The notes under the pieces: model-generated
What the model was told of the DNA's origin: nothing
The model's input: only the letters and a program-made list of their open reading frames with translations
Databases searched by the model: none
Source: Sphyrna mokarran
Lineage: Eukaryota
Length of the DNA stretch: 64,000 nucleotides
Direction of reading: 5' to 3'
Assembly (NCBI GenBank): GCA_024679065.1
Contig: JAGIQG010000008.1
Span: 97,092,001 to 97,156,000, forward strand
In this document: piece after piece, positions 1 through 64,000 of the stretch
Numbering within the stretch: the first letter of the stretch is position 1
Layout of the letters: each line of letters opens with the position of its first letter
Program-made: the position numbers and the translations under genes

Positions 1-205
1 CACAATACAAAACTATCTGCATAAGAAAAAAAATGAATAATTCTTTAATTCACTATTTTAAGATTTTGAAACATCTTAGAATAAAATTCATTGTAAAGGA
101 AGTACATACTTCCTTTATATATATTCTATATTTTGGAATTATTGGAAGCACATACAAAATGGGAGCAAGTGGCAATTTTTTCCTGCTTGCCATACCATAA
201 AATGC

Positions 206-298
206 CTCACTCATAACATGTTTTCTCATCCTCAATCATTCTTCCTCCATTTCCACCATATCACCTTCTTCATTGTTCAGGTCACAAATCTTCTCCAG
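206..298 (-). pseudogene. NUCB2: Degenerate nucleobindin-2 exon (EF-hand linker region)
   Basis: Minus strand reads [30 protein letters not shown] (31 codons), colinear with NUCB2 [31 protein letters not shown]. In-frame TGA at 238-236, acceptor is AA rather than AG, donor is GC rather than GT. Confidence 0.85.
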
Positions 299-411
299 TT
301 GCAGTATTAATAAAAAGAGGAAGTAGCTTAAAATTGAACTTTTCATTTTGCCACTCATTTAACTGGACATTAGCATAGCCAACATCCTTCAGCAGAAGCT
401 GATAAAGTAAA

Positions 412-699
412 ATGGTTTATTAGTCACAAGTAGGCTTACATTCACACTGCAATGAAGTTACTGTGAAAATCTCCTAGTTGCCACACTCCAGCACCTGTTC
501 GGGGACCATGAGGGGAACTTAGCATAGTAAATGCACCTAACTTGCACATCTTTGGACTGTGGGAGGAAACTAGAGCATCCGAATGAAACCCATGCAGACA
601 CAGAGAGAACATACAAACTCAACATAGAAAAAGAGTCAAGCCAGGAATTGAACCTGAATCTCTGGCACTGTGAAGCAGCAATGCTAACCATTGTGCCAT
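412..699 (-). mobile_element. tRNA-derived SINE (elasmobranch HE1/V-SINE-like family)
   Basis: Same ~290-bp unit recurs throughout the window, with A/B-box-like head and 3' tail GTAAGCCTACTTGTGAC..AATAAA. Confidence 0.75.
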
Positions 700-844
700 C
701 ATTTTGTATCACAAAACTTTGTTGTCAACTATTTTGAAACTGAAAGAACTTAGCAGGCATTCTGAACTTCCCTTTTCTATATTCTTGCATTCACTGAAAT
801 ATTAAAAGTAGAGAGCTGGCTAAACATGCAAAATATTAGCAGAC

Positions 845-2150
845 AGAGTGCCATAGGGGTTTACAGCATGGAAATAGTCTCTTTGGCCCAACTTGTTCAT
901 GCCACCTTTTTTTTAAACCCCTAAGCTAATCCCAATTGCCCACATTCGGCCCATATCCCTTCTATACCCATCGTACCCATTTCACTATCTAAATGCTTTT
1001 TAAAAGATATAATTGTACCTGCCTCTACCACTACCTCTGGCAGCTTGTTCGAGACACTCACCACTCTCTGTGCTAAAAAACTGCCCCTCTGGATGCTTTT
1101 GTATCTCTCTCCTCTCACCTTAAACTATACCCTCTACTTTTAGATTCTCCTATCTTTGGAAAAAGATATTGCCTGTCTACCTTGTCTATGCCCTCTTTAT
1201 TTTATAGATCTTTAAAAGGTCACCTCTCAGCTTCTATGTTCCAGAGAAAAAAGTCCTAGTCTATCCAGCCTTTCCTCATAACTCAATCCATCAAGTCCCG
1301 GCAGCATCTTAGTAAATCCTCTCTGCACTCTTCCTAGTTTAGTAATATCCTTTCTCTAATAGGGTGACCAGAATTGCATACAGTATTTCATGTATGGCCT
1401 CACCAATGTCTTGTATAACTTCAACAAGATGTTTCCACTCCTGTATTCAATGTTCTGACCAATGAAACCAAGCATGCTGAATGCCACCTTCACCACTCTG
1501 TCCACTTGTAACTCCACTTTCAAGCAGCTATGAACATGTACCCCTAGACCTCTTTGTTCTGTAACTCTCCCCAATGCCCTCCCATTAATTAAGGAAGTCC
1601 TGCCCTGGTTCAAGCTACCAAAATGCATCACCTTGCATTTGTCTAAATTAAACTCCATCTTCCATTCATCAACCTACTGGCCCAATTGATCAAGATCTCG
1701 TTGCAATTGGAGATAACTGTCTTCACTGTCCACTATGCCACCAATCTTGACATTGTCTGTAAACTTACTAACCATGCCTCCTATATTCTCATCCAAATCA
1801 TTAATATAAATGACAAATAACAGTGGGCCCAGCACACCGCTGGTCATAGGCCTTTAATTTGAAAAACAACTCTCTACAACCAGATACCTCACCCTGGATC
1901 CCATGAGATTTAAGTCTATGCAACAACCTATCATGCAATATCTTATCAAAGGCCTTGCTAATGTCCATGTAGACAACATCAACACTGCACTGCCGTCATC
2001 TACCTACTTGGCTATCCTTTCAAAAAACTCAATTAAATTTGTGAGATATGATTTTCCACTCACAAAACCATGCTGACTGTCCCTAATCAGTCCTTGCATC
2101 TCTAAATGCCTGTAGATCCTGTCTCTCAAAATACCTTCCAACAATTTGTG
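845..2150 (-). mobile_element. CR1 LINE, 5'-truncated and degenerate
   Basis: ORF fragments MEFNLDKCKVMHFG and LYKTLVRPYMKYCMQFWSPY are typical of the CR1 RT C-terminus. Confidence 0.9.
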
Positions 2151-2669
2151 GTGCAGCAAGTTTGAAAATGTACTGTTTTTAATACACTGATCAAATTAAA
2201 TTCCTCTCTGGGCTACTTTCATACATATGCTAGTTAGGTTAACAAATACTTAGAATAGCAGAGGTAGAAACCCAATACAACTATTAATAAAGCACAAAGA
2301 GGTGTGAGAACAAATACATGTCTAGGATTTCAATTTTTTAATGATGAGGAAAGTTTCCACATATTTTGAAATAATATTCACTTTTAAAGTTTAACTTCTA
2401 TTTTAATTGAGACATAATCATTTACTTCACTACTTGAAAATTTAAATGAAAATGAAAGGCATTGGGCACTTTTAATTTGTTTGCAAATATTTCAGTATGA
2501 TTGGCTGTTTATCCACCTGCTGACATCACCACTGCTGCAAGCAAGGGAATCCCCTTGATACCTGATTGAAACTGCCACCAGAAGGAGATATTCCGAGGGG
2601 ATTTCTTGGCATTAGAGATTGCTAGAAATTTGAGGTCAGCACTGAGTTCATCACTGACTCCAAAATCCA

Positions 2670-3557
2670 GATGTAGAGATGCCGGCGTTGGACTGGGGTA
2701 GTAAGAACTCAGTAAGAATCTAGCAGCACCAATTTTAAATCCAACCGATTTATTTGATAGTAAATTTGTGAGCGTTCGACATTCTGTGTCTTCGTCAGGC
2801 AAATGCAGTGTTCTGGTCTGCAATCGTACACATATCAACACAGACAGTCACAGATTGCTGATTAGAATGCGAATTCTTACATCTAACCTGCTATTCAAGT
2901 GTTAAAGTGGCTAACAATGTGTGTGAAGGGAACCCTGAGCATTGGTTAGAGAATTGTGTATTTTCTCCAGACAGCACAGTAAGTGAGGTTTTTTGCTAAC
3001 CCAGGCAAGTTACGGGGGTTACAGATAGTGTGTCATGAAGCCAAGATCCCTATTAAGACCGTCCTCATGTGTGCAGAACTTGGCTACAAGTCTCTGCTCA
3101 GCGACTCTGCGCTGTCGTGTGTCACAAAGGCCCCCTTGAAGAACATTTACCCGCAGGTCGAAGGCCAAATGCCCATGACTGCTGAAGTGTTCGCCCACAG
3201 GAAGGGAAATGTTTTGCCTGGTGATTGTTGAGCGATGCTCATTCATCCGCTGTCATAGTGGTTAGCAAAAAACCTCACTTACTGTGCTGTCTGGAGAAAA
3301 TACACAATTCTCTAACCAATGCTCAGGATTCCCTTCACACACATTGTTAGCCACTTCAACACTTGAACAGCAGGTTAGATGTAAGGATTTGCATTCTAAT
3401 CAGCAATCTGTGACTGTCTGTGTTGATATGTGTGCGATTGCAGACCAGAACACTGCATTTGCCTGACGAAGACACAGAGTGTCGAAAGCTCGCAAATTTA
3501 CTATCAAATAAATCGGTTGGATTTAAAATTGGTGTTGCTAGATTCTTACTGAGTTCC
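2670..3557 (-). mobile_element. Penelope-like retroelement, 5'-truncated, with inverted copy of its 3' end
   Basis: ORF 3019-3246 (EHRSTI..PVGEHFS..EQRLVAKFCTHEDGLNRD) is a GIY-YIG endonuclease C-terminus. ~2705-3000 and ~3260-3557 form an imperfect inverted repeat. Confidence 0.85.
3457..3497 (+). ncRNA. Minimal type I hammerhead ribozyme motif in Penelope repeat
   Basis: ATTTGC-CTGACGA-A-GACAC-AGA-GTGTC-GAAA-GCTC-GCAAAT: stem I ATTTGC/GCAAAT, CUGAnGA and GAAA cores, stem II GACAC/GTGTC, vestigial palindromic stem III. Confidence 0.8.
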
Positions 3558-3984
3558 AAAATCCAGCCCAATGTATTTTATTATGGGAGAGAGGCAGCTT
3601 CAACATTGTTCTCATGAGGACTGTGCATCGCCTCCCTGAAACTGGGCTTCAGCAAGGAGATCTGGATATCAAGGAATTGAACTAGCAATTAAAAAACTAA
3701 GCCGATGTATTATAAAACTATGAAAACTTTAATTAGAAGTTATTTATATAAATTATGTTTCTGTTAAATTAGGTGAATGTAATAATGTTTCTACAGCAGC
3801 AACCACAATGGGAAATACCATATAATTATTATTTATAGGTGTCTTATTATTAAATCTTTCTTTAAATTTATATTATTGCCCTCAGTGATACCGCTCAACT
3901 GAAGGTAAATTCATCAAAGTGAAACCAAATTCACCTAAGGTGACCTTAGGCTGCTCTGCAAAAGGGAAAGATGATGACATAACA

Positions 3985-4125
3985 TGAGGGTCACCACCAC
4001 ACCTTCAGGCAAGGGTCAAGGTTGAGATGGCAGGGCTTTCATGAATAACCTCAGCCAGTATAGGAATTAAAATCCATACTATTGGCATCATTCCTCATCA
4101 CAAACCAGCCATCTAGCCAACTAAG
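3985..4125 (-). mobile_element. tRNA-derived SINE head (second family)
   Basis: Reverse-complement homolog of 35650-35810, with TTAGCTCAGTTGG A-box-like and GGTTCAATTCC B-box-like motifs. Confidence 0.55.
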
Positions 4126-4490
4126 TTTAAGTTTTGCTCTGTGTTATACAGATTAGCACGGATCACTTTGGTTTTCTCTTCCTTATGACTCTCAGTCATT
4201 TTTGGAAAATTGCAGCCAATATTTCAAGTCCATATGATTGAATATTTCAGATTTTAACATCTGCAGTGTTTTGCTTTTACATTTTCTATCTGATTGGCCA
4301 CATATCCTTAAGACATGCTGTATCTCTTATCACTATTTAAAGCTTCCTTGAAGAGACTCCTTGAGACCATTTGACTAAGTTTGTGAGTACTTGAGCCTCT
4401 TCTTGTGGTTCAAAATTAGACTTTGTTTTAGAATACTCTTGTGAAGTATCTTGGGACATTTTATTAAGGTTAAGCTACATAAACAAAAAA

Positions 4491-4790
4491 AAGTTTAAAA
4501 GTTTATTCATTAATGTCACAAGTAGACTTACATTAACACTGCAATGTGAAAATCCCCAAGTTGCTACGCTCTGGCACCTGTTTGGGCACAATAAGAAGTC
4601 TCACAACTCCAGGTTTGGGTACACTGGGTACCTGTTGGATACACAGAGAATTTAGCATAGCCAATGCATCTAACCAGCATGTCCTTCGGACTGTGGGAGG
4701 AAACCAGGGCACCTGGGAGAAACCCACGCAAACACAGAAAGAATGTGCAGACTCCGCAGACAGTGACCCATGCCAGCTATTGAACTGGGC
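4491..4790 (-). mobile_element. tRNA-derived SINE
   Basis: Homologous to 412-699. Confidence 0.7.
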
Positions 4791-5629
4791 TTAAAATTCA
4801 TGACGTTGTTATAATACTGAACATTTTGTTGCAAATGACATTCCACGCTGGTCTAAAAGTAGCTTGTTCTTCATGTGGCACTATTTTAGGATCATCACTG
4901 CGTCCGTGAATGCTTTTGGAAGTAAACTGATTCTTCCACAGTCGCTGCATTTACCCTTGTCACTTTTGATTTTTTTAAAATTCATTCATTGGGTATGGCC
5001 CCAAATTCATTGCCCATCCCTAAGGGCAGTTAAGATTCACTTTGCTGTGAGTCAACGCATCTGATAAGGACAGGAAATTTCCTTTCCCTGTGGCTTTTCT
5101 TAACGACAATTGTCTAATATTTATTGAATATAAATTTCCTCAGCTGTCATTGTTGAATTTGAAGGAGGCGCTCCCCAAAACATCGCCTCCTCATAATATC
5201 TCCTTCAGCCGCCTGCAACAACACAACAATTCACCCTTATCAACAATTCAGAGATTTCTGGTTCTTCTGGTAGCAAACAAACCCTGAAATGCAACAGAAA
5301 TAAAATGGTTTTGATTATGATTAACAGACAAGAAATAGAATTGATTCCATGATGGTAAATGAAAGTAGTAAGAAGCTTCACAACACCAGGTAAAATCCAG
5401 TGACATGTTGTTCACATCAATTGAGGCTCTGGCCGCAGGGTTGTTTGGGAGTGTACACGATGTTCTGGAGAATCGCAGTTCCTGAAACATCTTTTATTAC
5501 ACTAAATATTATTCACCCGCGAAAACGCTAACAGAGTTTATTGTGGCACAGGATTGAAAATATTTCAAACAACATAGGATTGAAATAGCGCCACAATTCG
5601 GCTGGAAACCGTGTGAACAAGCAAGTGAC

Positions 5630-5659
5630 AAAATCGAAAGTAAAATAGTTCTCTTCCTT
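5630..5659 (+). promoter_or_regulatory. Putative IRF element plus ETS core just upstream of the start codon
   Basis: AAAATCGAAAGTAAAA (AANNGAAA-type repeat) followed by CTCTTCCT in a locally CpG-enriched stretch. Same order as the motifs at 61074-61116. Confidence 0.4.
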
Positions 5660-5669
5660 ATTTTGTGAA

Positions 5670-5781
5670 ATGGCTGCCGCGATGTTGCTGGATACAATCT
5701 GTCTCCAGTGGAGGTTTGGAGCTGGTGGTCGCTTCTTCTTGTTTGGGGCTCTACTTACTGTGTACTTGGTCTCTCCGACAG
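5670..5781 (+). CDS. Exon 1, signal peptide
   Basis: gaaATGG Kozak context; MAAAMLLDTICLQWRFGAGGRFFLFGALLTVYLVSPT; donor G|gtaaag, phase 1. Confidence 0.75.
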
Positions 5782-8700
5782 GTAAAGGAACAACGTGGTG
5801 TGCGGCTTCTGTCCTGCAAATTGTCTTGTTTCAAAAGAAAAACCGACCCACAAAATGGAGGCTTAACAATTAAAGCAGAATGATAAACTCTTCTCCGGAA
5901 TTGACAATTTTAAACAACTTTAGAACTTATGTATGTGTATGTGTGTATTTGTTAGAGTCAGTTCTTGTCATTGACAGTATATCTGCTCGTGTGAAGAAAA
6001 ATTACCAAATTATATCTTGTCCAGCCCCACCCATTCTCTTCTGGTGGGGCCATTATTTAGTTTTAAACAAAATGAGTTCAGGTTATTTTTTAATTTGTTC
6101 TTAAGTCAAAAGTGACCATGAAAGCCGTCGTGGGAATATTTGCTGAATCCTTCAGTGAGAAGGAAAGTCTGCCCCAGTCGGAGTTCCAGTCCTGTAAGGT
6201 GTCATATCTGAAATGGTCATGGCCACGGAAAGTTGGATTGGACCCGCCACCCAAGATAGTGAAGTAATTAGGATCAGCAGTAAATGCTGTTCTAGTGAGT
6301 ACAGTAAGAGGTCTGACAACATCAGTTTTAAATCCAACCAATTTATTTGACAGTAAACTCGCAAGCTTTCGGCTTTATAGCCTTCGTCAGGCAAATGAGG
6401 TGTTCTGGCCTGCAATAGCACACATTATCAGCACAAACAGTTTACAGATTGCTGATTAGAATGCGAATCCTAACCTAAGTGAGTGACAGCCTCAGTCTGT
6501 GAATGGATACCAAAACGAACTTGAAACCCTCTCTCAAATGAAATGGATACTTAGTTAAATTGAGTTAGGTTCTGTGCTTCGCAGAGCTCCAAAATATATC
6601 ACACCTTTTATTGAACAACTCCTGTATCGTGTATAACTCCTCACATCACTGCATGAGAAGCAGAAAATATATATAGTATATTTGGTATATATGCAGCAAT
6701 AATGAATTGTGTTATTATGGCCACTTCCATCTCAGGCTTCCCCCATACCCACCCTTCCTCATTCTTGCCTCATCTTTGCTGTGAATGAGGACTCAGGAGA
6801 GGGTTGGTAAGATGGAAGGAGAGGGCAACAGGGGTTCTGGATGGGAGAGTCAGGAAGGGAAGTGACAGGTGGAAAAAATGGTGAGTGGGAGTGTCTGGAT
6901 GAGCAAAAGAGTCACAGTGAGTAGCAGAGCTGCTCCAGTTTTCACATGCCACTTCCACCGATACATGCTCATGTGACTGGCGGAAGAGAGGGCTTGGGCT
7001 GCCCCAGTGACCAGAGTGGGCGCATACTGGAATGTGGAGGAGGGGCTGGATGTCATCAGGACTACCACCTCGTGTGAATTGTTCAATGTTCAGCTCACAA
7101 CCAAATCCCTCCAGAGCCTTATAAATATGGTGCTCAGCCCCGACTGCATTTGTGCTGTAGCATGTGAAGTACTTCTGTCTGAATTGACCTGTTTTTGGTG
7201 CAATAATTCATCCAAATAACTTATTTAAATTATAAATGGTTGAGGTCCCAGCATTGATCCTTGGGGCACACCATTTATTACAGCTTAACAAACTGGCAAG
7301 CCAATCAGAATAAACAGTGCTCTCAGTTGCCTAATGCCTAGACTCCATTTATGGCCTCCTTGCTCAGACCCAAGAGCAAATCAATGAAAAAGTCCCCTAA
7401 ACTGGATGCCACTGCCCCTTCTTTCCTGTGTGGCCAGGATTTGGAGTATGAGACTGGAGTACAATCAAAAATTGTTGAGCAACCCTTTCAGATAATGAAA
7501 AATGGGCTGCAACCTCAGCACTCAACATAAACATGGAACATAGACTTCATAAGGCCACAGATAATGCAGGCAGCCTACGTGACTGATTTTACTTTCCACT
7601 GTATGGACTGCTGGTTATAATATCTCCACAATAAATTGTTAATGGCAAAAATGGAGGAGTCCCTTGTAGACAGCCATTGGTTGTGGTTTTGCATCCTCTG
7701 GGCAGCAAGATGGGACGTCAAAGTGTGTCTAGACAGCTGGTAAGCGCAAGTGGAGATTGTGCAGCGACAACCCATCCAATAAATCGCCCTGAAAAATGGT
7801 TTTGACAATGGGACAATGGCCCCGGCGCAGTTTTGGGTCAGGCCAATTAAGTAATTCTGTCCAAAAACAGGTCAATTCAGACAGAAGTACTTCACATGCT
7901 ACAGCACAAATGCAGTCGGGGCTGAGCACCATATTTATAAGGCTCTGGAGGGATTTGGTTGTGAGCTGAACATTGAACAATTCACACGAGGTGGTAGTCC
8001 TGATGACATCCAGCCCCTCCTCCACATTCCAGTATGCGCCCACTCTGGTCACTTGGGCAGCCCAAGCCCTCTCTTCCGCCAGTCACATGAGCATGTATCG
8101 GTGGCAGTGGCATGTGAAAACTGGAGCAGCTCTGCTACTCACTGTGACTCTTTTGCTCATCCAGACACTCCCACTCACCATTTTTTTCCACCTGTCACTT
8201 CCCTTCCTGACTCTCCCATCCAGAACCCCTGTTGCCCTCTCCTTCCATCTTACCAACCCTCTCCTGAGTCCTCATTCACAGCAAAGATGAGGCAAGAATG
8301 AGGAAGGGTGGGTATGGGGGAAGCCTGAGATGGAAGTGGCCATAATAACACAATTCATTATTGCTGCATATATACCAAATATACTATATATATTTTCTGC
8401 TTCTCATGCAGTGATGTGAGGAGTTATACACGATACAGAAGTTGTTCAATAAAAGGTGTGATATATAGTTGGCAGATTTGGCTGATGACACAAAAATGGG
8501 TAGGAAAGTTGTGAAGAAGACATAAAGAGCTACAAATGGATATGTTAAGCTAATGGGCAAATATCTGCTAAATGTAGTATAGCATTGGAAAATGTGAAAT
8601 TGTCCATTTTGGCAGGAAGAATAAAAGAGAAACATACTACCTAAATGATGAGGAATTGCAGAGCTCTGAGATGCAGAGGGATCCGGATGTCTCAATGCAT

Positions 8701-11700
8701 CAATTACAAAAAGCTAGTATTCAGGTTCAGCAATCAATTTGGAAAGCTAATAGAAAGTTATGATTTATTGCAGAGGGAAATTGAATACAAAAGTAGGGAG
8801 GTTATGCTTTATGTATGCAAGGCACCACTGAAACCATATCTGGAATAATGTGTACAATCTTGAGTTCCTCATTTAAGGAAGGATTTAAATGCATTGGAAG
8901 CAGTTGAGATAATGTTTTCCAGGCTAATATCTGAAAGGGAAAGGTTGTCTTATAAGGAAGGGCTGGACAGGTTAGGCCTATATCCACTGGTGTTTAGAAG
9001 AACAAGAGGCAACTTGATTGAAATAGGTCAGAGCCTGAGGGATCTCAACATGGTCGAAGGGAGATGTTTCCTTTCACGGGAGAATCTAGAACTAGAGGTT
9101 GCCCATTTAAAATGGGAATGAGGTGAAATTTCTTCTTGGGAGTTTTCTTCCAGAAAAGGTGGAGGAAGTAGAGAGTGTTGGAATATTTTTGTGACAAAGC
9201 TGGACAGATTCTTGGTAAGCAAAGGATGATAGGTTATCATTGGTAAGCAGAATATATATTTGAGGTTACTATCAGATCAACCATGACCTTATTAAAAGGC
9301 GGAGCAGGCTTGAGTAACTGAACGGCCTACCTCTGCCCCTTGTTTGAATGTACTCTATTCTATGCTTTTGTTTGTGCCCTGTTGTTCCCCTAGAGATGGT
9401 GCACAGAATGGCCGGCAGTAAGCTGGAGGCCTTGTGCGACTGTTGGTACTATATGAGCTAAAGAACATCATCACTCCCAAAATGCTATTTTGATTTGATA
9501 AGCTTCATTGTTTGTGTTGAAATAATGAGAGTAACCCCATTAGGAGTGGATCAGAAATATTTTGTTCCTTTTAATTTATTTTTAAAAGAGTGTAAAGACT
9601 GACGTCAGGGGCACTGGCACGAACTTATTACATTGTATTCTGTAAATAAATCTAGTATTTAGTTCAAGATTGGCATCTACTTTCCTATCTCACCATTGGG
9701 CTTCTGAATAAATAAATACCCTTCTTCCACTCTTCCCCCAACTAAACTTGAGGTGAGAGTGATTGCCCTTGACATCAAATCAGCATTCAACAAAAACTGG
9801 CAAAGTTGAAGCAAGTGGATTTTGGGGTTGCAGGGGGAGGAGATGGGTGTTGTTGGAGGCCAATCATCTCGGCTTTAGGATATTGTTGCAGGAATTCCTC
9901 AGGGTGATGTTCTAGGCTCTACCATCTTCTACATCTTTGATTTGATTTATTATTATCACATGTATTAGTATACAATGAAAAGTATTGTTTCTTGTGCATT
10001 ATACAAAATATCCCATTCGTAGAAAAGGAAATGAGTGCAGAATGTAGTATTACAGTCATAGCTATGGTGTAGAGAAAGATCAACTTAGTGCGAGGTAGGT
10101 CCATTCAAAAGTCTGACGACAACAGGAAAGAAGCTGTTCTTGAGTTGGTTACAATGTGATCTCAGGCTTCTGTATTTTTTTCCGGACGGAAGAAGGTGAA
10201 AGAGACAATGTCTGGGATGCATGGGTTCCTTAATTATGCTGGCTGCTTTGCCAAGGCAATGGGAAGTGTAGACAGAGTCAATAGATAGGAGTTTGGTTTG
10301 TATGATAGATTGGGCTGCAATCACGATCTTTTGTAGTTTCTTGCAGTCTTGAGCACAGCAGGAACCATACAAAGCTGTGATAAAACCAGAAAGAATGCTT
10401 TCTATGGTGCTTCTGTAAATATTGGTGAGACTTGTAGTTGACATGCCAAATTTCCTTAGTCTTCTGAGAAAGTAGAGGCGTCGATGTGCTTTCTTACCTA
10501 TAGTGTCAGCATGGGGGAGACCAGGACAGGTTATTGGTGATCTGGACACCTAAAAACTCAAAGCTCAATGGCCTATCGGCCACCATATGGTCTGATTTGG
10601 GGATGCTTGCTGATAATTGCACAATGTTCAGCATCATTTGCAATACCTCAGATTCTGCAGTCGTCCATATCCATGTGCAGCAAACATGAATGGCAGCTTG
10701 GATGATATAGAACACTACAGCACAAACAGGCTCTTCAGCTCACAATTTGCGCCAATCATACCCATACCTACTAGGCCATAGAACTACCTGTAACTCCCAA
10801 TCTCATTTAATCCCATGTACTCATCCAGAAGTCTTTTAAAAGACCCCAGCGAGTTCGCCTCTACCCCCACCGATGGCAGCTGATCCCACTCACTCACCAC
10901 CCTCTGAGTGAAAAATTTACCTGCAACATCTCCTCTGTACTTACTGCCCAGCAAACCTGTGTCCTCTCGTAGCAATCATTTCAGCTCTGGGAAATAGCCT
11001 CCGTGAATCCACCTTATCTATTCCTCTCAACATTTTATAAATCTCTATCAGGTCTTCTCTCAATCTTCGTCTCTCCAGGGAGAAGAGACCTAGCTCTCTC
11101 AACCTATCTTCATAGGGCATGCCTCCCAATCCAAGCAACATCCTTGTAAATCTCCTCTGCACCCTTTTAATAGCTTCTGCATCCTTACTGTAAAGCGGTG
11201 ACCTGAACTGCACACAGTACTCCAAGTGGGGTCTGACAAAGGTCTTATAAAGTTGCAGCATTACCTCCTGACTCCTAAACTCAATCCCTTGATTAATGAA
11301 GGCTAGTACACTATACGCCTTCTTGACCACATCCTTCACCTGCGAGGTTGATTTAAGAGTCCTATGGACCCGGACTCCAAGATCCTTCTGCTCCTCAACA
11401 CTGCTAAGACTCCTACCCTTGATGTTGTACTCCTTTATCCCATTGGTCCTGCTAAAATGGACCACTGCAAGTTTATCTGCATTAAAGTCCATCTGCCACT
11501 TCTCCGCCCATTCTTGTATCCTATTTATGTCTTGTTGCAACTTCTGACATCCCTCCAGACTATCCACAACACCACCAACCTTCGTATCTTTGGCGAACTT
11601 ACTAACCCACCCTTCCACTTCCTCGTCCAGGTCATTTATGAAAATGATAAACAGCAAGGGTCCTAGAACAGATCCCTGGGGCACTCCACTGGTAACCAAT

Positions 11701-14700
11701 CTCCATGCAGAAAAAGAAGCATCCACAATACTCTCTGCCTTCTGCAGGCAAGCCAGTTCCGGATCCACAGGGCCAATGCCCCTTGGATCCCGTGCCCTCT
11801 CACCTTCTCAAGAAGTCTTGCATGGGGGGACCTTATCAAACGCCTTGCTGAAATCCATGTAAACCACATCCACTGCTCTTCCTTCATTAATGTGTTCAGT
11901 CACATTTTCAAAGAACTCCACTAGACTCGTGAGGCACGATCTGTCCTTGACAAAACCGTGTTGACTATTTCTAATCAAGCTAAACTTCTCTAAATGCTCG
12001 TAAATCCTGTACCTCAGGATCCTCTCCATCAACTTACCCACCACTGAGTTTGGACTCACTGGTGGGTAATTTCCCGGGCTATCCCTGTTCCCTTTCTTGA
12101 AAATAGGAACCACATTTGCAATCTTCCAGTCCTTCGGAACCTCTCCCATCTCCATTGACAATGCAGAGATCATCCCAATGAGCCTCGATCACCATTCATT
12201 AAGATCATGGCTGATCTGATAGTGGCCTTAGCTCAACGATTCCCAAACTGCTTCTCATTTTGGGGGTTCAAAATTGTCATGACCCCCTCAGTGACAGCTG
12301 AAGAAAATGGAATGGGGGGGTGGTATTGCAGTACTCCTTTCCACTTTCACATATTTTGAAAAATTTACGTTTCCATTTAGTCTTTGGAGAAATGATCTGG
12401 CCTCAAGCATCAAGCATTTAGACCATACCCACCATCAAAAAAGTGGCGATTTAAAGGGACTTCAGAGCTGTTGATGTCCACAACAGACATTGCCTCTGAA
12501 GACCTTGCAACTCCAGAATCACGACTCGTAACCCTTCCAGTTCCGAAAGCCATGCTTCAACTCCATTTGCCTGCCTGACCTCACAACTCTTGACTCCCTT
12601 GTCAATGAAAACTCTAATTCAGCCTTGAGTATACATAATGACATAGCTCTATGGGCAAGAAGTTCCTGGAATACTGAAAACAGTTTTGGTTCCTTATCGA
12701 AGGAAAGATATGCTGGCATTGAAGGCAGTCCAGAGAAAGTTTATTAGGTTCGTCCTGGCTACACATTTTTTTATGAGGAGTGGTTGAGTAGTTTGGGTCT
12801 GTACTCTTTGAAATTTGGAAGAATGAGGTGACCTTATTGAAACATATGGGATTTTCAGGGGGCTTGAAGGTTGTTTTCGTCTTTGGGGGAGGTTAGGATC
12901 AGAACACGTACTCTCAGAGTAAGAGGTCACCCATTTAAGACAATGGTGAGGAGGATTTTTTTTCTCTCAGGAGGGTAGTGAATCTGTGAACTTACTTACT
13001 ACAGAGAGCTATAGAGACTGGATAATAAAGAATATTAAAGACCAAGATAGACATTTTTTTTCCCCAGTATGGGAATTGAGAGTTTTGGAGTTAAGGTGTG
13101 TAAGTGAAGTTGAGGATTGTTACATCAATTAGTCACGATCTCATTCAATGGTGGAACAGACTTAATGGACTAAATGGCCTACATCTGTTCCTACATTTAA
13201 CGCAAAAGTTACCAACCACGGAATTTCCAGTCTCTGACTTCCTCTTGAAGTGACAATATTTATACGACTAGTTCAGTTTCTGGTCAATGGCAAACCCCAG
13301 CATGCCAGCAGTGGGGGAAATTCAGAGATGGTAATATCATTGAAAGGTAAGGGGACTCTGTCTTGTTGGAGATGGCCATTGTATTGAATGTTACTTGCCA
13401 TATATGACAGGATGGGATGTACTCAAGGTTACTGTGGGAGGTGAGGGAAGTGATTTCAGAGCCCATTGGGAGATTGGGCTAGTCCTACCCCTATTTCTTA
13501 TAGACCCACAGCCTGTCTCCAAGTACAAGGGACAAGTCAGGAGTGTGATGGACTTCTCTTCACTTCTGGATGAGTAGGACTGCAAAGCTCAAAAAGCTCA
13601 AAACTATTAAGGACAAAGCAATCAGCAACCCATCTACCGACTTTGTACACATACTCCTTCATCAGGTGTACACAGTAGCAGAATGCATATCATTTGCTGC
13701 TTACAGTGCAGCAACTTGCCAAGCTTCCTTGCCCAGCACTTTTCCAATATATAATCACTACTAGCTAAAGAACAACAACAGTAAATATGGGCAGTAGCAC
13801 CATTTGCAAATTCCCTCCAACTTGCATACAATCCTGACTTGCATCCTGGAACTCCTTCTCTCACAATATTGTGTGTGTACCTACACCAGACAGACCATAA
13901 CAGTTCAAGAAAGTAACTCACCACCACTTTCTTGGGGGAAATTAGGTATAGGCAACTACTATTAGAACATAAGAAGTAGGAGTAGGCCATCTAGCCCCTT
14001 AAGCCTGCCCTGCCATTCAATAAGATCATGGCTGATCTGAAAGTGGTTCAGTTCCACTTGCCTGTTTGCTCCCCCTATCCCTTAATTCCCTTATTGATCA
14101 GAAACCTATCTACCTGTAACTTAAACATATTCAACGAGGTAGTCTCCACAACTTTAGTGGGCAGAGAATTCCAGAGATTCACTACCCTCTGAGAAAAGAA
14201 GTTCCTCCTCAACTCTGTTCTAAATTGCTCCCCCCCCCCAATTTTGAGGCTGTGTCCTCTGGTTCTTGTTACTTTTCTAAGTGGAAAGAAACTGTCTACC
14301 TCTACCCTTTCTAGCTCCTTCATTATCTTATATGTCTCGATAAGATTATCCCTCAGCCTTCTAAACTCCCAACAAGTACAGGCCCAATCTATTCAATATC
14401 CCCTTGGAAGCTAACCCCCTCATCTCCAGTATCAACCTAGTGAACCTTCTCTGTACTCCCTCCAAGACCAATGTATCCTTTCACAAATGAGAGGACCAAA
14501 ATTGCACATAGTACTCTAATTGCGGTCTCACCAGTACCTTATACTGATGTTGTACTGGTAACAATATTGTCTTTGCCAGGGATTTCCACATCCCATTAAA
14601 GTGTTTTTTAAAAATCACATTAGGGAATCGTAGATATGATTTGTGTATAATTGTTTCATTGCAGTGTTTTGAAGATGAATATCTGAAATGTACTGTTCCA

Positions 14701-17700
14701 CTTTCAATAGTACATTTTGAATCTCTTTTATTTCTAGCTTTGACAATTGAACAATTGTACTAATATTTAATGCTCTGTTTATTTAGAAACTTTGGAAGTG
14801 ACAATATTTGCAAACCCAAAGAGTGTCTTAGTGAATGAAGATATTTCCCTGGAATGTAAGTTTTCTGGCTATAATGTCGCAGACTTCAACCTAAAAAATG
14901 TAGGTGTCCAATGGCTTGGGCCCAACAATCAGGACATCTATCTCTTTAATGGAGGAACTGTTTCTGCAAAAAGAATTGGAGCAAAAATGTCAACAGCCGC
15001 ATTACAGAAGGGAGATGCTTCACTTCATCTTCCGAAAATACAGCTTGCTGAAGAAGGGGAGTACACTTGTACTGTGTTTGTCACACCTGATAAGGTGGAA
15101 AAGAAATCAAGATTGGAAGTCTCAGGTAAGACTCTTTTCAATGCTATCTCTGATATTAGGGAAATGTTAAGCTAGAGCTATAAAATAAGCAGGTTCCAAT
15201 TGGATTCAGTGGCTCCTTGGGTTGACACGACACCTGTGAAGCCTGCGGGCATGATCTTACTGCCTCACCACAATGATCAGCTGCCGCAGCGAGCCAGTAA
15301 GGTTGTGTGCTGGATGAAAAATCCAGTTTGTGCTGCCAATTGAAATATTATTAATAATCATTAACAAGTCCTGCACAGCATTGTCCTGGCTCGCCAACAT
15401 TTAAACTCCTCACTGGTTGGTCCTTGCGCTGGCAACAGTCACAGCTGGTCTCCAGGTGCTATGGCCTCATGACAATGGAAGGGAATCACGAGGCCATCGG
15501 AGTCCCCAAGTAGTTGGGGGCATGACTGGGCATGGCCCAATGGGCACTCTGACATTGCCCATCAGGTGCAGTACCAAAGGGTGGGGCCTCATTTGGGATG
15601 GGGCCTGAGTGGGACAGAGGCCAGGGAGAATTTCATTTGAGGGGCGGGGGAAAGCAGAAGCTCATTCGGCATTTGGAGTTTCTTTTGTAATATGGCACCC
15701 TGGGTCTTGATGCAGCGCACGCTGATGGAGTAATGTTCTGATCCATCTCCTAGTAGTGTGTGTGTAGAATTAATTTGAAGAGTCTTATTTTTGGGATGAA
15801 ATTTGGCAATTTCATCTCTCAGATCAGCAAAATAAGCAGTGTGGGAAACTGAAAACTTAGAATGGTGCAGTCGGGATACTTAAGGTTACTTAAGGTGAGG
15901 TTGAATGTTGAGGTCGACTAGAAGAACCTTATTTGGTAACAACACAAATTGTAATATTTGTTTTTTGACATTGGATTAAAGCAATTGGAAAATCTGCCCA
16001 ATGCCCAATTGTAAATGAGCTCAAAAATGCCCAAAAGCTTTATCAAGCAGAGTGCTGTGACAACCTAAACTGCTCAGAACAGTGAAATAATAAGCAGCAC
16101 AAGAAATGCGCAACAGCCACAAAGGAACTGCAACCTAAGACAAACAATGAGAATACTGCTAGTTTTGAATAAACAAAGTGGGAGAAAATGGCAAGTTATG
16201 AACACAATTCCAAGAGTATTACTATAAAACGTAATTTTTTTAAAAGTTGCACAAAAAGTTGATAGATTGAGCATGGCACAAAGACACAGTGATTTGCACT
16301 GTTGCCTCACAGTGCCAAGGGAACCTGGCCTCAGGGAAATTTCTGTGTGGAGTTTGCACGTTCTCCCTGAGACTGCATGTATTTCCTCTGATTGTTCCAG
16401 TTTCCGCCCAAATTCCAAAGATGTGCACTTTAAGTTGATTGGTCATGTTCACTTACCCTTTACTGTCAGGGAGGTTAGCAGAATAAATAGGTGGGGATAG
16501 GACCTGGGTGCGATTATTGTCAGGTCAAGCTCGATGAGCTGAATGACTTCTTACTGCACTGTAGGGATTCTGAGAAATCTAGAAATCTTTGTCACCATTC
16601 TCTCTCAATCTGTGTGCATTATTTCTATTGCTCTGAAAAATCTGTGTCCACTGAGAAGGGCAATTTCTGCAGCAGTTCTTTGCAGATTCTATTCATGAAG
16701 ATATTGTCTACTTCCCGTTGTCCAGAATTTAGAAAATTTCAATATGGAAAACTGCAAAGATCAATATTGGGGCCTTAGCTATTTACAATCTATGTTAATG
16801 GCTTAGACAAAAAGATGGTGAAAAATGTATGTAGGTTTGTTGATTTTAAAGAGCTAGATTAGAATGCATACTTTTTAAAAGGCATGAAATTTATGTTTAC
16901 TTGTATAGCTAACACAAAAGCTCAGCATGCAGGTACAATAAACAGGAAAGCAAATGGTTTGTTACCCTTTACTGCACAGAGACTGGAGTACAAGAATAGA
17001 GTCTTAAAGTTGTATTGTATTTTTGTTTATTTACTGGTGTCACAAGAAGGCTTACATTAACACTGCGATGAAGTTATTGTGAAAATCTCCTAGTCACCAC
17101 ATACCTGTTTGGGTACACTGAGGAAGAATTTAGTGTAGTCAATGTACCAAAACCAGCATGTCTTTTGGATTGTGGGGGGAAAGCTGTGCAGACGCGGGGA
17201 GAACGTGCAGAGTCCACACAGTCACCCAAACCAGAAGTCAAACTCGGATCCCTGATGCTGTGAGACTGCAGTGTTAACCGCTATGCCTCTATGTGGAATA
17301 CTGCAAGCAGCTTCCATCTCTGTACTTGAGGAAGGATATACTTCCATTGGAGGTGAAAAGGTTGATAATCACATGAGTTTAAAAATCCCACAAGCTGCTA
17401 TGAGAAAATCCAGAGATCTTTATAAAAGTCACAGTAAATAGTAAAGACAATTCACACCACTTTAACTTGTGTTTAACCTCTCTCCACTCACATTATCTGC
17501 ATTTGTAAAGAATTAATTACCTGTTAAGACTCGCGTTCCAACCGTTATCTTGTAATTGAGTTTGTATCTATATATGCCATGTTTGTGAACTGAACTCTTC
17601 ACTCATCTGATAAGGGGCTATGCTCCAAAAGCTCGTGCTACCAAATAAACCTGTTGGACTTTAACTTGGTATGTGAGACTACTTATGCACCTGCCCCAGT

Positions 17701-20700
17701 CCAATGCCAGCAACTCCACTTTATAAAAGTCAACACAGATAATCGGCAAGGCCTTTATTAAATGGGACATCTGGAGATGGGAGAAGGGAATGATTTCTTC
17801 AGACAAACTGGGACATCAATGATAATTTGTAACAATGATGAATTAAGTTAGTTAACATGATTAAATCTTCATGCTGATTGGATATTATTTTTAAGCAGGC
17901 ATGTAAAGATTGTGATTGCTTTTAATATCTGCATCTTATGTATAATGTAATCTTAATAGATAGAGAGAACTCCATACTTTGATAGTATAGTTGCTTGGCC
18001 TGAATTCTGTGCTCTGGGTAGATACAGATTGTGACCTGTGATCTTACAGGGTCCTTGCTATAACTTAGAATTAAAACAGCTGTTTAAGAGAACACTGTGA
18101 CTCTTTGAAGGAATCAAAGTTGTGAACAATTTAAAGGTGGAACATCAAAGCCATGACAGCAAGAGTTCACTTGATTGATTCCTGTGATGAGAAGATTTCC
18201 TATGATGTAAGATTGAATACATTAGGTCTATACACTCTGGAAATACAAGAACTCAGAGGTGATGTTAAGAAGGCATATGGAGTCTTAGCTTTTATTGGTA
18301 GGGGGATTGAATTTCGGAGCCACAACGTCATGTTGCAACTGTACAAAACTCTAGTGCGGCCGCACTTGGAGTATTGTGTGCAGTTCTGGTCCCCACATTA
18401 TAAGCAAGATGTGGAGGCATTGGAGAGGGTACAGAGGAGGTTTACCAGGATGTTGCCTGGTATGGAGGGCAGGTCTTATAAGAGAGGCTGAGGGATTTGA
18501 GGTTGTTTTCGTTAGAAAGAAGGCGGCTAAGAGGAAACGTCATTGAAACATATAAGATGATTAGAGGTTTAGATAGGGTGGACAGTGATAGCCTTTTTCC
18601 TAGGATGGAGAAAGCTAGCACGAGGGACACAGCTTTAAATTAAGGGGTGATAGTTATAGGACGGATATCAGAGGTAGGTTCTTTACCCAAAGGGTGGTTC
18701 GGGAGTGGAATGCCCTGCCTGCAGCATTTGTAGATGCACCAAGTTTGGTGGCGTTTAAGAGGTTAGTTGATAAGTATATGGAAGAGAAGGGAATGGTTTA
18801 GTTTGGAGGGGCACTGCTTTTTATATTGGTCGGCGCAACATCGAAGGCCGAAGGGCCTGTTCTGTGCTGTAGTGTTCTATGTTCTATGTTCTATGTTATT
18901 GAAACAATCAAGATTATGGAGGGGCTAAGCAGCAAAAAGGTACCCGAAGGACTGAGATGAGGAGAAATTTCTTCATTAAGGGTTGCAGATTTTTGGAAGT
19001 CTTGATCCCCAAGAGTTGTGATGCTCCATTATTGAATATGTTTAAGGCTGAGATACGCAGAGTTTTGGTGTTGCAGGGAACTGAAGGATATGAGGAGTGG
19101 GTAAGATGGTTAAGTTGAAGTGGAGGATCAGCTATAATCATTTTAGATGCAAAGAGGCCATATAGTCTCCTGCTCCTCTTATGTTGTATTTCAAAAGAAC
19201 GCATTGTACTACAAATAGTTCTAAGCTATGGTTCCTTAACTATAAATTATTTAATTAACCCCTTTGTGACCTTGGCCTTTCATAGCTCTGTAATCTCCTG
19301 CAGGTTTTGCAAACCCCATACAGAATGCACTTTCTTTGGCTGCAACCTCCTTCATTCCAGTATTCTTTGTAATCCAAGTCCTTTCATTTTGGTATTTCCT
19401 ACCAAAGCATCTCGTGTTAGTTCAATCTCATTTAGTAGCACTTGTACCTTTCAGTCAGTTGCTTGTGATTTTGTCTCCCACTCCAGAACTTGAATCAAAT
19501 AATTAAAAGCTGATACTGCATTGTGCATCACTGAGAGAAGTCCACACCGTCAGAGGTGTGATATCTCTAAGATACTGAATGAAGGCCCTAACGATCTCTC
19601 AGAGATAGTGCTGTGTCATCCTTTAAATCCACCTGAGAAGAATGGAAGAGTTACTTTTAGGAAAACTAATGTTCTGGTCATTCCCACATTGTTTGTGGGA
19701 GATGGTTGTGTGCAAATTGGCTGCCTTGATTCCTACGTTACAACAGTTGCACTTCAAACATACTTAATTGATCGTAAAAATGATCATTGGATTTAGAGAT
19801 GATTTATAAACTGCATGTATTTTTTCTTGCACTTCCTTCTTATGAAGGTCAGGTAAAGATATTTTATCTCTCTTTTTCCATTCCTCCCCAAGCTTATTAG
19901 TGATGGATGAATCTAGAATGTTTCCATCCAAATTTGAGATTCATTTACTTTGGGTATAATTGTACACCATCTTGTAGAAACCTTTATGAGTGGATAGCTG
20001 AAGTGTTGTTTTTGGTACATGGTTGAATGGAATAACTTAGAATAACTTTAGCCTATCTGACCTATTATATTTATCTTAATGCAGCTCAGCCAATGGTCAA
20101 TTTATCCACAGAAGATATCAACATTTTGATTGGATCTGAGGGGACCTTGAGTTGTGATGTTACGGGATTTTATCCTAAACAGCATGAACTCATCTGGCAA
20201 AAAATTTCAAACAAAGGCTCTAAGGAACCAAAGGAACTGAAAGAAAATATCTGCACTAGTGCCACCACTCCCAGTAATAAAGGAACATTCAGTGTTTCGA
20301 GCAGAATAACAATAATACCAGCATTGGATGATAATGGAGATGTGTATAGATGTTTTGTGACTCACCGATCAGCTCCTCCTAATGGCATTTCACGAGACAG
20401 TACACTCACAGTGATAGGTATGTTCCTTTCTTTGCTAAAGATTTTTCAATGTGTTTTTATTAAAGCTTACAAACATTTAAGCCTATTTATTACCATTGGA
20501 TTTCTACTTCAATTTGCATCTGACGTAAAACAGGAATTCATCCTTTATTATTCCACAACTAAATGATTGTATGCAATAATTATTTGAATTAACCAGACAA
20601 AATTTAGCAATGATATGGGTTTTAAATGTTGTTTAATTGTACCACGTGCTGGACTTGTGTGCACATTGCTTTTAAAGTCAGTTTTATTAAACTGCTTGTC

Positions 20701-23700
20701 ACCATTAAGAATAGAATAAGAATAGAAGATTGGGTAGGACAAGATTAGGGCCACTCATAGACAGCAGTGGGAAGTTGTGCGTGGAGCCTGAAGAGATTGG
20801 AGAGGCACTGAATAAATATTTCTCTTCGGTATTCACGCAGGGTGATGTAAATGTAGTTATGGAGAACACTGAGGTACAGGGTAGCAAACTGGGAAGTATT
20901 GAAGTAGATAGGGAGGATGTGCTAGATATTCTCGAGGGTTTGAAGTTGGATAAGTCCCCTGGGCCGGACGGGATTTTCCCTAGGATGCTCTGGGAGGCAA
21001 GAGAGGAGATTGCAGAGCCTCTGGCTCTGATCTTCAGGTCCTCGTTGGTTACGGGTGTGGTTCCGGAGGACTGGAGAATAGCGAATGTGGTCCCATTGTT
21101 TAAGAAGGGGAAGAGAGACCTTCCAGGGAATTATAGGCCAGTGAGTCTTACTTATGTTGTGGGCAAGGTATTGGAGAGAATTATTAGGGATAGGATTTAT
21201 AGTTATTTAGAGAGAAATGAATTGATTGGGGATAGTCAGCATGGGTTTGTGAAGGGTAGGTCGTGCCTTACTAACCTCATTGAGTTTTTTGAAAAAGTGA
21301 CTAAGAGGTGGATGGGGGTAAGGCGGTTGATGTGGTATATATGGACTTTAGTAAGGCGTTTGATAAGGTGGCCCATGGAAGACTTCTGCAGAAAATGCAG
21401 ATGTAGGGGATGGAGGGTGATTTAGCTAATTGGGTTAGGAATTGGCTAGCAGATAGAAGACAGAGGGTGGTGGTTGATGGGAGATATTCATCTTGGAATT
21501 CGGTGACAAGTGGTGTACCTCAGGGGTCTGTTTTGGGGCCCCTACTGTTTGTAATTTTTATAAATGATCTGGATGAGGGTATTGAAGGATGGATTAGTAA
21601 ATTTGCAGATGACACTAAAGTCGGTGGAGTGGTAGATAGTGAAGAGGGGTGTTATAGTTTGCAGACAGACTTGGACAAGTTGCAGATCTGGGCCGAGAGG
21701 TGGCAAATGGAGTTTAATGTGGAAAAGTGTGAGGTAATGCACTATGGCAGGAATAATAAATGTGTAGAGTATAGGGCTAATGGTAGGATTCTTAGTAGTG
21801 CTGATGAACAGAGGGATCTTGGTGTCTATGTGCGTAGATCCCTGAAAGTAGGCAGTCAAGTCGAGAAGGTTGTTAAGAAAGCTTATGGAGTCTTCGCTTT
21901 TATTGGTACGGGGATTGAATTTCGGAGCCACAACGTCATGTTGCAACTGTACAAAACTCTGGTGCGGCCGCACTTGGAGTATTGTGTGCAGTTCTGGTCC
22001 CCGCATTATAAGAAAGATGTGGAGGCATTGGAGAGGGTACAGAGGAGGTTTACCAGGATGTTGCCTGGTATGGAGGGCAGGTCTTATGTAGAGAGGCTGA
22101 GGGATTTGAGGTTGTTTTCGTTAGAAAGGAGGCGGCTAAGAGGGAACCTAATCGAAACATATAAGATGATTAGAGGTTTAGATAGGGTGGACAGTGATAG
22201 CCTTTTTCCTAGGATGGAGAAAGCTAGCACGAGGGGACACAGCTTTAAATTAAGGGGTGATAGTTATAGGACGGATATCAGAGGTAGGTTCTTTACCCAA
22301 ATGGTGGTTCGGGAGTGGAATGCCCTGCCTGCGGCAGTTGTAGATGCGCCAAGTTTGGTGGCATTTAAGAGGTTAGTTGATAAGTTTATGGAAGAGAAGG
22401 GAATGGTTTAGTTTGGAGGGGCATTGCTTTTTATATTGGTCGGCGCAACATCGAGGGCCTGTTCTTTGCTGTAATGTTCTATGTTCTATTAGTTGAACAG
22501 GCTTATCTTTAAATAAGTGAAACCTGCTTGTGCCCATGTATAGTGTTTAAGTCAGTTTGAGAATATTGGAAATTAGGAGAATAATGAATACCATGAGATC
22601 CCATTTAATGGTTGGATTCCTGAAAACTTTGATGTGAAACAACCTTGATTTCTATGGGAACTCAATGGTGAAGCTGGAGTTTAGTTTTCCTCGGCGAAAT
22701 GTGTCTCTCAGAACGCATGAAAAAGCTTTACCACACATGTACACTACTGTGCATTCCTAGCTGAGTAATTTGAAAAATAAAATAAATCATCGAACCTAGT
22801 AGAAATATGTATGAATTCAGATTAGATAACTCTAAATCAACCAAACAAACCCTGAGTAACATAGCTTCTGTGTCTCCCCACAGAAACTCAGCTCAATTTT
22901 TTTGCTTGCTTTCCTTTTGCACACTGTGTCAGTCTCCTCTCCCATTCTGTCTGTCTCTTTCTTTTCCTAATCCCTGTCTCGATTTACTATCCTGTCTAAT
23001 CCTCATCCTGCCCCAACCTAGAGGAGTGCTCTGACTGACTCCCAGTCTGAGGCTGCAGCTGAGTTCATTGCCTAAACTTCTTCCTGATCACCTACAGAGG
23101 CAGACTCCAATCTGGAATGTGTTGGATGGGAAGGAGATGGATTTAGCTGGCATCTCCCTTGCTGTCTCCTTCTCCACATCTCTTCCCTAGACACCCCCTC
23201 CGCACCCCCCATTCCCCGCTCATACACTTGCACCCTCAAAATTTTCATGCGCATCACCATCTAATTAGTGCACAGAAGCTTCCCACACAGAGCCAACATA
23301 CCACTGCTGTGAGTGGCACTGACTGTCCTGGCTAAGACTCTGTGTATTAGGCTCCCTGGCCTGCCCTCCTGCTCCCGGCTCCCTGGCCTTGCAATAGCCT
23401 TAACCTTTGTGAAGTTAGTGGCATAGCCAGTATCAAACTGTAGTAAGGGTAGGGACTGCCAAAGTGCAAACGATGTAAACATGAAAATGATGACACCAAG
23501 TGGAAAAAGCAGGACCAAAATATCAAGGTTTCCCTAACAGACATTAGACCAGATGGGTTTTTCCAACAATCAATTCATGGTCATTTTTAGAATTTTAATT
23601 TCTGTTGTTTTATTGAGTTGTTATATTCTACCATCTGCCATGATGGGAATCGAACCTGGTTCCCCTCTAGCTCTCAGGATTATTAGTCCATCCTCCCTGA

Positions 23701-26700
23701 AGAGTTTTGTTGCAGGATTTGCCACACCACTGGCTAAACTATTCCTGTATAATAAAAAATTTTGGCACAGATGCCAATATGCTAAATTGCCTGTCTACAA
23801 AAGAAAGGATAAATCCAAGCTAATCAATTACTGCCTCATCAGTCTACTCTCAAAAATCAGCAAAGAAGTGGAAAGCATCACTATGAAGTGCTATGAATAG
23901 GCACTTACTCAGCAATAATCTGCTCTCCGGTGTTCAGTTTGGGTTTCACTATGGGCACTCAGCTCCCGAATACATTACAGCCTTGGTCATGAATAACAGA
24001 ACTGAAACTGAGAGGGAAGATGTGAGTGACAGTTCTTGATATCATGGCAACATTTGCCCAAGTGTGCCACTAAGGAGTTCTTGAAACCTGAAGTAAGTGG
24101 GATTTGAGGAGTGGAGGGAAGCTTTCCATGGGTCAGAGTGTAATCCGCAAACAGCATTTCCCACTCATGGCTAACAAAAATCACGTGACTGGAGGCTACT
24201 TTCATGAGGGCAGTTGCCTCAGTGAATCCTAGATGACCTGCATGAAAGGTGCCACATTTGGGGTCAATATTTCCAGACTGTGAAGAAAGAAGCTTTGTCA
24301 CTGTGCAAGTTCAGGCCAAAGTTGACCATAGTTCCTTATTTGCCTGCTTAGTCTTTGGTTAAAACTGTCTTTGAAAAATCTTTACTCTAATTTCCATTAT
24401 TCTTGTTTTCACCACTTCAATATGCATGCAAATGAACTGACCTATGAAATACAGAGTAAGTATTTCTCTGGGTCGTTAGTAATTGCAGCTTATTTTCATT
24501 GGTGCAAAAGGAGTGTGGTTCACCGCATTTTTGGGTTATTTAGAGAATTTGTTAACAGCACAAGTCTGTAATTTCAGATTTCTTAAAGGCTTTCATATAT
24601 TTAAATATCTTAAATTGATTTTTTTTAAATGGAGTAATCTGAGAACACATTTGGTGCAAATGACAGTTTATTGTGGCAATTGTAGTCTAAATGCATCTGT
24701 ATTTCTTTTTCTACTTTCAGAACCTGAGGAATATTCACCACTATTAGCAGTTATTGCAAGTATAATTGGTACACTGCTAATATGTGCATTTTTGTTTGTC
24801 ACTGCAGTTTTCTACTGGTTCAGATTGAGAACAGGTAATGTATATACTGTTGAAACCTTTTTATTGTGCAGTAATTTTGTATTTGTGTGGACATTGTCCT
24901 TGTCATTCTTTTGGCCTTGTGTGCTTGTGTACCCAACAAATTGTCCAGCACAGAGTTAGAAAAAGCAACCTGGAGTTAACATTTAGCTCTGGGCAATCTG
25001 GCTGCAAATTACACACCAGTGTTTCTACAAAAATGAATTTTCATATTGTCAAATGTAAAGTGCCATCATTAATCAGTGCAATTTTGGTTTAAGAAATATT
25101 CTTTCATGTTCTTAAGCACAGTAATTTAGAATCACCAGTAACAGTATGCTGCGGTCAAGTCAAAAAGACATTCTGCCCATCACAGAAATGAATACTGTGG
25201 TATATGAATTTCAGTGCCAGTGCAATCTTTGGTATATACAAAGACTATCAGATTGTATCAAACAGCTGTTCCTTTCCGTTGTTTGCAACAGGCATGGTGC
25301 AGAGTGCAATCAACTATTATGTGCTTGCAAAACTCAAAACAATGTCAACATTAAATGTCATTCCACAATTGGACATTTGCTAAATAAACCTCAATGTTCT
25401 AAGGATTATGATGACAAGCAATTTTGCATGTACTGAAGGATATATATTGATTCACAGGGCCCTGTTCTTTGCGAACAGGTACACACATTGCGATTGTTTC
25501 AACTAAAAAAAGTATGTGACAGCAATTCACTGGTTCATTCTTCAGGATAATGCCTTGACCAGAGTCATATTGCATCGTTTAAATTGGCAGTCACCGTTAA
25601 CTGATGTGTTCTCCTTGGTGATGTCTGTACCAATCAAGAGTCCGCTTGCCAATCAATGAATATTTCATCTGATTGTGATTCGCTTTACATTTGGTATTCT
25701 TGCAAATTATCCTGATGAGTGCAAGATGAAAGAACTTGGATGAAAATGTACTTCTTTTTCAGCAATGTTGAAATTCAATACTGCCAAATGACTAACTTAG
25801 AATCAAGAAATGATACAATAGAAGTGGATTGGCTCATCGGATCCATTCTGGGTCTCTGCAGGAGATAGTTCCACTTCCTGCTCTTACCCCTCGAGCCAAT
25901 TCAGAACGATCATGACTGGTCTGATTGTGGCTTTGACTCTCTTTTCCTGCCTGACCATGGGAGCTGCACTGAAAAGTCTCCCTCCTGTTCATCACTAATC
26001 TCTGACTCCTTTCATCTTAGCCAATTTCATATCCACTGTGCCACTATCCACTTTATTCTATAGGTTTCAACTCTGTTAACAAGTCTATTAAGTAACATTG
26101 ATATAAATGTATCTATCTCCTACAACATTCCCTTTATAAATTCTCTCTGTTATCGACACAAAATAAGTTACACATAATTTGCCTTTAACAATTCTATGTT
26201 GATTTTCTGAATTAATCCACATTTATCCCAACGGATTTAGTCTTGAAACATTATTTCTAAAAGCTTCTTTATCACTCTGGTTGAATTGACTGGACTGCAA
26301 TTGCAGGATTTATCTTTTCACCTTTAGTTTTGAAGAAGGACGTAGTTTTTTATTTATTAGTGTCACAAGAAGGCTTACGTTCATGAAGTTACTATGAAAA
26401 TCCTCTAGTCACCTCACTCCAGCGCCTGTTCGGGTTCATTGAGGGAGAATTTAGCACGGGAGGAAACCAAAGACCCAAAGAAAACCCATGCAGACATGGG
26501 GAGAACATACAGACTTCACACAGGCAGTGACTCAAGTTAGGAATTGAACTTTGGTGCCTGGTGCTGTGAGGCAGCAGTGCTACTCCTGTGCCACCCAGCA
26601 TTTGCAATTCCTCTGTTCTTTCGTGCCTCTCTCATATTTCTGGACATAATGATGAAACTCTGCTGCAAATTTCAAGAAAGTGTGCATTTCTAATGTGCCC

Positions 26701-29700
26701 TGCAAGTGGCACCATTTTAAGTATCTGAAAATTACATATAAAGGATCCAGAATTGTTTGCTCGTTTTATTGGTGTATAATAAACTATTTCAAGAAAAATA
26801 GTATTCAAAACTTATAAAATTTGATTATTGGTGTTTCTGTGCCAAAAAAGGCTAATTGTAAAAGAAGGTTGGAAATAGAAACATTTAAATGCTGGAAACT
26901 CTGAGCAGATCTGGCTGATTTGGAGGCATCACTAACCTGAGGCACTGATTGTCATTCTTTCGCTACAGATGCTGGAAAACCTGTTGAAATTTTCATTTAT
27001 TTACTTAAGACCTTGAAGCCAAACAGGTCCATGTACAAGGCTTGGGTGAAGTGATTGACTTGACCTTGAGCCATGGCCCATTGTGTTGATGGGGCGAGCT
27101 TCAGCACATAACTTTCTAAACTAGCTCAAAAAGGTCACAGAAATTTGATTTGTGCTGATTGCAGTTTGCACTGCTTTCGTTGTCTGTATTAAGTCTTCGG
27201 AAGCAAAGGTCCCTTCACCAAAATCCCTTTATTTATAAGTCTGACAACAGCATACAGAATGCTTTCAGTTAGCAGTCTACACTAGGAGTCCCAGAAGAAC
27301 TGACACTCCTGGTTAAATACAAAGCAAGAGGCTCCCTGAATAACTCATCAGTTCTAACAGGCCAACCTCAATTGCCTGATTAAAGTCATTACATTTGGCT
27401 GAAATAACTTGGGGAATAAAGCAGCACAACCTAATTGAAACCTCTGTCCTATGCAGATAGATAAGGTATAATGTCTTCTATGTATACTTCTTCACTCAGC
27501 CAGTGGCCTAGCAAGAAAATAAATAAATCAACATATGAGCGTTTAAACTGTTAACTGTTATTTTGTTTTATTAGTTCCTCCGGAAATTATTGTGAACAAA
27601 CCTTCCATCATTTGCCATTTAGAAGAAGCTACCATCAGTTACCAAATTCTGAAGTTCAGACCTCGGGAAATTATAATTAATTTACTCATGAAGAGGACGA
27701 AGGATCAAAAGCAAAAAAAGATTTTTGAATGGAGTAGCCTGGAGAACAAAACCAGTTTACCGTCCAGAGATACAACCAGTGAAGTGCAGCTTCTTATCAA
27801 TGGCAGTGAAGAAGACCCATCTTTTCGGCCATCGCAGCCAGTAATTTCTAATAATGGAGATAGAACCTTCAAATTACAGGGCGCTATCAAAATATATCCT
27901 GATATATTCAAAGATAATAGGGCCGAATTAATTTTCCACATTCAGCATCAACCCTTGGCACAAGCTGTTCTGAAATCTGTAACACTGGACATTAGAGGAG
28001 GTAAATCATGAACATTATTATTAATGCTTTTTGAATCCAGTCTGGATTTATTTTGTGAACTTGTGTCTTTGAATATATGAAGTGACATGTGCTTAATCGT
28101 AATAAAGCAGTTCTGCCATCTGTAGTCTCCAAATTATGGAGAAATCCACCTGTGAAATAGTATGTTGTAGGTAAAGATGCCTCTGAGACGAATTGAGTCA
28201 AAGTACAGTAGTTTATTCAAAAGCTTTTGGGAGACACACCTGTCACCTAACAACGGTTCCCCAGTGTCTCTCCAAATACAAGTTAAGAGCATATATTTAT
28301 ATCCCCAATCATGTATGCATCTCCTCATTCTCAGCAAGTTCCCAAGCTGTGGGTTGTCCTCCATCATGGGAACATGGCTGCCTCGGCATTTCTTCATGGT
28401 TATCTCAAGGCCACAATTGAGTGTGTGATTAGCTCTTAGCTAACATTCAGGCTGACAAGACAAGTTAAAATTAACGGGTTATATAACATATGTATAATAT
28501 GTTGGTACATGACACATAAGCAGTATATAATGTGTACATATGAAATATATTTAGTACATATAAACTTCACTATATTAGGCGAAAGTCCACGAAATTAAAG
28601 AGACAACTTAACTACAAGCTGGGTCAGCTATATTTCTGGGCGGACTTATCATAAACTTAATAGCAAGAGCAGTTGCCGCCTCCCTGTCTGGGTCACCTGA
28701 AACTTGTGTACAACAACAAGGGCAGCTACAGTTTGGGCACACAAAAACAAAGTTACATTTATCTGAAATATATAAAAACAGGCTGCATCTAGGTTACTGG
28801 ATATTTTTCGCATTCTCTCAAGTGTTATAAAGTTCGTTAACTCATTCCCTACTGCATAGTATTTTCTCACTCTTATTAATGCTGAAAATTATTTTGGATT
28901 AAATTGTTGGCTGTTTTCTGTTTTGTTTTTTGTTCCCAAAGTCCCACCAAAAGTTTCAAACATTGTGGCACCGCTTCAAACTAATCACAATGAACCTGTG
29001 GCCTTGACTTGTTCAATCAATGGCTTCAAACCAAGACCATTAATGATAACATGGCAACAAGTGGACATGGATGGCAGGTTGAAAGAAATTGTTCGTTTGG
29101 ATCAGAACAACAGTACAATTTTTGCTGCTGACGATGGGATAATGCAAAAGTATAAACATCAAATAAGTGAGATTGAGTATGAAGATAAATCATATGGCAT
29201 CACCAGTATCCTAATTGTTGTGCCAAATATATTTCAAGATCAGAACACAAAGTATATCTGTGAAGTACAACACGAATGCACTCAGAGTGTGGTGATGAAA
29301 GAAATAACGTTACATGTTAGTGGTATGTAATATTTTCGACATTTTTAATGAGTGAAGAGTTCTGAACATGATATTTCTCCAACTGAGGTTATTGTGTAAC
29401 TTTTTATTTTGCACTTAGCCCATTCTGAATTTTCAGAACACAATGGATTAAATTATCTAGCCATTGGCTGAGATAGGGTAGAATCCAGACCCAGTATCTC
29501 TAATCTGTCTCTGTTAAAATCTACAGTAACTTTGTTTTTCCTGTTTCTTATTCAGCCCCTCCAAAACTGGATAAGATAACATGTGAAGAAAAAACAATTG
29601 CAGGAGAGCCCATGACTTTATACTGTCGAATACATTCTTTCTACCCCAAGAAAATTGAAGTTACTTGGCTCAAAAGTGGTGAAGAAATGACAGAAAAATC

Positions 29701-32700
29701 TGAAGACATTGAGCCAACTCTGGGAAGTGATGGACTCCATTACTTGACAAGTAGTGTGAAGTGTGTACTGACCAAAGCTGATGTTGGGAAGACGTACACA
29801 TGCCGAGTAGAACATAAAAGCCTAGTAGTGCCATTGGAAGTTAACTGGGTGCTCAATCGACTGGGTAAGCAACTGTTACCACAAACAAAAATAAGTATGC
29901 TTACTGGATGAAAATCAAATCAAATGAGAAAGTGACAGATGATTATACTTTTATCGCATTTTCTTTATCATGAATCAGAGCCAAAACAAATCACACATTA
30001 TGTAACAAGGAAATTATGTGACAAAAAGCTAAATTTTACTTTAGACATGAGATATCACATTGATTTTCACCCCCCCCTCCCATATAGTTACACAGTTCCA
30101 TAAATAAAACATTGTCCTTTATTTGTGCAGGGAGTCCTATCTGACAACAGCTTTCACCTTCATGTTTCATGAATATGAGCACCGACGCATGTTTCTATGA
30201 ACCCTCTTCCCCCTCCAGTCACAAATATGATGTTGTAGCTTTCCAGACCTCAGAGTTCTTTTCCAACTGGTCAAATTATAACACTTTGCAGTTTAGCCAC
30301 TTGGGGGAAACATTCAGTTTTTAAGCATCTGCAAGCTCTTTACACAGTCTTCCAGGTTTTGTGTACGCATCACCAGTTTGCACAGTACCTCAGAAGAGTT
30401 CCCATCTTCTATTTTTCTGCCAAACAGGCAAAATTGATTTTCTCTGTAGAAGAAACCACTTGTATTTCTCCTTTTCTGTATTTGTATTTTTTCTGCATCC
30501 ATGCACCAAGTATCTTCACCTTCCAACTCATCTGCTTGTGGCAGTCCTTTGAACCTAGCTGCCAGCCACACAACTTCTTTGTTAACCTCCTTTCTTTTTT
30601 TACTGTTTCCAGATCAAGGGTTGCCAGGTCACATGGACCTGTATTTCTTATTATTTGAAGGAAATTTCAATGACTTCTTTTACAGTTGATACAGACGTTT
30701 AAAACTCTTCAAAACGTTTACAGATTCCATGTACTTTTCAAGGAATTACATTTTCTTTGTGTTTTGCTTCAGTGTTGAAAAATAGTAGAGCATCTGACAG
30801 GTATCAGTTTACAAGACTCTTGCTCATTTAGGGATGTATATTGTTTGTGTGGCAGATTTCTGTGAGCTGATACCATAATAATCTGGGGAAAATCTGGTGC
30901 AGGAAATGCAGTTATATATCTCCTTAGCTTTTAACAAACTTAAGATTTTTCACTTGTTCATGGAACATGGGTATCACTGAACAAGGTCAACAAAAAACCC
31001 ATCCCTAACGATCCTTCAGAAGATGGTAAGCCACCTTCTTTAACAGTTGCAGTTTGTGCTAGGTAGGTACTCCCACAGTGCGATTGACAGAAATTCCAGT
31101 AATCAAAAGGCAATATATTTCCAAATCAGGATGGGCGTGTCATTTGGAGAGGAAATTGTGTGATGTATTCACCTCTACTTTTGTACTACTAGGTTAGTTA
31201 TTGAGTGAACCTTGGTAGATAGCCACAGTGTGTCCTACAGGAAGTACACATTACTGTCACTGTGTGCTGGTGGTGGAGAGAGTTAATATTTGAGGAGATA
31301 AATAGGGTATCAAATAAACAGACTTCTTTTGTTGTAGATGGTGTTTGAACTCATTGAAATTTGTTGGAGCTGCATTTATCCAGACAGATGGAGATTATTT
31401 CATTATTAGCCCGTCTCATGCCTTGTAGTTGGTGCAAAGTCTTCAGAAGACAGAGTAATGAACTTCTCATGACTAACCTGGTTAGCCATAAGAGATGCAT
31501 GGTTACAGTGGTTAGCACTGCTGTTTCACAGCTCCAAGGACTTGGGTTCGATTCCTGGTTCTGCTCACTGTGTAGAGTTTGCACAGTCCCCTCATGAGTA
31601 CTTGGGTTTCCTGCAGGTGCTCTGGTTTCCTCCCACAGTCCAAAGATGTGATTTGCCATGCTAAAAATTGCCTCTTAATGTCCTGAGATGCGTAGGTTAG
31701 AGGGATTAGTGAGTAAAATATATGGCGGTAGGGCCTGGGTGGGATTGTGGTCAGTGCAGACTCAATGGGCCAAATGGCCTCTTTTTGCATTGTAGGGTTT
31801 CTATAATTCTATGAACCCAGTTAAATTTCTGGTCAGTGGTGATCCAAAGATGTTGATCACAGGCAAGGTTTGGCAATTATAATGCCCTTGAATATCAGTG
31901 GAGGTGGTGTCAAAGGTTGATGGTTAGACTCTCTTTGTTGGAGATGTTTATTGCCTGGCAAATGTGAGGTCTGTATGTAACTTTGTTTATCAACCCATAT
32001 CTAAATGTTATTCATGTCCTGCTGCATGTGAGCATTGAATGGGGTCTGACATTATGGTAGTTATTACATCCTGGTTCAGGACATATCCAGGAATAGTGAT
32101 AGACAATTCTAACACATTCATTGAGAGGTATTATTCTGAATCTAACTAAATCAGCCTATTACTTAAAAGTCTACTCAGCAGCTCATTCAATTTGGCACTA
32201 GTTCCCAGATGTTAGTCAGAAGGATTTGCAGTCTTGACTGGGATGGTTGCATCAAGTGGTGAAATCAAGAGTGCGGTGTTTGATGGAGAGAGAAATTCGT
32301 TCAGGCAAATTTAATGTCTGAGAGAAAAAACACAAAAGAAACAATAGTTTATATAAAATTACATTTAAACATGTTACTTTCCTAAAATTTGCAAAAAAAT
32401 ATAAAGTACTAGACAGAATTCTCATATTTAGTTCACTCCTGTCTCTGCTGATCTGCTGAAATCCTCATTTATGCCTTTTGTTAAGCATTGACTACTATAT
32501 CGCACTCCTCACAAGTATCACGTATTCTACCCTCTGTAAAATTGAATCATACAGAACTCTGCTGCAATTACTTTGGGATGTTTCATTTTGAAAACACTAT
32601 ATTTGTGGAAGTTATTAATGTTCCGTGCTGGAGGTCATGACAGGCCATAATCAACACATCGTTAATTGAGCTTTTAAATTAAAGATGATGCCATATCTTT

Positions 32701-35700
32701 AAGATAAACTCTGTAATTTTTTTGTGGTGCGTTCAAGGCAATCCAAACTATTTGTGACACGTTTAGTTCAATAACTACTGTACAAAAACAGTGATATTGT
32801 TCCTTTCAATGCATTCAAATGGCGAGCCAGAGACCTAGCTGCTATTTTCACAAATGTGATGGCAATTCAGTCAGCAACTCTTATCTAAGTCCGTAAATAC
32901 TAGATTGTTAATGAATTTCTTTTGAAGTGTAATCTTTGGTTTTCTGGGCAAACAGGGCAATTTGTGCAAAGCAGTGTCCCACAAACAGCCATGTGATGGA
33001 CAACCAGTTCTTCTGTTTCTTTTTTGCTGAGTGTGTTAGAATGTGTGAAATGTTGGTCAGAACTCCTTGCTCTAGGGAATAAGTTCAATGAGATCTTTGC
33101 CAGAAGAGGTGAATCCAGCTACTTTTTCTTTCTGCAATATAATGACCTAACTTTCTGTGAATTATTCCCTCAAGCTCTGGGATGGCACTTAGCAACTAGA
33201 TCCTATTCAAAGGTGAGAGGCGAACCAAGCTGAGCGGTGTTGCAAAGCATTGTTTGCAGCCCTACGTTAACTCGTAGGCAGAAAGCATCATCTGATTTCA
33301 GCCTGAGCAATTGAAAAGTAAAACACAAAGAATGGCTTCCTGTGTTGTCATTTGGCCTGTCATATCCATGCCAAATTCTGCTAAAGCAACCTGCTCTAGT
33401 CATTCCCCCATTATTTCCCTCTACCCTCCAATATTTTGAGCTTCAGTTAATTATCCAGTTCACTTTTGAAAACTATAATTAAATCTACCTCTACCCGCTC
33501 ATGATATTAAACATCTTTAGCAAATTCCTTCTTAATCTTCTCTGCTCTAAGCAGAATGATTGCAGCTTTTCTAGTCTGTCCACATCCTTCAATCCTTTGT
33601 TATAGTAAATCTCTGCAGCAACCTTAAACATCCTTTCCAACACAGGGTGCCTGGACTTGAAGACCACACTCCAACTGGGGGTTAACTAGTGATAAGACTG
33701 CAGATTCGATCACTGAGTTAACTGAGGCATTGGTGGAGCACAGTAATCTGCCTTGGCCCCCATGAACTAGATGAATTATCACTAATTACTGACTCTCGGT
33801 TTCAAAGATTGAGTGTTTTAACTGGTGAATGAAAGATTAGGTTTGAATAGCCTCTGAGCATTCATTGTTCAGTCTCAAAAATGACAAGTGATAATGTCCA
33901 GCAGATGCCGGAGCAACTGTGGTCTGGGACACTGTGAAGGAGTGAAAAAACCAAAGCAGAGAAAAATGATGTTTTGTTCAAAACATCAATATTTGAAAGT
34001 TTATCAAAGTGCAGTAGAGTTTTGATTTAAATTGTGGTATTCATTCAGTTATGCAATCCCATTAACACTGTTTATTTTATATATGTCAGTGTCCAAGCCA
34101 AAGATAACAGAGGTTATAGCAGATCCTGTTCACCCAGAAGTGGGAAAACCTGTAACACTTTCCTGCAAAGCATTCAACTTCTTCCCAGAAGACAATAAAA
34201 TATTCTGGTTCAAAGGGTTTGAAAAAACTGAAAATGGCGTTCAAACGGAAGACGTTCAGTTGGATAAAGCAACTGGTTTATACTTTCGATGGTCGAAAAG
34301 GACATTTATTCCAACTTATTTGGACCACGGAAAAGAGTTCAAGATGCAAATCCTTCACTCTGAAACTTCAAACAAACCTATCTCATCCAGCCATTTTCTG
34401 AAAATAATGGGTAAGCAAGATCCCAGAAATCTCATAGTACCAATTATATTGAAAAGAGATATGTTCCAAATTCATGAATGTGACATGTTTTAATAGAGAC
34501 TATTTAAACAAAGATAACAGCCATTATAATCACTTCAGAGACTGTTACCTTTGAAAGAGAAATCTGAACACATTCTAACCAACAGAACTATGCTACAAAA
34601 TTTCACTTTCTGAAAAAAAAGAACCAGTTTTATTGTATTGAAGAAATTAAAGCGAGTACGATTAACTACATATATTATGCACTCTGGTTTACATCTTTTT
34701 CCCAAAGAATTCCCTTATAAGACACATCAGTATTAAAGTTATTTACTTCTGTATGGACCCCATAAATGTGCCACTGTATTGGGAATATTCTCAGAAGAAA
34801 AATACTTAAAATCTGATAGAGGTGAAACCCGTGATGAGGCTAGGGAAAGGCTAGCCCATTGCACTAGGGGTGGGCAGACGCCTTTGATCATGGTTCGCTT
34901 AAGCCAAATTAGAGTGAAGGATCAGAATAGCCAGTGAGGTTAAACCAAGACTTTATCTGATGCAATTTTTCAAAGCCACCTTGGCCTTTTGGCTGAGATG
35001 AAGCGTTAGATCAAGCCCAGGAGGGGGATGCAACGTCTCATCATGTTAGCTTGGATCTTGTTTCAATGAGCCCAAGATAGGATTATTCATTCATTCATGG
35101 GAAATGGGCATTGCTGGCTGGTCAGCATTTATTGTTCATCTCTAATTGCCCCGGGATAGTTGAGAGTCAGCCACATTGCTGTGGGTCTGGAGTCACATGT
35201 AGGCCAGATCGAATAAGGAAGGCAGATTTCCTTTCCTTCCCTTCCAAAGGACACTAGTATACTAGTTAGGTTTTTCCCAACAATTAACAGTGGTTTCATG
35301 GTCATCAATAGATTCTTAATTCCAGATTTTGGTTTTAATTGAATTCAAATTCCACCATTAGCCTTTGTAGGATTCGAATTTGAGTCTCCAGAACATTAGC
35401 TAAGTTTCTGGATTATAATCTAGCGATAATACCACTGGGCCATCATTCGTCCAATGCAAAGTCTTGTTTGTCCTTCATCTGGAGACCTTGGTTGTCTTCA
35501 TTTAAAATAGCTTCTTTGATTAGAAATAAAGCTGCCAAAAAAAAACTTTATTTAACATCTCTGGACAGTGGCTGCCCTAGTCTTTTTCAAATACTTCTAA
35601 GCTAATCTGTTTTGGATGCTTTATTTGCTGAAAGACTATAGGGACCATCGGGGAGTCAGTTAGCTCAGTTGGCTGGCTGGTTAGTTCACGATTAGTGTGA

Positions 35701-38700
35701 TGCCGACAACACAGGTTCAATTCCCTGACCAGTTGAGGTTATTCATCAATGCCTGCCTTCTCAACCTTGCCCTTTGCCTGAGATGTGGTAATCCTCAGGT
35801 TAAATCAACAAATAAAGCTCAGCTGTGAGAGCTTCCAACCTGAATTCTCTCCCACCCAGACATCTTGCTGGCAGATTTTGAGATGGGAGAGAGGGCAGGC
35901 AGTTTTGCGATGGGGCAGACTGGGCCTCTATGACACTTGCCCCTGAATAATTCCTTAAATAGCCACTTAAGGACCCTTTCCCACCCAGCTTCACTTATTG
36001 GGCTTCACACTGAGGGCACCCTCCACTCAGGGCTATGTTTCCATTGGTTCCCAGGATGACAGGAGCCAACCATGGCTGCCTCTAATAGGATGCTGGCATG
36101 GCCTTTATTTTGTAGATAATTTTAAATATGCCACTGGAGGAATGGGCTATCTGCTTCAGAGTGCCTTCAGAAATGGTGCCATGTCACTTACATTCCTGCT
36201 TTGCTTGTGACCTTTGCTTTCAGTGGTAGAATTGGTCCCAAATTGTGCTATTCCAACATAATTGCAATTATCAAATCAGTAGCATGAATGTTCTGTAAGT
36301 AAGAATTTTTTTTTTAAGCTGTAAGCCTAAGTTGCACAATGGTAAATGGGATGACTGCTCTTGTATAAAAGTCTATGGCTTGTATAAAAATTGCACATTT
36401 GGGAGAAAAAGCCATCTTTTGAATCTCCTTTTTGACACTTCAACCTGATGACTATTTGGTACAGTAGTCAATTGTAGTTTCATGCTATTTTTTATAGGAA
36501 TTCCATCTGTTGAAGATATCAAATTTGATCCACCGGAAGCCGTATATGGTTCAGATCTTGTTTTGAGCTGCAGCATCTCTAACTTTTACCCACAAACTAT
36601 TGAAACAGCTTGGCATAATAAACAAGGCCAGATAGTCAAAGGGATCATAATTAAAGGACCTGTGAAGGATGAAAGAGGATGTTTTCGGTTGACTTCCCAC
36701 TTGCAAATAAAACCAACTGCACAAGATTTCAATGAAGTATTTTACTTCCACGTGAATCATATGCAGCTAAAAGCTCCAATTGTAAAACAGACATCTCTAA
36801 CACTTCCAGGTAGGTTTTATCCTGATCCTTCTATTTACAAGTTTGAAAAGTTCCACTTCACTTTTAAATATTTGTGATTTAAGTGAATGCCTTAGGCCAC
36901 ACACAAATAAGTGGGGGCAGCATGGTAGTGCAGTGGTTAGCACTGCTGCTTCACAGTGCCAGGAACGCAGGTTCGATTCCCGGCTTGGATCACTGCCTAT
37001 GTGGATGTTCACCCCCGTGTCTGCGTGGGTTTCATCCAAGTGCTCTGGTTGCCTCCCACTTCTGAAAAGCATGCTGATTAGGTGCATTGACCGGAATAGG
37101 GGAATTTCACAATAACTTCATTACAGTGTTAATGTAAGCCTTACTTGTGACCAATAAATAAACTTAATTTTAACTTTAATCCAACTAGATATGAGAAAAT
37201 TTGGAGAAGAACACGTTTATTATGAGCCATTTTACATTAAATAAGTAATTAGAATTTGATACATTGGAGAAAAAAACTTCAATTTAAGTTACTTGAAGGA
37301 TATTTGATTTAAGGCAGTTATATTCACTGTAAAATATTACATTCCCATTAAATGAATCTTGCAAGTTCTGAACTTCTTTCTGCCTTAAAACATCAGTTCT
37401 TCAGCTTGTTAAAAATATCAAACTTTCACAACAAATCTGTTAAATAGGATTTTGACATTTTTCTTTTGTGTGATACAGCTTCCTGCCTGAATATTAATTC
37501 AATGACCTTTATTGTCTGGAATGTCCCTTTGACACCTATGGGTATCTGTTACAACATATTGCAGTAAAATGGTACACCAAAGTACTCCTCCAGATCAGTA
37601 CTATTCTCAAAATAATCTTTTCTGTACCTAATTTAAACTGTACATCCATAGAAGATATTACAATAATTTTCTTTTAGCAAGTTCATGCATATTTATTAAT
37701 ATGTGTATAATTCAGACTAGAAGATAAGATTAATTCATTTGCTTCAATAGGAAACGTTCATGACAATTTTAATTTGTTTTTCAGCTCATTCTCCTACCTT
37801 GTCTTCTATTGAAGCTGATCCACCAGTCCCTGAAGCTAATCAGCTTGTAACATTCAGTATCTCATTGAAAAGCTATGCTCCTGAAGTTGTCCAAGTGAAG
37901 TGGTTTAAAAATGGGAAACCTTGTTCAGGACAAGTTAGCAATTCTTGTCCTGTGATTGCTAATGATGGTCTCTTTTCATCAGTCACAAGCATTAAATTTA
38001 AAGCAAATGAGAACGATCATGACAGTTTGATCAGATGTGAAGTGATTCATATAGAAACGAAAGAAATTCAAGAGAAAATTTTCAAATTACTCCTTAAAGG
38101 TGGGTGTTGTTTCATGGGATTGAATTCAAAATAAAGGATTTCAATACAATTGTTATAATTGCAATATTGATGGTTTTGTTGGAATTAGAAGTACTCATTT
38201 ACATGTTTATATGACAATGAAACTTAATATTGGATAAACATTTTTTTTACGGCTGGGAGTATTTTTCGGTAAATTCAGCTTCTTTCAATACAATTGAATG
38301 GGTTACTTAATACTCCTAACGTGTCAAACAAAATAAACATTTCTATGTATTTAACTAAATTTCTCTGTTTAGGTGTTGACAGTGAAGATGCAGCTTATGA
38401 AAACCTAGGAAATGATGAAGGTGAAGTATTCACTTTGAGAAGTTCCTGTTTTGTGCGTGTTTGTTGTAATCCATAATGGATCAGTGTAGCATTTCAGGTT
38501 ATTATACGGAATAAACAGATAGTCCTTTTTAGATCTGCTTCCCATTGTGGTAGAAGTATAAGGCAGTAATGATACGATGACATTCTGCATTCTAGTTTCC
38601 ATCATTTTTGCCTGATTTTATAAAGTTGTAAAGATGCTCATTGAGGGTCGCTGGGCAAAAGATGTTTAAAAAAAAACACATTTAAAGAACCAAACCCAAA

Positions 38701-41496
38701 TATAATTAAAGCTTTGCAAAATCCTTATTTCTTCAGTAATTTAGTATTTTTGTTTCCCGTTCCTAATGACTCATTTTCTGCCATTTGCCTTCAGACAAGA
38801 CAGGACATACATTTCTAATTCGTACGTTCCCTAGACGGATAGGAAAGGGAAATCAGGCTGGTGAGATTGCACTGGAAGCTCTTGACATCTACCCATTAGT
38901 AGCTCACACTTGGATTTATTGAAGCAGCAGCCTAGGCATAGGGATAAAATAGAGCTCAATGATTTCCTAGCTGCAGAGCATATTTCTACCATGTTAAGAT
39001 AAAACTGCCACATCTGGTCATTGCACAAACTTTTCCCTGAGTACGTCAACTAATAGTTTTTCTTCATGCTATCTAATCAAATCCAATTTTCAACACATTT
39101 TTAGTGCAACCTTATTTTTAATTAAAATGTGAATAGTGTGTGTGCATGTAGCATCGTGATTTTCTTAGGTGCCTTCTAATTGACAAGATGGTGTGAGTTG
39201 ACTGGGATTTGTGCCATTTCCTCAAAGCAGGAGAGATGGACCTGCAGTTGGCCGCTGAGAGTCTGCACTCTCCTCCTTTATGCTGGCAACTGCACGTAAA
39301 AATGGTTACAGTGAGATAAGCAAAGAGCCATAAGACATTCCTCCTCAGTCTGATGCACAGTTTACGGTGGCAGTTGGAGAAACTTTGAACAAACTGCTGA
39401 CAATTCTCCTCGCCTCCGATGGTTGTTCCTTTATTCAAATGTTCAAAGGTGGATTACAGTGCACAGAGTGGACTCCACTTTATCCATCAATTTCTGATTG
39501 TTTTTGGTTCTGTATATAATTAAAAACAGAAATCTTAAATCATAATATCATTGTTTGAGAATGGGCAAAGCATCCTGATCCTTCTATTGGCAACTGGTTT
39601 TACTGTGTCTCATCAGTGTTACATTATTCATGCATCAACGCTTTGGGTGTGTGTGCACACATATCTCTGTCCTGGTTATTGGGAGGGGAGAGAGTGAGCA
39701 CTAGTTCTCACTCTACAAGACTGGATGCACTGAGCTCAGCCTCACTGCATTCAGATACACTTAGAAAAAGAAAGGAGAAATATAACTTGGAATAGAAATT
39801 CAGGAATGGAGCTTATGTTAACTTTAACTGAAACAGTAATTGGGATCTCATGCTGTGTTTTCATTGAAGATTAACGAAAGGGTTTGTTCTGCGCAACCTA
39901 TGTGCAAATACCTTTTCTGATTTCCTGTCTATATCACCCAAAGTGCTTGCCTCAATCCGCATGCCTCTCTCCACGTTGAATTGTTATATGTCAGTTTTGG
40001 GGATCTAAGAAAAGTTGCCATCTTCTGAGACTTTTTCCTTGCAGAAATCAAGCAAAAAGTGCAAACAATCTGTGTCCTTGTGCACAGTAAACCTGAAACA
40101 TCAGAATGCAGACAATAGTGGATACAATGACAACCTTTGCATCATTCAGACACTGGCCTCTGTCTGAGCTTGGCATTCCCCAAGTTAGCTTTGTTTTACC
40201 CAGGCAGCCAGCCCTTGACACATTTGCCACCACTGGTAATCGCTGCTCCTCCTCTGTTTCTCGCCCTCGTTTGCTTCTGATCACTTATCAGCAACAAATG
40301 TGGGAATAGAATGGCCTGTGATTGGAAGATCAGCCCTTTGCAAAATCTTGAATTTCATTTACGTGCATTTGAACTGACCAGTTTGTCTGCCAGCCTGTAC
40401 CAGTTTTTGAGCAGTAGCTTTGGGGACCACATAAAAGGCCTGCAATCGTTGAACATCCAATTGATGAAGCCTGGTAGCAGACAGCCAATAATGCACTGGC
40501 TTTTTGAATCTTACCAGATCTGCTACGGTGTTCAATCTTTTTGTAATATGGACTGACTTGGTGCTTAATAGTTGAGGTCATGCTAACTGTCCCACTTATC
40601 TCCTTTGGTTCTCTCTTTGCCAGTTGCCAGGATGTGATATGTTTCATAATTGTTTCAAATTTAGTAAATTTCTCTGAACTGGAAACATGCCCATTCTGGT
40701 TGATAGTGCACAAATATTTGCCCAGAAATAAATAAATTGTATCAATTTGGCTTTTCTGTGCAACTAATATATAAACTAAAAACTTGTTAGTATTTATATA
40801 TAGCACTTCAATCTCGCAGTCAGAAGTTCCAGTGTGAAGAATAGAATTCCTCCTTGTATCTCACTCCTGATTATTTCTGTTTCTTCTTATGGCTCTATCT
40901 TCATTATTCCTTCAACTCCACATGCACTCAGTTGAGACAGAAAGATGGCTAGATTGGCTCTGACTGTTGTCTTGCTTATTTCTTTTCAAAGCTCGTGATT
41001 TATGCAGGGACTTGGTGACAAATGCCTCACTTTTTGTAGAGTATCGGAAGCAGTTGAGACTAAAATGAAAAGGCCCCTAGTGTAGGAATGCAGAGCTCTA
41101 CTGCTAGAATTTTCCTTGTATTAATAGAATTAAATCAATATCTATGTCACATTTTTTAAGAGTTTTATTGTTATGAATTTTATTCCAACAGATATTTTCC
41201 AGGAGGTGTCACAGATTACCTGTCAGACAGAATGTCCTAAAGCTGGCCAGCCTGTGACGGTTTCCTGCACAATTACAGGATCCGCTGCAGAAGACACCCA
41301 CCTCACTTGGTACAGAGATGTTTACCCTATTGAAGATATGAGCTGCATTACCAATACACCATTTAAAACTGGTGTAGGTTTCATCACTTATCTAACTTAT
41401 GTACCAAAGCAAGAGGATAGCTGTTCTAAACTCCAACTTGATGTGATTACTGAGATGGACCCAATTTGCAGATACTTCCAGCTGAAATTAAATTGA
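5670..41496 (+). CDS. NCR3LG1: B7-H6/NCR3LG1-like type I membrane protein with seven post-TM C1-set Ig domains (12 coding exons, 1104 aa)
   Basis: join(5670-5781,14787-15125,20085-20417,24721-24834,27575-28000,28942-29322,29556-29864,34090-34410,36498-36809,37785-38099,38373-38420,41192-41496) = 3315 nt open frame, all GT-AG and phase 1. IgV GDASLHLPKIQLAEEGEYTCTVFVTP resembles B7-H6 [26 protein letters not shown]. NUCB2 remnant adjacent. The symbol denotes family membership, not proven 1:1 orthology. Confidence 0.85.
6290..6475 (-). mobile_element. Penelope-like 3' fragment with hammerhead motif (6357-6396)
   Basis: Homologous to 2710-2880. Minus strand ATTTGC-CTGACGA-A-GGCT-ATAA-AGCC-GAAA-GCTT-GCGAGT. 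Confidence 0.75.
6594..8466. repeat. Long inverted repeat (arms 6594-7198 and 7861-8466)
   Basis: ~605-bp arms with about 4 differences seen; mirror-image ORFs 7007+/7729- and 6850-/7973+. Confidence 0.95.
8467..9360 (+). mobile_element. CR1 LINE fragment, degenerate
   Basis: ADDTK motif at the start, then IEYKSREVML and RGNLIE motifs. Confidence 0.85.
9937..10570 (-). mobile_element. Rex1/Babar-like non-LTR retrotransposon 3' end
   Basis: KKAHRRLYFLRRLRKFGMS..YRSTIESILS..LFHLLPSGKKYRS..KNSFFP motif chain and a short AAATC-type repeat tail. Confidence 0.8.
10705..12175 (-). mobile_element. CR1 LINE RT region
   Basis: VTSGVPQGSVLGPLLFIIFINDLD, DFSKAFDKV and QHGF motifs, with frameshifts. 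Confidence 0.95.
12690..13200 (+). mobile_element. CR1 LINE 3' fragment
   Basis: Degenerate ALKAVQRKFIR and RGDLIETY motifs plus CR1-type 3' UTR. Confidence 0.75.
13200..13960. mobile_element. Old L2/CR1-group LINE fragments in mixed orientation
   Basis: YKGQVRSVMDFS and KLKTIKDKA motifs; related fragments near 9740, 23700, 31000 and 56650-58750. Confidence 0.55.
13965..14545 (-). mobile_element. CR1 LINE 3' end
   Basis: TRGHSLKI..LRRNFFSQRVVNLWNSLP motif. Confidence 0.9.
14787..15125 (+). CDS. Exon 2, V-set Ig domain (B7-H6-like)
   Basis: tttag acceptor, G|gtaag donor; ISLECKF..GVQW..GDASLHL..EEGEYTC with both Cys and the core Trp. Confidence 0.95.
16268..16571 (+). mobile_element. tRNA-derived SINE
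   Basis: Head shared with the other SINE copies; CR1-type tail CTGCACTGTAGGGATTCT. Confidence 0.65.
16740..17360 (+). mobile_element. Old CR1 fragment interrupted by a minus-strand SINE (~17020-17290)
   Basis: Degenerate SILGP, GLEYKN and EYC..LRKDI motifs flank a SINE homologous to 412-699. Confidence 0.55.
17450..17720 (+). mobile_element. Penelope-like 3' fragment with decayed hammerhead motif
   Basis: CTGATAA..GCTCC-AAAAGCTCGTG followed by AAATAAACCTGTTGGACTTTAA and CCCCAGTCCAATGCC, matching the element end near 2680-2760. Confidence 0.6.
18262..18897 (+). mobile_element. Young CR1 3' end nested in an older CR1 (~18150-19190)
   Basis: Near-identical to 21871-22490, with (GTTCTAT)n tail. 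Splits the older element's RGD|IET motif. Confidence 0.9.
20085..20417 (+). CDS. Exon 3, extracellular C1-set Ig domain
   Basis: gcag acceptor, G|gtatg donor; TLSCDVTGFYP..IW..GTFSVSS..YRCFVTH; NLS sequon. Confidence 0.95.
20715..22490 (+). mobile_element. Young CR1 LINE, 5'-truncated ORF2 (RT)
   Basis: ORFs 20730-21425 and 21410-22411 with KSPGPDG, QHGF, PQGSVLGP and FADDTK; one frameshift and one stop; GTTCTAT tail. Confidence 0.97.
24721..24834 (+). CDS. Exon 4, transmembrane segment
   Basis: ttttctactttcag acceptor, G|gtaatg donor; EPEEYSP-LLAVIASIIGTLLICAFLFVTAVFYWF-RLRT, acidic before and basic after the helix. Confidence 0.9.
25140..25795 (+). mobile_element. Penelope-like element 3' fragment (GIY-YIG) with decayed hammerhead-like motif
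   Basis: KDILP..VVYEFQCQC..WYI..RL..IKQ; CTGATGA at 25712 and GAAA at 25728. Confidence 0.7.
26352..26598 (-). mobile_element. tRNA-derived SINE
   Basis: Homologous to 412-699. Confidence 0.7.
27575..28000 (+). CDS. Exon 5, post-TM C1-like domain 1 (both canonical Cys lost, long insertion)
   Basis: ttag acceptor, G|gtaaat donor; VPPEI..ATISYQILKFRP..GDRTFKL..ELIFHIQH..VTLDIR. Confidence 0.85.
28942..29322 (+). CDS. Exon 6, post-TM C1 domain 2
   Basis: aag acceptor, G|gtatgt donor; LTCSINGFKP..ITW..YICEVQH. Confidence 0.92.
29556..29864 (+). CDS. Exon 7, post-TM C1 domain 3
   Basis: ttcag acceptor, G|gtaagc donor; LYCRIHSFYP..VTW..DGLHYLTS..YTCRVEHKSL. Confidence 0.95.
31496..31812 (+). 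mobile_element. tRNA-derived SINE inserted in an old LINE
   Basis: GTGGTTAGCACTGCTG and GGTTCGATTCC boxes; CR1-like tail. Confidence 0.75.
34090..34410 (+). CDS. Exon 8, post-TM C1 domain 4 (F-strand Cys replaced by Met)
   Basis: tcag acceptor, G|gtaagc donor; TLSCKAFNFFP..IFW..EFKMQILH. Confidence 0.92.
34980..35009 (+). pseudogene. U2 snRNA 5'-end-like fragment
   Basis: CTTGGCCTTTTGGCTGAGATGAAGCGTTAG compared with U2 CTCGGCCTTTTGGCTAAGATCAAGTGTAG. Confidence 0.55.
35088..35445 (-). mobile_element. SINE-like repeat (third family)
   Basis: tRNA-like head on the minus strand; partial homologs near 4975-5160 and 23545-23690. Confidence 0.5.
35650..35810 (+). mobile_element. tRNA-derived SINE head (second family)
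   Basis: TTAGCTCAGTTGG and GGTTCAATTCC boxes; homolog of 3985-4125. Confidence 0.55.
36498..36809 (+). CDS. Exon 9, post-TM C1 domain 5 (F-strand Cys replaced by Phe)
   Basis: tag acceptor, G|gtaggt donor; VLSCSISNFYP..TAW..VFYFHVNH. Confidence 0.92.
36914..37178 (+). mobile_element. tRNA-derived SINE
   Basis: GTGGTTAGCACTGCTGCTTCACAG, GGTTCGATTCCC and family tail. Confidence 0.8.
37785..38099 (+). CDS. Exon 10, post-TM C1 domain 6 (B-strand Cys replaced by Ile)
   Basis: tttttcag acceptor, G|gtgggt donor; VTFSISLKSYAP..VKW..DGLFS..IRCEVIH. Confidence 0.92.
38373..38420 (+). CDS. Exon 11, 48-nt acidic tyrosine-motif micro-exon
   Basis: tttctctgtttag acceptor, G|gtgaag donor, phase 1-1; GVDSEDAAYENLGNDE. 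Confidence 0.7.
41192..41496 (+). CDS. Exon 12, terminal Ig-like domain 7 (F-strand Cys replaced by Leu) and stop codon
   Basis: ccaacag acceptor, phase 1; GQPVTVSCTITG..LTWYR..FITYLTYVPKQED..LQLDV; TGA at 41494-41496. Confidence 0.85.
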
Positions 41497-41689
41497 CTTG
41501 GTATTTCAGGAACAGGAAGCAGCTCACTGAGATTTTGATATGAAAAATGGAAGCAACACCATTGTGTTTACATTTTATATTTACTCTCCATGTGTTAAAA
41601 TATGGTCTAAAATATTCTGATGATTTATTATATCTTACAAAGACACAAGATAAATCAGTTAATCAGCAATACAGACAGCTGAATGATAA

Positions 41690-42100
41690 TGGAACCAAAA
41701 GAGAAAATACTGGAAAATCTCATCAGGTCTGACAGCATCTGTAAGGAGAGGAAAGAGTTGACATTTTGAGTCCAGACTATCCTTTGTCAAAGCTGAAAGG
41801 TATTGAAAGCAGGAGATATTGATACTCAAGAGTGAGGGAATGACAGATGAGTCATAACTATAAAAGAAAGGGTGGAAAGGTTGCTAATGGCAGTCTATAG
41901 AGGAAATAGGAAGTGTGAATGGTCAAATGGCAGAAAAGCTGAAATCAGAGGGTAAATTGTGACAGATGATGATGTTCGGAGGAGGGAGGAGAGAGGTGGG
42001 AGGAGGTAATATTGAGAAAAAGAGTGGAAAAGAGTAAGAAAAGGGTGTAAAATAGAGGGAAAGAAAAATAAAGATGAAGAAGTAAAAGGTAAAAATTAAA
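41690..42100 (-). mobile_element. Penelope-type 3' UTR fragment with purine-rich tract
   Basis: Decayed TTTGACAAAGG..GGACTC-AAAA hammerhead-like motif on the minus strand; related pieces near 26880-27000 and 58545-58630. Confidence 0.45.
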
Positions 42101-42828
42101 TGATTAATGAATTTTCCCCATGTTTCTAATTAGCTATTTATATCAAAATTGAAAGAATTTTCAATTTGAAGGGCCTTCAAATGCGCTGTTTCTGAAAACA
42201 GAATAACTACATAAACTAAAGGGACAAGAAATATAAGTGAGGAAAGAGAGGAGATAATGAATTAACTGCTAAAATGATTACTACAGCCTGTTGTGCTGGG
42301 TGCTTAGGGTGAGAACGAAGGACGCAGTGTCATCTCCTATTGTCATTCTTCAAGATCATAACTGGCCCCAGTCTTGTAATGTTCCACAAGTTCTATTTGT
42401 GGGGGTAAAGGTATGCAGGTGGCTTCCAGTATCTCTTGTCAACATCTTCTGCATAACTCGTGTGGAACTTTTTCCTGCAGGATAAAGTGTGACAATCAGA
42501 ATGTGCTTGTTGTGACTGAATTGTTATGATGCTGCGTGAGTAAGTGAGGGGTGCATGTGTGGAGAAAGATGGAGTGGTGTTGTGGTTGTAGGCAATGAAA
42601 GAAATCAGTGGAGGATAATGCCTGTGTGCTTGCAGGTTTGAGGAAAGGACCATTGAGATAAGAGATAAAATTCTTGGGAACAGTGGGGACGCTCTTCAGG
42701 ATTGCAGCCATGTTCTGTGAACTAAGTTAGCATTGACCTCTTTGGTCACCTCTTCCCACTGACTATAAAAGAGTTACCTGGACAGCTTTCTGTTGTCTGT
42801 TTCAGCTTTAATTGTTTGGAATACGAGG

Positions 42829-44069
42829 GTAAAGTTTGTTGTATTTCCTTTCTTTCATTTATAGTGATTGAGTAACTTGCTTGATTTATAAACCGACAAC
42901 ACATGAAAGTCCAAAGAGTTTTGTTTTTATCCCATGGCCGTGAATTTGAGAAATAAATATGTTTTGTGAAACATAGAAAAACTACAGCACCAACAGGCCC
43001 TTCGGTCCACAAGTTGCCTCAGTCATATCACTACCTACTAGGCTTACCTACAACCCTCAATCCTATTAATCCCCACGTACTCATTCAGAAGCCTCTTAAA
43101 AGACCCTCTCGAATTTGTCTCCATCACCACCGATGGCAGCTGATTCCGCTCACCCACCACCCTCTGAGTGAAAAACTTACCCCTGAATCTCCTCTTTACT
43201 TACTCCCCAGCACCTTAAACCTGTGTCCTCTCATAGCAGCCATTTCAACCCTTGGAAAAAGCCTCTGAGAATCCACCTGATGTATACCTCTCAATATCTT
43301 ATACACCTCTAAAGGTCACTTCTCATCCTTCACCACTCCAAGGAGAAAAAAACCGAGCTACATCAACCTATCTTCATAAGGCATGCCACCCAGTCCAGGC
43401 AACATCCTTGTAAATCTCCTCTGCACTGTTTCAGTAGCTTCCATATCCTTCCTTTAATGGGGGGACCAGAACTGAGCACAGTAGTCCAAATGGGGTCTGA
43501 CCAGACTCTTATAAAACTGCAGCATTATCTCCTGACTCCTAAACTCAATCCCTAGATTCATAAAGGTCAATACACCATACACCTTCTTAACCACAAGTTG
43601 TATTGTACAACGACTGTTAAACAGATGCATTTTATCTTTTATTAAATGTAGAACCAGACTAATAAATTTAGCAAACTCCAAGGTGCTGAAGTTTTCTACA
43701 AATACCGTAATTGAAAATCATGATTTTCACTCAGAGGGTGGTGGGTGAGCGGAATCAGCTGCCGTCGGTGGTGATGGAGACAAATTCGAGAGGGTCTTTT
43801 AAGAGGCTTCTGAATGAGTACGTGGGGATTAATAGGATTGAGGGTTGTAGGTAAGCCTAGTAGGTAGTGATATGACTGAGGCAACTTGTGGACCGAAGGG
43901 CCTGTTGGTGCTGTAGTTTTTCTATGTTTCACAAAACATATTTATTTCTCAAATTCACGGCCATGGGATAAAAACAAAACTCTTTGGACTTCCACGTGTT
44001 GTCGGTTTATAAATCAAGCAAGTTACTCAATCACTATAAATGAAAGAAAGGAAATACAACAAACTTTAC
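42829..44069. repeat. Inverted repeat (arms 42829-43174 and 43724-44069) involving a CR1 3' end
   Basis: 346-bp arms with about 3 differences; mirror ORFs 42966+/43696-; the CR1 body continues on the minus strand to ~43597. Confidence 0.95.
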
Positions 44070-44835
44070 ATGATTTTGCGACATGTACATCTGACAGTGT
44101 AGGGTTACAGAATTGCACCCCCACTTCTAATACTTTATTTTTTAAAAACAAGTAAATAAAATATGTTTTAAAACAATAAGATTGTTGTATGTACTATTAA
44201 CTGAAATCGGTTTATTCTATTTGAAGCTATTGTTTAGCTTCTGTGTATATTTGTAAAGCAAAAAAAAAGTTTCAAATTTGGAAGGAAGCTTTATAAGTTT
44301 TGAAACAAATAGGTGCAGGAATAATAACATTGTAGCAATAGATCTTAAAATCTGGGATAAAGCAAACAATATATTCATTTTATACTTTGATTAAATCTGG
44401 TTGCTACATCTACCATCAACCATTGTACATAGTAAAGAAAAGAGAGTAATCAGGATCAGATCAAGATGGATAGGGACAGAAATGGGGTCACTGGCAAAAT
44501 TTCTTACAGACATTGGTAGGGAATTTGCTAATAAGTTGAGGGATATGTGTGAAAATATGAATATCGTAGCCATGAATATGGCTGCAGAAAGCCCGTTTAG
44601 TAATGGGATGTGTGAGTGGAACTATTCAGTAATAAATGACATGCTGTGGAAAATTTTGTTAGATAGACCAAAATGTAAGTTAAATTTAGCCTTACATGTA
44701 AAGAACTCATTGCAGATGGTCGGGGGATATAGTCCATATCAGTTAGTGTTTGGTAGAAATCCTAAAATTCCGTCCATTTTGAATGACCAGCCTCCAGGGC
44801 TGGAAGGGATTACAAGTAGCTCTGCCTTTGCTGAG

Positions 44836-45285
44836 TGTTGGAGTAAATCCAAAATTAAAAGATACAAAATGGTTTACCTGGCACAAAAGGGACTCTGAAA
44901 AGAAACTAAAATGTGCTGATTTAGGCACTGACGTTGCACACCAATTTAAATTATGTTAGTGTCTAATTACTGCAGGAAATAAATCAGACATTGAGGCCCA
45001 GATGATCACATTACTTGAGATAAGGCATAACCAAAACAATGAGTTTTATTAACAAATCAATCATTGAAAAAAGGGCATAAATGTATAACAATGTGCTAAC
45101 TGCTAATAACGCTACTTGTCCACCATTTTTGACAATGTATAAAAGAAGCTCAGTTGTCATTTTAAAATGGAGAAAGTGACTGCGAGCACTGTGGTGAGTC
45201 CAGCGCTTCTCCCAAAGTTCTGTCTAATAAATTGCGTGTTAAACCTTTAACTCTGATTCCAAGTGGTGATTTTTTTCCCACAAAA
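44836..45285 (+). repeat. ERV 5' LTR
   Basis: Starts TGTTGGAG; homologous to 52506-52919; contains TATAAAAG and AATAAA. Confidence 0.9.
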
Positions 45286-45290
45286 AAAAT

Positions 45291-45308
45291 TGCCGTAGGT
45301 GGCAGGAT
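45291..45308 (+). other. Primer binding site, tRNA-Ser-like (degenerate)
   Basis: TGCCGTAGGTGGCAGGAT matches TGGCGTAGTCGGCAGGAT at 15/18 positions, just after the LTR. Confidence 0.7.
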
Positions 45309-45373
45309 CTCACTATTAGTTGATTGCCCTTGATTGGTGAACAGAGATTATTGAACTGTGGGAGTCAGACTGA

Positions 45374-45488
45374 ATAAGAAGTCAACACCAGGCGTAAGTC
45401 CTAACTTAAACCTGGTGTTGTCAGATTTCTTAATTTGTTTACCCCAGTCCAACACCAGCATCTCCATATCATGACTACCATCGACACT
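45374..45488 (+). mobile_element. Miniature Penelope-like insertion with 13-bp target duplication
   Basis: Flanked by GGAGTCAGACTGA at 45361-45373 and 45489-45501; internal inverted AACACCAGG/CCTGGTGTT; CCCCAGTCCAACACC end motif. Confidence 0.75.
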
Positions 45489-45954
45489 GGAGTCAGACTG
45501 AGCCAACAATGCAGTTAAAAATGGGTGAAAATTAGGGGAATTTATGGGACTATCAGATAGAAATAGGAATTGATTGCTTGTGCTGATCGACTAAGGACAA
45601 GGAAGTGTCTGTCTCAAACACGCAGCCTTAGACTGGTTGTTAAGAGGGAAAATCCCCCACGTGAAGATCAGGATGCTGAAGTGGCATAGAGGCACCAAGG
45701 CACTTAAGATTTTGAAGCACAAGTGATAAAGGTCATTTGGTATCAAATTCTGTAGTGGCAAACAAATGCAGAGTTTGCCACCTATTTGCATAAAAGTTTG
45801 TTTAGTTTGTGTACTTGTCTGTCACATTGCAAAGCGGTGCGGTAAGGAACAGATCACCCTGACCTACAGCTGGATTCTGTTGGAGGAGACACATTGCTGA
45901 GGAGATAACACGACGGCCACAACACGTTGTAGCCGGGGTGTCGAAGTTTGCAAG

Positions 45955-47445
45955 ATGGCAGGTAAAGAAACTAAGTGGGACCTGCGGGTTCCTTATTGAT
46001 AAATATATGACAAAGACACACTCGTTGATTAAGAAGATGCAAGGGATAACTGGGATGTTTCTCAGGCCTTAGAACAGCAGAGAAAGCGGCTAGATGTGGA
46101 AAAGAGAGACAGAACAAAAAAGGCAGGGATATTATTAGTACGTCAATTAGCTGGACTAATTGAACAAGTAGTCACCTCCACTAAAAAGTGGAATGAAGAT
46201 AAGTATAAAATTTTAAAATTAGAATCCAGAGTAAGAAATTGAAGAAGAGGAATGGAGTATTAGAGGAGAATCAATGGGGATGGGAAACTGTTTCTTTGCC
46301 TCCTTTATGAGTCCACACAACAGGGACCAACTGCCTCTGCAGAAGAAGGGGAATCACTAGGACACAACTTTGTGCCAGTAACCTGAGGGGGAAAAGACAC
46401 GCAGCCAATAGCAAATTACAAACCATTCACTCCGGGGGAGAGACAACAGAGAGATAATGGCCTCCTTGGGTAAATTACAACCTAGAAGTGCAAGTACGAA
46501 TTTTGGGAAGAATTAGATACAGATTGGATAGGACACCGACTGCACTAAAGGGATATACACCAACTGGTTAAGGTTGCATGTCCAGTAGATAAATGGAGCA
46601 GATAGCCAGAGGGCCTAACATTCCTCCAGTTCAAGACTACAGTGGGGACATTGGACATGTCCTGACTTTGATTCTGAGGCTATTAATATATCATTTACAT
46701 AATGTAGAATCGTGCTACCCTCTGGTAATTCTATACTTTTCAGGTTGTCGCTCATTACTTGATGGAAGACGGAATCCCTGCAAAAGGCGAGTCCAAGTTT
46801 ACTGTTTGTCTCTAACAGCAGAATTAAATGCCCTCTTCACCCTGTTTAAAACAGAAGTCCAGACAGTTTTAGGAAATGCCCCTACCAATTGAAGTAAAAT
46901 CACAACAACCATGCAATAAAAGGGTGAAGGGGCCTCTGAATATGGGGAATGGTTGTTCAAGTATATCAGGAATGCTCAGGGCAAGGAAACCCAGGTCGTG
47001 GGTATCGAGCCTTTATTCAAGCTTTCAAGCATGAGCTCTCTGGCATTCACCAAACCATCTTAAAAATGGGAGTGACCATGTCCCAGGATTATGATGAACT
47101 GGTGAAATGGGATGGAGGCGGCGGGAGGAGAAATCACAGACAAAGATAAAACAGAAAAGAGTAGCTAGCTGCCTATGGTAACAGAAGCGGAACTAAGCCC
47201 AAACTGACCTGTCACAATTGTGGCCGACAGGGGCATTTTGCAAAGGAGCACCAGTCCCAAGGAAAGGAAATAAATTTGGAAACAGTGGGAGATATTGTAA
47301 TTATTATAATAAAAATGGACACGGAAGCAATATGTTGGGACAAATATGGGAGGCCACTCTCCCGATTCACGTCCACAGCGGAATTGGAGGAAATAAGGAA
47401 CCTGTGAGATCAGCAAGACTGACGGCTTGCAGCCCCTATTCATGA
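45955..47445 (+). pseudogene. gag: ERV gag remnant
   Basis: Lies between PBS and protease; degenerate Cys-His box CNYYNKNGH; disrupted frame. Confidence 0.6.
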
Positions 47446-47449
47446 GGGT

Positions 47450-50400
47450 AATAAGGAGAGAAGAATCTATGTATCTGCACTAGTAGAGAGCAGGCAATGT
47501 AAGATACTGGTGAACACAGGTGCATCCATATCAGTCATTGACCTTTTACTACAAATAGGATGATTTATCTAACAGGGATAGGAGGGAACAAAACACCCAC
47601 GAGACCATGTTAGGTATGTACAAATTATTTATTTCTATCAATTATTTATTTCTATCAAATAACAAGGGTACAATAACGGGAAATGATTTAATGAAGGAGT
47701 ATGAAATGTTGATTGACTGTGGGAAGGGAATAGGAAAACTCACGAGTCACCTTGAGACTATCAAGGTGGCCATAGCCACCACCAGAGATTGGCAATTAGA
47801 AACAAAAGGATTTGGAGCCATCTGTGCCTCTGTCCCTGGAGTATGGGCCGAAATAAAGTTAGACACTGGCCTACCCAAAATTGACCAGATAAAGATACCC
47901 AGACCAGAGCAGAAGCCCCACTGACAGTGGCCAATAAAACCGGAAGCAAAGGCAGTTGTAGTAGAAAGTGTTAAAGGATTAGTGAAGAAAGGAATCTTGC
48001 GGGAAACTGCGAGTACCACTAACTCCCCAGTGAACAAACCCGATGGAAGTTACAGACTCACAATGGACTACGCCGCCCTCAATAAAGTCATGCCCAAATT
48101 GCACCCCATTGTAGCAAGTCCCTTGACAATCCTGAATGGATTGTTACCGGAATATAAAATCTTTACCATATTAGATATAGCCAATGGATTCTGGTCCCTA
48201 CACTTGGATCCAGAATCCCAAGACAAATATGCATTTACAGTGGGAAACAAACAGTAAATTTGGACTCGCCTGTTGCAGGGATTCCATCTTCCATCGAGTA
48301 ATGAGTGACAACCTGAAAAGTATAGAATTACCAGAGGGTAGCACAATTCTACAATATGTAAATGATATATTAATAGCCTCAGAATCAAAGTCGGGACATC
48401 AGGGAGCACTATAGGTGTTGAATGAATTGAAAACTGCAGGGTTAAAGGTGAGCCCCAAAAAGGCACAAATCAGGAAATACAAGTCCTCTGTCCAGGAAAC
48501 TGAATATCACAAGGGCTTAAAGAGATGCCAACAGACTGAAAAAAGGCTATACAACAAATGCCGTAGCCAGTCACCATAAGAGGAGTCAGGAAGGTGTTGG
48601 GACAGTTCAATTATAACTGAAGTTTTATCCCAGAATTTGCAAAATTGGCAGAGGCTAGTTAAGGGGGGAAAGCCAGCTTTAAACTCTGTAGAATGGGGTC
48701 CTGAGCAAGAAGAGGCCTATAATAAGTTAAACTCAGAACAAATATCAGACTCCTGACTGGAACTCCCAGATTCCAATAAAGATTTGCACATACATGGTAA
48801 CAATGAAAGGGGGTTCAGTAGTAATGCAAGATCCTGGTGATAAATGGAGACCCATAGGTTACTATTCAACAGCAGAAAGGGCAGTAGTAACCGGACTGCC
48901 AAAGTTCATAGCTACCTTAGATTAGACTACCTGGGCCATAAAGGTTAGCGAACCAATAGTAATGACGGAAAATGTAATCCTCCACACCAAACGCACTTTG
49001 GTGGAAGTGCTAAATACAGGAAAGTTAGGGTCTGTCTTGAACATGAGAAGGGCTAAATAGGAAGTTGTTCTCCTACCTCCCAGCAAATCAGTTATAATAG
49101 AGATACAGGAGATAACTCAGCAGAAGGAATTTTGGAAACAGGAGAGCCTCATAACTGTGGAGGCATAGATATGAACACAAAAGAAGGTAAGGTAAAGAAT
49201 GTAACTTTAGCAACAGCTGAAGACACCCTTTTTGTAGATGGCTCACGTAAATATGTGGAAGGATCACTCTGGACAGGGTTGGCAGTAGTAAATGGTAGAT
49301 TGGAAATGGTAAAGACAGAAAGAATTGACAGAGGTCTATCCACGCAGGTGACAGAACTAGCAGCACTCTCAAAGACACTGAAATTGTCCAAAGGAAAGAT
49401 GGTAAATATATATATATACTAATAGCAGGTACACATTCGGGGTAATAGATGATTACATCGGGTTAGAGGGGGTTTATAACCACCAACAAAGGATTGACGC
49501 ATTACCAAAGGCCAGTGAAAAACCTTGGCAGTAATAAAAATCAAAGACATAAGAAGGAAGGAATAACCCTGATTGGTTAAGTTACTAAGGAAACCAAGCC
49601 GCAGATAGGGCAGCACAATTAGTGTTAGAACAGGAAGCAGTTGGCAAGCTGCCAATAATGGTAATAAACCAGACAGGAGGCAACATAAATGTTCGAAACT
49701 TACAGTAAGATACCTCAGAAGAGAAAAAGGGAGGTGGGAAGCACAAGGAGCGAGCAGAGAGACTGATAATGTTTGGAGGCACAATGACAAGGCACCTGAG
49801 TGCGTACAAAACACCTTGGAAGTACACCATGGACTCTCACATGCGGGAAGAGAGGCCATGGCAACTAATACTGGAAAAGAATGGCGGTGAAAAGCAATGG
49901 GGAGGGACATAGCCCGACATTGTTATCGATGCATACAACTCCAGTCAACCCATAAAAAATAATACAGGACACCAACTCCAACCAAAGGGGCCCTGTAAAC
50001 ATCTGCAAATAGATTTCACAGGGCCACTACCACAATCCCACAGCAAAACCTATTGTTTGGTTATCATAGACCAATTTACCTGGTGGGTAGAAGCATTTCC
50101 TACCAGAAATTGTACTGCTACCACAGTGGCAAGAATATTGGCGCAGGAGGTAATCCCTAGATGGGGAATATCCATACAAATTGATTCAGATCAAGGGACA
50201 CAATTCACCAGAAAGGTGGTAAAAACAGTGTGCCAATTGATGGGAATAAGACAAAAATTCCACATCCCTTACCACCCGCAGAGTTCTGGACTGGTGGAAC
50301 GCATGAACAGAACCCTTAAGAATTGCATGGCCTTGGCCATGCAAAAGTCAGGAAAAACATGGACAGAAGTGTATTATGTTGATGAATTTAAGAGCCCAGA

Positions 50401-50807
50401 CAACCAGATTAACCACTTATGAACTAATGTCAGGAAAGGCAATGCAATTACCAGAAAACATCATAACAGTTGAGGCTGATGTAGGCCCAGTAAAAGACAA
50501 AATTAAACAATATGTTTTGGAACTAAGCATACAACTAAAAAGGATGTGTAAATTAGTAAGAGACAATCAGAAAGAAAGAGATGCACAGAGAGAGCTTGAA
50601 ATGCTCCCTGACGTCCCGATGGTGGGATGTCATGTCATGGCAAAAACATTACCTGAAAAACCGGGATTTGTGCCGAAATGGAATAAGCCATGTGAGATCA
50701 TAATCAATGGAGATACCTGTGCCTGTCTGGACATGAGAGGGAAAGGTGTATGGAAACATCGGATCCAGCTGAAATTATACAAAGAAACGAATGATATTAA
50801 TAAGTGA
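47450..50807 (+). pseudogene. pol: ERV pro-pol remnant
   Basis: PR, RT, RNase H and IN motifs in retroviral order across ORFs 47607, 47982, 48184, 49132, 50057 and 50376. Confidence 0.92.
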
Positions 50808-50946
50808 ACCATAAAGTAACCAGAGTGCTTTCCCCAAAACAGGAGACGACTACAAACAAGATTAACTGAAGCGTTCGGGTTGGCAATACAGCCTTTGTGA
50901 AGTTGTTAATATAGAGTAATAAGATCAATTCTTTCCTGTTGCAAAC

Positions 50947-52375
50947 ATGTTCAAGATAGCGTATAGAATTGGATCACTATGTTGTCATGGTTGTAAAATT
51001 GACAAGACTAGAAGATAACTTATTCTACAAGGCTCATATACATTTACATAGTAATCGAACCGTGTGTTACCTGCTTGCCCAATCTGTAAAGGCCCTATTT
51101 GTGGCTACCCCTGGGTGGACAATGCCCCCCTCCACCCCCATTACTTATATATGGCGAATACCTCAGATGCACCCTGTAAAGGACAAATTGGCTAATATAA
51201 AAGGAGTATACAGGGAAGATATGTGGCACTAGTAAATTCTGCAGGTCCTGTGTGCAGGAGCTCCGGGGAGTGGGAAGGGGAGTATGCTCAGGCAATACAA
51301 GCTATCCACTTTGCTTCTTGGGGCAGGGATGAGGGTGTGCATATGCCATGGTCCCCAAAAATGTTTCCTGTATACAGACGCAGTGTGCCCATCAGCACTG
51401 TCAAGTGAACAGTGGCCAATTTACTTATACTTGTAACAAGCAAAGATGCCTGAATGTGGCTGCGGGGAGGCAATTCATTTGTGGCCAGTGTAGTGGAACT
51501 CATGTCAGCTCAGCTACATGGACATACCTGTTTGATACTTACCAATTGGTAGGATCAGGCAGAAAGTCAAAAGAACCGAGCAATTAGAGGTATATACAGT
51601 TCATACAGACCAATAACCAGGATATTAAATGTTACTGAGCCAAGAAGGGATTTGTGTTCCTTCTCAGTGACACCTTCATGATGGCAACACCAAACCTCCC
51701 GATCCTCTTTGCAATAGAAACAATCAGATCACTCACTATCCCGTGCCCTCAAAAAGGGCATATCCAGAGAAAGATAGTGATCCAGGCCATCGGCGAGAAA
51801 TTCTGTGCCGATTGGGAGGTCCCATCACGTTGGGATCATCACTCGGCTACAGGTTTACTGGGGCCCTGTCTCTGGGTAATTAGTGCCAAAAATAGAAACC
51901 ATCTTATCTGTGGATTAATCATCCTGGAAAACAGTATGTCAAAGGCACTAGAGGCTGTCAACCAAGAACTAGCTAAATTAAGGTGGCACACGCAGCAGCC
52001 AGCTATGCCATAGATTATCAGTTAGCCCAACGGGGGGAGTTTGCACAATAGTAGGAGACAAATGTATAATGCATGTTACAAATGAATCCTACAACATCAT
52101 TATGACTTAGGAAAGCAGCTCGATGACTTTAGACAAGGCCCCAAGAAGGGGAATAGCTGGCTCGAATGGTTATTGGGGCATTCCTGGGGGTCTTATGTAA
52201 TGCATGGACAGATTATCCTCATTGTAATAATAATTGTCTGCTGCCTGATTGTCAAATGTCTTACTGTCTGCTGTAAAGTCACAATGACTCGGATTGTGCC
52301 AGGGGTCAACAAGAACAGTTGATTGGAACGCCTGAAGACACCAAGGAAGATGATGACAATGAAGGAAAGGGTGAG
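50947..52375 (+). pseudogene. env: ERV env remnant
   Basis: Cys-rich SU-like fragments, heptad LENSMSKALEAVNQELAKLR, immunosuppressive-domain-like DYQLA..GVCTIVGDKC, hydrophobic TM IILIVIIIVCCLIV. Confidence 0.8.
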
Positions 52376-52505
52376 AAGATGGAAGTCTACCTGTCAATGT
52401 GTGACCTGTTGGTTATGGGTCAGGCTTATCAATTGCCGGACCCATGATGCTGCTATTGTTGGTCTGTCAGATTTTTAGAGCATAATCCTGACCAAAAGGG
52501 GGAAT

Positions 52506-52919
52506 TCTTGGAGTGAACCTAAAATTAAAAGATACAAGATGGTCACTTGGCACAAAATGGACTTTGTGAAAAGACATTTAGATGTGCTGACTTAGGCACA
52601 GACATTGCACAACAAGTTAAATCCTGTTAGTGTCTAATTACTACAGGGATTAAATCAGACCTTGAGGCCCAATGATCACCTTCGCTGAAATAAGGCAGAA
52701 CCAAAACAATGAGTTTTGTTAACAAGATCAGTCACTGAAGGAAGGGCATAAATGTATAACAATGTGCTAACTGCTAATGTCTGTATTTGTCCTCTATTTG
52801 AAAATGTATAAAAGAAGCCCTGCTGCCGTTTTAAAGTTGAAAAGGTGACTGCAAGCACTGCAAACAGCCCAAAGCTTTCTCTGATAAATCTGACTCCGAA
52901 TGGTGATTTTCCCACAACA
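52506..52919 (+). repeat. ERV 3' LTR, preceded by PPT AAAAGGGGGAA (52494-52504)
   Basis: Homologous to the 5' LTR; ends CCCACAACA followed by CTGAA. Confidence 0.9.
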
Positions 52920-55789
52920 CTGAATATTTAAATGCATTGCATATAAGTAGAAGATCATTTTTAGAAGCAAAAGTCTCTGAAAGAATTTGCAGAACATCAA
53001 GCACAATGAATGGCCATCAAACAGTGTTTTTCAGCAAGGGGACATAATATACTATAAGACAGACAATTTCAGTAAATGAAAAGGTCCAGGGAAGGTTATA
53101 GGCATAGATAGCAAAACAATTGTTTTGCAACATGGTAATCAGGCTATTAGAATACATTCACCAAAAATAATGGGTACAAGTTATATACTTGCAAATTTAG
53201 AAAGAGTAGACAAACATGATGAGGAACCAGGGTCATCTGAAACTCAAATGTTTCAGAATTATGAAGACCAGTTAGCTGAAATAGACAGCATATCTGTAGA
53301 GGAACACAATGCTTCTGATGAACTAGAACAGGCCATTTTTTCTAAACGATAACTGCCAAAGGTTGGTACAAAGGTGACATACTTGTCTGATGGGTCTAGT
53401 GAATGGAAGGATGCAACTGTCATTAGTAGAGCAGGGAAGACCACTGGAAAGTATAAATACTGGTTGAATGCACAGAATACCATGGATTGGGAACACAAAG
53501 TTCAAAAATGGAGGGCGCAGAAACAGTGTCATTTCAGACAGGAAGTCCAATAGTGAATGTGTTCACAGGCAGAGATCGAGAACTATAGAAAGAACACCCC
53601 ACAATAGGAGGGAAAGATCAAGCAGCGGTAGTACAGAACGAGATATCAAGCTGGACAGGGGGCGTGGCTTGACAAGATCTTGAAATATGTGTAAGACTAC
53701 GGATGTCGCCAGGAATAGAAGCTCAAATGCTTGAGATCTTGCTGGCTTCCACTAGATTAGATGAAAAAATTATAAAAGATGCCAGACAAAAAGAACTGCA
53801 TCATTGGAGTGAATGTGGAGTATACACGGACGTTCCAGATAGGGAACAAAGAGCTCTATTTCACAGATGGATTTGCACAGAAAAGGTGTTTACTGACGGA
53901 ACTTATAAGGCTAAGGGCAGGCTTGAGGCAAGGGGATTTGAAGAAAACTTAAAAGATCAGGATTTAAATGTGGATTCACCTACAGTAGGAATGCTTATTT
54001 TAAAGATCTTCTTGGTTCTATTAGCTACAGATGCTTGGGAATGCAAATCTATTGATATTAAAGCTGCCTTTTTTGGACAGGCATTAGCATCAAAGAAACA
54101 ATTTTCTCCACCCTCTCAATGACGCAACTAACACAGAAGAGGTACAGCAGTGATTTTGAAGCTATTGTAGTCTCTGGGCTGACAAAAAAATTCAGGGTTA
54201 GAAATGAGGCTTCAGGCACTTTCAAATATATTGGGCTGGAAATCAAACAGACTTAGTCAGGTGTCACTTTATGTCAATGGTCTTATTTGGAGAGCAGCAG
54301 CCCAACAGCTATTAGTGCAAGGCTTACAAAAGTATGCAGTAGTTTCTAAGAAGGAGAAAGAGGAACTCCAAAGTTTGATTGAACAACTAAGCTGGATAGG
54401 TAGACAGACCAGACCAGACATGAGTTTTGAGATCCTAGAGTTGAGTACCAAAATGAATGATCCTATGGTAGAAGACATAATGAGAGTAAACAAAACATTG
54501 GCCAAACTAAAAATGCAAGAATGTGTTTTGAGGTTCCTGTTTTTGGGTGATCTTAGGCACCTGAAACTCATAAATTGGCATAGGATGTGTCACTATAAAT
54601 TATATGATGGGTCCTCAATTACAGGAAGTTTTATAATATTTCTTTTGAAAAATGGAATGTTCCCACCTTGTGTGAGAAATAAAGAAAATAAAGAGAGTGG
54701 TAAAAAGCACATAGGCCGCCAAGACACAAAGCAGTAGAGGCAATGGATATGGCCTTTTATATATCCCAGATAGTAACAGAAATTTTGGGGTTAGGGGATT
54801 CACGTAAAATACCTATTGTGTCACATTGACAATAAACCCCTGTGGAAAAGTATGTACTCCACAAAAAGTGTAAATGAGAAAAGGTTGGGGATCGAACTAG
54901 CCAACTTAAAGCAAATGCTGGGTAAAGGGAAAATATCAAAAATTAAATGGGTCAATAGTAACTATCAGATATCTGATTGTTTTGCTAAGATAGAGTTGAA
55001 GGAACTTTTGGCCATTATTAAAGAAGGGCATATCTTTTTGTGAATGTATTTTTTTTTCATTTGAGAAATGTATTTAAGAAAAGGGAAGGGGAAATAGAAT
55101 GTTTTGTGTTTTCCTGTGTGGAAAACAATATTCATCAAAATATTTTTTTCTCCAAGGAAGGGGAGAATTACAGGATTTCTGGAATTTCTGGAATGGGTTA
55201 ACAGACCTTCCGATTAAGTCGTAATTTGATGTCAATTATTCAGTAGTGGTCACAGATATATAAAAGGACCACAGATGGCTGATTGGTGGTGAAGAATTGT
55301 GTGTGGAGTTGGATCAAAGAAATACTAATTTTTTTTATGAAGAAACAGAACTTGTGTCTCCTTTACTGGACAGCAACTGAGGTGCTCAAATAGTGCAGAA
55401 GGAGGTAAGTAGAATGTGGCAACCCTCACATCGCCAATGATCAACAAAATATTTCACGGGTCCCCATTACTGTTTAAGGGAATGCATTTTATTATTCATT
55501 TTTTTAACCTGATGCAGGGTTTCTTGGTTCAATTTCTTTTATAATCTTAAAATTGCACTTGTAAGCTTGGTCATGAGTTGACATTTATGATCTCATTCCA
55601 TAGGATTTTAATTGAGGTGGTGCTACTGTAATAAATTTTAAATAATTGGATTTTTATTAAATGTAATCACAAGAATTAACTATGAAAATTTTCCCTATAC
55701 ATTAATGTTTTATTTTTATAAAGATGATATTTGTGTCTCTTTTAGTATCACAGTTTTATATTTGATCACCAAATGAAGTTATTCTATTA

Positions 55790-56310
55790 TAGGAATGTAA
55801 GAACTAGGAGCCGGGGTAGGTAATTTGGCCCCTCGAGCCTTCTCTGCTCATCGATAAGACCATGGCTGGTCTTTTCGTGGACTTAGCTCCATTTACTCAC
55901 CTGCTCTCCATAACCATTAACTCCTTTATTGTTCAAAAATCTATTTTTGCCTTAAAAACATTCAACAAGGTAGCTTCAAGTGCTTCACTGGACAGGGAAT
56001 TCTACAGATTCACAATGCTTTGGTTGAAGAAATTCCTCCTCAACTCAGTCACATACCTGCTCCCCCTTATTTTGAGGCTATGCTCCCTAGTTCCGGTTTC
56101 ACTCGCCAGTGGAATCAATTTATATGTTTCTAGAAGATATTCTTCTAAGTTCCAATGAGTATAGTCCCAGTCTACTTAGTCTTTCCTCATAACTAATGCT
56201 CTCAACTCCAGAATCAACCATTGTGTATCTCTTCTGCAAACCCCCCAGTGCCAGTATATCCTTTCTCAAATAAGACTAAAACTATACACAGTACTCCAGG
56301 TTTGGTGTCA
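55790..56310 (-). mobile_element. CR1 3' fragment
   Basis: Homologous to 13965-14545. Confidence 0.8.
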
Positions 56311-56639
56311 GTCTGAATTGGAGTTCAACAGTTTAAAATGGAACACCAGTAAAATGAGGAAATAATAATACTGGTTTGAACTTTCTTCATTATGGGAAGG
56401 TGACCCCTCAATACTGAGATCGCACACCTGGTTTCCCCACAGCAACCTCTACTCTCCCAGATCTGGGAACGCAGTATCTAACTGAATTGTGGTCAGGGGA
56501 CTTGGCCCAGGTGCAGTGCTGTATTCCCCCTCCTAACCACTACAGCACTGTGCTTGGAGGAGCTGGAGAGGTTTCAGTCAATCTGATTGGCCAACAGATC
56601 TTCAAGGCGGGACTTGCTTCTAAGGGTGATTGCAAGTCA

Positions 56640-58750
56640 TGATTGCTGTCAATCAATGCTCAATTGACATCAATGTTATAAATGTTATCTGAAGCCTGAA
56701 TATTAATCAGTTGTTGCTGAAGACAAACTGCTTCAGTATTTGAGGAAATGTAAACAGTACTGAGCATTGCACAAACATCAGCAAATGTCTGAACTAATGA
56801 TGGATGGATTGCATCAATAAAGCACTTGAAGGTGGTTGGGCATAGGACACGATGCTGGAGAAATCTTAGATCAATGCCCTTGATTTGCCTCCTACAACTC
56901 ACAATTTTCTTTTGTGCTAGATATGACTCCAGTCAGTGGGGAGTTTTGCTTTGATTCTTATTAAACTCCTCCAGGGCTCTTTGATGCCACACTCAATCAG
57001 ATGCTACCTTAAAGTCATGGCCAATCATTCTCACCTCACCTTTTGAGTTTAGCTACTTTGTCTATGTTTATACCAAGGCTGTAAAGAGGCCAGAAGCTTT
57101 GTGGAGCTGTGGAACCCAAAATGAGCATTATTGAGCAGGTTATTTCTCTTTTCAATGTTAATGTCCTCAGAATGTCTGGATTACAAACCTCTTCCACTAC
57201 TATAAATACTGACATTATTCAGCATGCCCATCATTGGTGTTAATTATAAACAGCACTTTTGGATCAGATGACCAAATACTGCCCCATCGGTATACACTTA
57301 ATTATCAATAAAATTTTAGAAGGTGTAATTGGTAGTGCTATCAAGTAGCACTGATTTGGCAATAACCAGCTCATGAATATAGCAAGAACTATGGGTCTGG
57401 AAACATCCTGGGTTTAGTACAGAAAATTTGTCCAGAACCAGCAGTGCTTGAAGCCAAGCTGTTCCAGTGGAACTACAGCAATGGCAACCATTCACCAAGG
57501 TGGAACATTGTCTAGTATCTCCTGTCCACAAAAAGCAGGACAAATCCAACTTGGCCAGTTGCTTTCAATGTAGTCTCATGTATGGTCAAAGTAATAGAAG
57601 GTGCCATTGACAATGTAAAACAGTGGCACCTGTTTGGCAGTAGCCTGCTCATCAATTATGGATTCCATTCAAGATGTATTTGGCTCCAAGAACCCAATAC
57701 AGCTGTGACCCAAACAGGCACAAAGAATTAAGTTCCAGAGCTGCAGTGAGAGTGATCAATTGTGACATCAAAACAATATTTGACAGAGCATGACATCAAG
57801 GTGCCCTAGCAAAATTGAAGTAAATTGAACCAGGAGAAAGTTATCAGAGACATACCTCATGCAAAAGAAGGTGAGGTTGTTGTTGGAAGGCAACCATTTC
57901 AGTCTCAGCTCAGCTCTCAGGGAAGGGTCTTAGGTGCAAACATTTTCAGCTGCTTCATCCGTGACTTTCCTTTTATCAAAAGGAATCAGGTTGAGGTGGG
58001 GATGTTTGCTGATGACTGCAGTGTTCACTATCATTCAATAATCTGTAGATACGGCGGCAGTCTGTGCCCATATATAACAAAATTTGGACAACTTTTAAGC
58101 TTGGGCTGATAAGTAGCAGGTAACATCTCCAAGTATCAGGCAACGACCACTTCCCTCGAGGGAGTCCAATGATCTTCATTTGCCTGGTTGAGTGCAGCTC
58201 CAACACGCAAGAACCTTGACATCATTAGACCATTTAATTGATACCTCTACCAGAATATTTCCTCCCTGCACCACCGATGCACAGTGATTGCAGTGTATAA
58301 TATCCAAAAGATAGATTGCAACATCTCACCAAGCTTCCTTTGATAGTTTCTTCCAAACTTGCAACCTCTAACACCATGATGTTCAAGAGCAGCAGATGCA
58401 TAGGAATCCCACTATCTGCATGTTCCCCTTCAAGCCACATAGCATCCTGACTTGAAACTATATTGCTTGTCCTTCACTGACACGGTTCAAAATGGCAGAA
58501 AACCCTGCTTTTTGGATAAAAGCAAAGTACTGTGGATTATGGAGTTTTGATGAAGAGTCATCCAGACTTGACTCTATTCCGTCTTCACAGATGCTGTTGA
58601 ACCAGCTGAGATTTTTTAGCATTTTTTGGTCCCTCCACAGTAGTGCTGTTGATGTACTTACACTACGTGGACTGCCTCAATTCCAGAAGATGGCTCAGCA
58701 CCACCTTTTCAAGAGTAATTAGAAGATCAATGCTCATCTTGCCAGCAATG
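56640..58750. mobile_element. Old L2/CR1-group LINE fragments in both orientations
   Basis: QGRVLG..FSCFIRD..MFADDC RT motif (ORF 57825) with an inverted counterpart near 56660-57140. Confidence 0.6.
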
Positions 58751-59372
58751 TTTAGATCCAGAGGATGGATAAAAACCAAAGAACTTGGTGGGTAAGATGG
58801 AATTCATTTGGGTTGAATAGCCATAATGGGTGGATTGGCAAGAATTTTGAACAGGTAAGTGAACAGATCAACCAAGAAATCCCGGGGCAATGAGGCATGC
58901 TGGGAAACAGTTTGGTGAATGTGTGACAAAAATGTGAGTCACATAGCTGAGTTTGTGAGCTAAGAAGCATGCTGGAAAAGCAGGTGAACACGCTGGTGGG
59001 CAAATAGCAGAAATGGAAAACACTGCAACTAGGATAGTGTAGAAGTATTCTGGACAAGTGAATGAGTAGGCAACTTAGAAACATTTAAGTTTGCAAATGA
59101 ATAGTCTTGCAAAGAAAAAACTTTTCAGATGAGGAACTTTCACAGTTTAGTCTTCTTGCTTCCACATGAATAGAATCATTTCCAACTTTTTTTTGCCTCA
59201 TTCATGATATTGTCATCATGTTACTAGCATTGACTTTCTAGTTGTACTTGATTTCAGCTTGGGGGTCACATCTTTAAATATCAGTTACTGAAATCTGCTG
59301 ACAAAACTGTGGATGAAAAATGACTTTATGTGGAATGATTCAAAGGTCTTTGGGTACAATGCCAGGAAGAGC

Positions 59373-59650
59373 ATAGAATCCCCACAATGCATAAGGAGAC
59401 ATTTGACCCATAAAGCCAGCTGGGGCAACAATCTCACCCAGGTCCCTTCCCCGTAACTTCACATATTTATCCTACTAATCTCTCTGTCCACTAAGGATCA
59501 ATTTAACATAGCCAATCAATCTGACTTGCACACCTTTGGAGTGTAGGAAGAAATCAGAGTACCCAGAGGAGACCTGCACAATGATCCAAGCTGGGAATAA
59601 AACCCAGGTCTTTGGCACTGTGAGGCAGTGGTGCTAACCACTGTGTCACA
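59373..59650 (-). mobile_element. tRNA-derived SINE
   Basis: Reverse-complement homolog of 31496-31812. Confidence 0.65.
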
Positions 59651-59659
59651 TGACAAACT

Positions 59660-60455
59660 CCAGTATGACGATGGGAGAAACTAAACGTTTGCAAATGTGA
59701 GGTTATCCACTTTGGTAGAAATAATAGTAGAAGGGATTATTATTTAAAAGGCGAAAAGCTGCAGCATGCTACAGTGCAGAGGGACCTGGGGGTCCTAGTG
59801 CATGAAATCGCAAAAACCCAGTCTGCAGCAGGTGATCAAGAAGGTGTATAGAATATAAAAACAAGGAGGTCTTACTGCAACTGTACAGGGCACTGGTGAG
59901 GCCGCAGCTGCAGTACTGTGTACAGTTTTGGTCACTGCATTTTCAGAAGGATATATTGGCCTTGGAGAGAGTACAGAGAAGGTTCACTATGCTGATACCA
60001 GAGATGAGGGGGTTAGCCTATGAAGATTGAATAGACTGGGTCTGTACTCGGAGTTTAGAAGGCTGAGGTGGGATCTTATAGAGACATATAAGATAATGAA
60101 GGGGATAGATAGGGTAGAGGTAGAGAGATTCTTCCTGCTTAGAAGGGATAGCAGAACCAGAGGGCACAGCCTCAAAATAAGGGGGGCAGTTTACATCGGA
60201 GTTGAGGAGGAACCTCTCTCAAAGAATGGTGAATCTCTGGAATTCTCTGCCCGTTGAAGTGGTGGAGGCTACCTTGCTGAATACATTGAAGTCATGGGTA
60301 GATAGGTTTCTGATAGACAAGGGAATTAAGGTTATGGGGTGAAAGCGGGAAAGTGGAACAGATCCACTTCAGATCAGCCATGATCTTATTGAATGGAGGG
60401 GCAGGCTCAAAAGGCTAGATAGCCTACTCCTGCTCCTATTTCTTATGTTCTTAAA
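59660..60455 (+). mobile_element. CR1 3' part
   Basis: CEVIHFG, LVRPQLQYCVQFW, DLIETYKIMKGIDRV and TRGHSLKI motifs. Confidence 0.9.
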
Positions 60456-61073
60456 ACATAAGAAGGAGCTTGTGGCAATTGATACAGACTGAAACCGCTT
60501 TTGGGGAAGAATCTGTTATTTAGATAAACAAAAATTCAACTAATCTAAACCCAATAATTGAAGTTCCATCTTTGAACTGGAGAATAAACTTACGGTCTCT
60601 CGCATAGCCAAGCTTCTTGGAATCAGAAACCTTTATAACACTATAGCTAATGGGTGCTGCCCTGTACGCAGTCGAGGTTCTATTTTCTAAAGGAACATAA
60701 CATGACTTGGCTTTAACGCCCTTGTTCTTTTAACAGGTTGGGAAGGGCTTGGGTGCGGTGCCGTTTCAGAAAATTAGTGCGACCGAATAGTACTGTAGGG
60801 ATTCTCTAGTGAGGCAAGTGCTGGTCTCTTTCAAAATGAGCTTGAAGGACTTCTACTCCTTTTAGGTTGGAGTATTGTTGTTTTGTTTTAGTGGTTTAAA
60901 TTAAGTTGTTTTACCCCTGTAGACAACTGTACATTTCTTTATTGCAACAGTGTATCTGAATGTGTTTGATGTACTTTAGGGGGATTGAAGTGACAAGATT
61001 CACGTTGAACAAGTATTCAGTCTCCAGCCTGCCAACAGAGGGTGCGCTCGGCTTCAGGCAGCCGGCATCCGGC

Positions 61074-61116
61074 GAAAGTGAAACTCGGGGCGGCGGGGGA
61101 AGAGAGACACTTCCTG
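61074..61116 (+). promoter_or_regulatory. ISRE/IRF element, GC box and ETS site in a CpG-rich proximal promoter
   Basis: GAAAGTGAAACT (61074-61085), GGGGCGG (61087-61093), CACTTCCTG (61108-61116), within ~80 bp upstream of ATG 61154. Confidence 0.7.
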
Positions 61117-61153
61117 CTTCTGGGGCCGAGAAAGGGGGAGAGGGACAGAGAAA

Positions 61154-61229
61154 ATGGAGATTGTAGGCCGTACCCGGAACCTGTGGCCACTCTTGCTGGC
61201 AATGCTGGTGACTCTAGTACCGCTTTCAG
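61154..61229 (+). CDS. Exon 1 (signal peptide) of a second gene continuing beyond the window, possible B7-H6-like paralog
   Basis: aaaATGG Kozak context; MEIVGRTRNLWPLLLAMLVTLVPLS; phase-1 donor CAG|gtaaagga, identical to exon 1 of the first gene. Not in the ORF track. Confidence 0.75.
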
Positions 61230-61966
61230 GTAAAGGAGCAGACGGGCGCTCATTCTGCCGCTCCCAAGTTGGGATTGTATTTTGATTGTGGATTTCCCGG
61301 GGCGGGGGGTGGTTGGAGTGACATTGGAACAGAGCCAACCCTCCCCTCGGCCTGGAACTAGTGTTGCCTTTTGGATTGCAAGTTTTAAAAAAAAACGTAC
61401 ATTAATTATTTGACTTCCACTTAATTTTGTTACTTGCGTTGAAATTATATGGAATTTAACAGTATATTTTGTAACTGCGTCCAGATGTTGACTGCCTAGG
61501 TTTGTTTGGCAGATGGGTAGTGTCTGAAAGTCCTATCTTAGTCTCCCTGGGTGAGCAGTGGGCGATGATGTAGTGCCCCAGTGGTTGGACCAGGTGGCAG
61601 TGGCTAACTCAACACAGCCTGTGTCAGCACAGGGTCACAAAGATGGAAAGCAACCAAGTTAACGAATTGACTTCTTTCCCTTCTTTTAATTTTCTCGTTA
61701 ATTTTTCTCACCAGACTGTGTAGCCGGCGAGGCTCAGCATTTGTACTGCTTGTGAAAGTCCTGAGTTTCATCAGGCGAAGTTTACAGGTACAATTCCATT
61801 CCAATCAAGTAAAACATGCACCAGCCACGGGCCAGTTGCTATTTACCTTTTGAAACATAGGAATGGAAAATATACTACTCAGCCTTGATTTTATTTGGGG
61901 ATTCAGTCAGCTCTTGGTCTATTTGGATTTATAACCCCATATTGATGTCTTGGCTAACTCACAGAA

Positions 61967-62252
61967 GGCAGCACAATGGTTAACATTGCTACCCCCTAAC
62001 ACCTGGGTCCTAGGTTCGATTCCTGACTTGGGTCACTGCCTGTGCAGAGTCTGAATATTCTCCCCATGTCTGTGTGGGCTTCCTCATTGTGCTTTGATTT
62101 CCTCCCCACAGTCTGAAAGACAGGCTGGTTAGGTTCGTTGGCCATTTTAAATTCTCCCTCTGTGAACCTAAACAGGGATTTTCACAGTGATTTCATTGCT
62201 GTGTTAATGTAAGCCTACTTGTGACATTAATAAATAAACTTAAACTTTAAAC
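61967..62252 (+). mobile_element. tRNA-derived SINE
   Basis: GGTTCGATTCC B box and family tail GTAAGCCTACTTGTGAC..AATAAA. Confidence 0.75.
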
Positions 62253-63074
62253 CTTTTTTAAAAAATTATTCTGTGTTTGCCAACTAGAAAAGTAGAATTT
62301 ATCTATCCTAGTGCAACTGCCATTCTTAACACCTTGGTTAGATAATCCCTCAACCTTTAAATTCAAGGGAGTACAAACCAGGTTAGTACAGACAAATCTC
62401 TACTTAAACCTTTTGCCTTTGTATCATTCTGATGATCTAACTGAACCCCTTACAAAATCAATTTACTTTCCCTGAGATTCAGCACTCAAAACTGAACACG
62501 TTATCCATATTGGTTTTGACCATGGTCTACAATGAAGCATCATTGCCAAAGTAATCAGAAAACTTTCCCTCAGTAACACATTGACAATCGAAATGCTTTG
62601 TAGTCTGTCTGGTTTAATACATGGTACTAGGGCTAATTGAGGAAATAAAACTCTGCAGTTCTCCTCCTTAAACTAAAATTTAGACCTTTGAAATTCCTTA
62701 ATACAATTTCAGACTTGTGGTTGGAGTGGCTTGTATTTAGAGACATGTCCGCCTGGTATCTAGCCATATGATGGCATGGGACGTGGATTTAGTGAAAGTA
62801 TCCTTCCATGATTTATAATTTATCTTTACATGTACGTTCAGTCTGTTTTCAGAGGTTTGAAGCAAACAGTTGCTGAGATGAGGATTAGATGCAAATAATT
62901 AAGCTGTAAAATAAACACAGAACAGTTGTTGTCACTCATCTTTGCGTGAGGCAAAATAATGAATGCACTATTTTTCCCCACGTCATTATATCATTTTACT
63001 TGGCTTAAGCAAAATCAAATACTCCACTCCACTACAAAGTGGAGCACATCCTGCAGCCTTTGCTGGACTAGATG

Positions 63075-63330
63075 CATTATGAAGGGTATAGATAGAGCGA
63101 ACAGTGGGAAGCTTTTTCCCAGGTTGGATGCGAAAATCATGAGGGGTCAAGGTGAAAGGGGCAAGGTATAATTCAGATTTTAGAGGGAAGCTTTTCACAC
63201 AGAGAGTTGTGGGGGCCTGGAATGTGCTGCCAAGTAGGGTGGTGGAGGCAGACACGTTAGGGTTGTTTAAGGCTTATCTAGATAGGCACATGAGCAGACT
63301 AGAGATGGAGAGATACAGAAGAATGATCTA
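63075..63330 (+). mobile_element. CR1 3' fragment
   Basis: IMKGIDR..KLFP and FTQRVVGAWNVLP motifs. Confidence 0.8.
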
Positions 63331-63629
63331 GTTGACAATCACGGGCCTCAGGACGTTCCTGGGAATTAATAGATTCGTATCGGCCGTCCAACAAATTTTA
63401 TGGCTCGCCTGTCTCTTACGTTGGAGCTATTGAGGATCTTTTATTAATGCCTGCATAGGCTGTTGTATGTTTATTGATGTCTCTTTACATCCACAGGCAA
63501 TTTGGTCCACCTTGTTGGCCAACAAGGGGCATACACATGGTGGGTCATGCAAGGGCTGCTCTTGGATGTTGCTCCAAGAGTTGCCCAGTGCTTCACATCA
63601 TTAGTGTACGCTTAAGTTGAACCAATTGA

Positions 63630-64000
63630 TGGGCAACACGACAGCTCAGTGACTATCACTGTTGTGCAGTTACAGGGACCCGGCTCGGATCTCCGGCTTG
63701 GGTTGATGTCTGTGGGAGTTCGCACAGTCTCCCCATGCTTGCTCTGGTTTCCTCCCGCGACCCAAAAATGTGCTTTTAGGCTAATGGGTGTTAATAAATT
63801 GTCCCTAAATTGGATCTCCCTTAATCTGGCGCAAATACAATTCCTTAAATTTGCACCCCTTTATTGTGGAGTCCACAAGATGTAGACAAAAGTCTTAGGT
63901 AGAAGAAGGATTGGAATGAGACACTCACTGAGTGTTAAAATGCGCGGCGCTGGCTTGTGGAGATGAAGGGCCTGTTTCTTGTGCTGTGTTGTTCTTTGTT
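63630..64000 (+). mobile_element. tRNA-derived SINE with CR1-type tail
   Basis: Head similar to other copies; ends GAAGGGCCTGTTTCTTGTGCTGT..GTTCT. Confidence 0.55.

Follow-up and report, generated by a model that had tools for sequence, protein, structure and literature searches.

A B7-H6/NCR3LG1 gene of Sphyrna mokarran encoding seven immunoglobulin domains behind its transmembrane segment, predicted to lie in the cytosol

The window analysed here, a stretch of 64,000 nucleotides from the shark Sphyrna mokarran, contains a gene of the B7-H6/NCR3LG1 locus itself, as judged by sequence, contact residues and synteny, whose product continues behind a single transmembrane (TM) segment with seven further immunoglobulin (Ig) domains. 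The explanation regarded here as likely is that of a shark B7-H6 whose outer V-C1 part is shown to NKp30 and whose seven-Ig tail resides in the cytosol. C1-set domains, a hallmark of adaptive immunity, are taught to be extracellular or lumenal, and the Ig domains of the cytosol are mostly I-set. A conserved cytosolic array on an NKp30 ligand, if true, would thus be a clear exception to the extracellular rule for C1-set domains.

Gene structure and identity of the locus

An exon scan of the window yields 12 exons on the + strand (Table 1), which join into a frame of 1104 aa with one stop through internal junctions that are all AG/GT and all of phase 1. The domain order is leader, IgV, IgC1, single TM and seven Ig domains (D3-D9) with no anchor; 805 aa lie downstream of RLRT, and past the leader only one peak of hydrophobicity is found (19-residue window, above 1.3 Kyte-Doolittle). 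This confirms the preliminary description, in which a signal peptide, IgV, IgC1 and a single TM were spliced in frame to six Ig exons, a micro-exon and a seventh Ig exon, giving about 800 aa after the TM and ending in a stop without C-terminal anchor; exon edges moved by a few bases. A RefSeq model of Mustelus asterias is the nearest protein, with 78% identity across all 1104 residues, and the first AATAAA past the D9 stop is located at 42067. The introns carry remains of LINE-type reverse transcriptase (20700-22490, 10940-12190 and 18250-18890), and the first intron holds two near-identical copies in opposite orientation, at about 6720-7210 and 7860-8420, that encode one peptide on both strands. 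Broken retrovirus-like remains, with reverse transcriptase and integrase fragments in differing frames, occupy about 46600-52000 and have fragments of another element on either side, with a match to RVT_2 near 53700.

Table 1. Predicted exons of the gene, in window positions
Feature	Position	Strand	Basis
Predicted leader exon, ATG and hydrophobic core, phase 1	5670-5781	+	Scan; Mustelus orthologue aligns from residue 1
IgV exon, B7-H6-type FG loop T-P-x-K	14787-15125	+	Pfam V-set, 36 bits
Extracellular IgC1 exon, canonical Cys pair	20085-20417	+	Pfam C1-set, 38.8 bits
Sole TM exon; acidic upstream, basic downstream	24721-24834	+	Hydrophobicity scan, charge
D3, tail Ig 1, divergent, canonical Cys pair absent, long disordered loop	27575-28000	+	AlphaFold fold
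D4, tail Ig 2, C1-set, retains Cys pair	28942-29322	+	Pfam
D5, tail Ig 3, C1-set, retains Cys pair	29556-29864	+	Pfam
D6, tail Ig 4, C1-set, without F-strand Cys	34090-34410	+	Pfam
D7, tail Ig 5, C1-set, without F-strand Cys	36498-36809	+	Pfam
D8, tail Ig 6, C1-set, without B-strand Cys	37785-38099	+	Pfam
Micro-exon of 48 nt, acidic linker with YxxL/YxN tyrosine motif	38373-38420	+	Scan
D9, tail Ig 7, divergent C1-like, ends TGA, no anchor	41192-41496	+	Pfam C1-set, 14.6 bits

From the perspective of their class, the tail domains are not uniform, and their C1-set assignment rests on profile matches; the canonical disulfide pair is missing from five of the seven tail domains in this gene and in most relatives. 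The Pfam cut-off for the C1-set (21 bits) is passed by five of the seven tail exons, D4-D8, at 33-66 bits; D9 stays below it, and a profile search of the D3 exon gives no Pfam match. The description of all seven as C1-type therefore stands for five of them, with D9 under the cut-off and D3 unmatched in Pfam yet of Ig fold. AlphaFold models D3 (6 sequences, pLDDT 77.5) as an Ig sandwich (VIA Z 12.6, rmsd 2.5 over 112 residues) whose structural top rows are V-set chains, and in a tree of 66 C domains D3 is sister to D4 (support 100/99). The AlphaFold modelling proposed earlier for the tail was carried out on the full-length nurse shark orthologue (36 sequences; mean pLDDT 83.4, pTM 0.41), and shows nine beta-rich domains, those of the tail being Ig domains, with long helices at the leader and the TM only. 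A search of the ESM Atlas returned generic C1-set clusters only.

Human B7-H6 accounts for the top three PDB sequence matches of the nurse shark orthologue (E 3e-32; next 2e-19) and is the best single-domain PDB match of the V exon alone (44.5 bits); for the same exon, the two-domain sum is higher for CD276 than for B7-H6. The modelled ectodomain superimposes on human B7-H6 (3pv7) with an rmsd of 2.0 A and a TM-score by target of 0.89. The main NKp30-contact residues in the FG loop of human B7-H6 are described as T127, P128 and K130 (Li 2011, PMC3135353). The corresponding loop is present in the V exon of the window, and among 36 aligned sequences these contacts are kept in 28/36, 32/36 and 29/36, respectively; the remaining human NKp30 contacts are poorly kept (V125 in 2/36, F82 in 1/36 and G83 in 16/36). 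Binding of NKp30 (NCR3) in sharks is somewhat more probable than not.

Regarding gene order, exons of the RPS13 family, a PI3-kinase and a nucleobindin are located at 96.42, 96.55 and 96.69 Mb, directly ahead of the gene cluster to which the studied gene belongs (140-410 kb before it), with identities assigned by Pfam family and not by gene tree. This upstream order is that of the human genes, given as RPS13, PIK3C2A, NUCB2 and NCR3LG1 (PMC3826498). On the opposite flank the human neighbours KCNJ11 and ABCC8 do not adjoin the cluster: Kir-family matches, at 86.9 and 60.7 Mb, come no closer than about 10 Mb, and those to ABC families lie at 25 Mb of this contig, which implies a rearrangement. 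The KCNJ11-ABCC8 synteny was not taken as defining, since the other flank, the sequence and the names of orthologues agree. Nor is a Gag-homologous tail present, the tail exons showing either a match to Ig families or an Ig fold; reptile proteins named NCR3LG1 also carry an Ig tail, so that the Gag tail does not define the family. The earlier label "B7-H6-like" was right as to relationship and too cautious in claiming mere likeness. The shark protein shares with human B7-H6 the predicted type I topology, the V-C ectodomain and its fold, the T-P-x-K loop and the upstream gene order. It differs in being one of seven paralogues and in its length of 1104 aa with seven post-TM Ig domains, compared with 454 aa and a Gag-homologous tail reported for the human protein (Brandt 2009, PMC2715080).

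Membrane crossing and side of the tail

Comparison among databases supports the prediction that the exons form a single transcript. Within a collection of 207 proteins, 118 combine strong V and C1 domains with a tail domain (isoforms and paralogues included), and the TM lies between C1 and tail in 113 of these, with an anchor after the last domain in none (0/118). The other five models (P0014, P0064, P0104, P0203 and P0206) join C1 straight to the tail without a TM, and two of them are annotated isoforms of TM-bearing genes. In a second set, composed of reptile proteins, exactly one TM between C1 and tail is found in 22 of the 29 mapped members, and four of the 29 have no TM at the threshold used. 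The TM is joined to the tail, with nothing between, in independent annotations of at least nine vertebrate lineages, and a TM exon precedes D3 in 6/6 tail-bearing genes of the shark cluster. A sturgeon-cluster protein of 784 aa (V-C1-TM-D3-D6) was called on a Logan contig of 2,754 bases, which is too short for introns, and the sequence is therefore likely to be a spliced transcript. In sequencing run X1, whose type is guessed, the fraction of 27575-29864 words is 0.44, versus 0.45 expected from exons only; this was not counted as evidence.

As for the side of the membrane on which the tail resides, three lines of comparison point to the cytosol. Net charge is higher downstream than upstream of the TM in 33 of the 36 aligned relatives, which bears out the type I orientation first read from EPEEY before and RLR after the TM. 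The canonical Cys pair, complete in the ectodomain (V 36/36, C1 36/36), is largely gone from most of the tail (D3 1/36, D6 0/36, D7 8/33, D8 3/31, D9 7/26), these sequences being related and picked for long tails, so that the counts are not independent trials. Loss of the canonical disulfide is read as a sign of cytosolic location; against that location, D4 and D5 retain the pair in 34/35 and 36/36. Extracellular multi-C1 controls (seven proteins, called extracellular from their TM position by the analyst) keep it in 39/39 and 9/9. Finally, compared with shuffled sequences, the part before the TM is enriched in sequons (86 vs 60 expected, ratio 1.43) and the part after it is at chance level (144 vs 147, 0.98); the controls reach 66 vs 30 (2.2) and 10 vs 3.4 (2.9). 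The same pattern is seen in 22 proteins, mostly named reptile orthologues, with 68 sequons vs 43.8 before the TM and 69 vs 68.8 after it. N-glycosylation of the post-TM domains, which had been named as an observation that would contradict the cytosolic array, thus finds no echo in the sequons beyond chance. Taken from these comparative data, a cytosolic tail of a type I protein is very probable, and the proposal of a cytosolic Ig array stands as a prediction with comparative backing, qualified by the disulfides of D4 and D5.

Two other arrangements of the tail have to be weighed against this one. Because all exons are of phase 1, skipping of the TM exon would keep the reading frame, and the tail might mainly be used in a secreted isoform (leader-V-C1-Ig x7), as a soluble decoy or multimer, and be carried only passively by the TM form. 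The five TM-less models and the disulfides kept by D4 and D5 would fit such a product, but the TM is retained in 113/118 models, and the combination of a largely lost disulfide in five of the seven tail domains with sequons at chance level is unlike true extracellular arrays; this reading is considered improbable. Much less probable still is that the post-TM exons form a separate gene or that a hidden second membrane segment places them outside: the leader-like ATG and hydrophobic stretches in the TM-to-Ig intron are of chance type (six rows, which stem from the ATGs at 24838 and 25912), the intron scan found no separate hydrophobic internal exon above thresholds between the TM and D3, the hydrophobic stretch of catshark D4 that exceeds the threshold (4/207 proteins are flagged) aligns to the N-terminal strands of an Ig domain, and both the annotations of the nine or more lineages and the cluster genes join TM to tail. 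The earlier statement that no new leader precedes exon 5, and the absence of a second TM exon between 24834 and 27575, hold within that scan.

Distribution, age and turnover of the tail

The preliminary description called for a search for the architecture across chondrichthyans, amphibians and reptiles; V-C1-TM-tail proteins prove to be no peculiarity of sharks and are shared from chimaera through turtles. A query with the tail returned 37 proteins, including those of sharks, rays, chimaera, sturgeon, reedfish and frogs, and 20 looked up among 150 further matches added coelacanth, lungfish, caecilian, bichir, newt, lizard and turtle. A query with a lizard protein returned 31 proteins, mostly of squamates and turtles, many of them named natural cytotoxicity triggering receptor 3 ligand 1. 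The tail thus ranges over sharks, rays, chimaera, sturgeon, bichir, coelacanth, lungfish, amphibians, lizards, snakes and turtles. The nurse shark orthologue (QTT61906.1, 1092 aa, 55% identical) has all nine domains in matching architecture and was deposited as "natural killer cell cytotoxicity receptor 3 ligand (B7H6)". In lizards, snakes and turtles the order is V-C1-TM-D3-D5...D9, as in the shark gene but without D4: domains of the D3-D9 series were mapped in all 29 reptile-set proteins (29 of the 31 matches, two weak ones being left out), with D4 assigned in none. Birds, crocodiles and mammals are not among the 31 lizard-query matches, nor teleosts among the named matches, in searches too insensitive for a loss to be read from them.

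In the tree of 66 C domains, which is based on only 106 columns and omits eight outgroup rows that were partial or near duplicates, the domains at each tail position from shark, chimaera, sturgeon, coelacanth, caecilian and frog form one group (D3-D8 starred, D9 74/97). The array would thus predate the split between cartilaginous and bony fishes, and from sequence comparison the Ig tail is probably the ancestral state of jawed vertebrates. Given this distribution, the Gag-like tail of human B7-H6 is most simply seen as a later replacement. A conserved cytosolic array would redefine ancestral B7-H6, would mean that an older functional module gave way to the Gag-like tail, and would offer a handle on what the B7-H6 tail does. 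D5-D9 score best against one another, and the C1 of the ectodomain clusters with two further C domains of the genome (97/92), apart from the tail domains. The proposal that the tail arose by duplication of C1 exons beyond the TM exon, that is, from the C1 of the gene itself, is not supported by this 66-row, 106-column tree, whose deep forks are unresolved. Conservation of D4-D9 (0.40-0.46) equals that of V (0.46) and C1 (0.41), and a tail as conserved as the ectodomain may be expected to have a job.

The content of the tail also turns over between relatives. D5-D6 occurs four times in a stingray and D3 at least seven times in a horn shark, and other relatives carry a D6-like domain six times or low-complexity repeats that replace the Ig tail (the proteins concerned are P0007, P0012, P0071, P0121, P0125 and P0147). 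A tyrosine motif like that of the micro-exon, in a short linker, is found in 7/36 aligned relatives, all of them sharks; the micro-exon was consequently rejected as a core mechanism and does not belong to a conserved core.

Within the genome of S. mokarran, seven B7H6-type genes and two partial V exons are clustered at C1437:96831354-97286313 (96.83-97.29 Mb). One of these genes has no detected tail, two have D3 only, the studied gene has D3-D9, and the others have D3-D6, D3-D8 and, in an inverted gene, D3-D5 plus D7-D9, the D6 exon being absent from it. Window positions 35415-39269, which span D7, D8 and the micro-exon, and C1437:97202400-97198536 in the inverted paralogue form a block of 3.9 kb that is 96.7% identical, most other shared blocks being at 70-92%, which suggests a recent gene conversion. 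MHC class I/II-like C1 exons and ABC-transporter matches are clustered on another contig (C1548, about 85-92 Mb), and the B7H6 cluster is thus outside that region.

Proposed role and relation to known systems

Among known proteins, titin and obscurin share with the shark tail the tandem array of cytosolic Ig beta-sandwiches, and titin I65-I70 is the Foldseek top row for the whole model, at an rmsd of 47 A that shows tandem Ig domains only. The Ig domains of titin and obscurin are I-set, in muscle proteins without a TM, unlike the C1-set domains found here on a receptor ligand. SIRP, tapasin/TAPBPR and UrIg2 share V and C1-type domains and phase-1 exons with the shark gene, and UrIg2 is reported to carry nine C1 domains (PMC12227049), but in these proteins the C1 domains precede the TM and lie on the lumenal or outer side, unlike the shark tail.

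Ig domains behind the TM of B7H6 were not found described in the full-text literature searched, with key papers on B7H6 evolution lying beyond that search; in the matching papers B7H6 occurs in reference lists or in human-only text, and the supplement of the elephant shark genome gives 0 text matches. The chance that the tail has already been noted in print somewhere is put at about even. The statement that no characterised receptor has this architecture stands for the searchable papers only; in databases, orthologues already bear the names B7H6 or NCR3LG1. Gene, family and architecture are known from public annotations, under names that are silent on topology; what is new concerns topology, ancestry and function, and the predicted cytosolic C1 array appears uncharacterised.

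In the proposed mechanism, the outer V-C1 part would present the B7-H6 V domain to the NK/T-cell receptor NKp30. The tail may be a folded, disulfide-independent scaffold, with domains arranged like beads on a string, that docks cytosolic partners, a role read from anatomy alone and given an even chance. Such partners could control display of the ligand by retention, clustering or cortical anchoring, the tail could relay signals back into the ligand-bearing cell, and lineage-specific additions such as the tyrosine linker of sharks could be mounted on the scaffold.

Alternatively, the tail could be a cytosolic sensor or decoy whose domains are bound or cut by pathogen proteins, switching on the display of the NKp30 ligand. 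This would agree with a tail content that varies widely across paralogues and species, with seven paralogues of differing tails in one cluster and with the Gag homology of the human tail (Brandt 2009, PMC2715080), but D3-D9 have been conserved position by position since sharks and bony fishes parted, which is more in keeping with a stable host partner than with an arms race, and the sensor is held to be unlikely.

A broader reading joins several of these elements and, taken as a whole, is also unlikely. According to it, "inside-out" immune ligands would be ancestral in jawed vertebrates, with cytosolic C1-set domains as a swappable sensing module that couples intracellular infection or stress to the display of an NK-activating ligand; the class would comprise B7-H6 plus a sister group that has expanded in frogs, bichir and turtles, and humans would have kept the tail slot and filled it with a retroviral Gag-like domain. 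If true and undescribed, this would amount to a new signalling architecture in vertebrate immunity.

The sister group is made up of V-C(-C)-TM proteins in which the TM is followed by as many as about 14 C1-like domains, and includes, among others, P0094, P0096, P0112, P0119, P0122-P0124, P0126, P0140 and P0149; named members come from reedfish, frogs and a turtle. In a stricter first look, a sister-group protein gave one weak match in the genome from which the window comes. The V domain of this group is related to that of B7-H6 yet distinct, in many cases with a Y-S-P loop. Its sequons stand at 1.9 times expectation before the TM and 1.2 times after it, and 19/25 and 73/102 domains retain the Cys pair.

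Follow-up and report, generated by a model that had tools for sequence, protein, structure and literature searches.

In textbooks, C1-set immunoglobulin (Ig) domains are modules that lie outside the cell and hold a disulfide bond, as in antibodies, T-cell receptors and MHC molecules. The locus studied here, in the shark Sphyrna mokarran, encodes seven C1-type domains behind a transmembrane (TM) helix, only two of which keep the canonical cysteine pair, raising the questions of what this gene is, on which side of the membrane these domains lie, and how they could fold and act there. The window analysed, G000:C1437:97,092,001-97,156,000, comprises 64,000 nucleotides of a 2.77 Gb genome, and window positions are counted from its first letter.

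The window gene and its genomic neighbourhood

We found a gene of 12 exons on the plus strand (5670-41496), with exon boundaries read from the sequence, all introns in phase 1 with GT-AG ends, and an exon order that matches the joins in database proteins from other sharks. The spliced frame is predicted to encode an uninterrupted protein of 1,104 aa whose sole stop is terminal, in the order leader, V, C1, one TM helix and seven C1-type Ig domains (D1-D7). Exon 1 (5670-5781) encodes the leader, aa 1-37, which is the same in orthologs; exons 2 (14787-15125) and 3 (20085-20417) encode a V-set and a C1-set domain, as assigned by Pfam and by strand positions; and exon 4 (24721-24834) encodes a single hydrophobic helix at about aa 268-292, with an acidic side before it and a basic side after it. 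With a leader and one helix, the protein has the features of a type I membrane protein.

The sequence-only reading of this stretch had proposed that the B- and F-strand cysteines persist in both pre-TM domains and are lost only after the helix, and the losses that it listed in exons 5, 8, 9, 10 and 12 agree residue for residue with our exon model. The V domain keeps C61 and C132, and the C1 domain C174 and C240. D1 (exon 5, 27575-28000) has lost both cysteines, with Y322 (codon 27640) and F420 (codon 27934) at the B and F positions, as well as the C-strand Trp, and carries a long inserted loop containing the acidic dileucine motif EVQLLI (aa 369-374, 27781-27798). Its sister domain D2 (exon 6, 28942-29322; C465 and C548) and D3 (exon 7, 29556-29864; C592 and C651) are, as had been claimed, the only post-TM domains with an intact pair. 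D4 (exon 8, 34090-34410), the best-conserved domain among sharks, combines C697 with M757 (codon 34344); D5 (exon 9, 36498-36809) has C803 and F862 (codon 36746); D6 (exon 10, 37785-38099) has I908 (codon 37859) and C967; and D7 (exon 12, 41192-41496), which ends in the stop codon, has C1029 and L1086 (codon 41437). Between D6 and D7, exon 11 (38373-38420) encodes a 16-residue acidic linker with YENL at 38396-38407. D1, D4, D5, D6 and D7 lack the canonical disulfide pair and are C1-derived rather than canonical C1-set domains, and four of these five still hold one canonical cysteine. The F/YxP, core Trp and VxH motifs are largely retained, as described earlier, except that D1 has L337 in place of the C-strand Trp and D7 lacks the His of VxH. 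A Mustelus model (P0002) continues beyond the position of the window stop into a 12-residue stretch similar to window 41494-41535; most other orthologs end where the window protein does.

By sequence, the window gene is the shark ortholog of B7H6/NCR3LG1, a signal displayed to natural killer (NK) cells at the cell surface. Human B7-H6 ranks first among PDB matches to the ectodomain of the ortholog from great white shark (P0003; E 2.5e-34, with the next family at 5.8e-22), and the window protein shares 55% identity over its full length with a protein of nurse shark that UniRef lists as B7H6 (P0210). Upstream on C1437, single-exon matches identify RPS13 at 96.418 Mb, a PI3K Ras-binding domain (PI3K_rbd) at 96.602 Mb and a nucleobindin-like EF-hand at 96.705 Mb, with the subfamily of the latter two not distinguishable from such matches, followed by a cluster of B7H6-like genes at 96.83-97.29 Mb. 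This is the side and order expected from human 11p15.1, where RPS13, PIK3C2A and NUCB2 lie on one side of B7-H6. On the other side the human neighbour is KCNJ11; the nearest of 18 Kir matches in the shark genome lies 10 Mb from the cluster, and IFITM exons are found downstream instead. Rearrangement in either lineage would explain this missing synteny. The two IFITM (CD225) exons lie directly downstream of the cluster, at 97.355 and 97.415 Mb (L030 and L076). Human B7-H6 maps to 11p15.1 according to PMC2715080. That the window protein binds NKp30 (NCR3) is an assumption based on the family to which it belongs (PMC6514059, PMC2715080).

B7H6-like V-C1 pairs number at least seven in the cluster; post-TM Ig exons come after six of these, and the tails comprise 0 to 7 Ig exons as found. 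An additional D1 exon lies 2 Mb off, at 99.322 Mb, and a horn shark protein (P0039) carries seven tandem D1 copies. An inverted paralog on the minus strand (97,196,000-97,243,000; L014-L019) contains two leader-like exons, is interrupted by a TGA in D7 and shows no match to D4 or to the acidic dileucine motif; it is probably a pseudogene or a truncated copy. Window 35415-39269, which covers D5, D6 and the linker exon, is 96.7% identical over 3,874 bp to this paralog at about 97.199-97.202 Mb, whereas the remaining exons share 62-81% protein identity; recent gene conversion across D5-D6-linker is therefore likely, judging from the two copies.

Elsewhere in the window, a broken LTR-type retroelement occupies 44395-54737 (RVT_1 at 47925-48254, integrase at 49913-50419), its pieces seeming to have landed within another element, one that matches RVT_2 at 53673-54119. 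Remnants of LINE-type reverse transcriptase lie at 10941-12188 (intron 1) and 20715-22411 (intron 3). Two pairs of near-identical segments, one inverted (6770-7207 and 7855-8301) and the other at 42746-43018 and 43880-44155, were seen as duplicated reading frames.

Cysteine losses across the family

The family set consisted of 83 proteins including that of the window, each showing a helix next to a C1 domain and, after it, a domain that matched profiles made from 14 seeds; 19 isoform, duplicate or fragment rows had been removed beforehand. The members identified by name represent sharks, rays, chimaera, reedfish (bichir), coelacanth, lungfish, newt and frogs; no amniote was among the 30 rows looked up, of 150, in one protein listing. 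Both cysteines are kept in 160/161 pre-TM domains (V 76/77, C1 84/84) versus 122/313 post-TM domains, a difference whose Fisher value of 3e-46 is not a probability, the sequences being related. Orthologs thus do not keep both cysteines everywhere, and the pattern first read from the window stands. By position, the intact pair was scored in 1/85 D1, 47/49 D2, 55/58 D3, 3/47 D4, 14/37 D5, 0/27 D6 and 2/10 D7 domains, where a few of the D4, D6 and D7 labels may be swapped. The lone cysteines are also kept, on the B strand of D4 (47/47) and of D5 (35 of 37 scorable) and on the F strand of D6 (23/27), and almost all replacements across the family are hydrophobic, as had been claimed for the window. 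In a control of six unrelated proteins with C1 arrays before the helix, all 61 of 61 domains have both cysteines. Among non-core single-helix proteins of more than 600 aa, both are present in 101/111 pre-TM and 119/176 post-TM domains, indicating that the bias between the two sides of the helix is general but not absolute.

A tree built on 108 columns, which leaves the deep forks open, placed 133 domains (those of 16 family proteins and of two outgroup proteins) in groups by position: D2 98/81, D3 99/97, D5 100/93, D1 with D2 100/97, D4 (15/16) 100/97 and D6 (15/16) 99/95. Because this grouping extends from sharks and chimaera to bichir, coelacanth, lungfish and amphibians, no fewer than six positions predate the split between sharks and bony vertebrates, and comparison of the sequences shows the array, predicted to be cytosolic, to have been present already in the jawed-vertebrate ancestor. 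The D1-F, D4-F and D6-B losses are common to shark through frog; the D1-B loss is younger and affects some lineages; at D5-F, fishes have Phe whereas the amphibians checked have Cys; and both cysteines are retained in chimaera D7 and in D1 of paralog E. At least five separate loss events can be read from these alignments by our own count, which is not a formal reconstruction. The earlier suggestion of repeated independent loss thus holds between domain positions, but the losses are old and common to shark and frog.

A second group of V-C1-(C1)-TM proteins was seen in frogs, reedfish, coelacanth and teleosts (si:ch211-180a12.2), comprising P0056, P0060, P0072, P0099, P0104, P0109, P0020 and P0223, which have up to about 12 C1-like domains after the helix, have frequently lost cysteines and carry acidic dileucine motifs. 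In P0112, V-C1-TM-D1 is fused to a Tachylectin domain (E 6e-30), which may reflect a merged gene model.

Fold and membrane topology of the post-TM domains

When the domains were compared with the Pfam C1-set profile, D2-D6 scored above the cut-off, D7 reached 14.6 bits against a cut-off of 21, and D1 gave no match. D1 and D7 are still C1-type as judged by sequence profiles and, for D1, by modelling. The D1 exons of two paralogs, E and C, score above the same cut-off, and profile comparison matched D1 to the pre-TM C1 domain at 98.8%; D7 matched D3 at 98.4% and the pre-TM C1 domain at only 15.9%, so that its C1-type assignment is through D3 only. D1 was the one domain modelled, and its AlphaFold model (59 sequences), which is a prediction and no gauge of stability, is a beta-strand domain with a mean pLDDT of 87 and one low-confidence loop. 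Against 48,161 solved chains, human B7-H6 gave the top match to this model with its C1 domain (Z 12.4, rmsd 1.9, 98 aligned), with V-type domains tying within 1 Z of it, and Foldseek returned Ig-fold chains among the matches listed. An ESM Atlas search with D4 found C1-set clusters; that with D1 gave weak bacterial look-alikes (recognition 1882, below the 2300 mark), which were discarded. The sequence-only reading had seen natural disulfide-free scaffolds in the post-TM domains generally, and this property, in a stable form, is predicted here for D1 only.

The C-strand Trp is present in 10/85 family D1 domains, and the E-strand Ser that is conserved in C1 domains is Cys in 58/74 of them and Gly in the window. 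B-E strand disulfides are known from Siglecs; such an alternative bond in D1 was considered and rejected, as the E-strand and B-strand cysteines do not co-vary (39/8/19/8, p 0.25).

Net charge is greater after the helix than before it in 76/83 family proteins, 56 of the 64 proteins with enough sequence before V have a stretch there that resembles a leader, and a second, later hydrophobic stretch occurs in just 1/83. The N-x-S/T sequons that remain after the helix, which had been raised as a caveat to a cytosolic location, lose their force across the family, where 239 were seen against 231 from shuffles (observed/expected 1.03). Pre-TM sequons number 259 against 154 from shuffles (1.68), but the reversed motif is also high (222); in the window, the post-TM part has 4 against 4.9 expected and the ectodomain 1 against 2.5. 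Cysteine content is 3.0 per 100 aa after the helix versus 2.3 before it. From these features, D1-D7 are very probably cytosolic. The earlier explanation of the losses by a reducing cytosol agrees with this location, but the cytosol alone does not predict the D2/D3 pair, which is kept in 102/107 domains. Given that lone cysteines are kept as strictly as pairs, we infer that no disulfide is needed for the retention in D2 and D3. Strict retention of lone cysteines fits a buried core residue that is unbonded, and the post-TM domains would be likely to fold without a disulfide.

Three other readings of the post-TM exons bear on this conclusion. They might be decaying or neutrally evolving duplicates, as the dN/dS of 0.68-0.95 against the inverted paralog could suggest; however, that paralog is itself probably broken, and the V exon also gives 1.05, which makes the comparison uninformative. 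In the window gene, the reading frame is uninterrupted and the splice sites are canonical; compared with the chimaera ortholog, identity amounts to 45% in V, 39% in C1 and 40-54% in D1-D7. The post-TM domains are conserved like the ectodomain to coelacanth and frog as well, which rules out decay; the idea is scarcely credible, and by these alignments the losses are position-specific and old. An inverted protein, with its N-terminus inside and D1-D7 extracellular, would accommodate the four sequons in window D1-D2, but the leader exon, the charge bias and the near-universal disulfide pair of the pre-TM domains oppose it, as does the type I topology given for human B7-H6 in PMC2715080, and we regard it as highly improbable. 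Skipping of the TM exon could instead yield a secreted isoform that carries V-C1-D1-D7 through the ER, where selection would keep the D2 and D3 disulfides. The exon, of 114 nt and phase 1-1, could be skipped in frame, and in four database models (P0006, P0021, P0033 and P0075) the array follows C1 directly and no helix was detected; faulty gene models may account for these, P0006 lacking other parts too, and the chance level of post-TM sequons, the many free cysteines and the helix in the named nurse shark protein make such an isoform a very unlikely explanation.

The loop-embedded dileucine motif and a proposed role for the tail

The inserted loop of D1 spans about 30-70 residues, among which conservation is confined to one acidic column (53%) and two leucine columns (61% and 64%). 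In these related, hence not independent, sequences, from which the pattern itself had been picked by inspection, [DE]xxxL[LIM] occurs in 41/74 D1 loops (shuffle mean 5.7, maximum 14 over 500 shuffles; 14 reversed) and the strict form [DE]xxxL[LI] in 28/74 (4.6 expected; 12 reversed). An alternative cut of the loop gave 42 and 27, respectively, and the D2 loop, used as a control, has the motif in 1/49. Among 24 distant proteins with post-TM arrays, chosen by eye, 15 carry it no more than 110 residues from the helix (3.4 expected, 2 reversed). It is missing from 33/74 D1 loops, and no loop match was seen in five neighbouring paralogs of the same genome, namely the inverted copy and paralogs A, B, C and E. 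In the D1 model, EVQLLI occupies residues 69-74, and residues 60-71, with pLDDT below 50, are the sole low-confidence part, so that an AP-type dileucine consensus lies in an exposed segment on the predicted cytosolic side.

Membrane proteins with acidic dileucine motifs in their cytosolic tails are directed by AP complexes to endosomes and lysosomes (PMC2173715). The window motif fits the [DE]xxxL[LI] consensus of the signals in Nef of HIV-1 and in LIMP-II (PMC2173715) and lies in a predicted flexible loop; those signals sit in unstructured tails, whereas the window motif is inside an Ig domain and is a putative signal. YxN is found in the linker exon of 7/19 cartilaginous-fish proteins ending in D7 and is absent from the other 12/19. 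Such a motif can be read as an SH2 site, and tyrosine sulfation sites look alike. The B7H6 identity and the dileucine motif are additions to the sequence-only reading.

Among known proteins, nurse shark B7H6 (P0210) has no architectural difference from the window protein: it shares V-C1-TM-D1 to D7, the presence or absence of Cys at the same 18 positions, the dileucine motif and the YxN linker, with the D1 F, D6 B and D7 F replacements differing in letter only. The gene is thus already known under the name B7H6. A Xenopus B7H6 gene cluster was reportedly described by Flajnik et al. in 2012. The Xenopus proteins P0011-P0019 likewise have C1-TM followed by D1-D5 or D1-D6 type domains and show the D1-F and D4-F losses, plus D6-B where D6 is present; unlike the window protein, they have both cysteines in D5, and most models end after D5 or D6. 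Titin, obscurin and palladin also contain tandem cytosolic Ig domains, often without the B-F disulfide, but these are I-set domains and not tails of type I immune ligands, whereas the window domains are C1-set. Human B7-H6 (NCR3LG1) shares the V + C1 ectodomain and type I form, but has 454 aa and no cytosolic Ig array; its tail instead shows Gag homology and ITIM-, SH2- and SH3-type motifs, according to PMC2715080. A literature search of limited reach, which leaves room for a prior account, found no description of cytosolic Ig domains of B7H6, and neither the family-wide cysteine pattern nor the loop-embedded dileucine appeared in the literature examined; the tail architecture may already be published.

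We favour, with somewhat better than even confidence, a reading of the window gene product as a protein of the NKp30-ligand type, whose cytosolic scaffold would lack disulfides and whose trafficking would be under adaptor control. In all probability V-C1 would face outward and D1-D7 the cytosol, where no B-F disulfide would form; each cysteine would serve as a buried core residue only, and would be kept or swapped for another hydrophobic residue position by position. With moderate confidence, we propose that the D1-loop dileucine, set off from the membrane by one domain and a few residues, would bind AP clathrin adaptors and that this binding would route the protein to endosomes or lysosomes. 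Such routing would set the amount of ligand at the surface met by NKp30-bearing cells, and, from the motif pattern, AP-dependent control of surface display appears on balance probable. The least certain steps are that D2-D7 may form a rigid docking rod and that the acidic YxN linker may recruit an SH2 protein in some sharks.

The tail could be cytosolic and disulfide-free without the dileucine-like motif being a sorting signal, if the loop docked another partner or a neighbouring domain and the array were a spacer or a dimerisation rod. C1 domains do pair in Ig/antibodies and MHC, many loops lack the motif, and 13 of the 41 matches need the relaxed LM form; however, the motif is directional (41 forward versus 14 reversed), lies in an otherwise unconserved loop and recurs in the first post-TM domain of the distant set, which leaves this reading unlikely, though not negligible. 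Another possibility concerns D2 and D3, which keep both cysteines while every other position has lost one, and which might form cytosolic disulfides under oxidative stress that alter ligand trafficking or signalling, much as reversible disulfides occur in cytosolic Ig domains such as titin's. Yet partnerless cysteines are kept equally (all 47 in D4), core packing explains the retention, and the E-strand Cys of D1 does not co-vary with its B-strand Cys, so that we consider such a redox switch quite improbable. A broader scheme, which we think speculative and rather unlikely, is a gated stress ligand: the ancestral jawed-vertebrate B7H6 would have been held inside by its cytosolic C1 array via the Ig-loop dileucine, D2/D3 cysteine pairs or D4-D7 partners would sense stress or infection and release it for NK recognition, humans would have swapped this module for a Gag-derived tail, and the second frog, bichir and coelacanth group would follow the same design.

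Under the favoured reading of a disulfide-free cytosolic scaffold with AP-dependent trafficking, the six to eight cytosolic C1 domains across jawed vertebrates would form a series supplied by nature, in which the canonical cysteines number two, one or none. This series lets one ask how the C1 fold dispenses with its disulfide, a question relevant to designing antibody fragments that fold intracellularly. For NK biology, the conserved loop motif would offer a single-mutation handle on the surface display of an NKp30 ligand, and the pattern suggests that the human Gag-like tail is a late replacement. If the gated-ligand scheme were true, cytosolic C1 arrays would represent an overlooked class of vertebrate immune receptor tail.
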